Of a DNA stretch of 64,000 nt, positions 1 through 64,000 are shown piece after piece. A program made the position numbers and the translations under genes. Location: positions 310,001 to 374,000 of IMG/VR virus record IMGVR_UViG_3300036766_002289. The stretch is one strand, 5' to 3'. The notes under the pieces were generated by a model. That model was not told the DNA's origin. It saw nothing but the letters and a program-made list of their open reading frames with translations, and ran no database searches. How positions within the stretch are numbered: the first letter of the stretch is position 1; every line of letters starts with the position of its first letter.

Positions 1-57
1 CAAGCTAAAATCAAAGAATACGGGTGCGAATGGAGTTTGAAGCTGGTAGAATTATAG
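1..57 (+). CDS. 3' end of an array ORF truncated by the window start
   Basis: Open frame QAKIKEYGCEWSLKLVEL ending at TAG 55-57 in the left arm of the first repeat. Confidence 0.6.
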   Translation, partial: QAKIKEYGCEWSLKLVEL

Positions 58-89
58 CTTAGTTGTACCAATTAGGTTGTAATTAACCC

Positions 90-181
90 CAAACAGGAGC
101 AAGGTCATGCGTTATTGGATTCGTCACGAAGACCTCAAACAGGAGCAAGGTCATGCGTTATTGGATTCGTCACGAAGACCT
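90..181 (+). repeat. Exact 46-bp tandem duplication covering RBS and first codons
   Basis: caaacaggagcaaggtcatgcgttattggattcgtcacgaagacct at 90-135 and 136-181. Confidence 0.95.
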
Positions 182-398
182 CAAAACGGCAAATTATTGT
201 GACAACTATGATTGCCCGCTTGCACGGGCCGTCAAGCGGAAACATCCCCTCGTCCATGTCCAAGTCAATTCCCGCTATGTTTTCATGAACGGCAAGGCTT
301 ACCACATTGCCACGCCGTCCGCTGACAAGCTGCTGTCATGGTCATGCAAAGAAATCATTCTCGACAAGGGCTTCCATGTCCGTCTCAGTGCGGCCTAG
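153..398 (+). CDS. Array hypothetical protein, 81 aa; paralog of 919-1215
   Basis: AGGAG RBS; MRYWIR...TANY...DCPLARAVKRK...KGFHVRL. Confidence 0.85.
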   Translation: MRYWIRHEDLKTANYCDNYDCPLARAVKRKHPLVHVQVNSRYVFMNGKAYHIATPSADKLLSWSCKEIILDKGFHVRLSAA

Positions 399-481
399 TT
401 TCAGGGTTCGCCCAACCCTGGCTTTACCTTAGTTGTACCAATTAGGTTGTGATTTCTTACCCTTTACCTGGAGTCTTGACA

Positions 482-649
482 ATGGGCAATGCTTTCCGTC
501 TGGCCAAGCTGCTGGTGATCGAGAATCCCAATCGTTCCGCCAAGTCCATCCGAGAGGAAATCGAGAAGATGACGGGCATCAACCTCGATGGCCGCGTGAT
601 CGGCGGCGAGAAGCGCATCCTCATCTATCGCAAGGGCAAAGCGGCCTAA
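482..649 (+). CDS. Array hypothetical protein, 55 aa
   Basis: Repeat + GGAG + ATG 482 (MGNAFRLAKLL...KGKAA). Confidence 0.8.
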   Translation: MGNAFRLAKLLVIENPNRSAKSIREEIEKMTGINLDGRVIGGEKRILIYRKGKAA

Positions 650-694
650 GCCAAGGGGTCGCCCACCCTGGCTTAACCTTAATGGAGAAATCCC

Positions 695-871
695 ATGAAT
701 GAAGAACTCAAAATCAAGCTCCACGAAATGCTCGAATCGTATTCAAGTCAACTTGATACGATTTGGTATAACTCTGATTCGGGTTCGCACATGGATTGGT
801 GCCGTAGGCAACAAGCTGAGATTGCCGAACTCATTGCCGAACTCGAAGCTGTTGACGCGATTTGCTGGTAG
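695..871 (+). CDS. Array hypothetical protein, 58 aa (not in ORF track)
   Basis: GGAG RBS, MNEELKIKLHEMLES...EAVDAICW, stops just before next repeat. Confidence 0.8.
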   Translation: MNEELKIKLHEMLESYSSQLDTIWYNSDSGSHMDWCRRQQAEIAELIAELEAVDAICW

Positions 872-918
872 GCATAACTTAGTTGTACCAATTAGGTTGC
901 CCAAAACAGGAGAATACA

Positions 919-1215
919 ATGCGTTTTTGGATTCGTCTGGCTGACCTCCGAACGGCGAACTACAGTAGCAATACGGACTGCTTTTTGGCCCGCGCCATCA
1001 AGCGTAAAATCCCAAAGGCTAAGGTTCTGGTCCATCCCGATTTTGTCGAGGTGGGTAAAACTCACTACGCGATTGTCGGCAATGGAGTGGACCGACTCAA
1101 AGAGGACCATGACACCAAGGAAAAAGGCTTCCACGTCCGACTCCGTAAAGTGAGTGGCTGGCTAGAGTGTAACCAAGCGAAAGCCGCAATTGACCACATC
1201 AGGACGTTCAATTAG
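919..1215 (+). CDS. Array hypothetical protein, 98 aa; paralog of 153-398
   Basis: Repeat + AGGAG + MRFWIR...TANY...DCFLARAIKRK...KGFHVRL. Confidence 0.85.
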   Translation: MRFWIRLADLRTANYSSNTDCFLARAIKRKIPKAKVLVHPDFVEVGKTHYAIVGNGVDRLKEDHDTKEKGFHVRLRKVSGWLECNQAKAAIDHIRTFN

Positions 1216-1264
1216 CTTAGTTGTACCAATTAGGTTGTGATTCAACCCAAACAGGAGAACGGCC

Positions 1265-1393
1265 ATGTTTGAAGTCATTCGCAACGGCAAGGTTCTGTTC
1301 CGCAATGCTTCCTATCAGCGTTGTCTCCAATTCAAGGCCCGCCACAAGCTCAATGCCATCATTCGGCCCATGCCCCAAATGCTCGCGGCCTAA
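1265..1393 (+). CDS. Array hypothetical protein, 42 aa
   Basis: Repeat + AGGAG + MFEVIRNGKVLF...QMLAA. Confidence 0.75.
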   Translation: MFEVIRNGKVLFRNASYQRCLQFKARHKLNAIIRPMPQMLAA

Positions 1394-1445
1394 GCCAAGG
1401 GGTCGCCCACCCCTGGTTCTATACCCTAGTTGTACCGAGGTTCAC

Positions 1446-1652
1446 ATGCTTATTCCCCGCGCCGTAGTGTTTGATTCAAAAGGCAAAGCTCTTTGTGCTG
1501 GCAATCCCTGCAATGGTTACTCTCATCGCACCGACTGCCGCCATACGACCATGCACCTACCATCGGAACATTTCGATTTTATCGACGTGAACGTGGAAGG
1601 CAAGACTGAGGCCGAAATCATGTATGAAATCACGGCGGAATACCACATCTAA
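1446..1652 (+). CDS. Array hypothetical protein, 68 aa, Cys/His-containing
   Basis: Partial repeat + GAGG + MLIPRAVVFDSKG. Confidence 0.7.
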   Translation: MLIPRAVVFDSKGKALCAGNPCNGYSHRTDCRHTTMHLPSEHFDFIDVNVEGKTEAEIMYEITAEYHI

Positions 1653-1672
1653 GGGCCATTCAGGTCTGAGTT

Positions 1673-1809
1673 GAGAGTGGCTTAAAATAGGAGCAAACCT
1701 ATCCGTGGCCGCATTAACTTCGGTTAGTGCCCGCCCAAGAAAGTAACGGGAGCCAACGGGAAACACCCTCCAAAAGTGGATTACCAATGACTCATCAATA
1801 ACCGCTCTT
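1673..1809 (+). ncRNA. Putative structured RNA occupying an array slot
   Basis: No SD-led ORF; closing helix GAGAGUGG/CCGCUCUU, hairpin AUAGG-agcaaa-CCUAU, hairpin GCAUUAAC-UUCG-GUUAGUGC. Confidence 0.5.
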
Positions 1810-1860
1810 ACCTTAGTTGTACCAATTAGGTTGTGATTCCACCCCAACAGGAGCAAAGTC

Positions 1861-2067
1861 ATGCTGGTTCTCGACAATCCCAAAGACATTGCCGCCTTCC
1901 GTAAGTTGGCACTACGTAGTGCTTTAGGGCTGGAAATGAAGGGCTTCAAACGGCATGGACCGTCTTGCTTCTCCATCATCAAGGCCGAATTCGGGCTGAA
2001 GGGCAACAAGCAAAAGGTCTATGACCAATTCACGGCACTGCTCAAAGAGCAAAACATCCTAGTCTAA
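1861..2067 (+). CDS. Array hypothetical protein, 68 aa
   Basis: Repeat + AGGAG + ATG. Confidence 0.85.
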   Translation: MLVLDNPKDIAAFRKLALRSALGLEMKGFKRHGPSCFSIIKAEFGLKGNKQKVYDQFTALLKEQNILV

Positions 2068-2143
2068 GGGCAGGGGTCGCCCAACCCTGGCATACCTTAG
2101 TTGTACCAATTAGGGTGTGATTCAACCCTAACAGGAGCAAGCC

Positions 2144-2377
2144 ATGCAGCAACTCGCAATCTTCAAGGATGGCAAACCTTTCGCCAACGTGCCTTGCGAC
2201 AAGGATTACTATCTTAGCCCCATATACAACGTCACTGCTCTGCCGTATGAAGTCAAGCAGAAAATCTGGAACTTCATCGGTGGTCAATCGGCTGATACCA
2301 AACATGGCGGACGTGGTTGGGACGTTGGTGAGTGGTCGTGGGAGTGGAAGACTCCCTCCGTCCATCGGAAAGCTTAG
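2144..2377 (+). CDS. Array hypothetical protein, 77 aa
   Basis: Repeat + AGGAG + ATG; TAG stop lies inside next repeat. Confidence 0.85.
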   Translation: MQQLAIFKDGKPFANVPCDKDYYLSPIYNVTALPYEVKQKIWNFIGGQSADTKHGGRGWDVGEWSWEWKTPSVHRKA

Positions 2378-2414
2378 TTGTACCAATTAGGGTGTAATTA
2401 AGGAGAACAAACCA

Positions 2415-2612
2415 ATGTACTGTGCATTCTGCCATCGTCCTTGTGGCCAACGTGAATACTGTGCCGAAGTGTGCCACCAAGAGCATGATGACGAACTGAA
2501 GTCCTTTCAGCAAGGCAATGCCGATGAACTGCCCATTGGCGATAGTTCGCAAGGCGCAAGCCGATACGGGGAGTGGGAACCAATCGAGTGGGACGTAACA
2601 GGTGGACTATAG
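2415..2612 (+). CDS. Array protein, 65 aa, N-terminal CxxC..CxxxC zinc-binding motif, acidic tail
   Basis: AAGGAG RBS; MYCAFCHRPCGQREYCAEVCH. Confidence 0.8.
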   Translation: MYCAFCHRPCGQREYCAEVCHQEHDDELKSFQQGNADELPIGDSSQGASRYGEWEPIEWDVTGGL

Positions 2613-2722
2613 CCTAGTTGTACCAATTAAGCAAATGGAGGAACGAATGAAAACAGGGTGCTACGTGGAGACTCACGGCAAAGTCTATCCCGCAAATGTA
2701 GCTAGCGAAAGGCGTTACGGCC

Positions 2723-2935
2723 TTGGCTAGTTGCGTCCCGAACGCAATGAAGACCGTAGAGGGACTATGTGAGTTCTATTGCGTTCGGTACTACGTTTGC
2801 CTGGAAGACTTCAGAATTGCCGTATACAATGCCCATGATGACAATTACCATGTCTTTCGCTGGTCAGTCAACCGCTATGTCTTAACTGGCGTCGAAGACT
2901 CAGTATCCCAAACCCATAAGGTGGGGATATCTTAG
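2723..2935 (+). CDS. Array hypothetical protein (start uncertain; a 27-aa ORF at 2647-2730 precedes it)
   Basis: ORF ends at TAG inside next repeat; weak RBS. Confidence 0.45.
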   Translation: MASCVPNAMKTVEGLCEFYCVRYYVCLEDFRIAVYNAHDDNYHVFRWSVNRYVLTGVEDSVSQTHKVGIS

Positions 2936-2977
2936 TTGTACCAATTGGGTTGTGATTTCCCAATCAGGAGCATGAAC

Positions 2978-3103
2978 ATGTGGTGGAAGTGCTTTGCTGA
3001 CGGTTCCGAGTTTGATATCATCTATGCCAACAGCAAGGACGAAGCAATCCAATTCGCCCGCCTGCGTCATGGAGAAGCAATCTGGACTGCTCGCCCTTAC
3101 TAA
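2978..3103 (+). CDS. Array hypothetical protein, 41 aa
   Basis: Repeat + AGGAG + MWWKCFADGSEFDIIYANSKDEAIQFAR. Confidence 0.75.
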   Translation: MWWKCFADGSEFDIIYANSKDEAIQFARLRHGEAIWTARPY

Positions 3104-3121
3104 ACCCTAGTTGTACCAAAC

Positions 3122-3283
3122 ATGCTGCAACAAAAGATCGAACAGAAACGGCGACTTGCCGTCCTGCGTAAACGACTCAATCGCCTTCGACTGCGTTACT
3201 TCGATCATGAGGACGCGGGCAAGGCAACGAAACATCAGCGGCTTGTCACCAAACTACTCAAGGCCATTTCCAAGGTGCAATGA
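3122..3283 (+). CDS. Array basic protein, 53 aa
   Basis: ATG directly after partial repeat; MLQQKIEQKRRLAVLRKRLNRLRLR; stop overlaps next start (ATGA). Confidence 0.65.
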   Translation: MLQQKIEQKRRLAVLRKRLNRLRLRYFDHEDAGKATKHQRLVTKLLKAISKVQ

Positions 3284-3489
3284 TGTGTCTCTGCGGCGAT
3301 ACCTATTGCTGGTCATGCGGTCCTGCTCAAGGCAATGCCCACTGTGAAGTCTGCGGCAGCTGGTCCGAAGACGGGGGCTGCGAGAATCCCGCCGAATGCG
3401 ATGCCAAGGCCCGCGAAATGGACAAGCTTTACGCGGAGCAAGAACTGGAAGCAGAACGGTTGGCCAAGGACTATCATTGGATACCTTAG
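3280..3489 (+). CDS. Array Cys-rich zinc-binding protein, 69 aa
   Basis: CLCGDTYCWSCG...CEVCG...C...C; TAG inside next repeat. Confidence 0.8.
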   Translation: MMCLCGDTYCWSCGPAQGNAHCEVCGSWSEDGGCENPAECDAKAREMDKLYAEQELEAERLAKDYHWIP

Positions 3490-3531
3490 TTGTACCGATT
3501 AGGGTGTAATTCACCCTCATAGGAGCAAGCC

Positions 3532-3702
3532 ATGAGTAAGACCAAGCGATTGCGGCTCGAAGCACGACTAAGGCGAGTGTGGCGAGATATTCAACGGGCA
3601 TTTCGTGGTGGAACATCATTCGGAATCGACGCGCCCACCCTTTGGGCATGTGAACCCGAACTTGCTGCCGAATTCTTCGCCCTTCGCAAGCAGTTAGCTT
3701 AG
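3532..3702 (+). CDS. Array hypothetical protein, 56 aa
   Basis: Repeat + AGGAG + MSKTKRLRLEARL; TAG inside next repeat. Confidence 0.8.
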   Translation: MSKTKRLRLEARLRRVWRDIQRAFRGGTSFGIDAPTLWACEPELAAEFFALRKQLA

Positions 3703-3745
3703 TTGTACCAATTAGGGTGTGATTACCCCTAAACGGAGAACTGTC

Positions 3746-4000
3746 ATGCTCGAAGACAGCAATGCCCTAGTCCACCAAAAGAACACGATCATCGACCTAA
3801 TCGACTTTCATAGCTACGAGGAAGCCATTCTGCTCCTCGCCTTCACCAAAGAACTTTGGGAAGAGTGCAGCTACGGTTATAAGTGGAAAGAACTGCAAGA
3901 TCGACTGCTGACCACACTCAGAAGCCAGCAAGAGGAAAACACTCACTGGAAGCAAGTCAAATCGCTCCAAGCAATCGCACAAAGGGTAATCAAACTATAA
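3746..4000 (+). CDS. Array hypothetical protein, 84 aa
   Basis: Repeat + GGAG + ATG 3746. Confidence 0.8.
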   Translation: MLEDSNALVHQKNTIIDLIDFHSYEEAILLLAFTKELWEECSYGYKWKELQDRLLTTLRSQQEENTHWKQVKSLQAIAQRVIKL

Positions 4001-4004
4001 GAGG

Positions 4005-4032
4005 AAAAGGCAGGGTAAAACCTGCCTTTTTT
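4005..4032. terminator. Intrinsic terminator, probably bidirectional
   Basis: AAAAGGCAGG-gtaaaa-CCTGCCTTTTTT. Confidence 0.85.
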
Positions 4033-4125
4033 CATTTCAAATAGGAATTGGTACAACTATGTTTTAATAACTTATAGCTTAGTTGTACCAATTAGGGTGT
4101 AATGCAACCCTAACAGGAGCAAGTC

Positions 4126-4323
4126 ATGCGATTTGAAGTCTATGCCAAGTATGGCAATCGCTGGTCTTACAAGGGCATTTATCAGGCCCGCGATAGCCGA
4201 CTGGCGGCTTATCAGGCTCAATACTCCACTGGCCGTAACGTTCTCAAGGTGCGGCCCGAAGATTCGCGGGACAAGTTCCTCGTCTACCGCATCACTTCTG
4301 CCCCGACTGTCACGGCAGGATAG
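4126..4323 (+). CDS. Array hypothetical protein, 65 aa
   Basis: Repeat + AGGAG + ATG. Confidence 0.85.
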   Translation: MRFEVYAKYGNRWSYKGIYQARDSRLAAYQAQYSTGRNVLKVRPEDSRDKFLVYRITSAPTVTAG

Positions 4324-4376
4324 CCTAGTTGTACCAATTCAGTTGTGATTCACCCTTAACCCCTTGGAGTCAAGTC

Positions 4377-4619
4377 ATGGCCACTGTCCTCGCTACTGGT
4401 CTTACCGCCACGGTTCGCTACACGGAGGTCCGCTCCGAAGGCCCCAACGGGCGTCGGAAGCTCCTCACCGAAGTCCGCGTAATGGCGGGCCAATTCGAGG
4501 TCGCAACCAAGACGTTGGCTGGCCGTTGGAGCCAGCAACAGGCCATGCGGGAGTTCAAGCGACTCCCAAAGGGCTGGTCCGTCAAGGACGCGGCAATGGC
4601 ACTGCTGCCCGCCGCCTAG
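4377..4619 (+). CDS. Array hypothetical protein, 80 aa
   Basis: Repeat + GGAG + MATVLATG...ALLPAA. Confidence 0.8.
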   Translation: MATVLATGLTATVRYTEVRSEGPNGRRKLLTEVRVMAGQFEVATKTLAGRWSQQQAMREFKRLPKGWSVKDAAMALLPAA

Positions 4620-4700
4620 AGGTGGGGCCATGAGGCCCTTCCTGGTCTATACCCTAGTTGTACCAATTAGGGTGTAATTCCCCGAAACTGGAGAACAGTC

Positions 4701-4901
4701 ATGATTGCCCTTGAACATGCGGCGCAAATGGTCGCCAAACTGCGTCAAGTCGATCAGAATGACGCAATGGAACTGTTCTTCCACTTTGATGATGTTTTCA
4801 AACTCAGCGACATGTACCGCCCCGATGACAATGGCAAATATATCATCATGTTTGCTGACCTCTGCGGGTATGGTATCGCCACCAACGTCAAGATAGCCTA
4901 G
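4701..4901 (+). CDS. Array hypothetical protein, 66 aa
   Basis: Repeat + GGAG + ATG; TAG inside next repeat. Confidence 0.8.
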   Translation: MIALEHAAQMVAKLRQVDQNDAMELFFHFDDVFKLSDMYRPDDNGKYIIMFADLCGYGIATNVKIA

Positions 4902-4944
4902 TTGTACCAATTAGGTTGTGATTACCCCCTAACTGGAGAAGACC

Positions 4945-5205
4945 ATGCTCGAATCAATCCAGCAAGACTTCATCGACGAAGGCTATCAATGGCATGAACA
5001 CATTTTCAATGACGGTCATGCCGAGTGCATGATTGAATTCACGAAGGACAAAAGCCCGCAAGCTCTTTCAACTTACCCACGTCCTGCCGATTGCGTCGGT
5101 TGGGGACGCTTTCCCCGCCTTCACGCATGGCAGCAGGCCCACGACTGGCTTCGCCAGCAAATCATTCGGGCGCAGATAGATGAATATGATGACGCAAGCT
5201 GTTAG
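4945..5205 (+). CDS. Array hypothetical protein, 86 aa
   Basis: Repeat + GGAG + ATG. Confidence 0.85.
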   Translation: MLESIQQDFIDEGYQWHEHIFNDGHAECMIEFTKDKSPQALSTYPRPADCVGWGRFPRLHAWQQAHDWLRQQIIRAQIDEYDDASC

Positions 5206-5294
5206 GGGTGGACGAGGGGACTGCCAACCCTCGCCTGGTCTATACCTTAGTTGTACCAATTAGGGTGTGATTAACCCCTAAACGGAGAACAGTC

Positions 5295-5573
5295 ATGTAC
5301 TACCTGACCTTGACCACTGCCGAACGACACGCCATTGATTGGGTCGGGCACCGCTATGACCACGGTTACGACCTTTACAAGCTGCTATGGGTCGAATCGG
5401 AACAAACTGACAATTCCCTTGATTGGGACAGCGACGATGATATTACTTTCCGCATTCCCGAAGCGGTTAGCTGGAAAATCGCCATGATTGGCGAACAATG
5501 CGGGCACCTTTGGGATTGTTTCAGCAACGCGCTGGCTCTGAAGCTGAATGAATTTTGTATGGAAATTGTTTAG
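5295..5573 (+). CDS. Array hypothetical acidic protein, 92 aa
   Basis: Repeat + GGAG + ATG. Confidence 0.85.
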   Translation: MYYLTLTTAERHAIDWVGHRYDHGYDLYKLLWVESEQTDNSLDWDSDDDITFRIPEAVSWKIAMIGEQCGHLWDCFSNALALKLNEFCMEIV

Positions 5574-5678
5574 GGGTGGGTTGGGGGAATGCAAACCCCA
5601 TCCTGGCTTTATAGCCTAGTTGTACCAATTAGGTTGTAATTCACCCCAAACCCCATCGCTCTGAGCCACGAGGACTAC

Positions 5679-5816
5679 ATGGAGGCCATTGACCGCGAAG
5701 ACGACACGGACGAAAGCCATCTCTTCGACAACACCGACTATGATCCGCTGGACGACGGTATCCTCGAAGACGAGGACGACGAGTACGAAGTCGAATTCGA
5801 GGAAGAAGACGACTGA
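5679..5816 (+). CDS. Very acidic 45-aa protein (25 D/E), possible DNA mimic
   Basis: MEAIDREDDTDESHLFDNTDYDPLDDGILEDEDDEYEVEFEEEDD; GAGGA upstream. Confidence 0.65.
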   Translation: MEAIDREDDTDESHLFDNTDYDPLDDGILEDEDDEYEVEFEEEDD

Positions 5817-5906
5817 CCTTCACGGCGGGGACTTCCACCCGCCACCTGGCTTCATACCTTAGTTGTACCAATTAAGGTATGATTCACCCCCAAACGGAGC
5901 CAAGTC

Positions 5907-6149
5907 ATGAAGCCGACAACGCAACCGTGGCGAACGTATGAACCAACATGGGCCGAACGTTTGGCCCGCACGACGTTGACCAAATGGCAATTGATGGACG
6001 CTTTCTTTGGCAGTGGTCGTCTCACCGTTAACGGTATTGAAGTCGGACTGGCTTCGATGCAACGTGAAGACGGAAGCGGTAGTTCTTTCAATCTGATTCT
6101 CAACAAGGGCCTCAACAGCTACGCTTGCTATTGTCGAACAACGGATTGA
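5907..6149 (+). CDS. Array hypothetical protein, 80 aa
   Basis: Repeat + GGAG + ATG. Confidence 0.85.
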   Translation: MKPTTQPWRTYEPTWAERLARTTLTKWQLMDAFFGSGRLTVNGIEVGLASMQREDGSGSSFNLILNKGLNSYACYCRTTD

Positions 6150-6212
6150 GAGGTAATTCTTTACCTTAGTTGTACTAATTAAGGTGTAAGATAACCCTAA
6201 CGGAGAACTGCA

Positions 6213-6389
6213 ATGCACGCTACTAAGGAACGGAAGAAGTCGGTCAAGGAAGGCTTCACCATTTCAACCCAAGTCATTTCGGGCCGTATGCCGATCAGCG
6301 TTCAAATCATGATGGCGGCACGTTGCCGTCGTATGGAAGACAAGCGGCGGAAGCTCAAGGCGAGAGATGAACGCCGCCTAAGTGATTGA
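6213..6389 (+). CDS. Array basic protein, 58 aa
   Basis: Repeat + GGAG + MHATKERKKSVKEG. Confidence 0.75.
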   Translation: MHATKERKKSVKEGFTISTQVISGRMPISVQIMMAARCRRMEDKRRKLKARDERRLSD

Positions 6390-6398
6390 GAGGCCAAC

Positions 6399-6506
6399 AT
6401 GGTAGATGGAGAGAAGCGTAAGCGACGTTCAGCTACCATTGCACGCACTACATGGTATGCTAAGTGGCGTTGCTATCGTATGTCCAAACGATTCGGCTAT
6501 ATCTAA
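6399..6506 (+). CDS. Small basic protein, 35 aa
   Basis: GAGG RBS; MVDGEKRKRRSATIARTTWYAKWRCYR. Confidence 0.55.
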   Translation: MVDGEKRKRRSATIARTTWYAKWRCYRMSKRFGYI

Positions 6507-6509
6507 TGG

Positions 6510-6880
6510 GCTATTCAGCCCTAACCCATCTCTATGTACAACTAAGCAATGCACTTATAACAATGCCTCTAATCTATAATGCCTCTAATAGATTAGTGCC
6601 TCACCCATTATAACTTATAAGTTAGTTGTACTATACATTGTAACAAAATAAAGAAAGGAGAAATTATGTTCAAAAAAGTTTGAAAAGGTTGAAGAAAAAG
6701 GCACCCCCGTACCCGCCATACCTGTCTTCTTATAGAAAAAGACTTGTTGCAAAATTAACGCCCACCAATTTTTGATTTTCCCCCTATAAGCTAAAAATTT
6801 ATTCAAAATGCGATTTTCAAAAATTGCGGCACCAAAATTTTCCCCTATTGCCTATAAGGTTCTAATTTGGTAGAATTTTG
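6510..6880. other. AT-rich non-coding junction; candidate replication origin or genome-end junction
   Basis: Short direct repeats (aatgcctctaat x2; caccaa..tttcccctat x2), inverted plus direct array core, GC content and GC skew change across it. Confidence 0.4.
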
Positions 6881-6916
6881 GCAAGGAAGTGGTTAGGGAT
6901 AGGGATTTATACATGT

Positions 6917-7210
6917 ATGGCTAGATTAAGCAGTCGGGAGAAGGATTTGGTTGCGTCAACATTTCCGTGTTACAGTGGTTATGCGACGACGGAAGAGGTG
7001 AAGGCAGCGAAATTAAAGGCTAGGGGTCATTACTGGCATGAGCCAGAGTATTACAATTTTTGTGCAATGTCTCCAAAGGGGCACAAGAAGTATTTTGATT
7101 ACTGTCATCATCCTGGGGAGATTGAGTATACAAAATGTTCTTGTTCCAGTGAAGATGACGAATCTAATTTTTACAGAATGAAAAAGGAAGCAAAGGAATG
7201 GACGAAATAG
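6917..7210 (+). CDS. Hypothetical protein
   Basis: ORF; ATG 6917 preferred over the TTG at 6878. Confidence 0.6.
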   Translation: MARLSSREKDLVASTFPCYSGYATTEEVKAAKLKARGHYWHEPEYYNFCAMSPKGHKKYFDYCHHPGEIEYTKCSCSSEDDESNFYRMKKEAKEWTK

Positions 7211-7248
7211 TATCAATTTAAGATAAACATGAACTTGCGGTAGCAAGT

Positions 7249-7919
7249 TCATTTTAACAGGGCTTGTTCGAAGGTAAAATTGCATAGTTGTTGTTCATGG
7301 ATGCCTTTAAATTGGGAGATAAAGCCAGAGGGGTGGGTAGGGCCGCTTTTTTCAAGTTCTTTATAGAAGGCGGCGTCATGGTTTTTATCTAGGTAGTCAG
7401 GGAACCAGGCATTGAATTGTTTATTGCAGGATAGACGCCAGGCTACTTGGGAGGCGTCAACGATATTGTAGGGTGAGATAGGGTTGGTTTGGTAATTAAG
7501 ATAGTATTCAAGGTCAACTGGACGGTTGATGGCATCTAGGTAGTATTCTTTTAGTGGGTCATAAAGGATGACGTTGGAGTAGCAGCTATTCACTTCTGGG
7601 TTTTTGGTAAAATAATCATTAAGGTTTTGGAGATAATCGGGGTGTAGGGCATCATCATCGCAGAGCATGATGGCGATATCGGCTGGGGATTCTTTAAGGA
7701 CTTTATTGACAACGAGACCTAAAGAAGACCCTTTTTTTGTTCTTTGGTATCGGTATTGCGGTAATAGGTATGTGGGATATTGATTTTAGCGGGTTTAGGG
7801 GAGTTATCATCATGGAAGAAGAGGGTCCAGTCATGGTAGGACGAGTTTTGGATGCTATGGAGGGCATTCTGGACTATTTCGGGTCTATTGTAATAGAGGA
7901 GTAGGATAAGTATATGCAT
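7249..7919 (-). CDS. GT2-family glycosyltransferase split by a -1 frameshift at A_AAA_AAG (7737-7731)
   Basis: N-half YYNRPE...SIQNSSYHDWTLFFHDDNS; C-half IMLCDDDALHPDYL; joined by a -1 shift. Confidence 0.75.
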
Positions 7920-7992
7920 AGTATTATTTAGTAGTAAACTGGTGGAAGTTAATAAAAACGGATTTTTGATTAGTTTTCTAGTATATATGGTC

Positions 7993-8634
7993 ATGTATAG
8001 ATTCAAAGAGTGGTTATCAAGAAGGGATGAGGTAAGTTACAATCCAAATCTTGGGAATGTCTTACCGAATGCAGTTCAGCAGAATCAGGATTTTTCTTTA
8101 CCTACGGCGGCGATGAAGACAGGTGCAGCGGCATTACAGGGTGTAGGGGCACTGGCAGGTGGGATGGTAGCGGCGTTGAGTGGGATACCAGTGACGATAC
8201 AGGCGATGCAGGGGGCAAAGGCAAGGTTTGAGCGGGCACAGGGTTATGTGTTAAATTACTTATTAAAGAATCCACAGGGTAAGGATTTTCTTTTATCTAA
8301 GGTAGATGAAGTATTGGCATTTTTGGAGAGTAATAAGGATACGGGGGTAATAAGTGGTGGTGGTAACTTACCTGCTGTGAACATGGGTGGGGTGCATGGT
8401 GGGACGACTGCGGCGTTATGGAGGGGGATAAGTACATCGTTTAGGAATTTATATGATACGTTGATGAACAAGAGTAATTACGATGTTGCATACAAGAAGT
8501 TCTTGGATCAGTACAAGGTAATGTTTGAGTCATTGGGGGAGATGACTAAGGAAGTGGCGTATGGGAAGTTAAGGGCATTTAAGCAGGCGGCATCTAGGCC
8601 AGACAATTATATTGATCCAGATACGATGAAATAA
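7993..8634 (+). CDS. Hypothetical protein with capsid-targeting-like N-terminus
   Basis: TATATA 7982-7987 then MYRFKEWLSRRDE. Confidence 0.7.
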   Translation: MYRFKEWLSRRDEVSYNPNLGNVLPNAVQQNQDFSLPTAAMKTGAAALQGVGALAGGMVAALSGIPVTIQAMQGAKARFERAQGYVLNYLLKNPQGKDFLLSKVDEVLAFLESNKDTGVISGGGNLPAVNMGGVHGGTTAALWRGISTSFRNLYDTLMNKSNYDVAYKKFLDQYKVMFESLGEMTKEVAYGKLRAFKQAASRPDNYIDPDTMK

Positions 8635-8648
8635 GGATATATAAAGTC

Positions 8649-8834
8649 ATGAAGACATTTCAAGATTGGTTAAAAGTTAAGGAATCGACTGCATTTACTA
8701 GGAGTAGGAATGCGGCTGCGTTGGGTATAGGTCCATCAATACCAGATGCGGAGATTAACAGTCACGATACGGCGCGTCCTTGGGTATCAAAGGCGATTCA
8801 GAAGAGGAACAAGAAGAAGAAAAAGAAGATGTGA
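8649..8834 (+). CDS. Small protein with capsid-targeting-like N-terminus and poly-Lys tail
   Basis: MKTFQDWLKVKE...KKKKKKM. Confidence 0.75.
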   Translation: MKTFQDWLKVKESTAFTRSRNAAALGIGPSIPDAEINSHDTARPWVSKAIQKRNKKKKKKM

Positions 8835-8855
8835 GGTTAGGGCTTGCTAAGTAGT

Positions 8856-9107
8856 TTACTTGGCACCGATTGGGCAATAAGAAACCTCGCCGTTATTACC
8901 TACGTTATAGCCAAAGAAAGAGATAATATTTCCATCATCAGTGACCATATCAATTTGGTTAACGCTGAATCTTACTTTTGTTATTTTCCTACCTTCTAGG
9001 TTTTTCGATATGTCGAAGCTGGAGTCAATCATTTCTTTACGAACTTTATCGCCAGCGTTACAGCCGACGAGGAGTAGGAGTAGTAAAAGGCATAATAGGG
9101 TTTTCAT
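8856..9107 (-). CDS. Putative lipoprotein
   Basis: MKTLLCLLLLLLLVGC: hydrophobic signal with LVGC lipobox. Confidence 0.7.
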   Translation of the reverse strand: MKTLLCLLLLLLLVGCNAGDKVRKEMIDSSFDISKNLEGRKITKVRFSVNQIDMVTDDGNIISFFGYNVGNNGEVSYCPIGAK

Positions 9108-9352
9108 TCTAACCATTCCTTTGATTTATAGTTTCCGAGTTGGTCACTTTGTTCAAGAATTTCGATAGTAGAGAAGTAAAAATCATCATCGCTATTTGAG
9201 TTAAAGCCAGTTTCGCTTACCATAACGACAGAGCCTAGAGAGTCAACTGGTTTATGGGTAAGTTGTTTAAAGGCATCGACGGCGGCTTGTTTATGGGAAT
9301 TCCGTTCGATTACGAGTTTAAAGTCTCCTGAAGAGACGTAATATTTTGCCAT
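9104..9352 (-). CDS. Hypothetical protein
   Basis: AGGA RBS, MAKYYVSSG; operon packing. Confidence 0.75.
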   Translation of the reverse strand: MAKYYVSSGDFKLVIERNSHKQAAVDAFKQLTHKPVDSLGSVVMVSETGFNSNSDDDFYFSTIEILEQSDQLGNYKSKEWLE

Positions 9353-9353
9353 T

Positions 9354-9581
9354 TTATTCCTGATTGTCTGCGAGTTGTTTAAAATGATCTGCTGCAACTT
9401 CCATTAATTCGCTTACTTGAATTTCGGTAAGGTTGCAGTAGATGATATCCCAACCTTCATGGACTAGATTTTGGTTGGTTTTAGCTTCTTTGTTGGAATG
9501 AAAGACCACTCCAGCGAAGGTATGACGTTTTGAGAGTTCTTGGATAAGTTCCTTGGTTGAGAAGTAATCTAGGTCGTTCAT
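9354..9581 (-). CDS. Hypothetical protein
   Basis: AGGAG RBS, operon packing. Confidence 0.75.
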   Translation of the reverse strand: MNDLDYFSTKELIQELSKRHTFAGVVFHSNKEAKTNQNLVHEGWDIIYCNLTEIQVSELMEVAADHFKQLADNQE

Positions 9582-9590
9582 AAAGTTCTC

Positions 9591-10202
9591 CTATTTAAAC
9601 CCGTATGCAACGCTAACTTTGAGGCTAATCTCTGGGAGGTGGATATGGTCGCACAGTTTATGTTTTTTTGCTTCTTTGGCATCTAAGTACCATTCTGCGT
9701 GTGCTTTATGATGAATGATGTCTAGGAAATAGTCAGGTAGTTGTCCACAATTTTTGGAGAGTAGGCCAAAAATCTGTTTATTGAGTTTTTCAGTTTGTTT
9801 AATATCTGCTTTTAGTTCTTCGACTTTGCCGCCGATAAAGTTAGAAACATCATGCAGCATAAGGGTAGCATGTTCGGACATAAAACGCAAGCCTTTATTT
9901 CCGAATCCGAAGATAATTCCGCCAGCTGACATGGCTTTGGATTCACAGATGGTGGCGACTGGTAATTTGCAATTTTGAATTTCTGAAATCATGGAAAGGC
10001 AGGCATATACTTGACCGCCGTAGGAATCGACGACGATAGGTACAATAGTTTGTCCAGTGTTACAGGCTTTATTAATGTCTTCTGAGAAGTGTTTGGAGCC
10101 ATCTTCGTCAAATTTGGTTATTCTGACGACGATAGGTAGGTCAATAACATCTTCGACAGTTTTTATTTTGAGTCTGGGGTCAATTTCGATTTTTCTGAGC
10201 AT
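9591..10202 (-). CDS. clpP: ClpP-like serine protease (S14)
   Basis: DSYGGQVY, AMSAG (catalytic Ser), LMLHD (His), WYLDAKEAKKHKLCD. Confidence 0.85.
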   Translation of the reverse strand: MLRKIEIDPRLKIKTVEDVIDLPIVVRITKFDEDGSKHFSEDINKACNTGQTIVPIVVDSYGGQVYACLSMISEIQNCKLPVATICESKAMSAGGIIFGFGNKGLRFMSEHATLMLHDVSNFIGGKVEELKADIKQTEKLNKQIFGLLSKNCGQLPDYFLDIIHHKAHAEWYLDAKEAKKHKLCDHIHLPEISLKVSVAYGFK

Positions 10203-10819
10203 TGAATTTCCCTTGCGAGCCAGATTATTCTATTTTTAATGATATAGGTGACACTACAATTGGTGATTTTGCCTATATTGGATATACAGTGGGTGATTTT
10301 TACTACATTTTGGATAAAGTCTGTATGTGTAACAAGTATAGATTTTTCTGGGATAAAGTCAAGGACTTGCATTAATCTGTTACAAAAATCGCTATCATTT
10401 TCATGACAAGTTCGTTTACTTAGGTCTGTGCAGGGTAAAAATGGGATGGGGCAATTTTCGCTTATGATTGCGGATGTTTCGGTACATCTATAATAGGGGC
10501 TACAGAAGCCGACGAAGCCTTGGAGTTGCATATTGGTAAGGAATTTAGCGGCAGTTTCGGCTTGTTTACGGCCTAGTTCTGTGAGTGGGCCATTTTCTTG
10601 GGTGGTAGGGCTTTCGGCATGGCGAAGGATTATAATTTCCTTCAGGTAAATAATTTGGTTTTCATCGGACACAAACTTTAGTTTTTTGCAATCAAGGAAG
10701 CCAGACTTCAGGTCGCCATTTTTTTCTTTTTCTGTTAGTTTGCTAAAGGCATCACCGTGATTTGGACCAGTGACGATTTTATCATCCGTTAAAATAGCTG
10801 GGACCATGTAAGCCTCCAT
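10163..10819 (-). CDS. Histidine phosphatase superfamily protein
   Basis: LRHAE, LTELGRKQA, SPYYRCTET, LVTH. Confidence 0.8.
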   Translation of the reverse strand: MEAYMVPAILTDDKIVTGPNHGDAFSKLTEKEKNGDLKSGFLDCKKLKFVSDENQIIYLKEIIILRHAESPTTQENGPLTELGRKQAETAAKFLTNMQLQGFVGFCSPYYRCTETSAIISENCPIPFLPCTDLSKRTCHENDSDFCNRLMQVLDFIPEKSILVTHTDFIQNVVKITHCISNIGKITNCSVTYIIKNRIIWLAREIQCSEKSKLTPDSK

Positions 10820-10828
10820 TCTTCATAT

Positions 10829-11656
10829 CTACTTATCAGATGAGTTTTTATAGGAATTAATAACTTTACCAACATAGTCCATTACTTTATTAGCGTTATA
10901 TTTAAGTAGTACTTCATAAGGGTCGCCCATGCCGAACACAGTTGGTGGTTCAAAGCGGAACATATTTTTGTGGAAATAGGGTGGTAGACCGCGTTTGTAA
11001 TGGATGAGTTTTTTAAGTTCATTATCCAGTAGGTTATTTTCGATATTAACAGTGCCGTAATAGGTTAGATGACCATAATATTCCAATAATGTCAATGCCC
11101 AAGCAGTTTTTTCTGAATCTACCCAATTAGGTTGAGTTTTTGAAAAATAGTCAGCAAATTCTAGGACTCTTTTGATGAATTGGTCTGGTATTTTTTCGAT
11201 ACATATTGTATCGCCTAATGGAAGCCACAGTTCTTCTTTGATATTTTTTGCTTCTCTTACGGTTTTCACAAAATCTTCTGATCTACTTTTTTCGACTGTA
11301 AATTCTGGGTCCATTTGGAAAACAATGTCGATGGAGCTAGATTCAAATGGTTTTATTAGAATTGTATCTGGATGAAGGATTGTCACAGGTGGTTTTAGTA
11401 GATTCTTGGTCAGGGCAACATAGAGTCCGTATATTCGATTAAAGCTTGGACAGCCTTTATCTCGACCTATATTATCATGCACAAAGACATTTTTATGGTG
11501 GCGAAGGTTTTTAGCTTCGGTATAGATTGGTTGATTATTCTCAGCTAGACCGATGGTTAGCGAGTCTTGCAAATTGTGCATTTTGAAACTTTCAATAAGA
11601 AGTTCCAATTGCCAATGGTGATAGGCTATGTTTTCTGCGCTTACGAAATAATGCAT
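10829..11656 (-). CDS. Putative glycosyltransferase resembling GT95/GT96 protein O-glycosyltransferases
   Basis: FVSAE..Y.HWQ.ELLIESF, PSFNR, ILHPDTILIKP pattern recalled from those families. Confidence 0.45.
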   Translation of the reverse strand: MHYFVSAENIAYHHWQLELLIESFKMHNLQDSLTIGLAENNQPIYTEAKNLRHHKNVFVHDNIGRDKGCPSFNRIYGLYVALTKNLLKPPVTILHPDTILIKPFESSSIDIVFQMDPEFTVEKSRSEDFVKTVREAKNIKEELWLPLGDTICIEKIPDQFIKRVLEFADYFSKTQPNWVDSEKTAWALTLLEYYGHLTYYGTVNIENNLLDNELKKLIHYKRGLPPYFHKNMFRFEPPTVFGMGDPYEVLLKYNANKVMDYVGKVINSYKNSSDK

Positions 11657-11657
11657 A

Positions 11658-11963
11658 TTAGTTTTCTATAAAATTCTCTAAGAACAAACGATAGACTTTG
11701 CTATAGGCTTTGCCCCAATTGGGTCCATGAACATCATTATCTTTATCCCACGCAACGGCATGAGCGACTTCATGGATCATCACATCAATTGAGTAATTTT
11801 CGGATAAAATTCTGTTTATTTTGATGTGGAAGCCATTCTTTTTAAGTTCACATTGTCCATCTAATGAAGAATTGAGTTTAACTCTTCTGATAACAAGGGG
11901 CTTTTCGGCCAGATTGCTATTTTTAAAAAATGTCGCCACACGGCGATAGAGGTCGTAATCCAT
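11658..11963 (-). CDS. Small zinc metallopeptidase (SprT-like)
   Basis: HEVAH...HGPNW. Confidence 0.7.
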   Translation of the reverse strand: MDYDLYRRVATFFKNSNLAEKPLVIRRVKLNSSLDGQCELKKNGFHIKINRILSENYSIDVMIHEVAHAVAWDKDNDVHGPNWGKAYSKVYRLFLENFIEN

Positions 11964-11996
11964 GAACCCCCTAGTTTAGATGTATTGTTATTTAGT

Positions 11997-12659
11997 TTAA
12001 ACTGAGTAGTTTTTGCCACTTCGAACGTCATATATAAGAATACTGCGTAAATTAGGCCATTTATCTTTTAAATTTCTACCAAGTTCCAAGAATTTTGATA
12101 TATGTTCGGCTCGATCTTCGAATACTTCGACAGTTTGTATTTCTTGCGACATAAGGCGGTTAATAATCACGAATGCTTTATAGTCAAAGGTATCGTTAGA
12201 TTTAGGGTATTCTGGGTGGCTAGTTAGGTCTTTCTGACCTTTAAAGAAATATTCATTTGCATGGACGCCATAGCTTGAAAGAATTTCTTTAACGCGATCT
12301 TTCAGGGCTGCGTGTCTTCCTGTCATAATTACTGTATAGGTTTGTGGGTCATTATGGAAGGATTTTAGTGCATTAGCTACGTTAGGATTAAGTTTATCTG
12401 GGGTTGGGTGAAAGATAGGTGGGTGGAGTGTTTCTTGTCTGCCCCACCAACCAGTTCTTCTAAATTTAGGGTCAAAACCATTTTGTATGGCAGTATCTTT
12501 ATCTTTTACGTACCAGGGTTTGCCAGTACTTTTTTCATATTCTGGGATACCTTCTTCGGGGGTTGGGGTAAACACAAGGGTATCATCGAAGTCAATAATG
12601 ACTAGGCGATTGATCCCTGTTGGGGCACTTTCCATAAACGTTTTGAAATTAAGCTTCAT
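11997..12659 (-). CDS. HAD phosphatase, Swiss-Army-knife RNA-repair type
   Basis: IDFDDTLVFTP, GWW, MTGR, DTFDYK, FEDR motifs. Confidence 0.75.
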   Translation of the reverse strand: MKLNFKTFMESAPTGINRLVIIDFDDTLVFTPTPEEGIPEYEKSTGKPWYVKDKDTAIQNGFDPKFRRTGWWGRQETLHPPIFHPTPDKLNPNVANALKSFHNDPQTYTVIMTGRHAALKDRVKEILSSYGVHANEYFFKGQKDLTSHPEYPKSNDTFDYKAFVIINRLMSQEIQTVEVFEDRAEHISKFLELGRNLKDKWPNLRSILIYDVRSGKNYSV

Positions 12660-14169
12660 TTGGCTTGGTCATATTCTGACGGAACTTATTGGTTTCAATG
12701 GACTTAATAGCGTTTCCAAATTCTTCGCCTTGTGGTATTTTGCCGCCAAGTTGTTGAATAATTTCTGGGTTGATAGTTTTTCTATCGCCATCTTGCACAT
12801 AGCCTTTAGTTTGAAGGTTATGGTTCATAAACTTACCAATAATATCTTCTGGTAGTTTATTCATTCTTCCCCATTGTTTAGCGAGGCTAGGAACGATGCC
12901 TGTTCTATGGAAATCTTTTTTCATATCATAGAACTTATCAAAGAATGCTTGTGGATTTTGTCCATGAGAAGAAACCCACTTAGAAAGTTCGATTAAGTGA
13001 GTAATATCACGGATTTCATCATTGGTCCAGGTGCCTTGTTTTAGGACTTGTTCGATCTTATTGGTTGGGTTATTTCTCAATAGCCAAGCGATAGCGAGTC
13101 TTTTTTCTTTCTTATCGCTGAAGTCTTCTGGGGCATCTAGTTTAAACTGTAGGTCTGGGAATACGGTATTAAGTAGTCCAAGGTCTTTGAACAATTTAAC
13201 ATATTGAGTTGGGTCAACATCTGGGTGTTGTAGGCCCTTTAGGAATTCGTCTCTAATACGTTCACGGCTTACAGATGGAAGGTCTTTAATATCCAAGATA
13301 GCTTCTTTTACTTCATCTGGAATCTTGGTATTTTTACCGTGAGAAGCGACGAAGCGGAGGTAACGCATAGCTCTTAGTTGGTCTTCTTCTAGGCGTTCTT
13401 TGGCATTGCCAACGAACTTAACTTCACCGCTTCTAATGTGGTGAGCGCCGCCGTGTGGGTCAATAAGTTTGGAATTGGCACCGTCTGATGAGGTTAGTGG
13501 GATGTACATGGAGTTCATAGTGAAGTCTCTTCTTTGTGCATCGTCATCTAGTCCAGCGAATTCCATACGATCTGGGGTGCGGCCATCGCCGCTTTTTGAG
13601 TCTTTTCTGAAGGTTGCAATTTCGAATTCTTCACCATTAACTCTAGCACCGATTACGAATTCTTTGCCGCTACGATCCCAGCCTTTGGCGTAGAAAATTT
13701 TGCTCTTATTACCAGCTTCTGGGTGTTTGTCATACTTTTTATCTACAGGAGCATTCTTACCAGTTTGTGGTTTAGTTTCAGCGAAGCCTGCGCTTCTAAG
13801 GATAAGTCTAATTTCATCTGGGGTAGCATCTGTGGCAAGGTCATAATCTTTAGGTGTTTTGCCTTTAAGATGATCTCTTACAGCGCCGCCAACAAGGTAT
13901 AGACCTTTCTTTTTTAATTTAGGTGTAGTTTCACCTTTGGCGTCGATAGTGGTTAGTTTCTGTGGATAGCCATCTGGACCTGGGAAATTAACTTGGCCGC
14001 TATCAAGGAAAGCCTTGATGATGGTTCTTAGGTTTGGATGGTGTTCCGCATCGACTGTGAATGGCTTAAAGTCACTATCGTCACCGAGTTTAACTTCGGA
14101 GGGTGCTTTCTTTCCACCTTCTTCTACATTTTCTTTCAAGCTCAAATATTCTAAAAAAGTTTTTCTCAT
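12649..14169 (-). CDS. cca: tRNA nucleotidyltransferase (CCA-adding)/poly(A) polymerase family
   Basis: VGGAVRD..DYDLATD, RRDFTMN, EDQLRAMRYLRF, SRERIRDE. Confidence 0.9.
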   Translation of the reverse strand: MRKTFLEYLSLKENVEEGGKKAPSEVKLGDDSDFKPFTVDAEHHPNLRTIIKAFLDSGQVNFPGPDGYPQKLTTIDAKGETTPKLKKKGLYLVGGAVRDHLKGKTPKDYDLATDATPDEIRLILRSAGFAETKPQTGKNAPVDKKYDKHPEAGNKSKIFYAKGWDRSGKEFVIGARVNGEEFEIATFRKDSKSGDGRTPDRMEFAGLDDDAQRRDFTMNSMYIPLTSSDGANSKLIDPHGGAHHIRSGEVKFVGNAKERLEEDQLRAMRYLRFVASHGKNTKIPDEVKEAILDIKDLPSVSRERIRDEFLKGLQHPDVDPTQYVKLFKDLGLLNTVFPDLQFKLDAPEDFSDKKEKRLAIAWLLRNNPTNKIEQVLKQGTWTNDEIRDITHLIELSKWVSSHGQNPQAFFDKFYDMKKDFHRTGIVPSLAKQWGRMNKLPEDIIGKFMNHNLQTKGYVQDGDRKTINPEIIQQLGGKIPQGEEFGNAIKSIETNKFRQNMTKPNEA

Positions 14170-14279
14170 AGCTTTACCTTATTATTATTTATGGTTTGGC
14201 TCAAATTTTCTATAGAATAATAGACCGTCTTTTTCTAATTGGTTCTAGGAAAAACTCAAATTTAGCCTAAATAATTATT

Positions 14280-14735
14280 ATGGATAACGAAGAATTGGAA
14301 AAATTACTTCCACAGATAAATGTAAGTGTACCACAACAATTGCCGCAACAAGAGGAAAAAGAGAGCATAATTCCACCTGAGTTAATTCTAGGGTTATTTG
14401 ATGAATCTTTAAACGATATAAAGAAGCAGGGGGAGCAGCTTGATACTTTGATAGATGCCTTTGTAGATATGGTTATAAATGGTGGGGACTCGACTACATC
14501 GAGTAAAGAGGCTTTGGTAAATTTGGTTAAAATCAAAACAGATACGACGAACAATAAGAGTAAAATCTTAGATTTAATGACTAGGATTCATTTAAAGGAT
14601 AAGGACACTTTCCCAAGGTATTTGAATTTGCACGCACAGCAAACGAACAACATAGCTGGGCCGACTGATAAAAGGGAGTTAATCAAGCATCTGAACAAAA
14701 TCCAGAAAAAGAATAAGGAAAATAGCGGCGCATAA
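14280..14735 (+). CDS. Hypothetical protein
   Basis: ORF with TAAATA 6 nt upstream. Confidence 0.75.
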   Translation: MDNEELEKLLPQINVSVPQQLPQQEEKESIIPPELILGLFDESLNDIKKQGEQLDTLIDAFVDMVINGGDSTTSSKEALVNLVKIKTDTTNNKSKILDLMTRIHLKDKDTFPRYLNLHAQQTNNIAGPTDKRELIKHLNKIQKKNKENSGA

Positions 14736-14750
14736 ACGCTAAATAATAAA

Positions 14751-16061
14751 ATGACAGATATTATAAATCTTGAAGATTGGTTAGAAGCTTATGCAACTGG
14801 TACGGACACGATAGATACTCCAGCAGGCAATCCTGCTGCTGATCCATACAATCCAGCGGGTGGTGGTTCCATTGATCCTGCTGCATCACCGAAAGGTGAT
14901 CCAAACATTTCTAACATGCCTCCAGAAGAAATGGACAGTCATCCAGACGATAATGATCCATCTTCTGACCCACAAAATCCAGACATGCCTGAAGATAAAG
15001 AGCATTTGGATTATGAACAGTGGAAGAAACAATTTTTGATTTCCGCCATTAAAGGTGACGTTCAAGAGATGAAGGAGTTGCTTAATGATGTAACTAATCG
15101 TGATTTAGATTCTTATCAAAGGAAGTTTGTTGATGACAACCTGAACATTGTGCAGCTTCGTGAATACACTAATATTGAGAAGGCTTCTAAAGAAATCAAA
15201 AAGATGATTAAGGATAATTTGGACCACAATAATCCTGGTACTTCTTTGGCTGAGTATATTACTCAGGTTTTGGACACAATTCCTTTGTTGAATCCTGTAT
15301 TTATAAAGTTGAGTGGTATGCATGGTCAGAAAGCAGATTTGCATCGTAAGTATATTGCTTCTTTAACTGGTTCCATTCAAGTGGGCAGTGGAGGCAATGC
15401 AGAGGATTTGATTTATAATGATAAGGATTATTCCATTCGTATTTCAACTAGAATGAATGCTAGATTTGGGGATTGTCTTATTGGTAGTTGGAATTTGAGA
15501 GCGGATGATCCAGAGAGGTATTTAAAACCGCCTGAAATTCAGCGATTACATGAAGGAAGTCCAGAAGAAAAAGATGCTTTGAAGAAACGAGTGATTATAG
15601 ACTCCATTTCTGAGACTTGGAAGACAAGGGCATTCATCATCAATGTTGTTGGTACTGATGGGACCATTTACACTATTGGTTGGGACATTGCAACATCTTT
15701 GAAGGCTGCATTTACAGAAGGTAAGATATTAGTCAAGACTAAGAACAATGATGGTTCAGAGGCTATGATTGACAAGGATGGGGCAATTATAACTTTTGAC
15801 GACATGAAAATTGTTTATGTTAAAGAGACAGGTGAGACTGATGAGGATGGTAAGCCTGTCAAGAGGGAAATGGAGTTCATCAATAAAAGACAGGGGCAAT
15901 TATTTTTGACAGCACAATTGGGGACTTTAAAGGGTGCGGCATCAAGTTTTCCTGGCATAAAGATAAAGGAAACACCTTGGCAAGGCAACCCAAGTGATTT
16001 GAGAGTCTTGCAAAGGTGTGTCCCATCTGCGTTGGAAATTTTGATGAGAACTTGTGGTTAA
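14751..16061 (+). CDS. Hypothetical protein with acidic Pro-rich N-terminus
   Basis: 436-aa ORF, TAAATA upstream. Confidence 0.8.
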   Translation: MTDIINLEDWLEAYATGTDTIDTPAGNPAADPYNPAGGGSIDPAASPKGDPNISNMPPEEMDSHPDDNDPSSDPQNPDMPEDKEHLDYEQWKKQFLISAIKGDVQEMKELLNDVTNRDLDSYQRKFVDDNLNIVQLREYTNIEKASKEIKKMIKDNLDHNNPGTSLAEYITQVLDTIPLLNPVFIKLSGMHGQKADLHRKYIASLTGSIQVGSGGNAEDLIYNDKDYSIRISTRMNARFGDCLIGSWNLRADDPERYLKPPEIQRLHEGSPEEKDALKKRVIIDSISETWKTRAFIINVVGTDGTIYTIGWDIATSLKAAFTEGKILVKTKNNDGSEAMIDKDGAIITFDDMKIVYVKETGETDEDGKPVKREMEFINKRQGQLFLTAQLGTLKGAASSFPGIKIKETPWQGNPSDLRVLQRCVPSALEILMRTCG

Positions 16062-16654
16062 CACTTAATCCCAAGATATCCATATTCAATCTTAACTGGT
16101 CCCAATAGACTATTAGGAACTTCCATAGGAACAAAAGAAGGCAATTTTTCTATATCTGCATATTTAAGAACTGTCATAATGCCACGATGGAGTTCGCCTT
16201 TTTCTTCGGCAGGGCGAGTATAAATTTTGTATAATTCGCCCTTCTTGGCAACGATGTTATCCTTTATAATCTTACTGAGCATGTCTTTAAGGTCTTCTGT
16301 ATGATACAGACCAAATTGAGCCTTTGTTATGAATTTGGCTTCTTCATAAAGCATAAGTTGAGCAATAAGTTTATTGGCGAATGCCCAACCTGAACTTATT
16401 CTGCCATTTGCCCTGGCTAATTCAATCCAAGTAGAATTAGCAGGGATTCTTTTTTTCCTGGCTTTAACATCTAATTTCCTGCCATTTAAATAACCATCTA
16501 TCCCAGCGCAGTCTTCTTTGAGACTTGCATTAACATACTTTTGTTTGTGAATCTTGCATACTTCCTCGAATAAGTTTTCCGCAAGTCGTCCTTCGAGACT
16601 AGAACCACGTCTATCATACTTATGAGCTTCCATAATTCTCCTTTTAAGCTGCAT
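16058..16654 (-). CDS. PD-(D/E)XK endonuclease
   Basis: G..AE..F, GIDG...LDVKARK. Confidence 0.6.
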   Translation of the reverse strand: MQLKRRIMEAHKYDRRGSSLEGRLAENLFEEVCKIHKQKYVNASLKEDCAGIDGYLNGRKLDVKARKKRIPANSTWIELARANGRISSGWAFANKLIAQLMLYEEAKFITKAQFGLYHTEDLKDMLSKIIKDNIVAKKGELYKIYTRPAEEKGELHRGIMTVLKYADIEKLPSFVPMEVPNSLLGPVKIEYGYLGIKC

Positions 16655-17219
16655 TCTTAGTTAATGTATAGCCAAATTTAGCTATGTGTTCGTAGAAAGA
16701 TTTTTTCCTCCACCCACTAGGCTTAAGTGTGCCGTTATGCACGCATCGCAATAATTCAGCACTCTCTAATATGAACAGGTTCCATTTTCCATATGCTGTG
16801 ATATCAACAATTACAAAATAAGGATAAGAATCAATTGAATAAATTAGATCATCTATATCGCATGTTCTGCCTTTGCCCATAAACTCTGACAACTGAAATT
16901 TTACACCGCATTTAGTAAGACACCTTACACTAAGGGGATATTCAAGCACCGCTGCGCTAATTTTGATTATAGCTAAAGCATCCCTTGATGGGTCAGACTT
17001 ATCATATATCAGTGATGCTTTATTTCCACCAAAAGTAACAGGTGAGGTTATATACTCAACCGCTCTTTCTGCAATTACGGAGGCGTGTCTTCCATCGGAA
17101 AAACTTTCGGCTAAGTGTGTAGCAGGCATAGATTTTCCATTCATGCTAATTGAGATGCCCATGTCTATAGCATGACATATTTTTTCACAACTATTTAAAA
17201 TAGGAGCATTTGACCACAT
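16644..17219 (-). CDS. Hypothetical protein, possibly restriction-endonuclease-like
   Basis: Between methyltransferase and nuclease; no clear motif. Confidence 0.5.
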   Translation of the reverse strand: MWSNAPILNSCEKICHAIDMGISISMNGKSMPATHLAESFSDGRHASVIAERAVEYITSPVTFGGNKASLIYDKSDPSRDALAIIKISAAVLEYPLSVRCLTKCGVKFQLSEFMGKGRTCDIDDLIYSIDSYPYFVIVDITAYGKWNLFILESAELLRCVHNGTLKPSGWRKKSFYEHIAKFGYTLTKNAA

Positions 17220-17220
17220 A

Positions 17221-18033
17221 TTAAATCTCTTTTAATCTTTCTAAAGTCATTTGACAATAAGTTTCGTCTAATTCAATTCCAATACCATTGACGCTTAGTT
17301 TTTCTGTAGCTAGGAGTGTTGTGCCTGCACCTAGAAAGGGGTCCAACACAACCATGTCATTGCTAACTCCCGCCAACTTAATGCACATTTCTGGCAATTC
17401 CGTTGGAAAGCCAGCAGGATGTTCTTTTTTCTTTTGGACCGTTTTGTAAGGAATGAACCATGTATTCCCTCTACATCTACGGTCGGGTTTGCCCTCCTTT
17501 TCTCCATGATTCCATCGTTCAATATTGCTTTTGTCTTGGTATGGGACACCCACACCGAGTCTGTCCAATGTCACTAGCCCACTTTTAGTAAAATGGAAAA
17601 TAGACTCATGTTGGTCATTAAGATACCTTTTACTATTAATGGGTTTGAAATGACCACTACTATGTTCGTTGATGGTGATTGACTTAACCCAAACGATGTT
17701 GTTTTGTAGTATTAATCCAGTATTCTTTGCTATTTCCATACAGACTTGCATAGCAATATATGGCAATGAAGGTTTATTACCGATATTAAGAAATAGTGAA
17801 CCATTGTCTTTAAGGACTCTTTTTATTTCCGTTCCTATCTCACAAAGCCATGCAAGATAGGCTTCATTGGTCATACGATCTTCATAGGTCTTATATTTGA
17901 TGCCAATGTTATATGGTGGACTAGTAACAACAACGTCCACAGACCTATCTGGCATCAGTTTCATTTCCGCCAAACAATCGTAACAGATTACTTTCTGTTT
18001 ATTAACAATCCATTCTTTTCTAGTGTCATTCAT
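17221..18033 (-). CDS. N4-cytosine/N6-adenine DNA methyltransferase, beta class
   Basis: TSPPY before HPAGFP and DPFLGAGTT. Confidence 0.92.
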   Translation of the reverse strand: MNDTRKEWIVNKQKVICYDCLAEMKLMPDRSVDVVVTSPPYNIGIKYKTYEDRMTNEAYLAWLCEIGTEIKRVLKDNGSLFLNIGNKPSLPYIAMQVCMEIAKNTGLILQNNIVWVKSITINEHSSGHFKPINSKRYLNDQHESIFHFTKSGLVTLDRLGVGVPYQDKSNIERWNHGEKEGKPDRRCRGNTWFIPYKTVQKKKEHPAGFPTELPEMCIKLAGVSNDMVVLDPFLGAGTTLLATEKLSVNGIGIELDETYCQMTLERLKEI

Positions 18034-18088
18034 GGAACAAAAGATACAAGAAATGAAAAAATAAATCAATATCATCCTAAATACTTTG

Positions 18089-18577
18089 ATGGAAAAGTTT
18101 TTTCAATTTATTGACAAAAAAGAAAGAGAAGCCAAACATCAGCTAAAGATTATTGAGAAAATCCTTGGTGGGCATGGCTTTACGGTCAAAGACCATATCA
18201 ATGACGATGACCCATATGTGTTTGTTTACAATCCAGCAAAGAACACATTTTTTGATGGGATTCGCGTCTACAAGGTGGGGGATCAGTTGTCTTTCCGAGT
18301 TCAGAAAGAAGAAAAGACACACCCATTTGGCAGGGCATATCCATTAGCAATTGAGGACATGTTTACGGATTTAGTATCAGACCACAAACCTGAAGAAGCT
18401 GGCAAAAAGATTATTGAAGCGGTTTTAACAGAAGTGAAGAAGTTTTTTGAAAAGAGTTCGGAGGCAGAAAAGGATATCAGGGACAAGCAGTTTGACAAAG
18501 ACCCATTTGGTAAGGTTCAGGTTAGAAGTTCAGATTTTGGAATGGATTATAGTAACCTCACATATCAAAAAGCATGA
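18089..18577 (+). CDS. Hypothetical protein
   Basis: TAAATA upstream; MEKFFQFIDKKE. Confidence 0.75.
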   Translation: MEKFFQFIDKKEREAKHQLKIIEKILGGHGFTVKDHINDDDPYVFVYNPAKNTFFDGIRVYKVGDQLSFRVQKEEKTHPFGRAYPLAIEDMFTDLVSDHKPEEAGKKIIEAVLTEVKKFFEKSSEAEKDIRDKQFDKDPFGKVQVRSSDFGMDYSNLTYQKA

Positions 18578-18623
18578 TTTTTTGAACTTGACTCAAATGA
18601 AGAAGTAGACTATAATATGGTCT

Positions 18624-19562
18624 ATGAATAAATACACAAAAGAATTTGTTGAAAAATTTTACAAACAAAATGGCTGCCAACTCCTAGAAACGTATACTAA
18701 TGCTCGTGATTCTTTAAGATATATGTGTAAATGCGGTAACGTGGCCAGGAACAATTTCTTCAATTTCATGAAATCTCCATATTGCTGGGATTGTGCTGCT
18801 AGGAGTCAGTCTCATCCTCAAGAATATGTTGAGAATTGTTTCCAAGAAAGAGGATGCGAGCTTTTAGACACTTATAAAAACAATGGCACTAGAATGAAAT
18901 TTAAATGTAAGTGCGGGGAAATTTCAACAATAACATTTGCATCATTCCATGACAAGGGTTGTTATTGCGAGAACTGCGGTGGTAAGAAGAAATTAAGCAT
19001 TGAATACATCAAGGACGAGATGAACAAATTCAACTACATTTTAATAAGTGATGAATATATTAATGCTCGGTCAAAACTCAAACTCAAGTGTGCCAAAGGG
19101 CATGATTGTGAAATAAGTTGGAACAATTTTCAAAAAGGGAAAAGATGTAGAACCTGCTTCATAGAAACAAAGTGGCATAAGCCAGAACATCGTCCATTTG
19201 TTCTGATGTGTAGGTCTTTACTAAGAAATTGCTTAAGAAATATTAAGGTAAAGAAAACAGGCAAAACTGAACAGATGCTTGGCTACGATGGTAAACAACT
19301 TTACGAGCATGTTACCAATCATATTAATTGGAATGCAGTTAAAAATGGTGAGTGGCACCTAGACCATATCTTCCCAATCAAGGCTTTTTGTGATTATAAT
19401 TTGCTAGATACTAAATTGATTAATTGCTTGGAAAACATACAGCCATTGACAGGTGAAGATAATCTATTAAAAGACCAACATTCGCCTGTATCGTTAAAAC
19501 TAGCCAAATATTCTAAGGAAAAATTTGAGAATTGGCTTCAATCTAAAAACATTAAATTTTAG
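18624..19562 (+). CDS. HNH homing endonuclease with repeated Cys zinc-binding modules
   Basis: Repeated CKCG..CxxC; WHLDHIFP...NIQPL...DN. Confidence 0.8.
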   Translation: MNKYTKEFVEKFYKQNGCQLLETYTNARDSLRYMCKCGNVARNNFFNFMKSPYCWDCAARSQSHPQEYVENCFQERGCELLDTYKNNGTRMKFKCKCGEISTITFASFHDKGCYCENCGGKKKLSIEYIKDEMNKFNYILISDEYINARSKLKLKCAKGHDCEISWNNFQKGKRCRTCFIETKWHKPEHRPFVLMCRSLLRNCLRNIKVKKTGKTEQMLGYDGKQLYEHVTNHINWNAVKNGEWHLDHIFPIKAFCDYNLLDTKLINCLENIQPLTGEDNLLKDQHSPVSLKLAKYSKEKFENWLQSKNIKF

Positions 19563-19731
19563 GGTTATTCATTCTGCCAAAAGTCATGTTTTTTTGAAGT
19601 CTAATTTCTGGATTTCCAATAAATACTACCCAAATCAAGTCATGTTCTTGTGAATAGTCAATTATAAAATGTGCAAAGCCTTTTCCTCTTGGTGTTTCGA
19701 GTGGAATAGCAGGGTTTAGTTGTAGCATCAT
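19552..19731 (-). CDS. Small hypothetical protein, 59 aa (not in ORF track)
   Basis: MMLQLNPAIPLETPRGKGFAHFIIDYSQEHDLIWVVF...; fills the intergenic gap. Confidence 0.6.
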   Translation of the reverse strand: MMLQLNPAIPLETPRGKGFAHFIIDYSQEHDLIWVVFIGNPEIRLQKNMTFGRMNNPKI

Positions 19732-19743
19732 ATATAGTTATAT

Positions 19744-20244
19744 ATGGCTGATATCCAATTACCTTCGAATATAAGTAGTCTTTGGCGAGCGACGGACTTT
19801 CCACAAAAAGGGACAACAACGGTAGTTCATAAAGGTAGTGTAATTAATTTTTTTTACATTGGGCAAAGAAGGACGCCAATTCACGATCCTTATCCACTGG
19901 TGCTGGTTTCGGATATTTTTACAGATGCGGTGAGGGGAGTTAACTTAAATTTGTTGGATGCACCTTACGTAACGTCATTGATTAAGACTTACTTAGACAC
20001 GCCTTTTTCTTATGCTAATATAAAGGCGGATAATTATATTATAGATGCGTTTAGGACTTATAAGAGGAGTGGGATTAGTAGTTTAAGGATGATGGATAGT
20101 AATTTCTTGAAAGGTTTGGCGCAGGTTGCAAGGTCGTTGGATGTGAATGAAATTGAGCAGATGCGTGGTCAGATTGAGGCATTAATAAGGCAGGCATCGC
20201 AGCAACCAACCGCACAGCCAGGAGAAATGGACTTTAATGCATAA
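19744..20244 (+). CDS. T4 gp2-like DNA end protector
   Basis: FFY...HDPYPLVLV...RGVNLNLL resembles gp2 core. Confidence 0.5.
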   Translation: MADIQLPSNISSLWRATDFPQKGTTTVVHKGSVINFFYIGQRRTPIHDPYPLVLVSDIFTDAVRGVNLNLLDAPYVTSLIKTYLDTPFSYANIKADNYIIDAFRTYKRSGISSLRMMDSNFLKGLAQVARSLDVNEIEQMRGQIEALIRQASQQPTAQPGEMDFNA

Positions 20245-20282
20245 ATAATTTGTCAATTCCATTTCATTTAATAATTTTTAGA

Positions 20283-20290
20283 TATAAATA
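20283..20290 (+). promoter_or_regulatory. T4-type late promoter TATAAATA (example of recurring TA[A/T]ATA boxes)
   Basis: Exact T4 late consensus ahead of the tail cluster. Confidence 0.65.
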
Positions 20291-20297
20291 AGGTAAT

Positions 20298-23200
20298 ATG
20301 TTGGACTCCCTTGGTAGAGACGTAGGCGATATTAAGAACAATGTGCAGGCTATTAAAACTCAAATGTTGCAAGACATTGGGAAATCGGCCAAGGCTAATG
20401 GTTCCGACCCAAATAATAAGGAAGTTTTAAATAAAATTGCCACTCAACTAGAGACTATTGTTGGTTACAAACTAGATGTGCAATTTAAAGCTTTCAATAA
20501 GGCGCTGAATGATCTTGCTGAAGCCTGTGAAGACCTCGATAAAAAAAAGGAAGATTTTAAAAAAGAAGCCAAAGAAATGGCGAAAGCAATTAACAATGAT
20601 CCTACTGCAAGGGCTAACCATGCATTATTGCAAAACATAGCTGCCAACAAAGTAAATATCGGCGGCGGTGGAACAGCAAAACCAATTCCAGGACAACCCC
20701 GCGCTATTTCATCTATAAATAGCGGTGTTAACATAATAAGTAAATTTTTCCAAAATATGGTCGGTTTATTTAAAAAGAATAAAGGTATAGCAAGCGTGGC
20801 AGCAGGGACAACAGGTATGGGTGGTGGAGGTGGACCACCTCCACCAAAACCAGTGGCTGCTGGTGGTGAAGATGATGAGAAGAAGAAGAAAGAAACATGG
20901 AAAGAGTTCTTTAAAAGAACAGGGCAAGATCGTGGCAGTGAAATGACGGGGGTACTAACAGGTGGAAAGCCAATAGAGGCTATTGTAACTGGCTTGGGTA
21001 ATTTATTAAGTAAAGGTTTAAGTAGTATTCCATTTGTAGGTGGGTTTTTAGGGGGGTTATTAGATGGTATATTAAAGCCACTATCTGATGAGTTAGAATA
21101 CATTCGTGACATGTCTCGTGGTATGCTTAACACTTATGGGACTGGCATAGAAAACCTTAAGGGAAAAGTAGACGAATTTAGAGAGGCGTCACTTAAAACA
21201 GTGAGTGTTACAGGTCAAAGTCAATCACTTATATTAAAAGAACAAGCGAAGTATTACAAGAGGGGTATAACCGACCTCAAAACTCAAAATAGTGTTATGC
21301 GTGCTGGTTTACAGACTGCCACATTGATAAATTCTGATGCCGCTGAGACCTCTAGCATGTTTGCAGATTGGAGTCAACATCTTGGGGCATCAGAACATCA
21401 ACTTAACATGATGGGTCGTGGTTTAGTTAATATAGGAAGACAAAGTGGTTTGACAGGTCAAAATTTACTTCAAGTGGCAAAGGATTCTAAAACCTTCATG
21501 GAGAATATGAGATTGGCTGGAACATTCACAGCAAGCGCCGCCAATAACATCATGGGTATTATGGCTCAGGCACAAAAAACTGGTACGACGGCAGGCACTA
21601 GCAGAATTATGGCTGGATTAACTGGTGGTTTAATTGGCCCAGCTGTAGATGAAGGTACAAAAAGTACAATAATGAAGGCAGGTGGCTTAGGTGGTGCCAA
21701 CATGATGGACCTTTTGGCTGGTACTGGAACGGAAGACCCAGAACAAATGAAACGAATCGCTAGTGGAATGGAGAAGTTAATTAGAATCTACAGTGGCGGT
21801 AAAAATCTAAATCAAATGACAATGCAGGAACGTGGCCTTGCGAGTCAGAGGATGGAGATTGGCGAAAGAGGACTTAAACTAAATGAAGCAGTATTAATTG
21901 CGCAAAACTTACGTAAAGGAGCCATGTCTTTTGATGAACAATTGGCAGAGATTGGAGATAAATTAAACAGAAAGATTTATGCACCAGAAGAAGCACGAGT
22001 ATTAAAAGAAAACGTTTTATTTGAAAAAGCGGATAAAACAATAGAAGGTTTTAGGGACAATATGGAGCAAGCAAATCCAGAATTAAAAGACGCTTTAGAC
22101 CAACAGGTGGCAATAGTTAATGCTAGGTCAAAGGAAGCGGGTGGTGCTGGTTTTTCCAGAGATGCTGGAGAAAGTAACGCAACATTATTAGAAAGAATAC
22201 AAAAAGTTAACCAAGAAGCCGTTATAGCAGCAGAAAAGAAAAAAGACCCTTCTTTGAAACTTCTAAGTGATATTTATGAGATTGAGGCAATGATAAGGGA
22301 ATATGTGTATGATGCAGTTTTTAATTTATTGCCGTTGATTGCAACAGCTACTGGTGCGGTTCAAGAATGGGTTAGAAAAGCGTCCACTTTTATTAAAGAG
22401 ACTGTATTCCCATTTTTCACAACTGAGTTATTTCCATTATTTGAGAGAATTGGGGATTGGGTTTTTGGTATTTTCAAATTTCTTGACCCAAGAAGTGCTG
22501 CCGAAATTGTTGCAAACAGTCCTTTAACTAAGAAAATGAAACAAGATGTAGAAGATCAGCGTCTTGCTAATGCTGCCAATGCTGCTGGTGGGTTCGCAAA
22601 CATGTCTCCAGCTGATCTTGCTAAAAAAAAGGCGGCAGTTGAGCAGGCACTTGCGGATAAGCAGGCAGTAAAGCCAGGGCTTGCGCAGGATATTAAAGAT
22701 GCAATGGCGGTTAAGAGAGAAAAAGAATTTTTTGGGGCAGGACTTGTGCCACAAATTGCAGAAATTTTTCTAACCCCTGTTTGGAAAGCAAACGACATAA
22801 AAGAAAAACAAGCAAGAGAAGCATGGACAAAATTAGATGATTCTACAAGAGTGTTGCAGAAAGACCTACAAGGTATTCAAACTCAAGAAACTTTTAATAA
22901 AGCCCTTCAAAATGCACAAACACCAGAACAAAGACAGGATGTTCAGACTAAAATGGACAGGTATTATGAGTTGCAAAGAAAATCTGATGAGAATGTCGGG
23001 CCACGGGGCATTTTAGATAAACTTAAGGCATTCCCAGAAATGCAAAATATCTTAAAAGAAGTAGGTAAAATGGCTTCAAACGCCGATAAGCCTGGTTCTA
23101 TTTATACCCATGATGAATATCTTGAGGAATTGTTGCAAGGTGTGCCATCTTTAGTATCCGCAGCTATGCCAGGTGTAAATGTAGATGAAGAAGTTAAGAA

Positions 23201-23474
23201 AAGACAAATTGCCATTGACAATAGTAATGCAGAAATTGAAGCGAACACTAGTGATACAGCAAGCAACACTCGTCAAACGAATGTCTTACTAGGCACGCTT
23301 TTGAATGTCATAAGTAGGTCAGCTAGAAGGAGGGGCACAGATACACCAATTGCTGGGGAGGATGTTGATGATTCAGTATTTTTTGACCAGTTTATAGATG
23401 TTGATTGGGTCGATACGATAGCCAGAATGGTTGGTAATACATGGGCACAAGGAAACCCAGGTAAGCATAACTAA
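20298..23474 (+). CDS. Tape measure-like protein
   Basis: 1058 aa, Ala/Gly/Gln-rich helical composition, precedes baseplate genes. Confidence 0.7.
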   Translation: MLDSLGRDVGDIKNNVQAIKTQMLQDIGKSAKANGSDPNNKEVLNKIATQLETIVGYKLDVQFKAFNKALNDLAEACEDLDKKKEDFKKEAKEMAKAINNDPTARANHALLQNIAANKVNIGGGGTAKPIPGQPRAISSINSGVNIISKFFQNMVGLFKKNKGIASVAAGTTGMGGGGGPPPPKPVAAGGEDDEKKKKETWKEFFKRTGQDRGSEMTGVLTGGKPIEAIVTGLGNLLSKGLSSIPFVGGFLGGLLDGILKPLSDELEYIRDMSRGMLNTYGTGIENLKGKVDEFREASLKTVSVTGQSQSLILKEQAKYYKRGITDLKTQNSVMRAGLQTATLINSDAAETSSMFADWSQHLGASEHQLNMMGRGLVNIGRQSGLTGQNLLQVAKDSKTFMENMRLAGTFTASAANNIMGIMAQAQKTGTTAGTSRIMAGLTGGLIGPAVDEGTKSTIMKAGGLGGANMMDLLAGTGTEDPEQMKRIASGMEKLIRIYSGGKNLNQMTMQERGLASQRMEIGERGLKLNEAVLIAQNLRKGAMSFDEQLAEIGDKLNRKIYAPEEARVLKENVLFEKADKTIEGFRDNMEQANPELKDALDQQVAIVNARSKEAGGAGFSRDAGESNATLLERIQKVNQEAVIAAEKKKDPSLKLLSDIYEIEAMIREYVYDAVFNLLPLIATATGAVQEWVRKASTFIKETVFPFFTTELFPLFERIGDWVFGIFKFLDPRSAAEIVANSPLTKKMKQDVEDQRLANAANAAGGFANMSPADLAKKKAAVEQALADKQAVKPGLAQDIKDAMAVKREKEFFGAGLVPQIAEIFLTPVWKANDIKEKQAREAWTKLDDSTRVLQKDLQGIQTQETFNKALQNAQTPEQRQDVQTKMDRYYELQRKSDENVGPRGILDKLKAFPEMQNILKEVGKMASNADKPGSIYTHDEYLEELLQGVPSLVSAAMPGVNVDEEVKKRQIAIDNSNAEIEANTSDTASNTRQTNVLLGTLLNVISRSARRRGTDTPIAGEDVDDSVFFDQFIDVDWVDTIARMVGNTWAQGNPGKHN

Positions 23475-23482
23475 GGAGATTA

Positions 23483-24082
23483 ATGCCAAGGGGAACTGAA
23501 AGAAGTGGTCGTTTAGCAGTATTGAGCAAGTGTAAGATCATTACACCTTGCGGTACTATCTGTCTAAGAATTCTACCAGATATTTCTGACAGCAAAGGCG
23601 CAAACTATGCCCAAGAAAATGCCATAGGTAGAAGTAATCCTATGATTACTTTCGCTTATTCTGAGCCAAGAATGATTAATACAGAACTCCGCTTCATGAC
23701 AACTACCACGGATGACATAAATGATAACTGGCGCTCAGTAAGTATAATAAAAAGTTTAGTTTATCCTGGCACAGCGACTGTTGATGGTGGGGCACCTTTT
23801 ACGCCGCCACCTGTAGTAAAGTTTGTTTGCGGTGATTTAATGGATGGTCCTAATGGACTTTGCCTGATACTTAAAAACTATAACTTAAGATGGCCTACTA
23901 ATGTAGCATGGGATGAAGAAACTTATCTGCCATATCAGTTTTCAATAAGTTGCAGTTGGGAAGTTGTATATGCCTGTAAGAACTTGCCATCTAATAATTG
24001 TAGTACATGCGCTCCTGATAGTCAAGTAGATTGCGAACCAATTACTGGTGTTGGCATACCTTATGTTGCTGGAGGGGGGTAA
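23483..24082 (+). CDS. Baseplate/tail-tube initiator-like protein
   Basis: GRSNP...SLVYP...PPPVVKF pattern; position. Confidence 0.6.
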   Translation: MPRGTERSGRLAVLSKCKIITPCGTICLRILPDISDSKGANYAQENAIGRSNPMITFAYSEPRMINTELRFMTTTTDDINDNWRSVSIIKSLVYPGTATVDGGAPFTPPPVVKFVCGDLMDGPNGLCLILKNYNLRWPTNVAWDEETYLPYQFSISCSWEVVYACKNLPSNNCSTCAPDSQVDCEPITGVGIPYVAGGG

Positions 24083-24107
24083 TCCAAAACCGATTACGGG
24101 GTAAAAT

Positions 24108-24434
24108 ATGGCCAATGAAATGAGTTATACGAATTATGGAACTAAAAACTTAGTCACGGCAACTAGTCGTTATGCATATAGGTCCGTAGTACATTACGGT
24201 AGTTTAAATAAGGTCACATTTGCCATTTATAAAACACCTGCAATCGGCCCATCTTCAGATGATAAGTTTTATGAGATAACTAAAGAGGTAGAGTTTAGAC
24301 CAGATTTAGTATCTTTCAGGTTCTATGGATTGCCAGATTTTTGGTGGCGTATTATGGAAGTAAATAAGATGAAGGATATCATGGAGTTCAGAGCGGGCAG
24401 AAATATAAGATTGCCTGGTGGTTCATTGATGTAA
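24108..24434 (+). CDS. gp53-like LysM baseplate wedge protein
   Basis: RPDLVSFRFYGLPDFWWRIMEVN. Confidence 0.8.
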   Translation: MANEMSYTNYGTKNLVTATSRYAYRSVVHYGSLNKVTFAIYKTPAIGPSSDDKFYEITKEVEFRPDLVSFRFYGLPDFWWRIMEVNKMKDIMEFRAGRNIRLPGGSLM

Positions 24435-24442
24435 GGAGGAAT

Positions 24443-26638
24443 ATGGGACGATGTGATCCTGTAGCAGGCCCTGTAGATGTATTTACATTATGTTCAAGCA
24501 TTCAAGACAGTTTTAACGACATATATTGTTGTTCTGGAACTGAAAACAAATTCATAGGCTTTGACCCATTAGAGCCTGACATACTTTTCGTAGCCAATGG
24601 TACATGCTTGAATTTTAATTTTCCATTAAAAAACGATGACGGTGCGCCAATGTTGAAGTCTGTTCTAAATGCAACAGCACAGTCACCGTGGGTAAGAATA
24701 GCATTTCAAGAATATTGTGCAGATGGAAGCCGTTCGGTATCTGCAACCAACCAAAGCATTATAACTACAGGAAACATATCACAGTCTGGTGGCGGTGGAG
24801 CAGAAACTTGCAATGCCGCAATTAAATCGTTCCAATATGGCTGGGGGACCGTAGATGGGGGAAATAGATGCAGAGTAACAATTATTGACGAAAAAGGTGG
24901 GAGTTTTGAAACTTGGGCCAAAAGAATGGCGACTAACACAGAAGCAGCATCTACCCCTGTTAGAGGCTCTTATAAGATGAAGGTACAGTTTGGCTGGTAT
25001 ATTACAGGTGGTGGACCTGATGACCAATGTGGCCAACCTGCTGCACAACCAGGAGTTGCACCTGACCCAGGCCAAAACACATCATTCAACGTTTGTAGTC
25101 CTACTATGTGGTTCCTCCCAGACGCAATTACTGTTAATTGGGAAAATGGTAAGTTCATATACACTCTTGAAGGTGTTGATTTGTTGGTTAGAGGGCAGGA
25201 ACAATCAATCAACAAAGCAATCGGGCAAGATGGTGGAGATGGTAATCCATTTAACAAAAAGATGTTCTTCACAGATGCTGTTCAGCTTTTAGGTTCTTAT
25301 TCAATGCCCCCTTTCCGAGTAAGGTTTTTATCATACAATTCTGACCGTAAATTAGTGAGCATGAAGTTCATTAAAAGAGAAAATAACGCAATGGACGATG
25401 AATGCAAAGGTCCGTTTTCTCTTTATCAAACCAAGGAAATGAAGCCTTTAGACATTATAAGATTCTGGCTTAAGGGAGTTCCAGTATTGGCAGTAGATCA
25501 AACTGGTAATATATCAACTCCAGGTAAAGAAATAGGTGTAACTATAAATTATGATTCAATACAAGATATGACAAATAGACCACTTACTAGTTTTCCAGTT
25601 GATGATTGTGAGGCATTTGTTCAGCTTGGTAATGAAATATGCGTTGATAACTTGCCAGACGTTGGGACATTAATACTGTGGGCAGCAAATGGTGTTCCAC
25701 ATTGTCAAACGAACTTATCCGAGGCTCAAATCAATGCCAGCATGAACGCTGTTTATATTGTTAATGGTGGTAATTGCTCACCTGTTTTAGCCTTTAATCC
25801 AGTAGTGAGATGGCATTTCCTATTAGGCTTGAAAGCTGGTGGATATGTATTGCCTACAAAAGGCACAAATAGCAAGACTGCCGAAGCTTTAAATGCTACT
25901 GGATGTGCTGTATCTGGTGGTAGGTCAATGGTTGAGCAACCTAAAGCTAATCAACCAGCAATGGGGGAACAAAACGATGCTGCGGCAGCGACCCAGCGCG
26001 CGGCAATATTGCATACAGCAGGTAATTTGGGTATCACAGCTATTGAAGCGGAATTGAGAGTGCAGGGTGATCCTAGTCCTTGGTTATGTTCTCCAATATT
26101 CGGAATGGCTAGGTGCGTGGGTATCATTTTCATCAATCCATTCTTTTTACAAGAAGACCCAGAAGGAGATTGTCCACAATTTATGCAGACGACTTCCAGT
26201 CTATGTAATAATTTCTTGACTAACAAGGCTTGGTGGATTAAAGGTGTGGAGCATCAGATTAAAGAAGGTAGTTATATTACTACTATAAAGTTATCACTGC
26301 CTGCTCCTGGTGCCGAATTAAAGTTTGGTGCTGGGCCTGGGTCTGCTGGACCAGCAACTGGTTTGGGCGGATGCGCTGGTGGTGCTAAAATGCAATTTGG
26401 TGGGTTGAACGCCAACACGATTGAATATCCATTAGGAAATACGGCGGGTGAATGGCTTGTGGTAACTGGCGGTGCTGTAGATTCAGGTTGTCCGCCAGTA
26501 TGTTTCATTGGTGGTGGTAGTGCATGTTCAAGTGGTGATATATGTGATTTTATCGGGCCTGATGGTAAAGGAAGATGTAATGATGGGAGTTTTTGTGACG
26601 GGACTCAGGTAGGCGTGCCATGTCCTGGTGGAGATTAA
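24443..26638 (+). CDS. Baseplate hub-like protein, Cys-rich
   Basis: KVQFGW, AELRVQGDP, IKGVEHQIKEGSYITTIKL; position. Confidence 0.6.
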   Translation: MGRCDPVAGPVDVFTLCSSIQDSFNDIYCCSGTENKFIGFDPLEPDILFVANGTCLNFNFPLKNDDGAPMLKSVLNATAQSPWVRIAFQEYCADGSRSVSATNQSIITTGNISQSGGGGAETCNAAIKSFQYGWGTVDGGNRCRVTIIDEKGGSFETWAKRMATNTEAASTPVRGSYKMKVQFGWYITGGGPDDQCGQPAAQPGVAPDPGQNTSFNVCSPTMWFLPDAITVNWENGKFIYTLEGVDLLVRGQEQSINKAIGQDGGDGNPFNKKMFFTDAVQLLGSYSMPPFRVRFLSYNSDRKLVSMKFIKRENNAMDDECKGPFSLYQTKEMKPLDIIRFWLKGVPVLAVDQTGNISTPGKEIGVTINYDSIQDMTNRPLTSFPVDDCEAFVQLGNEICVDNLPDVGTLILWAANGVPHCQTNLSEAQINASMNAVYIVNGGNCSPVLAFNPVVRWHFLLGLKAGGYVLPTKGTNSKTAEALNATGCAVSGGRSMVEQPKANQPAMGEQNDAAAATQRAAILHTAGNLGITAIEAELRVQGDPSPWLCSPIFGMARCVGIIFINPFFLQEDPEGDCPQFMQTTSSLCNNFLTNKAWWIKGVEHQIKEGSYITTIKLSLPAPGAELKFGAGPGSAGPATGLGGCAGGAKMQFGGLNANTIEYPLGNTAGEWLVVTGGAVDSGCPPVCFIGGGSACSSGDICDFIGPDGKGRCNDGSFCDGTQVGVPCPGGD

Positions 26639-28869
26639 TGGCTAATAGAAGAGAAACTTTAGAAAAAATATGGAAAATGCTTAATCGCCATGAAAAGCGA
26701 TTAAAAGAAATGAATTTTCAAGAACTGTTCAATAGACTTTTCAACAAAAAATTCAATCTAATCCAGCAAGCAAATACTTATTTGGGCGTGCATCTTGCCC
26801 TTTGCGTAGATACCCGCGATCCATTCAAACAAAATAGAGTCAAATATTTTAGTCCTGTAATTGATACGCCTCTTATAGGCAGTGGTTTAGGTGTAGCTAA
26901 TGCCCCGACTGGTGCTAGTCAAGTAACTAAAATTTCACAGTTAGATTGGGCGTGGCCAATTTCTTCTATGGGTGGTTTTGATGACTGTGGCTTGAATTGG
27001 GTTCCACCAGCAGGCTCAATGCTAGCCATTATATTCCTTAATGGTGATCCTGGACAAGCCTTCTATATTGGTAGCACTTGGTATAGAGATAAAGGCCCAA
27101 TTCAGCACGATAACTGGAACTATCAAATACCAGAATATTATAAAGTATCTGAAGGTCATCGTGGCGGTTATATGGTCGGCAAGAACGACGAATCACAAGT
27201 TTTACCACCACAAAATACCAATAATTATCAAGGCTTTGATGTAGAAGGCAATATAGACGTAGAAGTAAATCCTGATCCTACTACATTAACAACTTACCCA
27301 CATCTTTACAGCATTAATACCCCAGAAAAACACCGTGTTATAATGGATGACGGTGATCCTAAATGTAATCGTAGATGGAAAAGGTTCGAGATCATTTCTA
27401 GTATGGGAAATTTGTTCTTGATGAAGGATGACCCATATCATCATTGTGGGGAGTGGCTCAACCCAAAATGTTTCATACCAGCAGTAGAAGTAGTTCCAGA
27501 TATATGTCAGATATCAATTACAAATTATGTTCTTCTGGACGCGAGGGGAAAACCTGTTGATGGTAAAATCTCTAACATAATTACTTTCTACCCAGATGGA
27601 AATCAATACCCATGTGCGCAAGGAGAACAGTATTGTTCCTTTATAACTGGCCCTAATGGGGATGAACCACCAAGTTTAACTACAGACCAAGCATATTTAG
27701 GACAGGAGTTCCTATGTCCTTCTAAAACACCATTTCCAAACGTGGTGCTGCCGCAGATTCCAGAAGATTGTTTGAATGGTGTTATTAATGGCATGACTGA
27801 TTTTTGTTTTATCTTTAATAATATGGGTAAGAACAAATATCAGAAACATAGACAGGAATGTTTTCCATATTACTGCCAGGATTGCGGGTTATTGCAATCT
27901 GGCATTCAGATACGTTCACGTTCTGGTGCTACGTTAGTTATGGATGACTCGGTTGAAGAACCAAGAGAAAGAACAGAATGGGAAAGAACGCTCAAAGAAT
28001 TTGATATGGATGGTTGTACTGGTAATTTCAGAGGTAGGACTTACTGGAAGTCAGCAACGGGTCATTATATTGAGATGTGTGACATAGAAATTCAGCCTTC
28101 ACTTAGAAGTGAAAGAAACGGAATTAACATCGTAACTGCTTGTGGCAACAAGATTTGCATGAATGACCAAACATTGCCTGGTTGTATAGCGGGGCCAGCG
28201 AGGGGTATTCACATAAGGAGTACGGCGGACCACACGATTGATTTATGTGACAGTACGAATAAGCAATGTAGTGATGTTAGAAGGGGATGTGAAAAGGGTG
28301 GTCCTTATGCTAAGAAGGCATTTGTCAGGATTAGAAGTGGTTATGGACTAACGATGACTTTTGCGGATGCGGATGACCAGATTAAAACAGATCAGCAATA
28401 CATTCAGATCATGTCGCCACAAAAGGACAATTTGATTAGAGGTCCGCATGTTTTGCATATGCAGGAGAAGGCTGATGGGCCAGGTCAGGTATTCTTAAGG
28501 GCTGGTGGTGATTACATAGTGTATTCTTATGACCAGTTTGTTGAGGTGGTTGGAGAAGAAAAAGATAATCCAGCAGATAAAATGGAGTTTATCTCTAGGA
28601 ACAAATTAGTTAGTGTAAGAAATGTTTATTACAACAAAGCGGAGACTCATGTATTTTGGGCAGACGACTATATATTTCTACTAGCAGGCAGAGATATTGG
28701 TAAGGGGCCAGTAGGTCAGGGTGATCCTACAATATATCCTGTTTGTGTTGCTTATGAGCAAATCCCTGAGTATGTTTCACAGGTTACTGGAATTAAGGCT
28801 AGTGAGCATGTATTTGCTTCTGCTTTGCCAGAACCTGAAGGCTGTGAAGGGGTTGCGAGCGATTTATAA
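26638..28869 (+). CDS. gp5/VgrG-like baseplate spike with OB fold
   Basis: DTRDPFKQNRVK, WAWP, WVPPAGS..IFLNGDP...YIGS. Confidence 0.8.
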   Translation: MANRRETLEKIWKMLNRHEKRLKEMNFQELFNRLFNKKFNLIQQANTYLGVHLALCVDTRDPFKQNRVKYFSPVIDTPLIGSGLGVANAPTGASQVTKISQLDWAWPISSMGGFDDCGLNWVPPAGSMLAIIFLNGDPGQAFYIGSTWYRDKGPIQHDNWNYQIPEYYKVSEGHRGGYMVGKNDESQVLPPQNTNNYQGFDVEGNIDVEVNPDPTTLTTYPHLYSINTPEKHRVIMDDGDPKCNRRWKRFEIISSMGNLFLMKDDPYHHCGEWLNPKCFIPAVEVVPDICQISITNYVLLDARGKPVDGKISNIITFYPDGNQYPCAQGEQYCSFITGPNGDEPPSLTTDQAYLGQEFLCPSKTPFPNVVLPQIPEDCLNGVINGMTDFCFIFNNMGKNKYQKHRQECFPYYCQDCGLLQSGIQIRSRSGATLVMDDSVEEPRERTEWERTLKEFDMDGCTGNFRGRTYWKSATGHYIEMCDIEIQPSLRSERNGINIVTACGNKICMNDQTLPGCIAGPARGIHIRSTADHTIDLCDSTNKQCSDVRRGCEKGGPYAKKAFVRIRSGYGLTMTFADADDQIKTDQQYIQIMSPQKDNLIRGPHVLHMQEKADGPGQVFLRAGGDYIVYSYDQFVEVVGEEKDNPADKMEFISRNKLVSVRNVYYNKAETHVFWADDYIFLLAGRDIGKGPVGQGDPTIYPVCVAYEQIPEYVSQVTGIKASEHVFASALPEPEGCEGVASDL

Positions 28870-28877
28870 GGAAGGCT

Positions 28878-29291
28878 ATGCCGAAATACAGAGGAATAGT
28901 ATACCCGCTAAGCAAGCATCATCAAGGGTTCTTGCATAACGCTGACACGGATTTAGAGCAATTAAAATCCAATATGGCGACTATTATCTTGACAGAGCCT
29001 GGAGAACGGGTTTGCGAGCCTTATTACGGCACAATGATACTTGGAGTCAACTTAAACAACCCTGAGCAAGTGGTGAAAGATACTTTTAGGCAGAATGTTG
29101 CAAAGGCTTTAAAAAGGTGGGAGAAAAGAATACAGGTTAATGACGTTCAAATTAACCTCAACGTATACGAAGGTAATCTAATATTAATGATAAGTGTGTT
29201 CTTTATAGACCCTTTTAATTTAAAAAACAAAGAAGAATTGCACGTTCAAAAATCTCTTGGAGGAATTGATGGCAGACCTATGCCCTTTTGA
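28878..29291 (+). CDS. gp25-like baseplate protein
   Basis: ILTEPGERV..P.YGT, LKRWEKRI. Confidence 0.85.
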   Translation: MPKYRGIVYPLSKHHQGFLHNADTDLEQLKSNMATIILTEPGERVCEPYYGTMILGVNLNNPEQVVKDTFRQNVAKALKRWEKRIQVNDVQINLNVYEGNLILMISVFFIDPFNLKNKEELHVQKSLGGIDGRPMPF

Positions 29292-30846
29292 TGTAACACC
29301 TTTGGCAACTGCCAAAGTTATTAATAATACTCCTGTTTATAATCTAAACTACACGAGTCAAGATTATAGCTCGATGAAGACAAGGTTATTAGAACTCATA
29401 CATGCTAATTTCAATGATGAGTTCAATGATTTCACCGAATCTAGTTTAGCGATGATGTTAATTGAATGCTGGGCTTGGTTAGCTGACCTGTTGTCGTTCA
29501 AGATCGACCAAATTGCTAATGAGTTATTCATTGATACTGTAACGGAGCCAGAGAATGCGTTCAGAATATCTAAATTAGTGGGTTTCAAACCTCAACCACC
29601 ATTACCATCGAGAGCAATGTTTATAGCCTCTAAGAATAGCCCACATTCCTTAGACGTGTCAATGAAAACACCTGTTGTGGTACAACTAGAAACAGGGGTG
29701 AGTGAGATCAGGTATGAATTGTTTGCGGCGGACGTTAATAACAATCCTATTTTTGGCCAGGATATAGTGATACCTGCTGGTAGTACCTTCAACAAGTCAG
29801 TAATAGGTTTAGAAGGTTCAAGTCATTCTGCAAATTACAAGAGTACTGGTAAGGCTAACCAAACTTATACATTGCCTTATCCTTCAGTATTTTATAACTC
29901 TATTCAAGTTAGGTCTGATGATTTGGTATGGGAGCAGGTAGAAAATTTCACGGAAGCAAAGGTTAGACCAGAATACATTGTTGAATACGATGCGGATTAC
30001 AGGGCAAAAATTACTTTTGGCAATGGTAAGGCAGGACTGATTCCACCCCAAAACTCAGAGATTAAGATTCTATTTAGAATAGCTAACAGAAATACAACTG
30101 AAATTATAACTGGAGCCTTTGAAAACAAAGTTCACGTTTCAGTGCCTGGTATACCACATGGAATTACAGTGGACTTTAAGAACTTCACGAAGAGTGATTA
30201 TGGCTATCCAGGTGACTCTATCAATGAGATTAGGAAAAAACTACCAAGTTTCCTAAGAACCCAAGATAGGGCTGTTACTGGTGCAGATTATAAATATCTA
30301 GCAAATAGATTTATGTCAGCACACAATGGTTCTATAGGAAAAGCTACAGCCGCGTTAAGAAATCATGGATGTGCTGGTAATATAATTGATATAATCGTTT
30401 TAGCTCAAACTGGAAATTGGAAATTAGTCAAGGCAAACGATAATTTAAAGAGTGAATTATTAGAAGATTTAAATGGCAAGAAAATATTCACTGATTACCT
30501 TTGCATTAAAGATGGAGAAATAATCTTAACGGATATTCATGTAGATATTGTGCTAGACAAAATCAATAAAAAGAATGAAGAAGCGGTTAAAAGAAAGATT
30601 GTAGAAATTTTAGATTGGTTTTTTGATCTACCAAATTGGGAATTTGGTCAATCGTTAAAAGAGTCAGATATAGTGAAAACGTTGGCTAGAGTTTCAGAAG
30701 TTAGAAGTTTTGAAATTGCTTTCGTGACTGCTAAAAATGTAAATACGGGGTCTACGGAGAATGTTTTAACTCCTAATTACAATGAGATCATAAGACCAGA
30801 TAATATAATAATAAACTTTGTTTACAAATCTGCTGGGGAGTTATAA
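29269..30846 (+). CDS. gp6/J-like baseplate wedge protein
   Basis: YTSQDY, FGNGKAGLIP, QDRAVTGADY. Confidence 0.85.
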   Translation: MADLCPFDVTPLATAKVINNTPVYNLNYTSQDYSSMKTRLLELIHANFNDEFNDFTESSLAMMLIECWAWLADLLSFKIDQIANELFIDTVTEPENAFRISKLVGFKPQPPLPSRAMFIASKNSPHSLDVSMKTPVVVQLETGVSEIRYELFAADVNNNPIFGQDIVIPAGSTFNKSVIGLEGSSHSANYKSTGKANQTYTLPYPSVFYNSIQVRSDDLVWEQVENFTEAKVRPEYIVEYDADYRAKITFGNGKAGLIPPQNSEIKILFRIANRNTTEIITGAFENKVHVSVPGIPHGITVDFKNFTKSDYGYPGDSINEIRKKLPSFLRTQDRAVTGADYKYLANRFMSAHNGSIGKATAALRNHGCAGNIIDIIVLAQTGNWKLVKANDNLKSELLEDLNGKKIFTDYLCIKDGEIILTDIHVDIVLDKINKKNEEAVKRKIVEILDWFFDLPNWEFGQSLKESDIVKTLARVSEVRSFEIAFVTAKNVNTGSTENVLTPNYNEIIRPDNIIINFVYKSAGEL

Positions 30847-32676
30847 ATGGGCCGCAAGAAGTATACAGACAATCCTTCTGTCAACGATATTATTGTTTTC
30901 GACCTTAACACAGAAAACGATGACGGTCTGATTGCCGACCCATTTTCCGTAGAAAAGATAACTATATTCTACCTAGAAAGAGGTTCGGGAAAAAATAACT
31001 TAAAATTAGAAAAAAAATTCAATAACCCAAGTTTACAAGAGCGGTATGATAGGCACAGAGAGATAGCTACAAGTGATCCTTCCCTAGATAACATCAAAAT
31101 ATTAAAGGACTTAAAAAACAGTCTAGACGCGACTGCTTTCACCACTCACATTTATTATAAAGAAGCTCAATTTGCCATGTCTACGCCAAGTCCCATATGG
31201 ACAGCAGATGGTAAAGTAAGAAAGCTAGTTAATTTCGTTAATGAAAAAAAGCAAGTTTTGCCAGGAAGATTTTATTTTGCATGGCAACCGAAAGGTATGA
31301 GAGAAGGAACCTACATTATTAGATGGGAGTGGAAACTCGAAGAAAGTGGTACTATAAGAGCCGCAGAAAAAACTTTCACTATAAGTGCAGACCCCGAAGA
31401 GATTAAAAGCAACAACCTTAATCTAGCCCCAGAGGAGAAGTATGATTTTCTTTTGAGAAAGTACATGCCAACGATGTATCAAGTAAAGACTAAGCCCAAT
31501 GATTTAACACCATATGTTTTAGAAAAACTAAATAAGTCTGTAGGTAAAGGATTTCAAGAAATAGAGAACATAGCAATCCAGCTTTCTACTTTACTCGACC
31601 CAGATACAATCAAAACTGATTTTCTACCTTTGCTTGCGAACACTTTTGGTTTGACTTTAAGATCAGAGGACTCTGACGCATGGCGAAATCAAATAAGATA
31701 TGCCCTCAATTTGTATAAAAAGAAAGGCACTTATGAAGGTTTAAGACAAGCCTTGGATAAGGCTAAGATTACTCTATTAAAACTAACTAATCTCTGGCAG
31801 GTTGTCTCCCGCAACATGTGGACAGATGGATTTTTGATTGACAGGGACATAAATCTTGAGACATTGATATTGGGTTATTTAACCAAAAAGCCAATTAATG
31901 ATTTAGAAATAGAAATTCGTTCATCGGAAGATTTAAATTATATAAAACTACCAAAAGAGATCATTAGTTTGCAGGAAGTGCAAGCCCCAGAAACGAAGAC
32001 TGCTATTATCTGGCAAGGCGGCAATATTACGCCACAGATACCTTTACTAAAAGGGGATGTTATCAAGATAAGGTATGCATACAAAGATATACCAGATAGC
32101 GATTTAGCTATAGAAAAATATATAGACTCTTTGCCATTAGCGGATCAACGGGATGAAGCAGAGATAAAATACCCGCTCAAGAACTGGAACATAAAACTAA
32201 TAGAAGAGGATGATCCTTTATTTAGTTTACTCATTACAGATAGAAATCCTTTTCAGAGTCCAGTTGTGTTCGGCAAAATCAGGACAACATTCCTTTACAG
32301 TGAAAAGGTGTTCAACATGGATACCTACAATGGTAGTTTATTCAACTCGAACAATCCATGTGATTTAGATAAAGATTTTATTGATACTTGTCATGGTGGT
32401 AGAAGCAGTAAGTTTAACGTTCATTTGGAATTTGATAATGTTACTAATGATAAAATAAAAGAAGCTAAAGAAATAATCATAGATTATTCACCATTTCATG
32501 CTATGTTACATAACATAATCATAAGCAGTAAGACAACGGACTATATCTTGCCCCCTATCGAGTCAATCAATAGCAGCATAAAAGAAAATAATAACAAGGA
32601 CAAGGTTGGTGTAGGCGAGAATATAAACTGCAAAATCAAGTATAAAGACGGGAAAACAATAGAAGGGAGATTATGA
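30847..32676 (+). CDS. Baseplate wedge protein (P2 gpI/gp7-like)
   Basis: FLPLLANTFG...LYKKKGTYEGL. Confidence 0.7.
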   Translation: MGRKKYTDNPSVNDIIVFDLNTENDDGLIADPFSVEKITIFYLERGSGKNNLKLEKKFNNPSLQERYDRHREIATSDPSLDNIKILKDLKNSLDATAFTTHIYYKEAQFAMSTPSPIWTADGKVRKLVNFVNEKKQVLPGRFYFAWQPKGMREGTYIIRWEWKLEESGTIRAAEKTFTISADPEEIKSNNLNLAPEEKYDFLLRKYMPTMYQVKTKPNDLTPYVLEKLNKSVGKGFQEIENIAIQLSTLLDPDTIKTDFLPLLANTFGLTLRSEDSDAWRNQIRYALNLYKKKGTYEGLRQALDKAKITLLKLTNLWQVVSRNMWTDGFLIDRDINLETLILGYLTKKPINDLEIEIRSSEDLNYIKLPKEIISLQEVQAPETKTAIIWQGGNITPQIPLLKGDVIKIRYAYKDIPDSDLAIEKYIDSLPLADQRDEAEIKYPLKNWNIKLIEEDDPLFSLLITDRNPFQSPVVFGKIRTTFLYSEKVFNMDTYNGSLFNSNNPCDLDKDFIDTCHGGRSSKFNVHLEFDNVTNDKIKEAKEIIIDYSPFHAMLHNIIISSKTTDYILPPIESINSSIKENNNKDKVGVGENINCKIKYKDGKTIEGRL

Positions 32677-33137
32677 TAGACCATATAGTGCCAAAAGGCT
32701 ATATCCAAGCTAGGATAAAACATAAAAATAAGGGTATTGAAACTCTAACATTTAAAAACCAAGTATTAAATACAGGAAAGATTTTCCTAGCGAAATGCTT
32801 ACTTGAAGAATATAAAGATACAGTTCATATAGCAAATATGTTGTTTGGTGATGGCGGAACGCAGAATGGCACACCAAAGGAAGTCTCCCCGAGTGCCCAG
32901 AATTTAAATGGTGTCACTAGAATCAAAAAACCAGTAGTAGCACAAATTAATCCTGATTCCCCGATGGAAGCTATTTTCGTGGTAATCATCAGTGAAGATG
33001 AAGGTAATGATTTCATCACTAACGAGATGGGTCTTGAGCTTAGTGATGGAAGTCTCTTTAGCTTATCAACTTTCGCAGATTTGAATAAGACAGACCAAAT
33101 GGAAATTACCTGGAGTTGGAATATTAGTTTCCTTTAA
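32673..33137 (+). CDS. Tail-fibre collar/attachment-like protein
   Basis: FGDGG...ITNEMGL...KTDQMEITWSW. Confidence 0.55.
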   Translation: MIDHIVPKGYIQARIKHKNKGIETLTFKNQVLNTGKIFLAKCLLEEYKDTVHIANMLFGDGGTQNGTPKEVSPSAQNLNGVTRIKKPVVAQINPDSPMEAIFVVIISEDEGNDFITNEMGLELSDGSLFSLSTFADLNKTDQMEITWSWNISFL

Positions 33138-33179
33138 AATGTCATTGTCTTCCAAGCGATATGCATATATAATTATGTT

Positions 33180-34223
33180 ATGAAAAAACATATAGCATTC
33201 CCACCGTTGACGCCTATTCAATTAGAAGTAATAAATGGAGCATTACTTGGGGATGGTTCATTGCACCATATTAAAAACACTAATGCAAATTGGAAATTTG
33301 TAACAAGTCAGAGTGCGTATGACAATAAAGGAATTGATAAATCAACTTATATGCAATATATCTTCGATGCATTGCAGCCATATAGCAGTAAATTAGCAAA
33401 ATATGATAACAACAACACGATTTTAAACATAAATGGCAGGATGATAAATTTACATAAGGAAGATGACAAAAAATATCATTCGCTTACAACTCATTGTCAT
33501 CCTGTCTGGACAAATATGGCAAAAGATTGGTACTTATGGAAAAATGGAAATCTAGTTTTAAAAGATAATAAAATAATTAAAATAGTTCCAGAAGAATTAA
33601 AATTGACGCCTCTTACATTGTGTATTTGGTTCATGGACGATGGATCATTGGATAGCAAAAGAGGAAATGCTACTATACACACTGAAGGTTTTACTGTGAA
33701 CGAATGCAATTTATTAATAGAAAAGTTAAAAGATGTTGGCATATTTGCCAAATTAAAATTCAAAAAAACATATCCTATAATTTTTATTGGGATTAAATCA
33801 TATTACAAGTTATTGAGTTTAATTACGCCCCATGTGCATTGGTCATGCTTCCAATATAAAATAGACAAATCATACTCTAAAAAACATCAACAAGGCGAAC
33901 ATCATTCACAAAGCAAACTGACGGAAATAAAAGTTAAAAAAATCATTGCATTATACAACGAAGGAATATATCAAAAAGATATTGCAAAACAATTCAATAT
34001 ATCACAAGCTACTATTTCGGAAATAGTAACTGGTAAAAATTGGAGTCATTTAAATTTGGGTACTCCTGGAAGAAGGTTTTCTAAACTTTCTATGGACCAA
34101 AACCAATTAATCATAAAGGAAGTTAGAACAGGTGCAAAACAAAAAGATATTGCTCAAAAATTCAATATAGATCAGTCAACTGTTTCTAAAATACTCAAAA
34201 ATGTACAAATTATATCAATATAA
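33180..34223 (+). CDS. LAGLIDADG homing endonuclease with C-terminal HTH repeats
   Basis: GALLGDGSL and IWFMDDGS; two QKDIA..FNI.Q.T.S modules. Confidence 0.88.
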   Translation: MKKHIAFPPLTPIQLEVINGALLGDGSLHHIKNTNANWKFVTSQSAYDNKGIDKSTYMQYIFDALQPYSSKLAKYDNNNTILNINGRMINLHKEDDKKYHSLTTHCHPVWTNMAKDWYLWKNGNLVLKDNKIIKIVPEELKLTPLTLCIWFMDDGSLDSKRGNATIHTEGFTVNECNLLIEKLKDVGIFAKLKFKKTYPIIFIGIKSYYKLLSLITPHVHWSCFQYKIDKSYSKKHQQGEHHSQSKLTEIKVKKIIALYNEGIYQKDIAKQFNISQATISEIVTGKNWSHLNLGTPGRRFSKLSMDQNQLIIKEVRTGAKQKDIAQKFNIDQSTVSKILKNVQIISI

Positions 34224-34728
34224 GTCCATAAAATTTGGATTTATAATTTTGTGTCCAAATTGTAATTTTGGACACCTTAAGAACACATTAAATTCTATAA
34301 ACGCTTTTTATCCCAATAGTAAAATAACAATAGTAGTCCCTGATAACTGTAAAACAGATGAATGTCCTAAAGCCGTAAAAGGCGGTACTACTTTGGCATC
34401 TATGATAAACAGAGGTTTAAAGGAAAGTGTCGAATGGAGTTTTGTTGCTTGCACAGAAGGTTGGATTAAAAATCGCATTGATATCAAATATTCTTATTTC
34501 ATAGAATCTAAAAAAGACATTCTTTTCCCGATTTTGAAAACAAAGAGTTTAAATTATAGTTTCACAAATCAAGATATCAATGGACTACTTATGCATAAAG
34601 ATGCATATACGGATATAGGGGATTTCCCCAATTTCGAGTCTGTTGAGAGTAGTAAGCTCATATGGACCACGAAAGCCTTAGAGAAAGGCTACAAATTTAA
34701 AGGTGTGGTTGGCGGGAGATTATTTTAG
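34201..34728 (+). CDS. Degenerate glycosyltransferase-like protein
   Basis: LKNTLNSI, INRGLK, GLLMHK..Y.DIG.F. Confidence 0.4.
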   Translation: MYKLYQYKSIKFGFIILCPNCNFGHLKNTLNSINAFYPNSKITIVVPDNCKTDECPKAVKGGTTLASMINRGLKESVEWSFVACTEGWIKNRIDIKYSYFIESKKDILFPILKTKSLNYSFTNQDINGLLMHKDAYTDIGDFPNFESVESSKLIWTTKALEKGYKFKGVVGGRLF

Positions 34729-35237
34729 ATTAAACCGTAAACATACGCCCAGCGATTATTGTCCATATGTTTTCCAGCATTAACTTCTCTTAAATAGGCA
34801 TACAAGTGATTCCAGCTATCGAACATAAATTCATGCGGAATGAATCCATAGTACCATAATGGGATAAACTGTTTGCCTTGTTCACAAACCAAAAGAGTGG
34901 GTTTTTTGGCGTTGTTGCTATTAATGATTTCATGATGAGACCCACAAGTGGGCACCTGATAAGGCAGGCATGAAAAAACTATATCTGCACGGTCAACGAT
35001 TGATAAGTCTTTTCTTACAAACCCTTTAGCGATTTTGGTGATTGTGTCAAAGTCTCTGTCATTTCTTGCTTGTATCAAGGCAGGTGCATGAACTTGCTTA
35101 GGGTCTTCATATGGGTCAAAAAGGTTGATGCCAAATTCTTGTGTAAGAATTTTCTTGGGTTCGGTACGCCAGTTGTGGCTAGTGGACCCATGCTCTATTG
35201 GTCCAGATAAATAACCACGCTTATCTTTAGTATACAT
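34725..35237 (-). CDS. Nucleoside 2-deoxyribosyltransferase-like protein
   Basis: YLSGPI, FDPY, KDL..VDRAD, CGSHHE. Confidence 0.7.
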   Translation of the reverse strand: MYTKDKRGYLSGPIEHGSTSHNWRTEPKKILTQEFGINLFDPYEDPKQVHAPALIQARNDRDFDTITKIAKGFVRKDLSIVDRADIVFSCLPYQVPTCGSHHEIINSNNAKKPTLLVCEQGKQFIPLWYYGFIPHEFMFDSWNHLYAYLREVNAGKHMDNNRWAYVYGLI

Positions 35238-35276
35238 TATTAAAGCCTCACTATGATAAATAACAAGGAGAATGAA

Positions 35277-35921
35277 ATGTCAAATAATTTAGAACTTTTC
35301 GAGAAAATCAATGTTTTAGTAGAAAAAGCACCTGAAAATAGGCACAGTTACTACCAGTTGAAACACTTCATAATCGGTAAACAGCCTACCACACAATCAC
35401 AATTATGGCAATGCCTAACGGAATTACAATCCAGAAAAGAAACAATTGATAATTTAACCATGCAAGTAGAAGACTTACGTGATGATTTGCTACTTTTACA
35501 AATTAAGGAGTCTAAGGTCAAAGTCGTTTATAGCGAAGATGAGCAAGAAAAAGAAATTAAGCAGAGAAAAAGAGAAAGAAAAAGAGAATCAATTGTCAAA
35601 ACTATAAATAAACTAGAAAAACAACTTGAGTTCGTTGTGCAGGAAGCAAGATTTTTCGTACAGGCTTTTGAAGCTATAGAGGAAGTGGAAAAATTAAAGG
35701 ATTTTGATGATTACGATGCCCAAAAGGAACTTTGGGAAGCCAAGGTTTCAGAAGAAATCAATCTAAGGTTGCTATTCCATCAGCCTTTAAGTCCAGATAC
35801 TTTAAAAACTGCATTATCGCTTCACGATGAGTCTAGGGTTAAGAAAGAAGTTTTAAAAATGATAGAAGTTGTAGAAAAAGCGAATATTAAAATGTTAGGA
35901 ACTAAGAAAAAAGGGGAATAA
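35277..35921 (+). CDS. Coiled-coil hypothetical protein
   Basis: AAGGAG RBS; charged heptad composition. Confidence 0.75.
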   Translation: MSNNLELFEKINVLVEKAPENRHSYYQLKHFIIGKQPTTQSQLWQCLTELQSRKETIDNLTMQVEDLRDDLLLLQIKESKVKVVYSEDEQEKEIKQRKRERKRESIVKTINKLEKQLEFVVQEARFFVQAFEAIEEVEKLKDFDDYDAQKELWEAKVSEEINLRLLFHQPLSPDTLKTALSLHDESRVKKEVLKMIEVVEKANIKMLGTKKKGE

Positions 35922-36913
35922 TGAAGAATAAGCTTTCTTCGGGTGTAGACTATAAAAGTGGAACATTATCAGTATTTCCTAAAGGTAAAGATTCTAAACT
36001 AAACCTACATGAAGCCAAAAATAATGCCGAAGACGTACTTCGACAAACATTAGCCATCAATGGCAAAACCATGTTGTTGAATGACGCTAGTAAGTTCCCA
36101 AATAGTGGCATCATTAAAATAACCCCTGCCAGTTCAACAAATCTCCTAGATTCTTTCGAAGTCATCTTTTATGCCAAAAAGACTGGCAATCATTTATTGA
36201 TGCTGCATAGAGGCTATGGTGGTTCACCAATAAACACATGGCCTGCTGGCAGTAAGGTTTCTTGCCCATTAATGGCTGAGCATCACAACGTACTAAAAGA
36301 CGCTGTAATGCAAATTCAAAAGAAGATCGGGGAAAAAACTAATCCTTCTTCAGATTCAATCAATGGCATTTTGAATTATTTGGAAAATAAGTGGTTAGCC
36401 CCTAAGCCAGTTTTTAGGGCTTATCCGAGAATGGGACCAGCCCCTTTGCCTGTAACCTTTCACAACTTTTCTACTGGATTTGGTGGTAGATTCTTATGGG
36501 ATTTTGGAGATGGTACGAGTAGCACAGAGAAAAATCCCACACACATTTACCATGACGAAGGTAAATACAAAGTCAGGCTTACAGTCATTTCTGTCAATGG
36601 TTCACAAGGATTAACAGAAAAAGGCGATTACGTTGAAGTTAACAATGAGCAACTTCCTTCATTTTTTTATGTTACACCTTTACAAGGTTCTATAACAACA
36701 GAATTTGAATTAGTAGATCAAAGTGACGGTGACATAGCAGAGCGTCATTGGTTTTTTGGTGATGGTACAGACGTTACCGTTAGCAATCCTAATATCCACT
36801 CTGTTATACATCGTTATGAAAAAGAAGGTAATTACATTCCTTCACTGATGATAAGACTAGCGAACAACAAAACAAAGAGAGTACATTTGCCAGAAGGAAT
36901 TATAGTAATATGA
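35921..36913 (+). CDS. PKD-domain virion protein
   Basis: WDFGDGTSSTEKNPTHIY, WFFGDG. Confidence 0.8.
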   Translation: MKNKLSSGVDYKSGTLSVFPKGKDSKLNLHEAKNNAEDVLRQTLAINGKTMLLNDASKFPNSGIIKITPASSTNLLDSFEVIFYAKKTGNHLLMLHRGYGGSPINTWPAGSKVSCPLMAEHHNVLKDAVMQIQKKIGEKTNPSSDSINGILNYLENKWLAPKPVFRAYPRMGPAPLPVTFHNFSTGFGGRFLWDFGDGTSSTEKNPTHIYHDEGKYKVRLTVISVNGSQGLTEKGDYVEVNNEQLPSFFYVTPLQGSITTEFELVDQSDGDIAERHWFFGDGTDVTVSNPNIHSVIHRYEKEGNYIPSLMIRLANNKTKRVHLPEGIIVI

Positions 36914-39015
36914 GTTATCCGTTTAAGTTTGATACAGATTCTGAACTATACTTGGTAAAAGACGCTTTAATAGTGCCATTAAGTGTGGACCATCATCCTG
37001 GGCAAAACATGATTATTGCGGATGGAGACATAAGTAAATTCCCACTAAAAGGCATTATAACTCTCGTTGACCAAGACAGTCCAGCACATGAAAGAGCAGT
37101 GTCTTTTCATTATGGTCGTAGAACAAGTAGAGAATTTTTGGACTTGGAATTAACAGATAACTCTGTTGATTGTTTCAAACCTAGAAAATTCACCGTGATT
37201 ACTATGCAGGTAATGCGAGAACACCGTGAAGCAATCAAAAATGCCATTTTTGAAATAGAAAAATTCTTAGGCCCAAAACATAAAGTAGATACTGAACCTA
37301 ACGGAGATACTATATTCGGAAGGATTAACTTTTTAAGAAAAATACTATTTGCCCCTAAAGCATGGTTTGAAGCTGACAAGGTAACTGGAGCAGCACCTTT
37401 TACTGTAAATTTTACATTCACTGGTACTGGCAATACGGGACCAGTGGGAGATGTATTATATATATGGAATTTTGGTGGTGATGATGAAACACAAACCACT
37501 GAACCTAAAATAGAAAAACTGTTCTTAGACGCTGGCAATAAAACAATATCACTGACTATTAAAAATGAGTATGGTGAAGATTCAGTATCTTTCCCAGATA
37601 TGATTAAGGTCAAAGGTCAAGCACCAGAACAAGCCCTTATTAGATTTTCGCCACAACAGCAGCAGCTTAATTTCATGCAAAATGATGTTATGCCTAAGAT
37701 CAGAACACAGATTCGCCAGCCAGTGACAATCGAAATACCACAAAAAATGGTAAGTGATAAAAGAACTTTTGCTGGGGAAATGATCGACCCCAATACTTCA
37801 AGGGTGGCAGATGCGATTACAAATTATACATGGAATTTAGGTGACGACTTACCACATGCAAATTCGCCAAAGACTAAAGCACTATACAGTGTGGGTGGAT
37901 TGTATGATTTAGTGGTCAGGACTGATACTGCGTCTGGAACTCACAGAACTACTGTTTATCCTAACGCAATAGATGTTGTAGAATCTGTCAATTTATGGTT
38001 ATGGACTATCAACAATACTGCAATTAGGTCACATGAATTTGGACTTTTAAGCGAAGTGTTTAAAACTTCCAGCAACACTTCAGAGATCGAAATAAATGAT
38101 TCTTTTATCGACATGCCCCACACCAGAGAAAAATTTGAGTTCTGGCGTAATAATGGCTCGGCAAAAAAGAATGAAATGAAATCTGGACAGGGTGGTGATT
38201 TACTAATGTATTGGGCAAGTGGTAGGGACAAAGGATACGACCCAATTGCAGAAAAGATCAATTTCACCCAATATAATGGATTCGCAGACACTTATACTAC
38301 CAAAGATTCCATCCCAGGCAAGCCTTGGAATTGGGTGTCTTTAGCTAGCAACAGTAAAATATACTTTATTCTTGGTGGCAGTCTTAATGGGCCTATGCCC
38401 ACTTTATCAATGACTAGTCAAACAAAAAGTACTTATGACATGGATTCTTCAACAATCATCAATGAAGAAATTGAATATAGGAACTACAAAAATGGTGCGC
38501 ACGATCTAATGAAACATCCTGATGTTTTTGATTCAAATTTTGACGCCGCACATGGTTATTTTGCTGCTTACAGGACAGCCTGGAAAAACAATACAGGATA
38601 CATAATCAGGAATTCATCTTTAGGCGAATACTTCTCTTTCCATGATTTTTACAGAACAGAAGGCACAATCGGTTTACCTTGTCAAAACATAGTGAAGCTG
38701 CCAAATTTACCTGGCGATAACCATAAAGACGGCGATTTAGTAGCATTGAATAAAGGCATATACTTCTTTAACAATTCTGGAATGACTTACTGTTTTGACG
38801 GGTCCGCTGGTACTTGGGAGCTAGTGACACCGCATAATAAGGTGGCTATCAATGACTTGGATGGTTTGATGGCAACCTCCGACTTGGATTCTAAGGCTTA
38901 TATGGTTTTGGAAGGTGTTAATAACGGATTTATTAAATTCAACGAACTAGATATGTCTTATACAACATTGAATCAAAAACCACTAGATAAACAGTGGCAC
39001 ATCACACTTTTTTAA
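36910..39015 (+). CDS. PKD-domain virion/fibre protein
   Basis: GAAPFTVNF, WNFGG, WNLGD. Confidence 0.75.
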   Translation: MSYPFKFDTDSELYLVKDALIVPLSVDHHPGQNMIIADGDISKFPLKGIITLVDQDSPAHERAVSFHYGRRTSREFLDLELTDNSVDCFKPRKFTVITMQVMREHREAIKNAIFEIEKFLGPKHKVDTEPNGDTIFGRINFLRKILFAPKAWFEADKVTGAAPFTVNFTFTGTGNTGPVGDVLYIWNFGGDDETQTTEPKIEKLFLDAGNKTISLTIKNEYGEDSVSFPDMIKVKGQAPEQALIRFSPQQQQLNFMQNDVMPKIRTQIRQPVTIEIPQKMVSDKRTFAGEMIDPNTSRVADAITNYTWNLGDDLPHANSPKTKALYSVGGLYDLVVRTDTASGTHRTTVYPNAIDVVESVNLWLWTINNTAIRSHEFGLLSEVFKTSSNTSEIEINDSFIDMPHTREKFEFWRNNGSAKKNEMKSGQGGDLLMYWASGRDKGYDPIAEKINFTQYNGFADTYTTKDSIPGKPWNWVSLASNSKIYFILGGSLNGPMPTLSMTSQTKSTYDMDSSTIINEEIEYRNYKNGAHDLMKHPDVFDSNFDAAHGYFAAYRTAWKNNTGYIIRNSSLGEYFSFHDFYRTEGTIGLPCQNIVKLPNLPGDNHKDGDLVALNKGIYFFNNSGMTYCFDGSAGTWELVTPHNKVAINDLDGLMATSDLDSKAYMVLEGVNNGFIKFNELDMSYTTLNQKPLDKQWHITLF

Positions 39016-39043
39016 GTCGGATATATAATACATAAAGGAGAAG

Positions 39044-42000
39044 ATGCCAAAGGCAATCCCAAAACCAGTATACCCAATTGCTTTAGATTCAAATTACACT
39101 CTATTTAGCACACATAATAGTGCGCAAACTCTCCTTGCCAAAGATTTAAGCATTACCAGTGATGTAATAGAAATCTATCCTAAGAGTGCTAATGATGCCG
39201 ATGTTTGGGCCGAAAATGGTTTTGTCACGATTGAGAAAGAAATTATCTACTATGACAGTGTTACCAAAGATAAAAACAGCAAAATAACCCAATTAAAAGA
39301 CTGCATAAGGGGAGTAGAAGGAGAAGTTAAAGCGTATGTCTCTGGCACTGCTATTTACGCAAACGTCGTTGCCCAATTACATAACCAATTAGTGGATGCA
39401 ATCGTAGCCATAGAAAGCACAATTGGTGATATTTCTGACATGCTGAAGGTTGGAAATGACCTCAAAACACAGCAAAAAGTCAGAAAAAACCTTGTGCCTA
39501 AAAACATGGCAATGACTCAAATGGACACAGCCTTTACTGCGTCATTGCATCAGAATTTAACCGCGATGCTAGGTTGCGCTCCAGTTCCAGATGATGCTTG
39601 CCCAGATGTGGAATTTGAATTCAACATTCTAGGTTCTACTGCTGAGTATTGTGTAAGAATTTTTGGAGATTATACAGCATTTGAAGTCGATTTTGGTGAT
39701 GGTAATTCAACTACAACTCAATTGTCTGGCACCATAACATTCAATGGAGGTAATCCCACAGTAACAGTCACAACCCCAACATGCACCCTTGTACAAATGC
39801 CGACAACTCCAGATGGTTGCGAAGCACCAGTATTGCCTAATCCTTCAATTCCTTTTGTAATTGCGGTACCGTTTATACCAGATTGGCCTGGCTTTACTCC
39901 AAACAAGAATATATGTCCAGGTCCATTGTTCAGTTTGCCACCAATTCAGTTTCCTAAATCTGAACTATGTTCTGTAATACCTAGTACATGCATCCCAAGT
40001 GTAATTATTTCTGTTATAGAATCCTGCAAGACCCCACAGATCATCAGAATTGTCAGTCCTTGTAGAATCAGCATTATATCCTTAGTAGGATGTGAATTGC
40101 CTAGCATTATATCCCTAGTAGGGTGCTGTCCGCCTAGTATAATCAGTGTAATTGCACCTAGTTTTAATTGCATAAGTTTCTGTCAGGTTCCAAGTTTTGA
40201 ATGCATAAGTTTTTGCCAAGTCCCAAGCTTTGACTGCATAAGTTTTTGTATGCCGCCGAGCATGGCCCCTGTTAGTTTTGCACCATTCCCAAGCATTGGT
40301 ACTGTGTCTTTTGATGTTGCTATAAGCCTAAGCCCATTATGCTTCTGCGAACCACCGAGTTTTGCACCTATTAGCTTTACTCCGTTCCCAAATATTAGCG
40401 CTGTATCGTTTGATGTTAATGTCGCATTGAGCTTAAGCCCAATATGCTTCTGTGAACCGCCAATTATTAGTTTTGCTCCATTCCCAAGCATAGGCGCTGT
40501 ATCTTTTGATGTTGCTATAAGCTTAAGTCCATTATGCTTCTGCGAACCACCGAGTTTTGAGAAGATAAGTTTTGCTGAATTCCCGAGCGTTGGGAAAATA
40601 TCATTCGATATCGCTGTTGAATTGAGTTTGAGTCCAATATGTTTTTGTGACCCACCTAGTTTTGTGTGTATTGATTTTTGCACTCCACCAAGTTTTGGGA
40701 TTGTTAGCTTTGCTCCGTTTCCAAGTATAGGGGCTGTATCATTTGATGTTAATGTCGCACTGAGCCTAAGTCCAGTATGTTTCTGTGAACCACCTAGTTT
40801 TGCAGCTATTAGCTTTAATCCGTTCCCAAGCATAGGTGCGGTATCGTTTGATGTAATGCTTAGTTTGACTCCGTTGTGTTTCTGTGAACCACCTAGTTTT
40901 GCAGCTATTAGCTTTGCGCCGTTCCCAATCATAGGCCAAGTGTCATTTGATGTTGCTATAAGTCTAAGCCCATTATGTTTCTGTGAGCCACCAAGTTTTC
41001 AGTGCATTAGTTTTTGTCCACCACCTAATTTCGACCAAGTAAGTTTCGCACCTATAAGTTTTACTTCTTTCCCGAGCATTGGGACTGTATCGTTTGACGT
41101 TGCTATAAGTCTAAGCCCATTATGTTTCTGTGAGCCACCGAGTTTTTCTCAAATTAGTTTTGCACCATTCCCAAGTATAGGGATGGTGTCTTTTGACGTT
41201 CTCCTAAACGCAAGTTTGACTCCAATATGTTTCTGTGAGCCGCCAAGTTTCCAATGTATTAGTTTCTGCCATGTGCCTAGTTTTGATGTTGTTAGTTTTA
41301 CTACACCACCAAGCTTCCACTGTGTAAGTTTCTGTGAACCACCAAGCTTTAGCTTGATAAATTTTGCTACACCACCGAGCATTGTACCGATTAGCTTTGC
41401 ACCATTCCCGAGCATTGGGACTGTATCCTTTGATGTTGCTTTGAACGCAAGTATAAGTCCTATATGTTTTTGCGAACCACCGAGTTTTTCACTTATTAGT
41501 TTTGCACCATTCCCAAGCTTGGGGGTAGTATCTTTCGATGTGCTTTTAAATTTGAGCCTAAGTCCAATATGTTTCTGTGAAGTGCCAAGCTTTGCATGTA
41601 TTAGTTTTTGTGAATTCCCAAGCATTGGCAAAGTATCTTTTGATGTTTTATTAAGTTTAAGTCCAGTTAGTTTTACTACGCCACCAAGCTTCCATTGTGT
41701 AAGTTTCTGTGAGCCACCAAGCTTCCATTGTGTAAGTTTCTGTGAGCCACCAAGCTTCCATTGTGTAAGTTTCTGTGAGCCACCAAGCTTTAGTTTAGTA
41801 AATTTTAATGCACCGCCAAGTTTTGCACTTGTTAGCTTTGCTCCATTTCCAGAAATTGGCAAGGTTTCATTCGACGTTATGTTGAATGCTAGTTTAAGTC
41901 CAGTATGTTTCTGTGAACCACCAAGCTTTGAATGCATAAGTTTCTGTCCTACTCCAAACTTTAACTTAGTGAGTTTTACTACTCCACCAAGTTTTCAATG

Positions 42001-43378
42001 TATAAGTTTTTGTGAGCCGCCAAGCTTTGGATGTGTGAGTTTTTGCGCACCACCAAGTTTTAGCTTAGTAGGATTTACTGCTCCACCAAGTATTGCACCT
42101 ATTAGTTTTGCTCCGTTCCCAACAGTATCAACAGTGTCATTTGACGTTATTGTAGACTTAAGTTTGAGTCCAATATGTTTCTGCGAACGACCGAGCTTTG
42201 ATGCCATAAGCTTTGCCCCATTCCCAAGTATTGGTGCTGTATCTTTCGATGTTGCATTAAACTTAAGTTTAACTCCAATATGTTTTTGTGAGCCACCGAG
42301 CTTTAGTTGTGTAAGTTTCTGTACCCCAAGCTTTAACTTGGTGAGTTTCGCCACTTTGAGTTTTGATAAAGTATCATTTACAGTACCAAGCTTCGCTTGT
42401 GTAAGTTTTTGCAGCCCACCAAGCTTTGAGAAAATAAGTTTTACTGAATTCCCAAGTGTTGGTAAAGTATCGTTCGATATTGCAGTAGACTTAAGTTTAA
42501 GTTCTATATGTTTCTGTGACCCACCAGTTTTTCAGTGTGTCAGTTTCTGTCCACCACCATCATTTAATGATGTAAAGTTTGACGTTGCACTAAATTTAAG
42601 CTTAACTCCAGTATGTTTTTGTGAGCCACCGAGCTTTGATTGCATAAGTTTTTGTGAGCCACCAGATTTTGATTGCGTAAGTTTTTGTCCTGTGCCGAGC
42701 TTCGATTGTATAAGTTTCTGCACACCACCAACTTTTGCACCTATAAGTTTTACAACCCCAAGTTTTGGGCTTATTAGTTTTGATAAGCCACCGACTATAA
42801 GTGTTGTATGGGGAACACCGCCGCCATTATCGTGTACTGTGACTGTGGCGTGCCCATCGTCTTCAGGGTTTAGTAGTCCTAATCCATTTGGAAGTGCTGC
42901 ACCTCAAACAGATTCTGATTTTAGTGAAGATTTTGACATGAATGTACCTCTCACTTATAAAGACTTAGGTATACCAGAAGAAATTAGGCTTATAGGCCCT
43001 GACTTGCCTAGAGAAATATTTATTAGGGGTATAATTCCTGATGAAATTACAATCAAGGGAGATATACCAAGAAGCATTGAAGTTCATTCTGATATACCGC
43101 ATAAGATCATGTTGGATGCAACGGATGTACCTAGAAAGATCATGGTAGAGATGGCCCCTAATTTCCCATCCACATTAAGAATGGATGTTACGCACACTCT
43201 ACAGGTCACAGGGATACCAAAATCTATAGAAATAATTGAAAATATTCCTAGAACTATTCAATTATTGATGCCAGAGAATCCAGTAGTTGAATTGAAATTC
43301 AATCAGGTGGATATAGAACTGAAACCAAGTGCGGACCTAGAAAAAATGTTTTCTAATTTAATGATCCCGCTTAAATAA
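39044..43378 (+). CDS. 1444-aa fibre-like protein with long Cys/Pro/Phe/Ser repeat region
   Basis: Dozens of PPSFxCISFC and FPSIGxVSFDVxxxLSPxCFCE units. Confidence 0.85.
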   Translation: MPKAIPKPVYPIALDSNYTLFSTHNSAQTLLAKDLSITSDVIEIYPKSANDADVWAENGFVTIEKEIIYYDSVTKDKNSKITQLKDCIRGVEGEVKAYVSGTAIYANVVAQLHNQLVDAIVAIESTIGDISDMLKVGNDLKTQQKVRKNLVPKNMAMTQMDTAFTASLHQNLTAMLGCAPVPDDACPDVEFEFNILGSTAEYCVRIFGDYTAFEVDFGDGNSTTTQLSGTITFNGGNPTVTVTTPTCTLVQMPTTPDGCEAPVLPNPSIPFVIAVPFIPDWPGFTPNKNICPGPLFSLPPIQFPKSELCSVIPSTCIPSVIISVIESCKTPQIIRIVSPCRISIISLVGCELPSIISLVGCCPPSIISVIAPSFNCISFCQVPSFECISFCQVPSFDCISFCMPPSMAPVSFAPFPSIGTVSFDVAISLSPLCFCEPPSFAPISFTPFPNISAVSFDVNVALSLSPICFCEPPIISFAPFPSIGAVSFDVAISLSPLCFCEPPSFEKISFAEFPSVGKISFDIAVELSLSPICFCDPPSFVCIDFCTPPSFGIVSFAPFPSIGAVSFDVNVALSLSPVCFCEPPSFAAISFNPFPSIGAVSFDVMLSLTPLCFCEPPSFAAISFAPFPIIGQVSFDVAISLSPLCFCEPPSFQCISFCPPPNFDQVSFAPISFTSFPSIGTVSFDVAISLSPLCFCEPPSFSQISFAPFPSIGMVSFDVLLNASLTPICFCEPPSFQCISFCHVPSFDVVSFTTPPSFHCVSFCEPPSFSLINFATPPSIVPISFAPFPSIGTVSFDVALNASISPICFCEPPSFSLISFAPFPSLGVVSFDVLLNLSLSPICFCEVPSFACISFCEFPSIGKVSFDVLLSLSPVSFTTPPSFHCVSFCEPPSFHCVSFCEPPSFHCVSFCEPPSFSLVNFNAPPSFALVSFAPFPEIGKVSFDVMLNASLSPVCFCEPPSFECISFCPTPNFNLVSFTTPPSFQCISFCEPPSFGCVSFCAPPSFSLVGFTAPPSIAPISFAPFPTVSTVSFDVIVDLSLSPICFCERPSFDAISFAPFPSIGAVSFDVALNLSLTPICFCEPPSFSCVSFCTPSFNLVSFATLSFDKVSFTVPSFACVSFCSPPSFEKISFTEFPSVGKVSFDIAVDLSLSSICFCDPPVFQCVSFCPPPSFNDVKFDVALNLSLTPVCFCEPPSFDCISFCEPPDFDCVSFCPVPSFDCISFCTPPTFAPISFTTPSFGLISFDKPPTISVVWGTPPPLSCTVTVACPSSSGFSSPNPFGSAAPQTDSDFSEDFDMNVPLTYKDLGIPEEIRLIGPDLPREIFIRGIIPDEITIKGDIPRSIEVHSDIPHKIMLDATDVPRKIMVEMAPNFPSTLRMDVTHTLQVTGIPKSIEIIENIPRTIQLLMPENPVVELKFNQVDIELKPSADLEKMFSNLMIPLK
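41681..41790 (+). repeat. Exact 33-bp tandem repeat x3.3 (PPSFHCVSFCE)
   Basis: ccaccaagcttccattgtgtaagtttctgtgag. Confidence 0.95.
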
Positions 43379-43380
43379 TT

Positions 43381-44211
43381 ATGAAAATAAAAAAGCATAG
43401 AAATAAAAACGATTACGCGCTTGCTAATAGTGGCGTTTGGGTAAGAGATTTTACTAAACCTTTAATCAGAAGTTTAGATATAAACAATCTAATTTCAATT
43501 CCAGACATGCAAATCATGTTAGAAAATGAAATTAAGAATCATGATAAACTATATCAAAAAATAGAGACGGAAGATTTCAATCATGATAAAATTGTAATTA
43601 TTGGAGATGGTTATAAACAAAAAGAAAAACAAAAACTACTAGAAAGCTTGCCTGCCGATGTTCTGGTCATAGGTGTGAATAAGGCATTTGCCATGTGGGA
43701 ATGTAATCACCGTTTAAATTACTATGTAGTTAACAACCCTTACGATGAATGTTTATTCTATTACCCGCCTTCTGTAAAATATTGGCCAAAATGTATTGCC
43801 TCCACGAGGACAAATCCAGACTTTTTAAGGAATTATCGTGGGACGACTTACTTATACAATCCAGTGCCTGATGAAATTTATAGTGGTATTAGGACTGAGA
43901 GTAATTATTTTGTGGACGATTATAGAAATCCAGTTTGTGCAGCACTATGCTTGGCTTATAAGTTTAAAGTTAAGAAACTCTTACTACTATCATTGCTGGA
44001 CTTATATGAAGAAGAACGGCCAGGGACAGAACAGCATAAAGGTTTATGGATTTATCCACAACAAAAAACTGCGCAGTCTATAATTGATGCTAATTTATAT
44101 TGGTTACAAAAAGCAAAAATTAGCGTAACTTACAATGATAGCGGCCCAGATTATGAGTTTGCTTCATATATAACCGATAGCGAGGTCAAAGGATATTTCA
44201 ATGTCAAATAA
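43381..44211 (+). CDS. Rossmann-like protein, possibly glycosyltransferase-related
   Basis: IVIIGDG...VIGVNKA...ALCLAY. Confidence 0.45.
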   Translation: MKIKKHRNKNDYALANSGVWVRDFTKPLIRSLDINNLISIPDMQIMLENEIKNHDKLYQKIETEDFNHDKIVIIGDGYKQKEKQKLLESLPADVLVIGVNKAFAMWECNHRLNYYVVNNPYDECLFYYPPSVKYWPKCIASTRTNPDFLRNYRGTTYLYNPVPDEIYSGIRTESNYFVDDYRNPVCAALCLAYKFKVKKLLLLSLLDLYEEERPGTEQHKGLWIYPQQKTAQSIIDANLYWLQKAKISVTYNDSGPDYEFASYITDSEVKGYFNVK

Positions 44212-44524
44212 AGATGAGGGGAAGGAACCTAACTTTTCATTGAACGATTTTAGGAAATGGGTTGGGAAGCAAAAGCGTGAATCCAGGTCTATAAAGTCAA
44301 AGTATAAGGGTTCCATTATTGAGTCCAGATTGAGTCTTAAAAGGCTTGTAACTAAAATGGACGTAGATCAAGGTGAACTCTTTGAAATGGCGAAGGATTT
44401 CAAGCGTAGAGGTGGTACGATTCTGGAATGTGACGGCGATAATATCTTATTGGTAGAAGTACGGTCAGGCACTTTTAGAATCCCAAAATTGTTCGTTACT
44501 ATTTTGTCTAGTTTTGGGGAGTGA
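44201..44524 (+). CDS. Hypothetical protein
   Basis: AGGA RBS, overlapping operon. Confidence 0.7.
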   Translation: MSNKDEGKEPNFSLNDFRKWVGKQKRESRSIKSKYKGSIIESRLSLKRLVTKMDVDQGELFEMAKDFKRRGGTILECDGDNILLVEVRSGTFRIPKLFVTILSSFGE

Positions 44525-44648
44525 GCGATCCATCAACACTTTAAAAAGAATCTCTATTACCATTTTACTATGATAATCCAGTGGCTGTAATTCTTCAAAA
44601 AAACTACAGAAACTTTCGTGTATAGACTTACGATTATCGGGGATATTC

Positions 44649-44957
44649 ATGGCAGTACCTTTATTTGAATATATATCTATAAAAAACAAGTATTGTATTG
44701 GTTATTTTGGCAGTGACAAATCTTTGATCTCTGACCTATTAAAAGCAAGAAAGGTTATAGAAAAAGATTTCCCTGGTTTACAGGTATACATCGCTTGCAA
44801 AGACGAGATGCTTGATTTAGTCAAGGGAGTTAAAAACATAATTTTGGAATCAGTAATGTCTAGTTTTACTGGCAAAGTTGCATATTTACGTATTTTGGAA
44901 GAAAAAGGTGACTTAATTAAGATTTTAGAAGAGTCAAATATTAAAGTAGATGCATAG
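44649..44957 (+). CDS. Hypothetical protein
   Basis: ORF. Confidence 0.6.
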   Translation: MAVPLFEYISIKNKYCIGYFGSDKSLISDLLKARKVIEKDFPGLQVYIACKDEMLDLVKGVKNIILESVMSSFTGKVAYLRILEEKGDLIKILEESNIKVDA

Positions 44958-45003
44958 ATACACTCTAGACAGATAGACCCACATAACAAGGAGTCAGTTT
45001 AAA

Positions 45004-45609
45004 ATGAGTGTATTTAAAGTAAAATTACAGAACCCACCATGCCAGGGTAACTTGGACCTTGATCCAACGGGTGCTAATTCACAAACAAACTTTTTGGGCA
45101 ATCCGTTCGTTGTAAGTAAGCAGCGTACAATGTTTTGCACAGGCCCAAATTTAATTTACCGTGAACTAAATGACGGAGACGTTTTCACAGATTGTAACTA
45201 TTGGCTAAGATTTAACGTAGCAGACGACCCATGCCACGGTTTTATCGAAGTATTGTTCAATGACGGTAGCATCTTCTCAGATGTTGCTTCGGAAAATACT
45301 TTCCCAACTATTTACTCACCTTACAACGTCCTTACAACAGATACGTTCGCTACTAACTCCATCGACATTCTTGGTGGACTTGGCGGTGCAGCCATCTTCG
45401 TAGAAATGACGAACAATGGTACCATTGCAAATCAGGACATTAAGGTACAGCTAAACGGTTCTTCAAGCGCAGTAATGACTCTAGCACATGGAGCCACCCA
45501 GATATTCAATGCTGGCGACCTCTCCATTACTAAGCTCGCCTTCTTAGGCGGTGTAGCAAATACTACTCTACAGATCATCTTGTCTGTAAACGTTGTATGC
45601 AACAGCTAA
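45004..45609 (+). CDS. Hypothetical, probably structural beta-rich protein
   Basis: AAGGAG RBS, own terminator. Confidence 0.7.
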   Translation: MSVFKVKLQNPPCQGNLDLDPTGANSQTNFLGNPFVVSKQRTMFCTGPNLIYRELNDGDVFTDCNYWLRFNVADDPCHGFIEVLFNDGSIFSDVASENTFPTIYSPYNVLTTDTFATNSIDILGGLGGAAIFVEMTNNGTIANQDIKVQLNGSSSAVMTLAHGATQIFNAGDLSITKLAFLGGVANTTLQIILSVNVVCNS

Positions 45610-45628
45610 TATAAAACGCAATTACAGC

Positions 45629-45667
45629 AAACCCAAGCTATGAAAAATAGCTTGGGTTTTATTTTTT
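45629..45667 (+). terminator. Intrinsic terminator
   Basis: AAACCCAAGCTAT-gaaaa-ATAGCTTGGGTTTT followed by T tract. Confidence 0.85.
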
Positions 45668-45683
45668 GACACTCATTTAAATC

Positions 45684-46682
45684 ATGTTCAAAATAAAAAA
45701 GCCACCTAAAAACGATGGCAAAATGTCTATAAAAGAATTCTACGGGAAAAGAAATAAAGTCTTGTTGATTAGAAATGCAAGAGGTATAGGAGATATTCTC
45801 AACTGTAGAATGCTATTCAAAGCTTTCAAAGACATGATGCCAGAAGTATATCTGGTATTCGCGTGCTTCAAAGAGTATAAAAGCCTAGTACAGGATCATC
45901 CTTATATAGATGAAGTTGTTGATGTAAGAACTGTAGTAAAAGAAGACTACCTAATATCTTATGACATAAGCACTTGCTGCATATATCATGAGTCTCTGAA
46001 AGCAACCAAAAACGAGACACATAGAGCAGATATTTGGGCTGAACACTGTGGTTTAACTATTGAAGAACATGACATGTTTTTACCATATATAGACCCAGAA
46101 ATACTCTCATGTGGACATATCAGAATACAACAACTTAAAAAAACTAGTTTATCAAGCAATAGGCATGGCCCTACTGTGCTGCTATGTACTAAGGCACATG
46201 ACGTGCAAAGGTCGCTTACGCAAAGCCAAACTGTAGCTTTAGTAGAAATATTGAGACGAAAAGGTTTATTTGTATATTCGACTCACATCTCAGATTTACC
46301 ATTACTCGAAAGCTTGGGAGTACCAGTTTTAAAAGATGCATCTCTTGAAGAATGGATGAGTTACATTCATGCTGCGGACTATGTTGTTACGGTTGATACG
46401 GGGACTTTTCATTATGCGGGCGGAATTAAGAAACCATTAATGGGTATTTTTACTCACGTAGACGGCAAATTAAGAGGTAAATATTATGATTTTGTCCTAG
46501 TACAAAAGCATAGAGATAATGGTAATTGGCCATGTGGTCCATGCTATACTTTCATCAATTGCACCAATCCAAGGTGTAAAGACCCCAACTCTCTACATGA
46601 GTTAAAACCCTGCTTGACTGAGATAACTGTGGAAGAAATGGAAAAAGGAGTAGATAAAATGTTGCAAGTATGGCCTATATAA
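45684..46682 (+). CDS. GT9 (heptosyltransferase-like) glycosyltransferase
   Basis: RGIGDIL, HPYIDEV, ADYVVTVDTGTFHYAG. Confidence 0.85.
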   Translation: MFKIKKPPKNDGKMSIKEFYGKRNKVLLIRNARGIGDILNCRMLFKAFKDMMPEVYLVFACFKEYKSLVQDHPYIDEVVDVRTVVKEDYLISYDISTCCIYHESLKATKNETHRADIWAEHCGLTIEEHDMFLPYIDPEILSCGHIRIQQLKKTSLSSNRHGPTVLLCTKAHDVQRSLTQSQTVALVEILRRKGLFVYSTHISDLPLLESLGVPVLKDASLEEWMSYIHAADYVVTVDTGTFHYAGGIKKPLMGIFTHVDGKLRGKYYDFVLVQKHRDNGNWPCGPCYTFINCTNPRCKDPNSLHELKPCLTEITVEEMEKGVDKMLQVWPI

Positions 46683-46686
46683 GGAG

Positions 46687-46905
46687 ATGGGAAGTTTAAT
46701 AACACCAACAAAGATAAATGTAATCACCAAAGAAGGTGAGTGTAAATTACATATTGTTATAGATTTAAACATAAATCTAAACACGACCAATGTTAGTATC
46801 AATTCAAGGCAAGCTGCTACTCCAGAGGTTCAGGAAGAAAAAACAACATGGGAAATTCCATCATTTAAATCTGTGGAAAAGGTGAAATTCGGAAATAAGG
46901 AGTAA
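46687..46905 (+). CDS. Hypothetical protein
   Basis: ORF in operon. Confidence 0.65.
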   Translation: MGSLITPTKINVITKEGECKLHIVIDLNINLNTTNVSINSRQAATPEVQEEKTTWEIPSFKSVEKVKFGNKE

Positions 46906-46907
46906 TT

Positions 46908-47924
46908 ATGCCAATCGGTGCAGATATAGGTACCTACAATCTTGTAATGTGTACTAGAAATAAAGACGGCGGTTATATTTATGACCGAGAAGTAAACGCA
47001 TTCCTTGAAATAGCACTAGAAGACCGCATGGTTCTAGAAATGATGCGCACTTGCGACGACCCCGTACCCGTTATAGAAAGAGCAACCAAAGCTTACGCTC
47101 TTGGAGAAAAAGCGGTTCGTATGGCTTATACGTTATCACAACTTGAACTTAAAAGACCTATGAAAGATGGTTGTGTCAATCCAAAAGAAAAAGATGCCTA
47201 TGAAGTCATGAATATGATGTTACACAGTCTTCTTGAAGGTAATGTCAAAACCGATAAAGATGTTATTTACTATAGTGTTCCTGCAAATGCTTTGAATGAA
47301 GAAACAGACGCTGATTATCATTCTAAAATGTTGGCATCTATGTTGGAAGCATATAAGTCAGATGAAGGATTTACAGTAACACCATTTCCTATTAATGAAG
47401 GATTAGCCCTTGTTTACGCAGAACTTAAATCTAACAACTATACTGGTATCGGGATAAGTTTCGGTGCTGGAATGGTCAATTTATGCTTTGCAATGTTCGG
47501 TGTTCCTGTATTTCAGTTTGCACTAGTAAATTCAGGAGACTGGATAGATAAAATGGCCGCGAAAGCAACTGGAGAAGGTATAACTTTTATTAACCAAGAA
47601 AAAACCAAGATGAATTTGTCAAAAGAACCAAAAGACTTGGTAGAACGTGCAATACAAACTCAATACAAAATAATGATAGAAAAAACAGTAAATGGAATCA
47701 AAAAGGGGTTAGGAGAAAGTGGCAAAAAGGCGCGCTCAGACAAGCCTATTGACATAGTGATTGCAGGCGGCACATCAATTCCTATTGGATTCGATGTACT
47801 TTTCAGAGATGTAGTCCAGCAAGCAAACTTGCCTATTAGTGTTGGGTCTATAGTAAGGCCCAATGACCCGCTATACAGTGTGAGTCGTGGCTGTTTAATA
47901 GCAGCTGAAAACTCATTGAAATAA
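46908..47924 (+). CDS. Actin-like ATPase (MreB/ParM superfamily)
   Basis: IGADIGT, INEGLA, ISFGAGMVN, IAGGTS. Confidence 0.8.
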   Translation: MPIGADIGTYNLVMCTRNKDGGYIYDREVNAFLEIALEDRMVLEMMRTCDDPVPVIERATKAYALGEKAVRMAYTLSQLELKRPMKDGCVNPKEKDAYEVMNMMLHSLLEGNVKTDKDVIYYSVPANALNEETDADYHSKMLASMLEAYKSDEGFTVTPFPINEGLALVYAELKSNNYTGIGISFGAGMVNLCFAMFGVPVFQFALVNSGDWIDKMAAKATGEGITFINQEKTKMNLSKEPKDLVERAIQTQYKIMIEKTVNGIKKGLGESGKKARSDKPIDIVIAGGTSIPIGFDVLFRDVVQQANLPISVGSIVRPNDPLYSVSRGCLIAAENSLK

Positions 47925-47951
47925 GTATTTTGTTAATTAGAAAGGACAAAA

Positions 47952-48704
47952 ATGTTTAATGATGGATTGGAACAGGAAGCCCCTGAAGTAGTTGTTTTAT
48001 ACGGACAAAGTGTTGAAGAAGTAAAAGAACTTCTTAAAGATGATAGGTTGTATGCTAATAAGAAAAAAGATGATTTGAAATACATTAAATCCTTCATAAA
48101 AGAAGAAGAGACTAAGAAGGCTTATAAGCCTTGTGAATCCTTTGTGGAAGATATGTCTCCCTCAATTCGGCCAGATAAAACTCGATCAGATGATAAAATT
48201 GACCCAATTCGGCCAGATTACATAAGTGAATCTTTTATGCAAAAAGAGGTAAATCAAGCTAAGGAATGCATCGCCAAAGCGGCTAAGGCTAAATTAATGT
48301 TTGAGGACGCACCGAACGTAGACGAAAGCTTTGTGAACCTTGAGAGATTAAGAAAGACAGAGATTAAAAAGGATTTTACTCTTTTCAATACCTGGCGAAG
48401 ATTAGCCAGCGTCGGAGAAACCTGCATTGACGAACATAATTGTTTGCCAGATGATTTAAGCCCAACTCAGGAACTCATGGATTATATGATCCACAAAATC
48501 AATAAAGAGTTTCCTGATCTGAAGGCAGTTTGGGAAGAAGGCAGATGGAACCCATGCTTGTTAATTAATGGATGTATGACTCATATATCCATGTCTAAAT
48601 TAACTTTTGCCTATAATGGTTTAAAAAACGTTGTAGACGATTTAAACGCACAAAAGATAATCTGCGATATTATTTTGAAAAAGCTTGAAGTGTTATTCGT
48701 TTAA
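47952..48704 (+). CDS. Hypothetical protein
   Basis: AAGGA RBS. Confidence 0.7.
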   Translation: MFNDGLEQEAPEVVVLYGQSVEEVKELLKDDRLYANKKKDDLKYIKSFIKEEETKKAYKPCESFVEDMSPSIRPDKTRSDDKIDPIRPDYISESFMQKEVNQAKECIAKAAKAKLMFEDAPNVDESFVNLERLRKTEIKKDFTLFNTWRRLASVGETCIDEHNCLPDDLSPTQELMDYMIHKINKEFPDLKAVWEEGRWNPCLLINGCMTHISMSKLTFAYNGLKNVVDDLNAQKIICDIILKKLEVLFV

Positions 48705-48718
48705 TATAAGTTATTTAA

Positions 48719-48748
48719 GCACTTAGGGTTAGCAATAGCCCTAAGTGC
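48719..48748. other. Strong intergenic hairpin with GCAA tetraloop
   Basis: GCACTTAGGGTTA-GCAA-TAGCCCTAAGTGC; no U tract. Confidence 0.65.
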
Positions 48749-48769
48749 GTATCGAATGAAAGGAATAGA

Positions 48770-49000
48770 ATGATAAAATATGTGAATGACCTTGGTGCCG
48801 CTGCTTACATTATGATGCATAAGTATAAAGTATTAGGCAAGAAAGGGAAGGCTGTTTGTTTTGAAATAGAAGATAAACAGGAAGAAATGGAAGAATTCGA
48901 AAAGCTTTACAGGGATTACCTGAATAGTGAGTTCCATCGTTTTGATTCATGCTTAATGTCTTTGAAGAAAATTAATGAAATAGCGCAGGATTACAACTAA
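48770..49000 (+). CDS. Hypothetical small protein
   Basis: AAGGA RBS; DLGAAAYIMM. Confidence 0.75.
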   Translation: MIKYVNDLGAAAYIMMHKYKVLGKKGKAVCFEIEDKQEEMEEFEKLYRDYLNSEFHRFDSCLMSLKKINEIAQDYN

Positions 49001-49008
49001 ATAGTTGT

Positions 49009-50730
49009 ATGGATATCTGGACAAAGATAAAGCAAAACATATACGCAGAGAAGTTGAATGAGGTAGACAACTTGTTTGACTCTTTGAAGTCTCGTTCCTC
49101 TTGGAGTGCCAACCTACAATCTTGGGCTTATAAGCAAAGAACTGACAAATACGAATCTCTAGGTTTAAGTCTATCAGAATATAATGAAGTAAAGACCAAT
49201 TTCAAAGAACTTAATGAAGGCAGAGAAGAGTTCAAAAGATACTACAAAATTCTATTAGACCAAAAAGAAGAAAATTTAAAACTAGAAGTAGTTGCAGAAT
49301 TAGTGGAAGATAAAAAGGTTCCACTAGACATATTTACGGAATGGTACCTAGAAAATAAGCATTTGGACCCACAACAATTCCAGGAAACTCTTGGGGAATT
49401 CTGGGGTGATGTTTGGAAAGGTGCCAAACGTGGTGCAGCGGCAGGCGCTTTAGGTGGTGCAGCAGCTGGCACTTTAGGCGGCGCAGCTGGAACCTTTGCT
49501 GGTGCTGGTATAGGTGGCTTGGCGGGTGGTATAGGTGGCGGAATTTATGGCGCAGGAAAGCATATTTTTGGCTCAAAAGATAACTCAGACGGAAATTATG
49601 ATGGGGGTGGTAGTTGGAGGGGTGCAGGTAAACATCTTTTAAATAAAGTTTGGGATTGGCGTAAGAATCATGTTGAATTTGAAAAGACTAAAAAAGAAGC
49701 ATATGAAATACTTAAAAAGTTGAAATTACATGCGGACAAATTTGAATTAGACCCTAACTTTGTTCAATTATTAGACACCATGCTTCAAAAACTTGGTGGA
49801 GTTAAAGCATATAAACTTAAGCAGCCTGAGCAACCTGCCCAACAAGTTCAACAGTCTACACAAGCTCAGCCTACTGCTCAGGAACCGCAAACCACGGGCA
49901 ATAGTTTCCAAGTGTCAGCACCAACTGGCGGAACTCAATCGGTAGCTTCGCCACCTACTAATATAATGCATCAAGGTAATACAGGAACCATTCCAGGCTC
50001 TCATATAGCAGATGTTGGCACAGGAGTAGGAATGCATGATCTGCCTGGTGGTGGTAAGCCAGAAAGAAAAAAAAGAAATAAGAAACCTTTAGAGACCGAA
50101 CCACAACCAACTGCTGTTGATATAGAGGAAGAAAAGCCAATAAATTCCAAAGAAGACGTAATTGCTTACCTCCATAAGCCTGGTCTAGATGAGAAGGAAC
50201 TAAATAATAGACTAGTTAAGCTTGGCTTAGCTTTAAACATAATTGGCGATCCTGATGACTACAAAGATATAGATTTTGAATTATTAAGACACGGATTGAT
50301 GCATGATGTTTCTAACATACCGAATGAAGAAAAAGAGCATTATCGAGAAAAAGCGTTGGCCTATCAGAATTATTTGGCGAAGAGTAGTGCAGTTCCAGCT
50401 GAGCCTGAAAATAAACCTATACCAAATCAGCCTGCAAAACAATATGTTGCGGAAGAAGACCCTGCAAGTATGCCTAAGCCAAAATTTAAAGAATATCTAA
50501 AAAGCAAAGGTATGTGGCAGGATGACATGCTTAGTCATATAGGTGGAAGTGGAAGTGATAAGAGATTACAATTTATTGCTGACAACGGGGTTACGGAGTC
50601 CTTGGTAAACAAATACAAAGCTCTCCTTAAACAGGATGCTAGACCAGTATTTGTAGAACATAAAATTGGTTCTTTAACTTTCCAGGATAGAATCCATTTT
50701 TATAAGGAAGCATTAAGGGGTAGGCTTTAA
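49009..50730 (+). CDS. Protein with glycine-zipper segment
   Basis: GAAAGALGGAAAGTLGGAAGTFAGAGIGGLAGGIGGGIYG. Confidence 0.75.
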   Translation: MDIWTKIKQNIYAEKLNEVDNLFDSLKSRSSWSANLQSWAYKQRTDKYESLGLSLSEYNEVKTNFKELNEGREEFKRYYKILLDQKEENLKLEVVAELVEDKKVPLDIFTEWYLENKHLDPQQFQETLGEFWGDVWKGAKRGAAAGALGGAAAGTLGGAAGTFAGAGIGGLAGGIGGGIYGAGKHIFGSKDNSDGNYDGGGSWRGAGKHLLNKVWDWRKNHVEFEKTKKEAYEILKKLKLHADKFELDPNFVQLLDTMLQKLGGVKAYKLKQPEQPAQQVQQSTQAQPTAQEPQTTGNSFQVSAPTGGTQSVASPPTNIMHQGNTGTIPGSHIADVGTGVGMHDLPGGGKPERKKRNKKPLETEPQPTAVDIEEEKPINSKEDVIAYLHKPGLDEKELNNRLVKLGLALNIIGDPDDYKDIDFELLRHGLMHDVSNIPNEEKEHYREKALAYQNYLAKSSAVPAEPENKPIPNQPAKQYVAEEDPASMPKPKFKEYLKSKGMWQDDMLSHIGGSGSDKRLQFIADNGVTESLVNKYKALLKQDARPVFVEHKIGSLTFQDRIHFYKEALRGRL

Positions 50731-51096
50731 CATAGCTTCTTTAGCTTGTTTGGCTATTTCAGCCAGCGCCGTTGGGTTAATGAAAGTTGCCCCAGGTGAA
50801 AGTGTTCTTTTAGCAGATGTAATCGGCTTTTCTTTACGATATTCATCTATAATTTTTTTCTGCTCAGGATTATCTTCAAAAAGAACTTGTTCTTCTGAAA
50901 TAGAAACTACGTATGGGAAAAGAATGTAATTTTTACATTTGGTAAGTGGATGGTGCATTAGAATACCGTGGTCATCAATTTCTTCTATGATGCCCGAGAA
51001 ATAATCCAACATTTGTTCCACATTGTATCTAAAATTAATCTGAATAGTGGTAATAGTGCAGACTTTGCCAACAAAATACTTCAAATATTCTTTCAT
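50713..51096 (-). CDS. Hypothetical protein (possible Sm-like fold)
   Basis: FVGKVCTI...GIIEEID..GI. Confidence 0.65.
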   Translation of the reverse strand: MKEYLKYFVGKVCTITTIQINFRYNVEQMLDYFSGIIEEIDDHGILMHHPLTKCKNYILFPYVVSISEEQVLFEDNPEQKKIIDEYRKEKPITSAKRTLSPGATFINPTALAEIAKQAKEAMLKPTP

Positions 51097-51126
51097 ATTT
51101 TAATGATAGTAAGATAAATAATTATT

Positions 51127-51453
51127 ATGCCAGGAAAAGATAATAAAGCCTATAAAGGATGGAGAGGAACAATTAAAGCTGCTTTGGATCATCATCCAGA
51201 CAAATTTAGTAAAGAGGCTTGTAAGAAAAAAGGCACAGGCAAATTGTGTCCGTATGCAGTTTTCACAAAAAAGAAAGAAGAAGGCGACACACCCCATTAC
51301 AAAGAACAGCCCCACACTACGAGTGGAACTCCACATAAGAAGAAAGAATTTGCCGAATACGTCTCACAAAGAGATGCAGAAATGTTAGAAGAAGGTAAAA
51401 AGAAGAAAAAAATGTCAGTTTCTTCCTTGAATGCAACCTTTGATATACCTTAA
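51127..51453 (+). CDS. Lys-rich small protein
   Basis: TAAATA upstream; basic composition. Confidence 0.65.
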   Translation: MPGKDNKAYKGWRGTIKAALDHHPDKFSKEACKKKGTGKLCPYAVFTKKKEEGDTPHYKEQPHTTSGTPHKKKEFAEYVSQRDAEMLEEGKKKKKMSVSSLNATFDIP

Positions 51454-52451
51454 AGAAAAATATTAGTAAAATCATCAAACTGTTTTTCATTGGCAGTAAT
51501 ATAAGCCCTTATTATTTCTGATTTGAACATAACCAGCATTTTATTCCAATCCTTAATTCCTTGTGGTGGACGAACATAGGTTATATCTGATACTTGATTT
51601 GCCATTAAGTTATCTGCCATTGCTTTTACACCCTGTAAACCTGATGGGTCTTCATCTAATGCAAGACACACTTTATAGTCTCTAATTAGTTGTATCTGAT
51701 TTTCAGAAAGATATTTGCCGCCACACGCCATACCATTATAGCCACAAAAACATAGTGTTATTGCATCAAATTCACCTTCAGTAAGGTATATTTTAGAACT
51801 TTTAATTGGCCATTTTGGTGCAAAAATTACATCACCTTTACCAACACCAATAGTCTTATCTGGACCAAGATATCTCAATCCTTTGTTTGCGAGACTTCTA
51901 CCATTGAAATAAATGAGGTTCCCTTTTGGGTCATAATAAGGAATTATAATCCTATTTTTATAATCGCCTTCTGTGCAAATGTATAAACCAGTAGTAGACA
52001 ATTTTCTTGTTGCTAAATATCTTTCTGCTTCTAGTCGCGTAGCATTCCCTTTTGGCAAAAAGTCTATCATAAAACTTCCTATTGGAAGTCTCATTTTACT
52101 TAGGTCTAAACCATCAGACTCCACTATAAATTCTTTTTCTTTGAAAAACTCTTCTAACTTCTGCTCTAAATCACCTATCAGAGTTTGACCAGATAGAATT
52201 TCTTTAGCTTCATCATGTGAGCAATTGTCCACTATCATTACAAGACCAATAAGGGTTCCTTTCTTATCGGTCTTAAAGCAACGATAGCATCCATCCTGTC
52301 TATAATGTTTGCCACCTCTAGGTGAACACCAAAGATGTTGTCCTTCATCTTCCGTGAATACCGAATTGATCCTTACTTCATGACCTTTGACGATAACTTT
52401 GTCAAATTTGTCTTCACACCATCGCACAAAGCTTTCAAAATCAATAGCCAT
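51450..52451 (-). CDS. DNA primase (Toprim)
   Basis: RIIIPY..FNGR, LTEGEFDA, LALDED, KDWN. Confidence 0.88.
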   Translation of the reverse strand: MAIDFESFVRWCEDKFDKVIVKGHEVRINSVFTEDEGQHLWCSPRGGKHYRQDGCYRCFKTDKKGTLIGLVMIVDNCSHDEAKEILSGQTLIGDLEQKLEEFFKEKEFIVESDGLDLSKMRLPIGSFMIDFLPKGNATRLEAERYLATRKLSTTGLYICTEGDYKNRIIIPYYDPKGNLIYFNGRSLANKGLRYLGPDKTIGVGKGDVIFAPKWPIKSSKIYLTEGEFDAITLCFCGYNGMACGGKYLSENQIQLIRDYKVCLALDEDPSGLQGVKAMADNLMANQVSDITYVRPPQGIKDWNKMLVMFKSEIIRAYITANEKQFDDFTNIFL

Positions 52452-52452
52452 G

Positions 52453-53058
52453 CTATTTCCTAATAAAGAACTTCCAAACTTCTACCACATCTGGTCCAAA
52501 TAGTCCAGAAGGAACATCTACATAAGTTCTTAATTCCATGTAATTTGACCGACGATAGGACTTCATGTTTTCAATAGACTGAAAACTAATCAACCCGCCA
52601 ACCTCTTCTACTTGGTCTTGGTATTCTTTGCCATTGTAGTAAAATCCTGATACTAGACCGTTATTAATGTTATTGCACTCAAACATTTTGTCGTACAATT
52701 TGTATTTGTCATCAGTGTGAAGACAACATTCTGTAGAGAATAAACTCACAAAAGTATTTGGATAAAATCCATACTCATCTTTTATTTTATCACAGAGCAA
52801 TTTTCCATTCAGAATTTTATAATCTGCTGTAAATGTGGCTACATCATCGTAGCCTTGGGGTTCAACATCCATACCAACATATTTAAATTTAACCCCATAA
52901 TCAGAATATTCACACGTCCCACAGCCTAAATCAACCACGTACATGCGGCCTGACACAATGCTGCTAAATAGGTGAAACATCCTATTGTGGGCACTTCTTA
53001 CAATAGGTTCTTTAAGATACTTCAAGTATTTTTCGAAAAACTCTTGATTATAACTCAT
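52453..53058 (-). CDS. SAM-dependent methyltransferase
   Basis: VVDLGCG...YVGMD. Confidence 0.7.
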   Translation of the reverse strand: MSYNQEFFEKYLKYLKEPIVRSAHNRMFHLFSSIVSGRMYVVDLGCGTCEYSDYGVKFKYVGMDVEPQGYDDVATFTADYKILNGKLLCDKIKDEYGFYPNTFVSLFSTECCLHTDDKYKLYDKMFECNNINNGLVSGFYYNGKEYQDQVEEVGGLISFQSIENMKSYRRSNYMELRTYVDVPSGLFGPDVVEVWKFFIRK

Positions 53059-53113
53059 TTTTTCCTCTATCTTTTTCTTTTAGTTTCAGGATAATATCAC
53101 AAAAGGACTGATT

Positions 53114-53875
53114 ATGAAAATTAATTACATTAGTGTATCAAGGTTACAAACCTACCAAACTTGTCCGCAACAATATAAGTACAAATACCACTTGGAGTTA
53201 GCTCCATTAGGAGAAGAACCTCTTTACTTTGCTTATGGTTCAATTATACACAAAATTGCAGAAGAATACATAGTGAATAAGGGGGAAATGCCAATCAATG
53301 AAATCGCAAATGATGTATTAAGCGGTAAAATTGACCTTGGAAAAGATAAGAAAGTTCCAAAGTTAACTACAGAATACAAAAACAAAATGCCAGAGCATCT
53401 CAGAGCAATCAAGAAAATCAGCGATCAAATCGGCTATGAAGGTTTCACTGAATACGAATTTTTAGTTGATTTAGACCCACCAAATCAGAAGATGGCTAAA
53501 GGATTTATTGACCGCCTTATCCAAAAGGATGATAAATTCTGGATTTTAGATTACAAAACTACAAAAAAAGGTATGTGGCGTAAAAATGCCAAAACCATAT
53601 CCAATGATCTCCAATTAAGAACATATGCCAGAATAGTTCAAAGAGAATTTGGTGCTGAAGCACATAATATCAAAACTGGACTCTATTATCTAGAGGGCGC
53701 AGAGTTATTAGGTGCTTGTTTTACCGAACAATCATTGGAAAACGTAGAAATAGAGTTGATTAAGTACCACGATGAAATCAGTAATGCTGATCCTAATAAC
53801 GTTTTCGGTAATGTTGGTCCACATTGCTCAAGATGCGATTACAAGAAAGTTTGTCCATTTTACTCGGTGACGTAA
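53114..53875 (+). CDS. Cas4/RecB-like PD-(D/E)XK nuclease with 4-Cys cluster
   Basis: TCP, GSIIH, GFIDRL..DYKT, QLRTY, CSRCDYKKVCP. Confidence 0.88.
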   Translation: MKINYISVSRLQTYQTCPQQYKYKYHLELAPLGEEPLYFAYGSIIHKIAEEYIVNKGEMPINEIANDVLSGKIDLGKDKKVPKLTTEYKNKMPEHLRAIKKISDQIGYEGFTEYEFLVDLDPPNQKMAKGFIDRLIQKDDKFWILDYKTTKKGMWRKNAKTISNDLQLRTYARIVQREFGAEAHNIKTGLYYLEGAELLGACFTEQSLENVEIELIKYHDEISNADPNNVFGNVGPHCSRCDYKKVCPFYSVT

Positions 53876-54297
53876 TGAATTTAACACTAACAATATCCCA
53901 TAACATCTATTTGAATTCGGAGCAAAGATATGCACTACACATAGGTAAAGAAATTGAAGTCGTAGGCGTTAGCACACCAGTCTGGGTTTATAAAAAAACT
54001 TCCGAACCTGCTAATGAAATATTCTGTAAATATAAGATAACGCCTACAGATCACCAGTTATTTATAAAACACAATGCAAGAGGTTATGATATTTTTTTAC
54101 CAAAACATCAGCATAACCCCGATGAAAAAAGAAATAATCCTACGGTGATTAGCAATATTCTAGATTTCAAAGATGGTGGAGTGGAGTGGCTCGCATTCAG
54201 GCAATACAATGAAGTTAGAAAAAATAAGAGAGATATTATGATCGCTCAATTCATAGCAATAAAAGATATGGAAGAATTAATTCAAACCCTGTCATAA
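53875..54297 (+). CDS. Hypothetical protein
   Basis: TAATG coupling to upstream gene. Confidence 0.7.
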   Translation: MNLTLTISHNIYLNSEQRYALHIGKEIEVVGVSTPVWVYKKTSEPANEIFCKYKITPTDHQLFIKHNARGYDIFLPKHQHNPDEKRNNPTVISNILDFKDGGVEWLAFRQYNEVRKNKRDIMIAQFIAIKDMEELIQTLS

Positions 54298-54304
54298 ATA
54301 AAAT

Positions 54305-54471
54305 GTGGAATTAAATTTCAAAAAATGGCTGGAATCTATATTTGGCCAACCAGTTGATGAGCCAGAACCTGCGTCGGAAACGCCCAGAAAACTAAATAAC
54401 GGGGCGTTTCCGACGTATGATCTTACGCCGTTGCCAGGCAATAAAAAAGCTATGAAGAAGCAAAAGAAATC

Positions 54472-54475
<4 letters not shown>
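54305..54475 (+). CDS. Small protein (56 aa) with capsid-targeting-like N-terminus
   Basis: TAAATA 54295-54300 then GTG; MELNFKKWLES...KKQKKS. Confidence 0.6.
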
Positions 54476-54783
<308 letters not shown>

Positions 54784-54830
54784 GGTAATGCTCCTAAATC
54801 AAGCTTACTCTAGTAAAAAAATTGGAAAAT

Positions 54831-56453
54831 TTAGCAAACTGGTTGACTTTTCGTCCTAGTATTAAACCCGAATTTAACAGTTTGTCCAGAACTAATCGAG
54901 GAAATTCCGCAACCATTTACCTTAATTGTTGCATCTGGAGTGGGGCTGGTGGTTTGACCTGTGGGACTACAAGTCGGTTTTTTGTTTTTGTTTCCACAAC
55001 CGCAACCCGCATTATTTTCGGATTTCCAACATCTATTGAATTCTGGTTGACCAGGATTTAGGCAATTATTAATAAAACAACTACAGAAATACCTTCTTGT
55101 CAAATGTCCTTGGTCAACTTCAAATGGTTTATTTATCAAATGTCCTTGGTCATCGACTTCAATGGACGCTGATTTATCGTGCCTAATCATATCTTTTTCT
55201 TTTAGAAAATCAACACAACTATTTGCATGATCCATCAATTCCATTTTAGAAAAACTTATTATTTCGATACATTCACCATTTGCATCAAACTCATAATAAG
55301 TATCATTGGGTGCATGGACTGTGAAATTCGACATTGTTAGAACTTCAACATTCTTATTAACTACTACGGAAACATCTGGGTGTTCAGTTATCTCATCAGT
55401 CGCGGCACACATTGCCTTGAAAGTAGTTAAATCCATACTGGTTGCTGGACGAATAGACTGACGGAGTACGCCTCTTTTGATAAATACATCATTCATTAGT
55501 TGATTATACCTAGAACTATTCATCTTATCCTGCACCAGCATTGCTTTTGCAAAACTGTCATAAAAACGAATCGTCGCTGGAGCATTAGGAACAGCGTTGA
55601 AGGTGTAGTTCGTCATTACATCTCTTGCTTTCAAAAGTGCTGTTTTAGGGTCCGAAGTTTTTTTTTCTTCCTCGTAAATTGCCACAAGGGTATCATACCA
55701 CATGCCAGAAAATACACGAGAAAAACTGTGTGGTTCAGAAGTTAACTGATTATCCTTGCCATTACGTGGCAATTTTTCTGGTTCAACATAAGTAAAACTA
55801 TTATATGCGTCTCTCAAAGCAGCAGCGGAATTGCCATTAGAACCGCCCGTAAGATTATAAATAGCTCGACCTATTTCCTCTCCAAGTCTAGACATAACAC
55901 AACTTTGTGATAAATTACCACCTGTCTCTTTTAAAATATAGTCAACGGCTAAGTCGTTTTGAAGTAGGTTTAAAATCGCATGAGCGTCGGCAAAACCTTC
56001 GTGAAATCCCCAGATTTCAAAAGATTGAACATTGAACAAATCAGGACGGATAGCATCCAATAAAGCATGGCCAGTTTCATGTAAAACTATATCACTGGAA
56101 TTCGATGCATAAACCATCTGACGTAAAACAGGGTCCATCCCAAAAAAGAACCTTAAAGCAACTCTATCATAGTAAGCGTTGAATTGCTTACCTGCTCTAG
56201 GTATAACATACAAAGTGCTGGTAGATGACCATTTACTTACAGGATTTTTTAAAAATTTGGTCATCAAATTAATGGCTTGAATTACGTTATAGTAGCACTG
56301 TGCTGCCTGGTGTTCAGGAGTGTACATAGTGGTAGTGGCCCCTATATACCCTTCAACTCTAAAGTCAAATATATTAGGCTTTACTGGTAAATCTACAGGG
56401 ATTATTAGATCAGGTGTAGTCGGATCATTTATAACGTACTGAATATCTGCCAT
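54831..56453 (-). CDS. Gluzincin metallopeptidase (M4/M36-like) with Cys-rich tail
   Basis: NAYY, HETGH...HEGFAD, EPH. Confidence 0.8.
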   Translation of the reverse strand: MADIQYVINDPTTPDLIIPVDLPVKPNIFDFRVEGYIGATTTMYTPEHQAAQCYYNVIQAINLMTKFLKNPVSKWSSTSTLYVIPRAGKQFNAYYDRVALRFFFGMDPVLRQMVYASNSSDIVLHETGHALLDAIRPDLFNVQSFEIWGFHEGFADAHAILNLLQNDLAVDYILKETGGNLSQSCVMSRLGEEIGRAIYNLTGGSNGNSAAALRDAYNSFTYVEPEKLPRNGKDNQLTSEPHSFSRVFSGMWYDTLVAIYEEEKKTSDPKTALLKARDVMTNYTFNAVPNAPATIRFYDSFAKAMLVQDKMNSSRYNQLMNDVFIKRGVLRQSIRPATSMDLTTFKAMCAATDEITEHPDVSVVVNKNVEVLTMSNFTVHAPNDTYYEFDANGECIEIISFSKMELMDHANSCVDFLKEKDMIRHDKSASIEVDDQGHLINKPFEVDQGHLTRRYFCSCFINNCLNPGQPEFNRCWKSENNAGCGCGNKNKKPTCSPTGQTTSPTPDATIKVNGCGISSISSGQTVKFGFNTRTKSQPVC

Positions 56454-56478
56454 AATGAAGATATATAGTATTATTACC

Positions 56479-57060
56479 ATGCATGACAAAGAAAATATAA
56501 TCAGGACCGATAGATTAATCGAAGCTACTCGTAAAAATCTTACTGGTCTAGAAGGTAAAATTGGTCAAATATTAAAATACATGGGTGAATCAGTTATCAC
56601 TCAGGCTAGTGATTTTTACGAATCTTCAGATGCTGTTGGAACCCATATTTATGACCAACCTGAGAATGAAGATGATTTGCCAACCCAAGATATGGATACC
56701 TTGTCTAGGGAACTTGGTAGAATTTTATCTACTTTGCAATGGGGTATAAATATGGAATTAAGCTATTTGAAAGAATGCCAGATACCAATTAAACGCAGTG
56801 AATTATACACTCAATGGGTAGAAGCTGAAAAAGTCCTAACTGTTACATATAAAGGGTATGTAGTTTATAGAGAGATAGAAGGGGAATTAGAGAGTTATTT
56901 GCCAGACCCAGAATGGGAATCAGCAATTGATAGGATTTATGAATCCTGCAAAAAAATTAAGAAAGACTCTAAACCAGAAAGAGATGCGGAAAAAACTGAG
57001 CGGACCCAACAAGAAAGATTAGGTTTTATAGCTAAATTGAGGGAAAAATGGGGGATTTAG
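56479..57060 (+). CDS. Hypothetical protein
   Basis: ORF. Confidence 0.7.
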   Translation: MHDKENIIRTDRLIEATRKNLTGLEGKIGQILKYMGESVITQASDFYESSDAVGTHIYDQPENEDDLPTQDMDTLSRELGRILSTLQWGINMELSYLKECQIPIKRSELYTQWVEAEKVLTVTYKGYVVYREIEGELESYLPDPEWESAIDRIYESCKKIKKDSKPERDAEKTERTQQERLGFIAKLREKWGI

Positions 57061-57113
57061 AAGATCATAAGATTACACTGGACTTAGTATTAGATATTAA
57101 AGATGAAAAATAT

Positions 57114-57154
57114 ACCACCAAGCTGGTAATTTTAAATACCTTTAGCTTGGTGGT
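57114..57154. terminator. Hairpin between convergent genes
   Basis: ACCACCAAGCT...AGCTTGGTGGT. Confidence 0.55.
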
Positions 57155-57192
57155 CGTGGCTGTAATCAATATTTTGACGTTATGGATTCTTT

Positions 57193-57510
57193 TTAAGGGC
57201 CAGTAAACAAGTAGTCATAAAGTCTACTTCTCTTAAGAGTAGACACCTTTGGTCCCTTACTAATAATCAAGTAATCCTTTTTCATAGAAGTTCTTAATTG
57301 CTCACATCGAGCGATCTTCCTACGTAAATAAGACTTAATCGGAGCCGCATTAGGTGCCCTAATAACCTTACCTACACGGACTTCGTATCCAATAATATAA
57401 GTATCATTAGATTCTGTAATCAACACTGTTCTTTGCACTGGATGGCTATGTCCACCTTTATAATAGAATTTAGCTACAGGATAAGTATTTACTAGTTTGT
57501 AATTTTTCAT
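57193..57510 (-). CDS. Hypothetical protein, possibly WYL-like
   Basis: KFYY...RTV...IIGY...IKSY..KI. Confidence 0.5.
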   Translation of the reverse strand: MKNYKLVNTYPVAKFYYKGGHSHPVQRTVLITESNDTYIIGYEVRVGKVIRAPNAAPIKSYLRRKIARCEQLRTSMKKDYLIISKGPKVSTLKRSRLYDYLFTGP

Positions 57511-58036
57511 TTTTCGTTCCTTTCAGGTCTGTGTAAATGTCGGAGGCATATCTAATATCTGCCAACATCTTACTTGAAAATCTACAATCTGACAAGTCCA
57601 CTTCGTAAAGTAAATGATCTTTGATGAAACTAGGTACGAATTCGGGCCGTAACATCCCTTCTTCCATTTCAAACTCAGCTAAGCAAAAATAATTTTCTCG
57701 ATTATGATCTTTGAAAAAATCAATTTCCCAAAGATTTTCTTTATCATAAACGTAATATCTGACTTTTTCAAGTTTATTCATACAACGTGTCCACAGGTCA
57801 TTAAAATCACGTTCGTCCATAGGATTTTCTATTTCTACGCAGCGACCCGCTACTGTTGATTTTAAAGTTAGAAAAAAACTAGTTTTCTTGTTTTCTACTT
57901 TCCTACATCTTAATGACATGCCTTTGGTCGTGAATAAGTAACCCTGGTATATCTTGGCTTTATGATTGGCGAGCTTTTTGAATTTTTCCTCAGTTCCCAA
58001 AGTTAACACATACTTTTTTTCATTTTCAGTTGGAAT
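57470..58036 (-). CDS. CYTH-domain (triphosphate tunnel) protein, probable ATT start
   Basis: ENEKKY, IYQGYL, EIE, KVRY, WEIDFF, LAEFE. Confidence 0.8.
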   Translation of the reverse strand: MPTENEKKYVLTLGTEEKFKKLANHKAKIYQGYLFTTKGMSLRCRKVENKKTSFFLTLKSTVAGRCVEIENPMDERDFNDLWTRCMNKLEKVRYYVYDKENLWEIDFFKDHNRENYFCLAEFEMEEGMLRPEFVPSFIKDHLLYEVDLSDCRFSSKMLADIRYASDIYTDLKGTKNEKLQTSKYLSCS

Positions 58037-58238
58037 AATACACCTCCTTAAATCTCTCTATCCTCCATACCCTGTACATTTTCTCTTCTACCTAAACAGA
58101 TTCGTGGCGAACAAATCCAAAAACATTTCTTTCAAGATGGTCTTGGGCTTCAATTCTCCATTGAAACATTTATTAACGACATTGTAACACATTTTAAGTA
58201 GTTGCATATATATTTTAATTAGAAAGGAAACAAAAATT

Positions 58239-60083
58239 ATGGCAAGAAAAAATGATGAAGAATCTGTTTGGCAAGGTAAGTACAAGGATTTAAAGGCATA
58301 TTACAAAGCATCCTACAACGAAGAATACTACTATTTGACGCAATATGAGTATGAAATTGATCCAGATGAAACTATGGATGAAATTAATTCTTATGATGAG
58401 AACCGTCAACGCTTGGAATATGCGAAGTGTGCTTTAGACTTTTTCTATTTCGCGCACAAATACATCAAGATTCTTCATCCTAAAAGGGGTTTAGTTCCTT
58501 TTATATGCTACAAATATCAACATAAAGTGATTGGGGATTATGAAAAATACCGTTTCACGATGCTTTCTAAATTCCGACAGGCTGGTTTAACAACCTTGAC
58601 CGAATTATGGGGCATGTGGCGATGTATGTTTAAACTAGATCAGCAAATAGTGTTAATTTCTAAAACAGATGCTGAAGCAGTTAAAGCTGGTGAAATTATT
58701 GACCGAGCGAAGGAGCATTTGCCTAAATGGATGCAACCTTCTCCATTAGGAAAATGGAACGACCATAAAAAAGAATTCCACGAAACTGGTGGCTGCGTTA
58801 GTTTTTATTCCCCTGAACGTGCCCGTGGTCTTGCTATTACATATTTAATTGTTGATGAAGCAGCGTTTATTCCAGAAATGGATAAACATTGGAAAGCCAT
58901 ATACCCCACTCTTTCTGCTGGTGGTAATTGTATCATAGTCTCAACAGTGAATGGTTTAGGTAATTGGTATGAAAAAGCCTACCACCGAAGCCAAAGATCA
59001 GGAAAACCATTCCATTTAATTGATTTAGATTATGTACAACACCCAGAATATAATGATCCTAAATGGGTTGCTGACCAAAAGTCTCAATTGGGGCAAAAAG
59101 GCTGGATGCAAGAAGTTCTAAGAAGCTTCTTAGGGTCTGGTGAGACTTATATCCCTACTGAGGTTATGTCTGAATTGGTTTTAAGTACTCGTAATAACAT
59201 TCCAAAAAGGAAATTATTTAAAAATTGGGTCAATACAAAAATCGAAGAAGAGGACCAGCTTTTAGGGGCTGAAGATGAAGAAGTGGTTGATGTTAGCTGG
59301 CAAAATGAAGGCGCAATGTGGATTTGGCAGGAACGTAAAGAAGGTCATGAATATACAGTAGGTGTGGATACGGCGGAAGGTGTAGGCGAAGACGGTGATA
59401 ATAGTTGTATCCAGATATTTGATAATGGTAATTTGGAGCAGGTTGCAGAGTTTTATAGTAATTCTATCCCACCCTATCAACTTGCTCAGATCGTGAACGA
59501 AATTGCCATTTATTACAATCATGCTTTGGTTGTAGTAGAGAGCAATGGTTCAGGTGGTGCGGTGATAAGTAACTTGCAACATCAACTATTTTATGATAAC
59601 CTGTATTACGATGGAGCTTCAAAAAATAAAAATCCAAAGGCTGGAATTAAAGTAGGAGTGGCCAATCGTCTTACTATTTTAGAATCATTACAACAGAAAT
59701 GCATTAATAGAACGATTAAATTGAATAGCATGAGACTTGTGAAAGAATTAACTACGTTGGTCCACCATCCACAAACACAGAAAATAGCGGCGGTAAAAGG
59801 CGAACATGATGATTCAATAATGGCGGCTTGTATGGCATTATTTATACACGATACTACGACAAGAGAGATGCCAATAGGTCCATCAATCACAAACCATAAG
59901 GTCGAGCCAATGAAGGCCGTAGATTATGAAAAAATAAAGAAAGAAATCATGGAGGGGGTATCAGAAGACGACGACATACTTGAACTCAGAAGTTCTGCAT
60001 TCTCTCTCGATGAAGAAAATGCTGGAGTTGCCTTCGATTTTAGGAGAAAAAATGAAACTTTAATTAAGGAATTCGGGTGGTAA
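58239..60083 (+). CDS. terL: Terminase large subunit (T4 gp17-like)
   Basis: KFRQAGLTT, LIVDEAAF, VSTVNG, GVDTAEG, HDDSIMA. Confidence 0.93.
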   Translation: MARKNDEESVWQGKYKDLKAYYKASYNEEYYYLTQYEYEIDPDETMDEINSYDENRQRLEYAKCALDFFYFAHKYIKILHPKRGLVPFICYKYQHKVIGDYEKYRFTMLSKFRQAGLTTLTELWGMWRCMFKLDQQIVLISKTDAEAVKAGEIIDRAKEHLPKWMQPSPLGKWNDHKKEFHETGGCVSFYSPERARGLAITYLIVDEAAFIPEMDKHWKAIYPTLSAGGNCIIVSTVNGLGNWYEKAYHRSQRSGKPFHLIDLDYVQHPEYNDPKWVADQKSQLGQKGWMQEVLRSFLGSGETYIPTEVMSELVLSTRNNIPKRKLFKNWVNTKIEEEDQLLGAEDEEVVDVSWQNEGAMWIWQERKEGHEYTVGVDTAEGVGEDGDNSCIQIFDNGNLEQVAEFYSNSIPPYQLAQIVNEIAIYYNHALVVVESNGSGGAVISNLQHQLFYDNLYYDGASKNKNPKAGIKVGVANRLTILESLQQKCINRTIKLNSMRLVKELTTLVHHPQTQKIAAVKGEHDDSIMAACMALFIHDTTTREMPIGPSITNHKVEPMKAVDYEKIKKEIMEGVSEDDDILELRSSAFSLDEENAGVAFDFRRKNETLIKEFGW

Positions 60084-60084
60084 A

Positions 60085-60450
60085 ATGAAAGAGAAACAAA
60101 TATCAGATACTAAAGAGCTTTTAAAAAAAGCATATTCAGTACTCCCAAATGATTTTAGCCTAAGAGAAGTTAGATTGTCCATATATCAGGCTTTACAAAA
60201 AATTGAATTATTTGAAAGCAAGAGTGCTAAAAAACAAGAAGAACAAAGAAAACAACAAGAACAAGCAGAACTAAAACGTAGAACAGAAATGGGCATTGCC
60301 TTACCTTGGCAAACTCAGGATGTAAAACAGGCTATTAGTTTAATAGACAAAATGATAGAAGAGGAAAAAAGCAAAATAAATGTTTACAAACAAAAGCAGT
60401 CAGCTAGCCAGGAAGATAACGGCCAAGATACACAGACCTTTTACGGATAG
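60085..60450 (+). CDS. Hypothetical coiled-coil protein
   Basis: ORF in operon. Confidence 0.65.
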   Translation: MKEKQISDTKELLKKAYSVLPNDFSLREVRLSIYQALQKIELFESKSAKKQEEQRKQQEQAELKRRTEMGIALPWQTQDVKQAISLIDKMIEEEKSKINVYKQKQSASQEDNGQDTQTFYG

Positions 60451-60970
60451 AAAAGGAGTATATGATTATTCGTCGGTGCAGGTGAATTTACCAGAAGTTA
60501 TAGCGGACGAAGTTATAACTTGGGGGCGTAAAAACATAAAGGAGTCCGACCTTTTTATGCCCCCTGATGATTATTCTCACGGACGCGAAGAAGAACCCCA
60601 CGTCACCGTACTCTACGGCATACATTCATTATTACCAACTGAATCAATGAAAATTCTTGAAGGTAAGCCTTCATTCAACATAAAGCTTAAAAATGTATCA
60701 ATATTTACTGAGAATACAGTATTCGACGTTATTAAAATAGATGTAGTAAGCTTTAGCTTGGCCTATATGAACAACTTGTTGAAAGCAAGCATAGATAATA
60801 CTCAGTCTTTCAATAATTATCATCCACACGTCACCATAGCATACGTCAAAAAAGATAAATGCTCTAGTTTAGCTGAAAATAAAACTTTTAATGGCATTGG
60901 CTGGGAAGTAAATTCATTAGTATTTTCTTCTAAAGGTGGGACTAAATCACCAATTAGATTAAGTTGTTAG
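60380..60970 (+). CDS. 2H phosphoesterase (2'-5' RNA ligase-like/T4 57B-like)
   Basis: Two HxT motifs: PHVTVLYG and PHVTIAY; start uncertain. Confidence 0.85.
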   Translation: MFTNKSSQLARKITAKIHRPFTDRKGVYDYSSVQVNLPEVIADEVITWGRKNIKESDLFMPPDDYSHGREEEPHVTVLYGIHSLLPTESMKILEGKPSFNIKLKNVSIFTENTVFDVIKIDVVSFSLAYMNNLLKASIDNTQSFNNYHPHVTIAYVKKDKCSSLAENKTFNGIGWEVNSLVFSSKGGTKSPIRLSC

Positions 60971-61517
60971 TCCTGTAAATGCACAATTCATAAGCCCGCT
61001 CAGCTTTCCTAAGTAAGTCACTAGGGAGACTGAGCATTTTTTTATTATAAGGCACTTCTTCAAACACTAAATCCTCGGATATTTCGAACTTATCTTTAAG
61101 TAATCTAGCACCTTTTTGACTTGTTAAATCCTGCCAAGTTAAAAATAAACCACCCATTTCTTTGACCATCTCGTAAATTCTTCTTAATCTGAAGATATAG
61201 TAATCTACTATGTAAGAAGCATTTTTTTCATCTACAAGAACGCCTAAGCATCTCGGTTCTCTGACCAAGTAAATGAAATCACAAGTTTGGCGTACCTCTT
61301 TGTGACAAATTTGGTAATTATAAAAAACTTCGTTTATATAAATGCCGACGAAGTTGTTGAATTTATGCTCAGTAGAGGTGATATCAGTGGTCTTGGTAGG
61401 ATGATCGTAGATTATTCCTGTTTGTGACCACTGAATCTTTTTATTTTTATCCAACATTTGACACAAACTGGAACTGTTTGCGCCTAAGTGCGTTGCTACA
61501 ATTACGACTCTTTTCAT
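60954..61517 (-). CDS. Sulfotransferase-like P-loop protein (degenerate)
   Basis: IVATHLGANSSSLCQML, YLVREP. Confidence 0.45.
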   Translation of the reverse strand: MKRVVIVATHLGANSSSLCQMLDKNKKIQWSQTGIIYDHPTKTTDITSTEHKFNNFVGIYINEVFYNYQICHKEVRQTCDFIYLVREPRCLGVLVDEKNASYIVDYYIFRLRRIYEMVKEMGGLFLTWQDLTSQKGARLLKDKFEISEDLVFEEVPYNKKMLSLPSDLLRKAERAYELCIYRTNNLI

Positions 61518-62329
61518 CTATTATTCTTCCTAATATTCTCAATCTTTTCCAAAGGTCTTAAATTAGATAATGCCCAACATTCTTGAAATAGAATATCATC
61601 AAATGATTTATAAGGGAATTTTGAATGTGGGATTATATGGTCAATCTGCCAAGACTTATTCTTACTATTGTTCGCTCCACCATAGTTATCCCAATTCATC
61701 CAAGATTCCCACAGACTTTCTATATGAAATTTAAGTTCTTCCACTGTATACGGCAAATGGTCAAAAGTCTTACCACTTTTCCTACCATCCCTTTCCCGAA
61801 TAGCGTCTCTGACAGAGGTGCTAACATTATGTTGTAATCGTATTACAGGATTGGACATACGAAGTTTTCTGTATTCAGGAGTGCCCCATAAACCGTGTAT
61901 AAAATTACCGAATTTCTGCGCGCATCCGCATGAGTTGGTTTTGTTTTCTCTCAAACTAACCCCAGCTACAGATTTTTCATTACCACACTCGCATTTACAT
62001 GTCCAATAAGGTTGCCCTGATTTAATCCAATCTAATTTAATTACTATTAATTTACCATAGGTATTACCAGTTAAATCAATAAGTCTACTGCGCATGATTT
62101 CTTTTTGCTGACATCCACATGAAGTTGTCTGTCCTTTCTTCAAAGAACCACCTAAAATTATTTTCTCATTCCCACATTGGCATTTGCACAACCATTGATG
62201 CCCCTTAGTTTTTGCAGTTGGATATTTGGGGCTTGCATATTCCTTGACAGTCAGTCTCCCAAACTGTTTACCTATAAGATTTTCGAATAATTTGTTATTT
62301 GGAATTTCCATAATTACACCAGTATACAC
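61514..62329 (-). CDS. HNH homing endonuclease with two zinc-binding repeats
   Basis: G..FGRL..W.CKC.CGN...SCGC x2; WQIDHIIP...NLRPL...EN. Confidence 0.85.
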   Translation of the reverse strand: MYTGVIMEIPNNKLFENLIGKQFGRLTVKEYASPKYPTAKTKGHQWLCKCQCGNEKIILGGSLKKGQTTSCGCQQKEIMRSRLIDLTGNTYGKLIVIKLDWIKSGQPYWTCKCECGNEKSVAGVSLRENKTNSCGCAQKFGNFIHGLWGTPEYRKLRMSNPVIRLQHNVSTSVRDAIRERDGRKSGKTFDHLPYTVEELKFHIESLWESWMNWDNYGGANNSKNKSWQIDHIIPHSKFPYKSFDDILFQECWALSNLRPLEKIENIRKNNR

Positions 62330-62371
62330 TAACTATAATAAGTTATCAAGATGAAGTAAAGAGGTGCAAAA

Positions 62372-64000
62372 ATCGCATGGTATGATTTATTTAAGTTGTT
62401 CAGTTATGCTTTCACGCAAGACCCATTAGGCAAAAAGAAAGACGTTAGGGACTTTCCATCTGCGGGTGTAGGTAGTCCAGATGCAGTCCTAGACTTAAGG
62501 AATTTAGAAACTTTATCTTCGGGTGGAGCATTTGTAAGAGTTCAAAATGAACTGGTCGATATGACCAGTGCAACTAATCGTCTTAACAGATTAAAAGAAT
62601 ATGACCGCTTGGTGCTTAGTGTGCCAGAAATCGACCAAGCAATGACAGTCTTCGCAGATGAGGCTTGTGTAATTGGCAACACCCTTATTTCTACAGTTTA
62701 TCATGGTCTAAAAAGCATAGAGTGGCTTGCTAATAACAAGAAAGAAGAGAGATTTCCTGTATATTGTTACAATTTTGAAAAAGAGGACTACACCATTGGT
62801 TGGGCATATGCGCCAAGGTTTGTAAAGATAGATCAAACAGTTCAAATCGTTTTAGACAATGGAACGGTAGAAATCGTAACCCCAGACCACCAAATACTTA
62901 AAAGAGACGGAACCTGGATATGCGCTGGTGATATGAAGTTTGGAGATGAGTTAATGCCTTTTTATAGGGTAAAACCAAATCAAAATATCACTCAACAAAA
63001 AACAAATCAATTCCCAAGAATTTATACACACCGAGACGGGTGGATTCACGAACGTCAGTTTATCGAAGAATGGAGACTAGGGAAGAACCTGGAAGAATAT
63101 GACCGTGCTAATTACGCTGCAAAACTGATTGCAGGTGGTCTAAATTGGCCCAAAGTAGAAAAAATACTTGGTCATGAAATGCACATTATTCAAGCTTGGT
63201 TGCAGAAACAAGGCACTTCCTATAAAGAAATTAAACACCTTGCTAAGAATCCAGACAAAAGGCGTGTAATAGGTATTAGACCATACAAACAGTTAGCAGT
63301 ATATGACCTATCAGTAGAAGATCATAAGAATTTCTGCACTAGTTCATTAGTCATGCACAACTGCCAGAAAGACGAAAATGGGCATACGTTTAAAATCTCC
63401 TGTGCTAATAAAGAGGTTGTTGATGATTTAGAGACTTTGTTTTTTAATCGTGGTTATTTAAATTTAGATCAACAAACCATGTGGGACAAAGCAAAGAGAT
63501 TATTCATTAAGGGTGATAGTTTTTGGGAACTTGTTATCAACCCTGACAATCCTAAAGAAGGTATTTATAAGATTGCTGACTTGCCTTGTGAAACCATGTA
63601 TCGTATTGAGACAATTAAGGGTAAGGTCTTAGAATTCCAGCAGTCCAAGGAAGCCCCAGATTATCAAGCTTTGGTCAAAGCACCAATTGATACAGCAACA
63701 GAATCTGAACTACAGCAATCAACAGCAATTCGTTTCTCGCCTGAACAAATTGTTCATGTCAGAATTGGCGATTATAGAAGAACTTTTTACCCATATGGCG
63801 TGTCATTAATTGAGCCTGCCAGAGGACCAGCCCATCAGTTAAGAATGATGGAAGATGCGATGGTTATTTATAGATTAACCCGTGCGCCAGAGCGTAGAGT
63901 TTTCTATATCGACGTTGGACAATTGCCTGGATATAAAGCAGAAGCTTTTATGGATCGCATTAAGGATCAATTCCGAAAGAAAAAAGTCCCAAGACAGCAA
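62372..64000 (+). CDS. Portal protein (T4 gp20-like), intein-containing, truncated by window end
   Basis: PYGVSLIE..LRMMEDAMVIYRLTRAPERRVFYIDVG; start at ATC 62372 or TTG 62396. Confidence 0.92.
   Translation, partial: MAWYDLFKLFSYAFTQDPLGKKKDVRDFPSAGVGSPDAVLDLRNLETLSSGGAFVRVQNELVDMTSATNRLNRLKEYDRLVLSVPEIDQAMTVFADEACVIGNTLISTVYHGLKSIEWLANNKKEERFPVYCYNFEKEDYTIGWAYAPRFVKIDQTVQIVLDNGTVEIVTPDHQILKRDGTWICAGDMKFGDELMPFYRVKPNQNITQQKTNQFPRIYTHRDGWIHERQFIEEWRLGKNLEEYDRANYAAKLIAGGLNWPKVEKILGHEMHIIQAWLQKQGTSYKEIKHLAKNPDKRRVIGIRPYKQLAVYDLSVEDHKNFCTSSLVMHNCQKDENGHTFKISCANKEVVDDLETLFFNRGYLNLDQQTMWDKAKRLFIKGDSFWELVINPDNPKEGIYKIADLPCETMYRIETIKGKVLEFQQSKEAPDYQALVKAPIDTATESELQQSTAIRFSPEQIVHVRIGDYRRTFYPYGVSLIEPARGPAHQLRMMEDAMVIYRLTRAPERRVFYIDVGQLPGYKAEAFMDRIKDQFRKKKVPRQQ
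62666..63361 (+). mobile_element. Intein (232 aa) in portal
   Basis: DEA|CVIGNTLI...TPDHQIL...VYDLSVEDHKNF...MHN|CQK. Confidence 0.93.

What the first reader, a model, noticed from the sequence alone, without database searches (positions are those of the whole stretch)
54..6631. Gene-cassette array: ~25 tiny genes, most headed by the same hairpin repeat
Seen: a fixed unit repeats every ~170-600 bp as [repeat]-[C-rich spacer + GGAG RBS]-[35-98 aa ORF]-[often a GC hairpin]. All units are on one strand and the array continues past the window start. TAGTTGTAC is invariant in all 24 copies. Nine ORFs take their TAG stop from the left arm of the next repeat, so gene and repeat are fused, much as integron cassettes overlap attC. 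The cargo is unrelated: zinc-finger, basic, acidic, one RNA-like slot. Known analogies: PeSL (promoter-early stem-loop) cassettes that shuffle modules in T4-type phages, SPO1 host-takeover modules, RNase III sites in the T7 early region, integron arrays. None has this sequence to my knowledge. Inference: a phage cassette system in which one element both expresses (T[G/A]T[G/A]AT -10-like box in the right arm) and delimits or recombines host-takeover or anti-defence genes.
Basis: partly seen in the sequence, partly recalled or inferred. Interest (0 to 1): 0.92.

Follow-up and report, generated by a model that had tools for sequence, protein, structure and literature searches.

The report
Phage-specific promoter cassette array
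This 6.6-kb stretch is the dense end of a 72-kb block in a ~590-kb T4-like huge phage where about a hundred tiny genes each carry the same invariant 19-base promoter-like signal; it is a non-standard version of the promoter-terminator cassettes that T4-type phages use to express and shuffle accessory genes.

Summary
Window 60-6631 has 22 same-strand and 2 inverted copies of TAGTTGTAC (0.39 expected), each same-strand copy but the last heading 31-98-aa ORFans. It is the GC-rich end of a larger system: 101 plus-strand copies in the 390-kb record, which is part of a ~590-kb T4-like huge-phage contig.

The shared unit is a compact, all-or-none ~19-nt motif with no -35 element. The start codon lies exactly 10 nt after TAC in 25 copies, mostly without an SD. 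It lies 30-53 nt after TAC, behind GGAG, in 18 of the window's copies. Three tRNAs and a structured sRNA start 12 nt after it, and positions +10/+11 are Y/R in every class.

My reading is a phage-specific single-element promoter, with the start about 8-11 nt after TAC and a quarter of the mRNAs leaderless. The "hairpin" is a marginal inverted repeat found in only 24 copies.

Two relatives carry sister motifs that share TGTAC and the same geometry. Cassette content differs between relatives, with breakpoints at the repeats.

This is a non-sigma70 variant of T4-type PeSL cassettes. I found no integrase or RNA polymerase gene, but four sigma-like genes. No transcript data exist, so the promoter role and the start site are inferred.

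The parts
1..6631 (+). Distal, densest and most GC-rich part of a one-strand early-type gene block. The block runs from about G000 244 kb to 316.6 kb, and window position 1 is G000 310001.
53..421 (+). Cassette 1. Motif 60-68, long form. A 46-bp tandem duplication (90-135 and 136-181) leaves a frameshifted 31-aa copy (107-202) and the intact ORF 153-398 (81 aa). GC hairpin at 401-421.
   Evidence: the duplication is absent in the relative from sample X2
423..870 (+). Cassette 2. Motif 430-438. ORF 482-649 (55 aa), GC hairpin 650-672, then a second ORF 695-870 (57 aa) that has its own RBS but no motif.
873..1215 (+). Cassette 3. Motif 880-888. ORF 919-1215 (98 aa), a paralogue of 153-398. Its TAG stop lies in the flank of the next motif.
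1211..1417 (+). Cassette 4. Motif 1218-1226. ORF 1265-1393 (42 aa, basic). GC hairpin 1394-1417.
1420..1813 (+). Cassette 5, short form. Motif 1427-1435, with the ATG exactly 10 nt after TAC. ORF 1446-1652 (68 aa). The 161 nt that follow (1653-1813) are non-coding.
1807..2091 (+). Cassette 6. Motif 1814-1822. ORF 1861-2067 (68 aa), with a 61%-identical homologue in L165. GC hairpin 2069-2090.
2091..2377 (+). Cassette 7. Motif 2098-2106. ORF 2144-2377 (77 aa); its stop is the TAG of the next motif. In relative L165 this cassette is replaced by two unrelated ORFs.
2368..2612 (+). Cassette 8. Motif 2375-2383. ORF 2415-2612 (65 aa, Cys-rich). Homologues occur in L165, G2 and LR756511.1.
2608..2935 (+). 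Cassette 9. Motif 2615-2623. ORFs 2635-2730 (31 aa) and 2747-2935 (62 aa).
2926..3103 (+). Cassette 10. Motif 2933-2941. ORF 2972-3103 (43 aa).
3101..3489 (+). Cassette 11, short form. Motif 3108-3116, with the ATG 5 nt after TAC. ORFs 3122-3283 (53 aa, basic) and the overlapping 3280-3489 (69 aa, 8 Cys).
3480..3702 (+). Cassette 12. Motif 3487-3495. ORF 3532-3702 (56 aa, basic).
3693..4033 (+). Cassette 13. Motif 3700-3708. ORF 3746-4000 (84 aa). A canonical GC stem with a T-run (bidirectional terminator) lies within 4001-4033.
4051..4059 (-). Inverted motif copy facing the terminator. It would give a transcript of about 45 nt that consists mostly of the terminator hairpin. L165 has the same arrangement.
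4073..4323 (+). Cassette 14. Motif 4080-4088. ORF 4126-4323 (65 aa).
4319..4643 (+). Cassette 15. Motif 4326-4334. ORF 4377-4619 (80 aa). GC hairpin 4620-4643.
4648..4901 (+). Cassette 16. Motif 4655-4663. ORF 4701-4901 (66 aa); its stop is the TAG of the next motif.
4892..5246 (+). Cassette 17. Motif 4899-4907. ORF 4945-5205 (86 aa). GC hairpin within 5206-5246.
5241..5604 (+). Cassette 18. Motif 5248-5256. ORF 5295-5573 (92 aa), 65% identical to a G2 array ORF. GC hairpin 5578-5604.
5610..5843 (+). Cassette 19. Motif 5617-5625. ORF 5679-5816 (45 aa, pI 4.1, very acidic). GC hairpin 5824-5843.
5853..6149 (+). Cassette 20. Motif 5860-5868. ORF 5907-6149 (80 aa). Homologues occur in G2 and LR756511.1.
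6160..6506 (+). Cassette 21. Motif 6167-6175. ORFs 6213-6389 (58 aa) and 6399-6506 (35 aa), both basic.
6536..6544 (-). Inverted motif copy at the end of the array, followed on its own strand by a small hairpin.
6616..6631 (+). Last plus-strand copy. No real ORF follows it. It opens onto an AT-rich non-coding stretch of a few hundred nt.

Best explanation
**What it is.** The repeat is a promoter, not a recombination site or an RNA hairpin. Its core is about 19 nt, wTAsCyTAGTTGTACCAa. A weaker purine-rich patch and a pyrimidine-purine step follow 10/11 nt after the C of TAC.

**How it is read (inferred).** The host RNA polymerase probably reads it after being re-targeted by a phage-encoded specificity factor. 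The candidates are:
- two gp55-like sigma fragments that lack region 4;
- a 170-aa sigma with regions 2 and 4, which itself sits behind a sigma70-type promoter;
- a 276-aa sigma with regions 2 and 4.

Transcription would start 8-11 nt after TAC.

**Types of transcription unit.**
- In a quarter of the units the ATG sits at that point, so the mRNA is leaderless or nearly so.
- tRNAs and one sRNA start 2 nt further on.
- In the window's array a roughly 27-nt C-rich leader with GGAG follows. There the promoter is embedded in an imperfect inverted repeat, possibly an operator for array-specific control.

**Cassette structure and turnover.**
- About 40% of the window's cassettes end in a GC hairpin that probably acts as a weak terminator. 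Each cassette is then a self-contained promoter-gene-terminator module.
- Roughly 100 near-identical 20-60-nt repeats lie in one orientation. They serve as substrates for homologous recombination, so cassettes are gained, lost, replaced and reordered at the repeats, as with PeSLs of T4-type phages.
- The two TAGs in the motif, in two reading frames, close ORFs that run into it.

**Shown versus inferred.** Shown:
- the anatomy;
- the fixed distances;
- the sister motifs in relatives;
- the repeat-bounded differences in cassette content.

Inferred:
- promoter activity;
- the start site;
- the identity of the factor;
- the recombination mechanism.
For: **Motif properties**
- It is all-or-none. 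With a weight matrix, 98 plus-strand and 4 minus-strand sites score 16 bits or more. No site without the exact 9-mer passes, and a shuffled genome gives none.
- Conservation spans -7 to +11 around the 9-mer only. Nothing is conserved further upstream.
- A sigma70-type promoter scan of window 1-7200 finds 5 sites against 8.1 expected, and none lies in front of a cassette.

**Fixed distances**
- The distance from TAC to the start codon is bimodal. It is exactly 10 nt in 23-25 copies, including ORFs of 224 and 365 aa. The start of the 365-aa ORF is confirmed by its G2 orthologue. The second peak is at 35-40 nt with GGAG.
- Position e+10 is a pyrimidine in 82% of copies and e+11 a purine in 90%. 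This also holds in copies without an ATG there.
- Three tRNAs start exactly 12 nt after TAC.
- An sRNA of about 90 nt has a 13-bp closing stem that starts at e+13. It folds with z -4.0 and ends in a T-run.

**Context that favours a promoter**
- Canonical terminators (GC stem plus T-run) lie directly upstream of some copies, at G000 307139, 309456 and window 4001-4033, and hairpins precede most G2 copies (54 of 80). Back-to-back divergent copies also occur.

**Sister motifs in relatives**
- G2 has cTAATTGCAATTGTACCA in 80 copies, with distance peaks at 10 and 31-40 nt and 91% Y / 93% R at e+10/e+11.
- LR756511.1 has TTATAAAGCTGTACtwa; AGCTGTAC occurs 134 times, with distance peaks at 10-11 and 25-39 nt.

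**Candidate factors**
- Four sigma-like genes are present.
- A TTGACT-N17-TATACT promoter lies in front of the 170-aa sigma gene.

**Published parallels**
- The phiEco32 gp36 sigma lacks region 4 and reads a single element, tAATGTAtA, with the start 6-8 bp downstream (PMC8948821).
- AR9 and phiKZ early promoters are compact conserved elements followed by 6 N and a purine start (PMC5312081).

**Cassette turnover**
- L165 keeps the two neighbours of window cassette 2144-2377 but has two unrelated ORFs between them. The breakpoints lie in the promoter copies.
- A contig from sample X2 joins window 1409 to 2700 with 195 nt of flank, and X2 depth is 0-8.5 over 801-1200 and 1401-2600.
- Only 9 of 25 window ORFs have G2 homologues, and these are in scrambled order. 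Six have LR756511.1 homologues, five of them collinear.
Against: **Gaps**
- There are no transcript data. No RNA run holding this sequence could be listed, so promoter activity and the start site rest on geometry alone.
- No factor has been tied to the motif. The 276-aa and 170-aa sigmas were not found in the incomplete G2 fragment.
- The gp55-like assignment is weak (E = 3e-4).

**Observations that fit poorly**
- The motif geometry does not match standard -35/-10 or ECF spacing.
- The U-tracts after most hairpins are poor. The strict terminator scan finds only one in the array.
- Hairpin energy upstream of copies is not enriched over the GC-rich local background.
- ORF 695-870 follows a hairpin without a motif, so at least some read-through must occur.
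- In G2 and LR756511.1, tRNAs do not sit at a fixed distance from the motif.

**Limits of the comparative evidence**
- The strain-level evidence comes from short metagenomic contigs that break inside the repeats. Joints with short flanks are unreliable.
- Breakpoints at repeats do not show how the recombination happened.
Confidence: 0.68

Rival explanations
1. The phage carries an unrecognised RNA polymerase of its own, virion-borne or early. That enzyme reads the motif in the way N4 virion polymerase reads a hairpin with a 3-nt loop, or phiKZ/AR9 virion polymerases read a compact element followed by 6 N and a purine.
For: - The 9-mer is invariant over about 100 copies, and no degenerate copies exist. 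This is typical of phage polymerase promoters (AR9, PMC5312081).
- The element is compact and contiguous, and a purine start follows at a fixed distance.
- In the long form an 8-bp stem with a 3-nt loop is centred about 12 nt before the inferred start. From memory, this resembles the N4 geometry.
- Several large ORFs have no detectable family, for example 1201 aa in G6 and 686, 654 and 721 aa in G000.
Against: - PF00940, PF00562 and PF00623 give no significant match: none in G000, G2 or (PF00562, PF00623) G6, and in the complete 595-kb relative only a sub-threshold 11-bit PF00940 hit (E 0.03). The PF00940 control rang in no genome, so that one test is weak.
- No DxDGD-type signature occurs in any ORF of 250 aa or more.
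- PHROG and Pfam scans of the largest ORFs gave no polymerase.
- The hairpin is absent from 77 of 101 copies and is unstable as DNA.
- The stem forms better on the non-template strand.
- About 13 kb of the source contig was never examined.
Confidence: 0.14
2. The motif is an RNA signal. A phage endoribonuclease cuts long read-through transcripts 10-11 nt after TAC. This would release monocistronic, partly leaderless mRNAs and tRNA/sRNA precursors, as RNase III sites do in the T7 early region.
For: - All copies share the orientation of the genes.
- The distance to functional 5' ends is fixed.
- The long form can fold as RNA into an 8-bp stem ending 2 nt before the putative cut (-4.9 kcal/mol).
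- ORFs run into the motif, so it is transcribed from upstream in at least some cassettes.
Against: - Strong intrinsic terminators lie directly upstream of several copies, and divergent back-to-back copies would need antisense transcripts.
- No other promoter class that could feed 72 kb of genes is visible. The sigma70 scan is below expectation.
- A 19-nt sequence-specific RNA site with no structure in three quarters of its copies would be unusual.
- Y(-1)R(+1) is the usual signature of transcription initiation.
Confidence: 0.08
3. The repeats are sites of a dedicated site-specific recombination system, integron-like or otherwise, and expression is secondary.
For: - The array is one-stranded and built of unrelated small ORFs bounded by a repeat.
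- Stops are donated by the repeat.
- Replacement and loss are bounded by the repeats.
Against: - No tyrosine recombinase was found in the 390-kb record.
- Copies head tRNAs, an sRNA and larger genes scattered over 290 kb.
- The spacing to start codons is exact.
- The motif has no attC-like bipartite structure.
- Homologous recombination between 20-60-nt repeats, as shown for PeSLs (PMC2839356, PMC4122927), is sufficient.
Confidence: 0.04
4. The signal is an ordinary host sigma70 early promoter whose -10 is the TGTGAT/TGTAAT box downstream of the repeat.
For: TGTAAT matches TATAAT at 5 of 6 positions and is conserved in the long-form copies.
Against: - No -35 element lies at 16-18 nt from the box. 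TTGTAC is only 9 nt away.
- In 25 copies the ATG of the gene lies where the box would be, so a start downstream of it is impossible.
- G2 and LR756511.1 have no such box but share the same geometry.
Confidence: 0.03

Closest known systems
PeSL (promoter-early stem-loop) cassettes of T4-type phages (Arbiol 2010, PMC2839356; Comeau 2014, PMC4122927)
   Same: - The phage has T4-like structural genes.
- A one-strand hyperplastic region is full of ORFans.
- The repeated composite unit is stem-loop, promoter, SD and ATG.
- The repeats sit at insertions, deletions and replacements between related phages.
   Different: - The promoter is not sigma70-like. It has no -35-N17--10 arrangement and is a contiguous, invariant 19-nt element.
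- A stem-loop is present at only about 40% of the window's units.
- A quarter of the units genome-wide have the ATG at a fixed 10 nt and no SD.
- The same element also drives tRNAs and an sRNA.
- There are about 100 copies in a ~590-kb genome.
- Mini-circles could not be tested.
Single-element promoters of phage sigma factors lacking region 4: phiEco32 gp36 (tAATGTAtA, start 6-8 bp downstream; PMC8948821) and T4 gp55 late promoters (TATAAATA; from memory)
   Same: - There is one compact conserved element and no -35.
- The inferred start lies 6-9 nt after the end of TTGTACCA(A).
- The core contains TGTA.
- The phage encodes gp55-like sigma fragments without region 4, in two paralogous copies.
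   Different: - The element is longer (19 nt).
- It drives about 100 early-type small genes rather than middle or late genes.
- No link between any sigma and the motif has been shown.
Virion-polymerase early promoters of phiKZ-like jumbo phages (AR9: AAATATATATTAT-6N-G; PMC5312081, PMC8244752)
   Same: - The elements are highly conserved and intolerant of mismatches.
- A purine start follows at a fixed short distance.
- There are dozens of copies in front of early genes.
   Different: - No beta/beta'-like genes were detected here or in the complete relative.
- The motif is not AT-rich.
- The phiKZ study detected no leaderless transcripts, whereas here a leaderless class is inferred.
N4 virion RNA polymerase hairpin promoters (from memory: 5-7-bp stem, 3-nt loop)
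   Same: The long-form copies have an 8-bp inverted repeat with a 3-nt loop centred about 12 nt before the inferred start.
   Different: - The repeat is absent from 77 of 101 copies.
- It has two G.T pairs and is unstable as single-stranded DNA.
- It forms better on the non-template strand.
- No N4-like polymerase gene was found.
Integron cassette arrays
   Same: - The array is one-stranded and holds unrelated small genes separated by a repeat.
- ORF ends overlap the repeat.
   Different: - There is no integrase and no attI/attC architecture.
- Every cassette has its own promoter.
- The repeat also occurs outside the array.

Membership tests
PeSL cassettes of T4-type phages | Located in a hyperplastic, ORFan-rich region of a phage with T4-like core genes | tested here: met
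   - Gp23, gp20, gp17 and baseplate-wedge homologues are present.
- None of the 25 window ORFs has a Pfam or PHROG hit.
PeSL cassettes of T4-type phages | Sigma70-like early promoter (-35, 17-nt spacer, -10) | tested here: not met
   - Nothing is conserved upstream of -7 relative to the 9-mer.
- The sigma70 scan gives 5 sites against 8.1 expected, none before a cassette.
PeSL cassettes of T4-type phages | Stem-loop acting as a terminator just upstream of the promoter | tested here: inconclusive
   - GC hairpins (-10 to -17 kcal/mol) lie at 8 motif-preceding junctions in the window, plus one between the two ORFs of cassette 2, and one junction has a canonical terminator.
- The U-tracts are weak.
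- Hairpin energy is not enriched over the local background.
- In G2, 54 of 80 copies have such a hairpin.
PeSL cassettes of T4-type phages | Repeats coincide with indels and replacements between related phages | tested here: met
   - L165 shows a replacement of the cassette at window 2144-2377.
- Sample X2 has a joint from 1409 to 2700 and gaps in depth.
- Content comparisons with G2 and LR756511.1 differ.
PeSL cassettes of T4-type phages | Mini-circles formed by exchange between neighbouring repeats | not testable with these tools
   Only assembled contigs were available. The go-back joints have short flanks that lie inside repeats.
Integron | IntI-type tyrosine recombinase next to the array | tested here: not met
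   PF00589 gives no match in G000, while the control rang in 14 of 14 genomes. G6 was not searched.
Integron | Promoterless cassettes expressed from one upstream Pc | tested here: not met
   Each cassette carries the motif at a fixed distance from its start.
N4-type hairpin promoters | Giant virion RNA polymerase gene | tested here: not met
   No polymerase family was found among the large ORFs. The sensitivity of this test is limited.
N4-type hairpin promoters | Stable 5-7-bp stem with a 3-nt loop in every promoter | tested here: not met
   - Only 24 of 101 copies have 6 or more contiguous pairs.
- As DNA the fold is -1 kcal/mol with z -0.45.
Single-element promoters of region-4-less phage sigmas (gp55 / gp36 type) | Phage encodes a sigma fragment with region 2 only | tested here: met
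   - G000 78810-79139 matches PF04542 at 18.7 bits and phrog_234 (late sigma) at E = 3e-4.
- Paralogues occur in G6, G2 (two copies) and LR756511.1 (two copies).
- The scores are weak.
Single-element promoters of region-4-less phage sigmas (gp55 / gp36 type) | One conserved element, no -35, start 6-8 bp downstream | tested here: inconclusive
   The single element and the lack of a -35 are shown. The start site is only inferred from the Y/R step and the fixed distances.
phiKZ-like virion-polymerase promoters | Split beta/beta'-like polymerase genes | tested here: not met
   PF00562 and PF00623 give no match in G000, G6, G2 or LR756511.1. Very divergent homologues could escape these models.

The most novel reading that the evidence does not exclude
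A clade of ~600-kb T4-like huge phages that lack any recognisable RNA polymerase may run more than 100 transcription units from an all-or-none promoter.

- A phage-encoded specificity factor would read this promoter. That factor could be a duplicated gp55-like sigma, or a polymerase not yet recognised.
- The core TGTAC is kept across the clade, but the 8-10 nt upstream of it have been rewritten in each lineage.
- The system would start a quarter of its mRNAs exactly at the AUG.
- The same repeats would act as recombination joints that build an ORFan array at the far end of the early region. That array is codon-shifted (GC3 0.58 against 0.31 in structural genes), and its GC gradient could record either cassette age or dependence on host tRNAs.
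Probability: 0.3. Interest if true: 0.75.

Novelty: new variant of a known kind. Interest (0 to 1): 0.58.

Why it matters
- **A testable regulatory code for uncultured huge phages.** Their gene regulation is essentially unknown. Here the code can be read from sequence alone: an invariant motif marks about a hundred units and appears to place the 5' end to within a few nucleotides.
- **Candidate early genes.** The motif singles out a likely early gene set (timing is not shown), which could hold host-takeover or anti-defence genes. It also marks small RNAs and tRNAs under the same control.
- **A natural experiment in promoter specificity.** Sister motifs in two relatives share the core but differ upstream. 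This can be paired with four sigma-like genes.
- **A wider reach for the PeSL idea.** If confirmed, promoters that double as recombination joints would extend beyond sigma70 promoters and to the largest phage genomes.
- **A rare leaderless programme.** It would also be an example of a phage in which leaderless mRNAs are systematic and hard-wired.

Tried and rejected
**Searches for the same DNA**
- A near-identity search of the array against GenBank phages found nothing.
- Exact-pattern scans of IMG/VR gave only single chance hits.
- The metagenome scan gave one useful contig, L165. The multi-copy hit L176 is a coding tandem repeat.

**Polymerase hunt**
- No significant match for PF00940, PF00562 or PF00623 in G000, G2 or LR756511.1 (one sub-threshold 11-bit PF00940 hit), nor for PF00562/PF00623 in G6.
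- Pfam and PHROG scans of the largest ORFs found no polymerase.
- PDB sequence searches of four unknown ORFs found nothing informative.
- A language-model look-up of the 1201-aa ORF was uninformative.
- A DxDGD regex found nothing.

**Ideas rejected**
- Stop-codon recoding. An amber-suppressor tRNA exists, but TAG-as-sense gives no special gain in ORF coverage.
- A second over-represented word, TTGTAAGTG. It is a coding repeat in giant fibre-like genes, not a signal.
- A downstream leader stem (TTAGGGT/ACCCTAA). It is present in only about 10 of about 25 long-form copies, has weak z-scores, and is not conserved in G2.
- A MotA-box reading of aGCTTa. The spacing to the TGTRAT box is 15 nt rather than 12 +/- 1, and the reading is impossible for short-form copies.
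- T4-type TATAAATA late promoters. They are not enriched.

**Other dead ends**
- No RNA-seq run could be listed.
- Rfam has no match in window 1-7500.
- A homologue search for ORF 5295-5573 found only the ORF itself.
- I did not run the complex predictor on sigma plus DNA. Its sequence specificity for DNA is too weak to decide anything.

Full report
**1. The observation**

TAGTTGTAC occurs 25 times in the window against 0.39 expected. Twenty-two plus-strand copies lie between 60 and 6623, spaced 175-456 nt apart. Two inverted copies lie at 4051 and 6536.

All but the last plus-strand copy are followed by one or two small ORFs. I count 25 ORFs of 31-98 aa, all on the plus strand. Eighteen copies carry a C-rich spacer with GGAG, and the ATG lies 30-53 nt after the C of TAC. 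I call that C position "e".

Nine ORFs stop inside the repeat (the 4323 stop read):
- five on the TAG of the 9-mer;
- three on the TAG 5 nt upstream;
- one on a TAA 7 nt upstream.

GC-rich hairpins of -10 to -17 kcal/mol sit at 8 junctions just upstream of a motif copy, and a ninth lies between the two ORFs of cassette 2. A further junction has a canonical terminator. The cargo is unrelated apart from one paralogous pair. None of the ORFs has a Pfam or PHROG family.

**2. Where the window lies**

The window is G000:310001-374000 of a 390,039-bp IMG/VR record. The record has T4-type gp23, gp20 (with an intein), gp17 and baseplate-wedge genes. It carries 48 tRNA genes by ARAGORN and uses the standard genetic code.

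The record is the right-hand part of a 590,099-bp JGI sediment contig. A second IMG/VR record from the same metagenome (G6, 187 kb) is very probably its left-hand part. The "provirus" label therefore looks like a mis-split of one huge-phage genome.

**3. The motif genome-wide**

G000 has 101 plus-strand and 6 minus-strand copies. Eighty-five of the plus-strand copies lie between 244 and 317 kb. The window's array is only the distal end of a 72-kb one-strand block of small genes.

- Conservation spans -7 to +11 around the 9-mer, giving wTAsCyTAGTTGTACCAa. Nothing further upstream is conserved.
- A weight-matrix scan finds 98 plus-strand and 4 minus-strand sites. No site lacks the exact 9-mer, and a shuffled genome gives none. 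The signal is all-or-none.

**4. Geometry**

The distance from e to the start codon is bimodal.

- It is exactly 10 nt in 23-25 copies, two thirds of which have no SD-like sequence. These include ORFs of 224 and 365 aa. The start of the 365-aa ORF is confirmed by its orthologue in a relative.
- The second peak is at 35-40 nt with GGAG.

In every class, position e+10 is a pyrimidine (82%) and e+11 a purine (90%). Copies with no ATG there give 78% and 87%.

Three tRNAs begin exactly 12 nt after e. ARAGORN calls all three, and Rfam confirmed the one it was run on and reported. One of the three was not listed by Rfam in its region. A structured RNA of about 90 nt has a 13-bp closing stem that begins at e+13. 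It folds with z -4.0 and ends in a T-run.

These facts have three consequences:
1. The RNA 5' end must lie at or before e+11.
2. The conserved purine-rich patch at e+6 to e+9 cannot be an SD. It lies 1-4 nt from the ATG in short-form units and about 27 nt from it in long-form units, which have a real GGAG.
3. A Y(-1)R(+1) step is the usual mark of initiation.

I infer a start site at e+8 to e+11. Short-form units would then be leaderless or nearly so. Long-form units would have a leader of about 27 nt. tRNAs and the sRNA would have a leader of about 2 nt.

**5. Promoter or RNA site?**

Several observations favour a promoter.
- Canonical intrinsic terminators lie directly upstream of several copies: G000 307139 and 309456, window 4001-4033, and many in the relative G2.
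- Copies occur back-to-back on opposite strands.
- No other promoter class is visible. The sigma70 scan of window 1-7200 gives 5 sites against 8.1 expected, and none precedes a cassette.

An RNA-processing signal remains possible but is less likely. No RNA-seq run holding the array could be listed, so the point cannot be settled here.

**6. The hairpin**

RNAalifold on 20 long-form copies predicts CTTAGTTG-TAC-CAATTAGG. This is 8 pairs, two of them G.U, at -4.9 kcal/mol, with no covariation because the columns are invariant.
- As DNA it is unstable (-1 kcal/mol, z -0.45).
- Only 24 of 101 copies have 6 or more contiguous pairs, all between 300 and 316 kb. The usual state is 3 pairs.

A second stem in the leader (TTAGGGT/ACCCTAA) occurs in about 10 of the ~25 long-form copies, has weak z-scores, and is not kept in G2.

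The hairpin is therefore an add-on of the array class and not the core. It could be an operator for a dimeric regulator, but that is speculation.

In short-form copies the ATG of the gene occupies that position, so the box cannot be the -10.

**7. Relatives**

I found relatives with the terminase protein.

| Relative | Size | Terminase identity | Motif | Copies | Distance peaks (nt) | Y / R at e+10 / e+11 |
|---|---|---|---|---|---|---|
| G2 (IMG/VR contig) | 340 kb | 65% | cTAATTGCAATTGTACCA | 80 | 10 and 31-40 | 91% / 93% |
| LR756511.1 (complete uncultured-phage GenBank record) | 595 kb | 67% | TTATAAAGCTGTACtwa | 134 (AGCTGTAC) | 10-11 and 25-39 | no clear step (62% / 58%) |

- G2 also has terminator hairpins with the same TCGCCCA loop as G000.
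- LR756511.1 also has a GC-rich dense array, at 0.9-19 kb.
- The common core is TGTAC. The 8-10 nt upstream of it differ and are nearly invariant within each genome.
- Four other relatives, all fragments, show no enrichment.

This pattern fits a conserved machinery whose specificity determinant evolves with the phage.

**8. What reads the motif?**

I found no RNA polymerase.
- PF00940, PF00562 and PF00623 gave no significant match in G000, G2 or the complete LR756511.1, nor PF00562/PF00623 in G6; the one PF00940 hit in LR756511.1 is sub-threshold.
- Pfam, PHROG and PDB searches of the largest ORFs found none.
- No DxDGD signature occurs in any long ORF.

The clade does encode four sigma-like proteins.
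- A 276-aa sigma and a 170-aa sigma each have regions 2 and 4. Orthologues in LR756511.1 are 38% and 53% identical.
- Two gp55-like fragments have region 2 only (phrog_234, E = 3e-4). They occur in two copies each in G000+G6, G2 and LR756511.1.
- The 170-aa sigma gene is preceded by TTGACT-N17-TATACT, a good sigma70 promoter. That fits an early gene that could switch the polymerase to the motif.

Published precedents match the architecture. The phiEco32 gp36 sigma lacks region 4 and reads a single element, tAATGTAtA, with the start 6-8 bp downstream (PMC8948821). AR9 and phiKZ virion polymerases read compact invariant elements followed by 6 N and a purine (PMC5312081 and PMC8244752).

Host core polymerase plus a phage sigma is my preferred reading. 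A hidden phage polymerase is the main rival.

**9. Cassette turnover**

- **L165, a 1.6-kb metagenome contig.** It carries six copies of the 9-mer (five same-strand, one inverted). It keeps homologues of window ORFs 1861-2067 (61% aa identity) and 2415-2612 (51%) in the same order. Between them it has two unrelated ORFs in place of window ORF 2144-2377. The homology ends inside the promoter copies on both sides.
- **Sample X2, another sediment sample.** One contig joins window 1409 to 2700 with 195 nt of flank and 53 other letters between. X2 depth is 0-8.5 over 801-1200 and 1401-2600 but about 40-50 elsewhere. X2 also lacks the 46-bp tandem duplication at 90-181. Joints with flanks under 30 nt are contig ends inside repeats, and I ignore them.
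- **G2.** Nine of the 25 window ORFs have homologues in the G2 array, in scrambled order. The region just upstream (G000 294.6-308.6 kb) is collinear with G2.
- **LR756511.1.** Six window ORFs have homologues there. Five lie in its array and are collinear, with unshared cassettes interspersed.

That test is not met, so a role of the repeats as recombination joints is supported by comparison. The mechanism is not shown. No tyrosine recombinase was found. Homologous exchange between the repeats, as described for PeSLs (PMC2839356; PMC4122927), would be sufficient.

**10. Comparison with known systems**

The array works like PeSL cassettes. It shares the T4-like phage, the hyperplastic ORFan region, the composite stem-loop/promoter/SD unit, and the indels at the repeats. 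It fails the PeSL feature of a sigma70-type promoter, and only about 40% of the window's units have the stem-loop. It adds a fixed-distance class without an SD and drives tRNAs and an sRNA.

It is not an integron, not an N4-type hairpin promoter, and not a phiKZ-type system by the features I could test. I rate it a new variant of a known kind.

**11. An unexplained extra**

GC3 rises along the early block from 0.37 (244-270 kb) to 0.58 (310-316.7 kb). Structural genes have 0.31. G2 shows the same rise, from 0.48 to 0.69, and LR756511.1 has a GC-rich array.

This may reflect adaptation of the earliest genes to host tRNAs in a phage that carries about 58 tRNAs of its own. It may instead reflect the foreign origin and age of the cassettes. 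I could not tell which.

**12. Verdict**

The feature is real, larger than reported, and best read as a phage-specific promoter that doubles as a recombination joint. My confidence is about 0.8 in the promoter reading, about 0.6 in the start site and the leaderless class, about 0.6 in repeat-mediated shuffling, and at most 0.5 in any particular factor. Interest is moderate to high.

Noticed in passing
G000 244-317 kb (window 1-6700 is the end of this stretch); G2 reverse complement 3-65 kb; LR756511.1 0-20 kb: There is a monotonic GC3 gradient along the early gene block. It rises from 0.37 to 0.58 in G000 and from 0.48 to 0.69 in G2, against 0.31 in structural genes. The array reaches 50% GC in a 39% GC genome.
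   Followed up: partly
G000 170512-170586: A tRNA with anticodon CTA (amber suppressor; ARAGORN labels it Pyl) occurs in a genome that otherwise appears to use the standard code. Both TAGs of the promoter motif would be readable by it.
   Followed up: partly
G000 159161-159275 (locus L008 161-275): A motif copy is followed at e+13 by a structured RNA of about 90 nt. It has a 13-bp closing stem, z -4.0 and a T-run, and no Rfam family was looked for. It lies about 1 kb upstream of the 276-aa sigma gene.
   Followed up: partly
window 90-181: A perfect 46-bp tandem duplication covers the RBS and the first codons of ORF 153-398. It creates a frameshifted 31-aa copy. The related strain in sample X2 lacks it.
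   Followed up: yes
window 4001-4088 and L165 1575-1641: A bidirectional terminator is faced by an inverted motif copy and then a forward copy. The inverted copy would make a tiny RNA that is little more than the terminator hairpin. A relative has the same arrangement.
   Followed up: partly
window 401-421, 652-672, 1396-1417, 2069-2090; many junctions in G2: Cassette-end hairpins in G000 and G2 share the loop TCGCCCA. In G000 a conserved CCTGG(C/T)TTyATAsC tail follows them. This suggests a repeated element in its own right.
   Followed up: no
JGI contig Ga0373622_0000005 (590,099 bp); IMG/VR records G000 and G6: IMG/VR lists two 'proviruses' (390 kb and 187 kb) from one metagenome. Gene coordinates place G000 at about 200-590 kb of a single 590-kb contig. 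The whole contig is probably one huge-phage genome, like the 595-kb relative.
   Followed up: partly
G000 372396-374927 and 126371-128659: Inteins are present in the gp20 portal gene and in a C-methyltransferase gene; the latter also has a LAGLIDADG domain.
   Followed up: no
G000 161952-163583: A protein with WGR and PARP catalytic domains is encoded about 0.9 kb downstream of the 276-aa sigma gene. It could be an ADP-ribosylating modifier of host proteins, as Alt and Mod are in T4.
   Followed up: no
G000 83585-95392: Two giant ORFs (2482 and 1428 aa) are built of repeats that carry the word TTGTAAGTG (24 of its 29 copies lie in this 83-99 kb region). The first has tail-fibre-like PHROG hits, and the region is at 45% GC.
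   Followed up: partly
window 6640-6910: An AT-rich stretch of a few hundred nt with no convincing ORF lies immediately after the last motif copy. A small plus-strand ORF follows and, from about window 9.6 kb, a block of opposite-strand genes. It could be a regulatory or replication region.
   Followed up: no
window 5679-5816: A 45-aa protein with pI 4.1 consists almost entirely of Asp and Glu. It has the composition of a DNA-mimic anti-restriction protein but no detectable homology to one.
   Followed up: no

Follow-up and report, generated by a model that had tools for sequence, protein, structure and literature searches.

N-terminal leaders resembling T4 capsid-targeting sequences on a predicted tRNA-mending enzyme pair of an uncultivated huge phage

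Two overlapping genes of a huge phage, one for a CCA-adding-type nucleotidyltransferase and one for an HAD phosphatase, begin with a short leader that also occurs on many otherwise unrelated proteins of the same phage. Judged by sequence, the sharing of this leader suggests that enzymes for mending tRNA enter the host together with the phage DNA. The explanation favored here, at a probability of about one in two, is that the enzymes are a tRNA 3'-end mending pair which is made late, targeted to the capsid by the leaders, packed, cleaved, and injected.

In such a scheme, the TAAATA box would drive the CCA/HAD operon, the leader would attach each protein to the prohead's scaffolding core and would then be cut off after its Glu by a gp21-type protease. 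The mature enzymes would lie beside the DNA in the head and enter the next host cell with it. The HAD_SAK_1 phosphatase would strip the 3'-phosphate left by a ribonuclease, after which CCA would be rebuilt or added by the class II nucleotidyltransferase. Late timing, core binding, cleavage, packaging, injection, and the biological purpose are what we infer.

The locus and its two enzymes

On the evidence of its genes, the source of the sequence is an uncultivated huge phage with T4-type head genes; a sequencing-run search for this sequence gave matches in DNA metagenomes only (sediment, soil, and fresh water). The stretch studied, referred to as the window, comprises 64,000 nt (IMGVR_UViG_3300036766_002289:310001-374000), and window positions are counted from its first letter. 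The two overlapping genes, six leaders, and TAAATA box described in an initial annotation of the window were all found where it had placed them (Table 1). The genes of the CCA enzyme and the HAD phosphatase overlap by 11 nt and probably form one operon with the same-strand genes downstream (9591-11963). The phage has 48 tRNA genes, none of which (0/48) encodes CCA. RtcB was absent from the phage record, where it was searched for, and the genome's Rnl2-like RNA ligase has no leader. The suggested extension of the set to further proteins of the window was not borne out, as the 2H phosphoesterase (60380-60970) and the histidine phosphatase both exist without a leader, and a scan of window proteins that covered part of the small ORFs gave no CYTH protein.

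Table 1. Positions of the enzyme genes, leaders, other leader genes, and promoter-like boxes in the window
Feature	Position	Strand	Remarks
CCA-adding-type nucleotidyltransferase, 506 aa	12649-14169	-	ORF; start MRKTFLEYLSLKE
HAD_SAK_1 phosphatase, 220 aa	11997-12659	-	ORF; start MKLNFKTFMES
SprT-like gene, without leader	11658-11963	-	Downstream of HAD gene
275-aa protein without assigned family, without leader	10829-11656	-	Downstream of HAD gene
His_Phos_1 (histidine phosphatase), without leader	10163-10819	-	Downstream of HAD gene
ClpP-like protease, without leader	9591-10202	-	ClpP family, E 1e-19
CCA-enzyme leader, residues 1-13 (MRKTFLEYLSLKE), ending L-K-E	14131-14169	-	Conservation, pLDDT
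HAD leader, residues 1-10 (MKLNFKTFME), ending F-M-E	12630-12659	-	Conservation, pLDDT
213-aa leader protein, MYRFKEWLSRRDE	7993-8634	+	TATATA box 7982-7987; without Pfam or PHROG family
61-aa leader protein, MKTFQDWLKVKE then STAFTR..., lysine-rich tail	8649-8834	+	TATATA box 8638-8643
162-aa leader protein, MEKFFQFIDKKE	18089-18577	+	TAAATA box 18078-18083, 5 nt before ATG; without family
56-aa leader protein, MELNFKKWLES, basic tail	54305-54475	+	GTG start; TAAATA box 54295-54300, 4 nt upstream
TAAATA box, promoter-like	14186-14191	-	16 nt upstream of CCA-enzyme ATG
AAGG, Shine-Dalgarno-like	14177-14180	-	Between TAAATA box and CCA-enzyme ATG
Divergent TAAATA box	14268-14273	+	6 nt before 151-aa gene at 14280
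TATAAATA, full T4 late-promoter octamer	20283-20290	+	7 nt before first baseplate-module gene
Baseplate module	20298-33137	+ (first gene)	Wedge proteins identified by PHROGs

The 506-aa protein is, by sequence and structural model, a full-length class II CCA-adding-type nucleotidyltransferase, with CCA addition itself predicted. It matches Pfam PolyA_pol (PF01743, 2e-26), PolyA_pol_RNAbd, and phrog_2244 (2e-49). Motifs A and B are found in its Pol-beta head domain as GGAVRD (residues 94-99), DYDLATD, and RRDFTMN, and motif D, EEDQLR (261-266), aligns with EEDALR of a solved CCA-adding enzyme; D263 is near-invariant across 98 homologues. A motif similar to EDxxR is also kept by bacterial poly(A) polymerases, and alone it does not exclude them. 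The AlphaFold2 model (pLDDT 90.5) has the full head-neck-body-tail architecture, and the first nine ranks of its PDB fold ranking are all CCA-adding enzymes, with ~435-470 columns aligned; E. coli poly(A) polymerase is at rank 10 with a lower TM-score. The protein has an N-terminal extension of about 88 aa, and an insertion of about 50 residues lies in the head domain. The top NCBIfam model, CCA tRNA nucleotidyltransferase NF009814, scored 141 bits (below its cut-off of 290) and the PcnB subfamily model 115 bits (below its cut-off of 306). Since no curated equivalog cut-off was reached, the protein is a divergent phage branch with a putative CCA-adding activity.

The 220-aa protein is an RNA-repair-type HAD_SAK_1 phosphatase as judged by family match and model, and its activity is predicted. 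PF10307 (HAD_SAK_1) matches at 3e-14, with 53.5 bits against a cut-off of 25.6, and D23, D25, and T27 of HAD motif I (DxDxT, residues 23-27) are invariant in 37 homologues. The top PDB fold for the model (pLDDT 92.6) is Pnkp1 of the Pnkp1/Rnl/Hen1 RNA-repair complex, a weak match (E 4e-4), and T4 PNK/phosphatase is also among the fold matches. Both enzyme names given in the initial annotation are thus upheld by the Pfam and PHROG matches and by the fold matches. Of 50 distinct related loci, 18 have a HAD gene no more than 1.5 kb downstream of the CCA gene. In several relatives, the HAD orthologue adjoining the CCA gene has no leader and starts right at the catalytic DxD motif, which argues against packing of the pair as a unit across the clade.

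The leader peptide and the head genes

In both enzymes the leader consists of M, one to three residues, F, two variable residues, an aromatic and an aliphatic residue, and then a hydrophobic-x-Glu end, 10-13 residues in all. For counting, a strict motif, F-x-x-[FWY]-[LIMV]-x(0-4)-[DE], with its first residue at position 3-6, was used, and the expected counts were taken from the frequency of the motif elsewhere in the same proteins. It was found at the N-termini of 15 of the 705 called genes, where 2.0 were expected (Poisson P=5e-9). As the motif had been defined after inspection, the test was repeated unchanged on a divergent relative, G001 (53% GC, CCA enzyme 46% identical), which gave 11 N-terminal motifs against 1.45 expected (P=4e-7). 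Altogether, the leader is borne by about 20-25 phage proteins that have nothing else in common, most of them without known relatives, and the same leader is found on many proteins of related phages. When about 30 proteins with a leader or a box were compared with Pfam and PHROG, almost all had no family, and tblastn against cultured phages gave no leader-bearing homologue. A primase-like protein (51450-52451) matches a loose form of the motif, yet it is probably a false positive.

The leader is kept in four unrelated families, i.e., the CCA enzyme, the HAD phosphatase, and the 61-aa and 213-aa proteins, down to about 30% identity. It was seen in 96 of the 120 best homologue matches of the CCA enzyme. 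Across 98 CCA-enzyme homologues with a mean column identity of 43%, F5 shows no variation and at least 90% have E13; the leader ends with [LFI]-[KR]-E in 96/96 anchored sequences, in which the Glu is fixed by the anchoring pattern itself, and is followed by a variable G/S/E/K linker. In close homologues of the HAD phosphatase the leader is conserved as x-L-x-F-[KR]-x-F-[MIV]-E, and at least 90% of the homologues have E10. The 213-aa family keeps M-x-x-F-x-E-[YW]-x-x-R-R-D-E in homologues down to 29% identity. An in-frame ATG (7987) and GTG (7942) lie upstream of its gene, and homologues and the TATATA box favor the start at 7993. In the 61-aa family, the leader, the K-E/S-T-A-F junction, and the basic tail are all kept in 23 homologues. 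In one relative, the leader directly precedes a NUDIX domain.

Conserved leader positions are encoded by diverse codons (Leu by TTG, TTA, CTT, and CTC; Arg by AGA, CGT, AGG, and CGA), and the substitutions are conservative at the peptide level. As synonymous and six-fold codons are free to vary at these positions, selection acts on the peptide and not on the RNA. In the AlphaFold models, the leader (together with the linker in the CCA enzyme) is the sole N-terminal segment of low confidence, the remainder having pLDDT >79, and confidence climbs at the putative cut site in both enzymes. In the CCA enzyme, pLDDT is <50 at residues 1-3 and 13-20 and the confident fold begins from about residue 24; in the HAD phosphatase, residues 1-9 are the sole segment with pLDDT <50. 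As judged from conservation and model confidence, the leader is a real, portable, and modular peptide signal outside the enzyme fold.

By homology, the phage has the protease, scaffold, and capsid genes that a T4-type capsid-targeting signal needs. The protease (Peptidase_S77, PF03420, E 1e-29), encoded at genome position 379265-379924, is 32% identical to T4 gp21 and keeps GELDHP and SSRG with the catalytic His and Ser. The capsid protein belongs to the Gp23 family (PF07068 at 9e-89), and a 311-aa coiled, charged scaffold-like protein is encoded between the two, as gp22 is in T4, so that the order of the three core head genes is that of T4. One further leader ORF lies within the head module. 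Among leader-bearing CCA genes, S77 is on the same contig in three of five cases, the remaining two contigs being incomplete, and two complete phages with leaderless CCA genes are both without S77; one phage with S77 nonetheless has a leaderless CCA enzyme. When the gp21-like protease and the first 40 residues of the CCA enzyme were modeled as a complex, the score was 0.00, which counts neither for nor against an interaction.

The role of capsid-targeting sequences (CTS) in T4 has been described previously (PMC3012670; PMC5694885). In the T4 record, ipII and ipIII start with MKTYQEFIAE, which agrees with the initial annotation; ipI starts with MKTFKEFTS and has ITE/A at residues 17-20, and gp24 starts with MAKINELLRE. 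The leader at 8649 (MKTFQDWLKVKE) and one homologue of that protein (MKTFAEFIKMKE) are very close to MKTYQEFIAE and MKTFKEF, while the other leaders have only the F-x-x-aromatic-aliphatic core in common with T4. When a scoring matrix trained on the present leaders was applied to the 271 ORFs of T4, IPI was at rank 4 and IPII and IPIII, with Tyr at the position of Phe in these leaders, were missed. The gp21-type cleavage site in T4 is L/I-x-E. Several of the present leaders have W, F, K, or R two positions ahead of the Glu, and endings outside the CCA and HAD families include W-L-E, V-K-E, R-D-E, and K-K-E. The Glu is constant, and the position two before it is looser than in T4.

TAAATA and TATATA boxes

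TAAATA occurs within 40 nt upstream of 48 of the 705 genes, against 13.6 expected, and TATATA is a second enriched box (25 against 2.0 expected). Of 45 distinct relatives, 32 have TAAATA in the 50 nt upstream of the orthologous CCA gene, where 1.3 were expected. Conservation is confined to the TAAATA core and does not extend to the two preceding bases. The majority of the phage's genes have AGGAG-type Shine-Dalgarno sites, and a role of TAAATA as the ribosome-binding signal of the CCA gene is ruled out by its variable distance from the ATG in relatives (5-42 nt) and by the Shine-Dalgarno sequence in between. TAAATA also precedes the first gene of the baseplate module and the operon of head protease, scaffold, and capsid protein, so that expression of the CCA and HAD genes together with the structural (late) genes is likely. 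The box, earlier called late-type, is a conserved, presumably regulatory element common to structural operons.

An 11-fold enrichment of leader genes was found among box-bearing genes, TAAATA and TATATA being counted together (Fisher P=8e-7). Since roughly one in two leader genes is boxless and some others are preceded by TATATA and not by TAAATA, the timing of expression may differ among them. T4 gp55 as a single-sequence query found no match in the phage genome. The phrog_234 profile matched a 108-aa ORF at genome position 78810-79136(-) with E 2e-4, and in the reverse search phrog_234 was the sole PHROG match of this ORF (E 3e-4), which makes it a weak candidate for a gp55-like late sigma factor. 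Where a box stands just 4-6 nt ahead of the start codon, the mRNA may well be leaderless. This class of genes and the TAAATA box are usable as annotation rules for the clade, independently of the packaging idea.

Alternative explanations and comparison with known systems

It is hardly credible that the leaders arose from chance or composition, e.g., from a bias for A-rich, unstructured codons after the start. Many boxes are 4-6 nt from the ATG, and if the mRNAs were leaderless, the first codons could face RNA-level selection. However, most relatives keep the tag although their CCA gene has a 5' leader of the usual kind, including a Shine-Dalgarno sequence; the repeated enrichment in G001 with its 53% GC and the codon diversity, together with the conservative peptide substitutions, largely refute such an origin. 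There is also a slim probability that the nucleotidyltransferase is not CCA-adding, but a poly(A) polymerase or an enzyme adding CC or A only. The missed equivalog cut-off, the match to PcnB models, and the insertion in the head domain are in line with this, and the family is hard to split by sequence (PMC2532741). On the other hand, the top sequence and fold matches are to CCA-adding enzymes, ahead of E. coli poly(A) polymerase, GGAVRD, DxD, RRD, and EDxxR are all present, and the gene is linked to an RNA-end phosphatase in a phage with 48 tRNAs needing CCA. Another explanation of rather low probability accepts the leader as a real signal but not one for the capsid, such as a degron for the ClpP-like protease of the operon or another assembly or location tag. 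N-terminal degrons of similar length are established for ClpXP and ClpAP, the ClpP-family gene is transcribed in the same direction, and T4 gp61.1, to our knowledge not known as a virion protein, starts with the motif (MKTFKEFIKE). However, the nearest sequence match of the leaders is to the T4 CTS, gp21-type cleavage would suit their constant acidic end and the hydrophobic residue two positions upstream of it, the head module contains a leader ORF, and boxes are common to leader genes and structural operons.

A further explanation, which appears unlikely but is more probable than the preceding three, confines both enzymes to the infected cell and leaves them out of the virion. The CCA enzyme would then mature the CCA-less tRNAs of the phage, the HAD phosphatase would serve general RNA-end healing, and the leader would have another role. 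The lack of encoded CCA in all 48 tRNA genes explains a CCA enzyme without any defense scenario, leaderless HAD orthologues and a leaderless Rnl2-like ligase exist, and CCA-adding enzymes and stand-alone SAK-type HADs were already described as intracellular RNA repair of jumbo phages (PMC7824862; PMC7162821). This explanation nevertheless leaves unexplained the same tag on four unrelated families and about 20 orphans, its position outside the fold, and its protease-type end in a phage with a gp21-type protease; moreover, tRNA maturation and packaging are mutually compatible. Packaging and injection of the pair, on the other hand, have to be reconciled with the leaderless HAD orthologues beside the CCA gene, with the S77-bearing phage whose CCA enzyme has no leader, and with the W, F, K, or R two positions before the Glu in several leaders, where T4 has L or I. 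The start of T4 gp61.1, the failure of the leader matrix at T4 IPII and IPIII, the boxless half of the leader genes, and the matching of the sequence in DNA metagenomes only also count against it.

Taken more broadly, the T4 CTS could have been expanded in this clade into a general cargo tag, by which dozens of proteins per genome, including active CCA-adding enzyme, RNA 3'-phosphatase, and NUDIX protein, would be packed and injected. We hold this wider claim tentatively, with slightly less than even confidence. If it is true, capacity for mending or maturing tRNA would be present before any phage gene is expressed, and this would be the first virion-delivered tRNA repair system. Phage counter-defense has mostly been studied as genes expressed after entry, and in T4 a few proteins (IPI*, Alt) are injected ready-made. 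Should the tag work as the T4 signal does, the injected proteome of huge phages would be much larger and enzymatically richer, and tRNA 3' ends could be restored, or phage tRNAs finished, at time zero, which bears on withstanding tRNA-directed abortive infection. With the tag, a short and portable peptide, the virion cargo of uncultivated phages could also be predicted from sequence by a simple rule.

One of the closest known systems is the CTS of T4 (IPI, IPII, IPIII, and the short propeptides of Alt and gp24). As there, the present leaders are at the extreme N-terminus, have 10-20 residues that match, to varying degrees, an M-K-T-[FY]-x-[ED]-[FW]-[IL] core and a hydrophobic-x-Glu end, and are borne by unrelated, fast-evolving, and mostly small proteins in a phage that also has a gp21-type protease, a scaffold, and a gp23-type capsid. 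However, T4 has a handful of tagged proteins, whereas about 20-25 per genome are tagged here, in a role that is predicted, and they include recognizable enzymes (the CCA-type nucleotidyltransferase and HAD phosphatase, and NUDIX in a relative). Phe takes the place of Tyr as the anchor, and an aromatic or basic residue often stands two positions ahead of the Glu. The ejection proteins of phiKZ-like giant phages such as SPN3US have cleaved propeptides: many head-internal proteins there are loaded via N-terminal propeptides that are removed after Glu by a gp21-related protease (PMC5694885). Those propeptides are mostly >100 residues long with an A/S/G-x-E motif and the protease is of family S80, whereas the tags here are short and T4-like and the protease is S77.

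With regard to the enzymes, T4 PNK/phosphatase (PseT) and RNA ligase 1 repair PrrC-cleaved tRNA-Lys. In both systems a phage HAD-type 3'-phosphatase heals, or here would heal, tRNA ends and a second enzyme finishes the repair. The T4 enzymes are made after infection and a break in the anticodon loop is sealed by ligation; here the partner is of the CCA type and would work at the acceptor end, a kinase domain is lacking, and pre-loading of the enzymes is possible. RNA-repair sets with a CCA-adding enzyme, a 'Swiss-army-knife' HAD phosphatase, and RNA ligases have been described in jumbo phages (Iyer et al. 2021, PMC7824862), and CCA-adding enzymes in huge phages (Al-Shayeb et al. 2020, PMC7162821). 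The same enzyme families, with presumed work on damaged tRNA ends, are found here; in the portions of these two papers drawn upon, the enzymes are treated as intracellular and no N-terminal tag, late-type box, or packaging is described, whereas the pair of the present phage carries the leaders that may direct it into the head.

The CCA-enzyme and phosphatase genes

The initial annotation had placed overlapping genes for a CCA enzyme and a HAD phosphatase behind a TAAATA box, and ORF and sequence checks found all three where they are listed in the table, with a gene overlap of 11 nt. The nucleotidyltransferase has a PolyA_pol head and an RNA-binding domain, matches phrog_2244 (tRNA nucleotidyltransferase) and carries the motifs GGAVRD, DxD, RRD and EDxxR. 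In NCBIfam and among PDB sequences it matched CCA-adding enzymes best, with every equivalog cut-off missed. An AlphaFold2 model built with 98 homologues as input had a mean pLDDT of 90.5, and the nine top entries in the PDB fold ranking were CCA-adding enzymes, aligned along the full head-neck-body-tail, the tenth being the E. coli poly(A) polymerase. The catalytic head begins at about residue 89 and is preceded by an extra domain (residues 24-88), confidently folded in the model and conserved across the family. The HAD protein matched HAD_SAK_1 above the Pfam cut-off and its DxDxT motif was invariant; its model (pLDDT 92.6) had its best, though weak, fold match in the Pnkp1 phosphatase of a bacterial RNA-repair complex, and T4 PNK/phosphatase was also listed. 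The domain, motif and fold matches thus uphold the annotated identities, a CCA-adding-type nucleotidyltransferase and a HAD phosphatase, and both enzymes are predicted with good confidence to act on tRNA 3' ends. Two papers count the CCA-adding and HAD_SAK_1 families among the RNA-repair tools that jumbo phages carry (PMC7824862; PMC7162821). Of 50 distinct related loci, 18 have a HAD gene no more than 1.5 kb downstream of the CCA gene.

The source virus record, of which the window covers bases 310001-374000, has 390,039 bp and 39% GC. Since the CCA enzyme has an identical counterpart on a 590,099-bp contig, this record may be a trimmed piece of a genome of ~590 kb; the closest public phage genome, from an uncultured phage, has 595 kb and 71% nucleotide identity. 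An island of ~20 kb (genome ~295-316 kb; window 1-6000) has a GC content of 46-50% vs ~38% elsewhere and is packed with short ORFs, two of which are paralogues that start MR[YF]WIR[HL][EA]DL[KR]TANY; the island may be of foreign origin or a recent acquisition.

Features of the two-gene locus, small leader genes, start-adjoining boxes and head module
Feature	Position in window	Strand	Remarks
Start-adjoining box	7982-7987		
Start-adjoining box	8638-8643		
61-aa leader protein	8649-8834	plus	lysine-rich tail, conserved family
ClpP-like protease	9591-10202	minus	
Histidine phosphatase	10163-10819	minus	branch-1
275-aa gene	10829-11656	minus	no assigned family
SprT-like gene	11658-11963	minus	same strand after HAD gene
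HAD gene	11997-12659	minus	220 aa, start MKLNFKTFMES
CCA enzyme gene	12649-14169	minus	506 aa, start MRKTFLEYLSLKE
TAAATA box	14186-14191	minus	16 nt from CCA-gene ATG, AAGG between
Start-adjoining box	14268-14273		
Start-adjoining box	18078-18083		
Start-adjoining box	54295-54300		
Very small leader protein	54305-54475	plus	lysine-rich tail
Head module: portal gene			
Head module: 621-aa protein			
Head module: Peptidase_S77 protease			E 1e-29; 32% identical to T4 gp21; GELDHP and SSRG catalytic motifs
Head module: 311-aa protein			charged, helical; occupies gp22's place
Head module: Gp23-family capsid protein			E 9e-89

A shared N-terminal leader

Both enzymes begin with a short leader resembling the T4 capsid-targeting sequence, and the other leaders reported earlier, starting at 7993, 8649, 18089 and 54305, were all present. 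A strict motif, F-x-x-[FWY]-[LIMV]-x(0-4)-[DE] beginning at residue 3-6, occurred 15 times among 705 genes of this genome (simple gene call) vs 2.0 expected (P=5e-9), and a looser scan including GTG and TTG starts gave ~20-25 plausible leader genes. Because the motif had been picked after inspection, the test was repeated unchanged on G001, a divergent relative with a genome of 532 kb (400 kb tested, 53% GC), in which 11 occurrences were found vs 1.45 expected (P=4e-7). A NUDIX hydrolase of this relative (L136:17341-17757, minus strand) bears the tag MTSSFREWLEATE immediately ahead of the NUDIX domain. Another of its leader proteins gave a weak, below-threshold match to S-adenosylmethionine lyase.

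In the CCA family, M-[RK]-x-[STL]-F-x-[EKND]-[YF]-[LFVMI]-x-[LFI]-[RK]-E was found in 96 of the 120 best matches. F5 was among only 23 invariant columns in an alignment of 98 sequences (mean column identity 43%), and E13 was conserved in at least 90% of them. The leader was retained even in homologues that share 31% identity and whose N-terminal extension is shorter (e.g., MKFKQWLFSEE), and only bacterial-like versions begin right at the head domain. Similarly, the HAD leader was conserved among close homologues, a 213-aa family kept M-x-x-F-x-E-[YW]-x-x-R-R-D-E at identities as low as 29%, and the 61-aa family showed MKTF-x-[DE]-[WF]-[LMIV]-K-x-K-E followed by a near-invariant STAFTR...GPSIPDAEINSH block and the basic tail. 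Converging on the 56-aa leader gene (54305-54475) is a 103-aa ORF (54472-54783, minus strand) in which nearly every residue is Asp or Glu and long poly-Asp stretches occur.

Synonymous codons varied at conserved leader positions (Leu as TTG, TTA, CTT or CTC; Arg as AGA, CGT, AGG or CGA; Ser as TCN and AGT), and therefore selection acts on the peptide itself rather than an RNA element. In both models the leader was the sole N-terminal low-confidence part (residues 1-9 in the HAD protein; 1-3 and 13-20 in the CCA enzyme, where residues 2-16 are weakly predicted as a helix), confidence climbed steeply right after the leader Glu, and CCA homologues have a G/S/E/K linker of variable length at this point. 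Strongly conserved yet outside the fold, the leader behaves as a linear signal. Enrichment in two genomes and conservation in four families bear out and generalise the shared leader, which is very probably a functional, portable N-terminal signal.

Upstream boxes and timing of expression

TAAATA lay within 40 nt upstream of 48 of the 705 genes vs 13.6 expected, and a second hexamer, TATATA, was enriched adjoining starts (25 vs 2.0 expected). Two arrangements were seen for TAAATA: in 28 cases it ended 4-6 nt before the ATG, where a Shine-Dalgarno sequence cannot fit, and in others a Shine-Dalgarno followed the box, which for instance lies 16 nt before the CCA gene and 17 nt before the head protease. 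Genome-wide, ~60 genes lack a Shine-Dalgarno and have either hexamer ending 4-6 nt ahead of the start codon, and most remaining genes have AGGAG; should the boxes act as -10 elements, these ~60 genes would yield leaderless or nearly leaderless mRNAs. Among distinct relatives, TAAATA preceded the leader-bearing CCA gene in 32 of 45 (1.3 expected), at 5 to 42 nt from the start with a Shine-Dalgarno in between, a phylogenetic footprint of a promoter-like element; a ribosome-binding role for it at this gene was rejected on the same grounds. Four paralogues of 212-348 aa at G000:C1:96481-109347 (the source record), starting ML[KQ]-[LTQ]-[TSV]-[LVI]-[AV]-[VI], each have their own TATATA at the start.

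The box also stood upstream of the head protease-scaffold-capsid operon and, as the full octamer TATAAATA, of the gene that opens the baseplate module, and 11 of 21 leader genes carried one of the two boxes vs 60 of 684 others (11-fold enrichment, P=8e-7). A 108-aa ORF (G000:C1:78810-79136, minus strand) contains a sequence like sigma region 2, matches the T4 gp55 late-sigma profile weakly in both search directions and is placed directly downstream of two leader genes (79140-79358 and 79517-79939). Taken together, these features make it likely that the leader genes are co-expressed with structural genes. The box described earlier as late-type is conserved and precedes head and baseplate operons, and the genes behind it would probably be expressed late.

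Possible capsid targeting and other roles

In T4, propeptides of 10-20 residues tether internal proteins to the scaffolding core and are afterwards cut off by gp21; they can load foreign proteins and mark varied defence-countering proteins (PMC5694885; PMC3012670). In the T4 sequences inspected, ipII and ipIII start MKTYQEFIAE, ipI MKTFKEFTS...ITE|A and gp24 MAKINELLRE. The present genome has a T4-type head module with core genes in T4 order, including the gp21-type (S77) prohead protease; a 99-aa leader ORF (MKTFSQYYRLRE) sits within it, and the capsid protein starts MSANARFLNE|AKE, with four [LF]-x-E sites among the first 47 residues. The portal protein (window 62561-64000 and beyond; 561-2927 of L003, a stretch overlapping the window's end) has 788 aa vs 524 in T4, and its segment from C-V-I-G-N-T-L to V-M-H-N-C resembles a putative intein. 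S77 was found on three of five contigs with leader-bearing CCA genes, the other two being 34% and 79% complete, and two complete phages whose CCA genes lack the leader both lacked S77; one S77 phage has a bacterial-like CCA enzyme without the leader. The direction of this possible association agrees, in a small sample. However, the residue two before the leader Glu is less constrained than in T4, and a scoring-matrix test of the leaders on T4 was only partly positive. The 54-aa hypothetical T4 protein gp61.1, beside the primase gene (AF158101, 18966-19130, minus strand), starts MKTFKEFIKE, a near-perfect capsid-targeting-like leader absent from the AF158101 annotation. A ClpP-family protease, encoded besides the S77 protease elsewhere, shares operon direction with the CCA and HAD genes and might instead be what recognises the tag. 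Capsid targeting is the best reading of the leader, with cleavage, packaging and injection putative, and the probability that it is a T4-type capsid-loading propeptide is put at about 0.5.

As to purpose, the initial annotation had both enzymes made late, packed and injected to pre-empt tRNA-targeting defence; its observation was confirmed and generalised, and its interpretation is partly supported. The phage has 48 tRNA genes (G000:C1:21736-302457, outside the window), mostly clustered at 21-74 kb, and none encodes the 3' CCA, so a CCA enzyme is needed for ordinary phage tRNA maturation, packed or not. The CUA anticodon of one tRNA (170512-170586) would pair with amber stop codons. HAD orthologues of several relatives lack the tag, and thus joint tagging of the two enzymes does not hold clade-wide. 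A wider counter-defence set had also been proposed, but the 2H phosphoesterase and histidine phosphatase, though present, carry no leader, nor does the Rnl2-like RNA ligase, and the CYTH protein was not found among the scanned window proteins. The 2H-superfamily protein (60380-60970, plus strand) weakly matched the anti-CBASS Acb1 profile (21 bits, below cut-off) and might break down cyclic nucleotide signals instead of healing RNA. Counter-defence is a possible purpose of the two enzymes, alongside maturation.

The leader proteins are like the T4 internal proteins in that most have no known family, and the two small ones with basic tails recall T4's small basic internal proteins. The capsid-targeting principle of T4 and the RNA repair of jumbo phages are both known; here an uncultivated clade would combine the two and expand them greatly.
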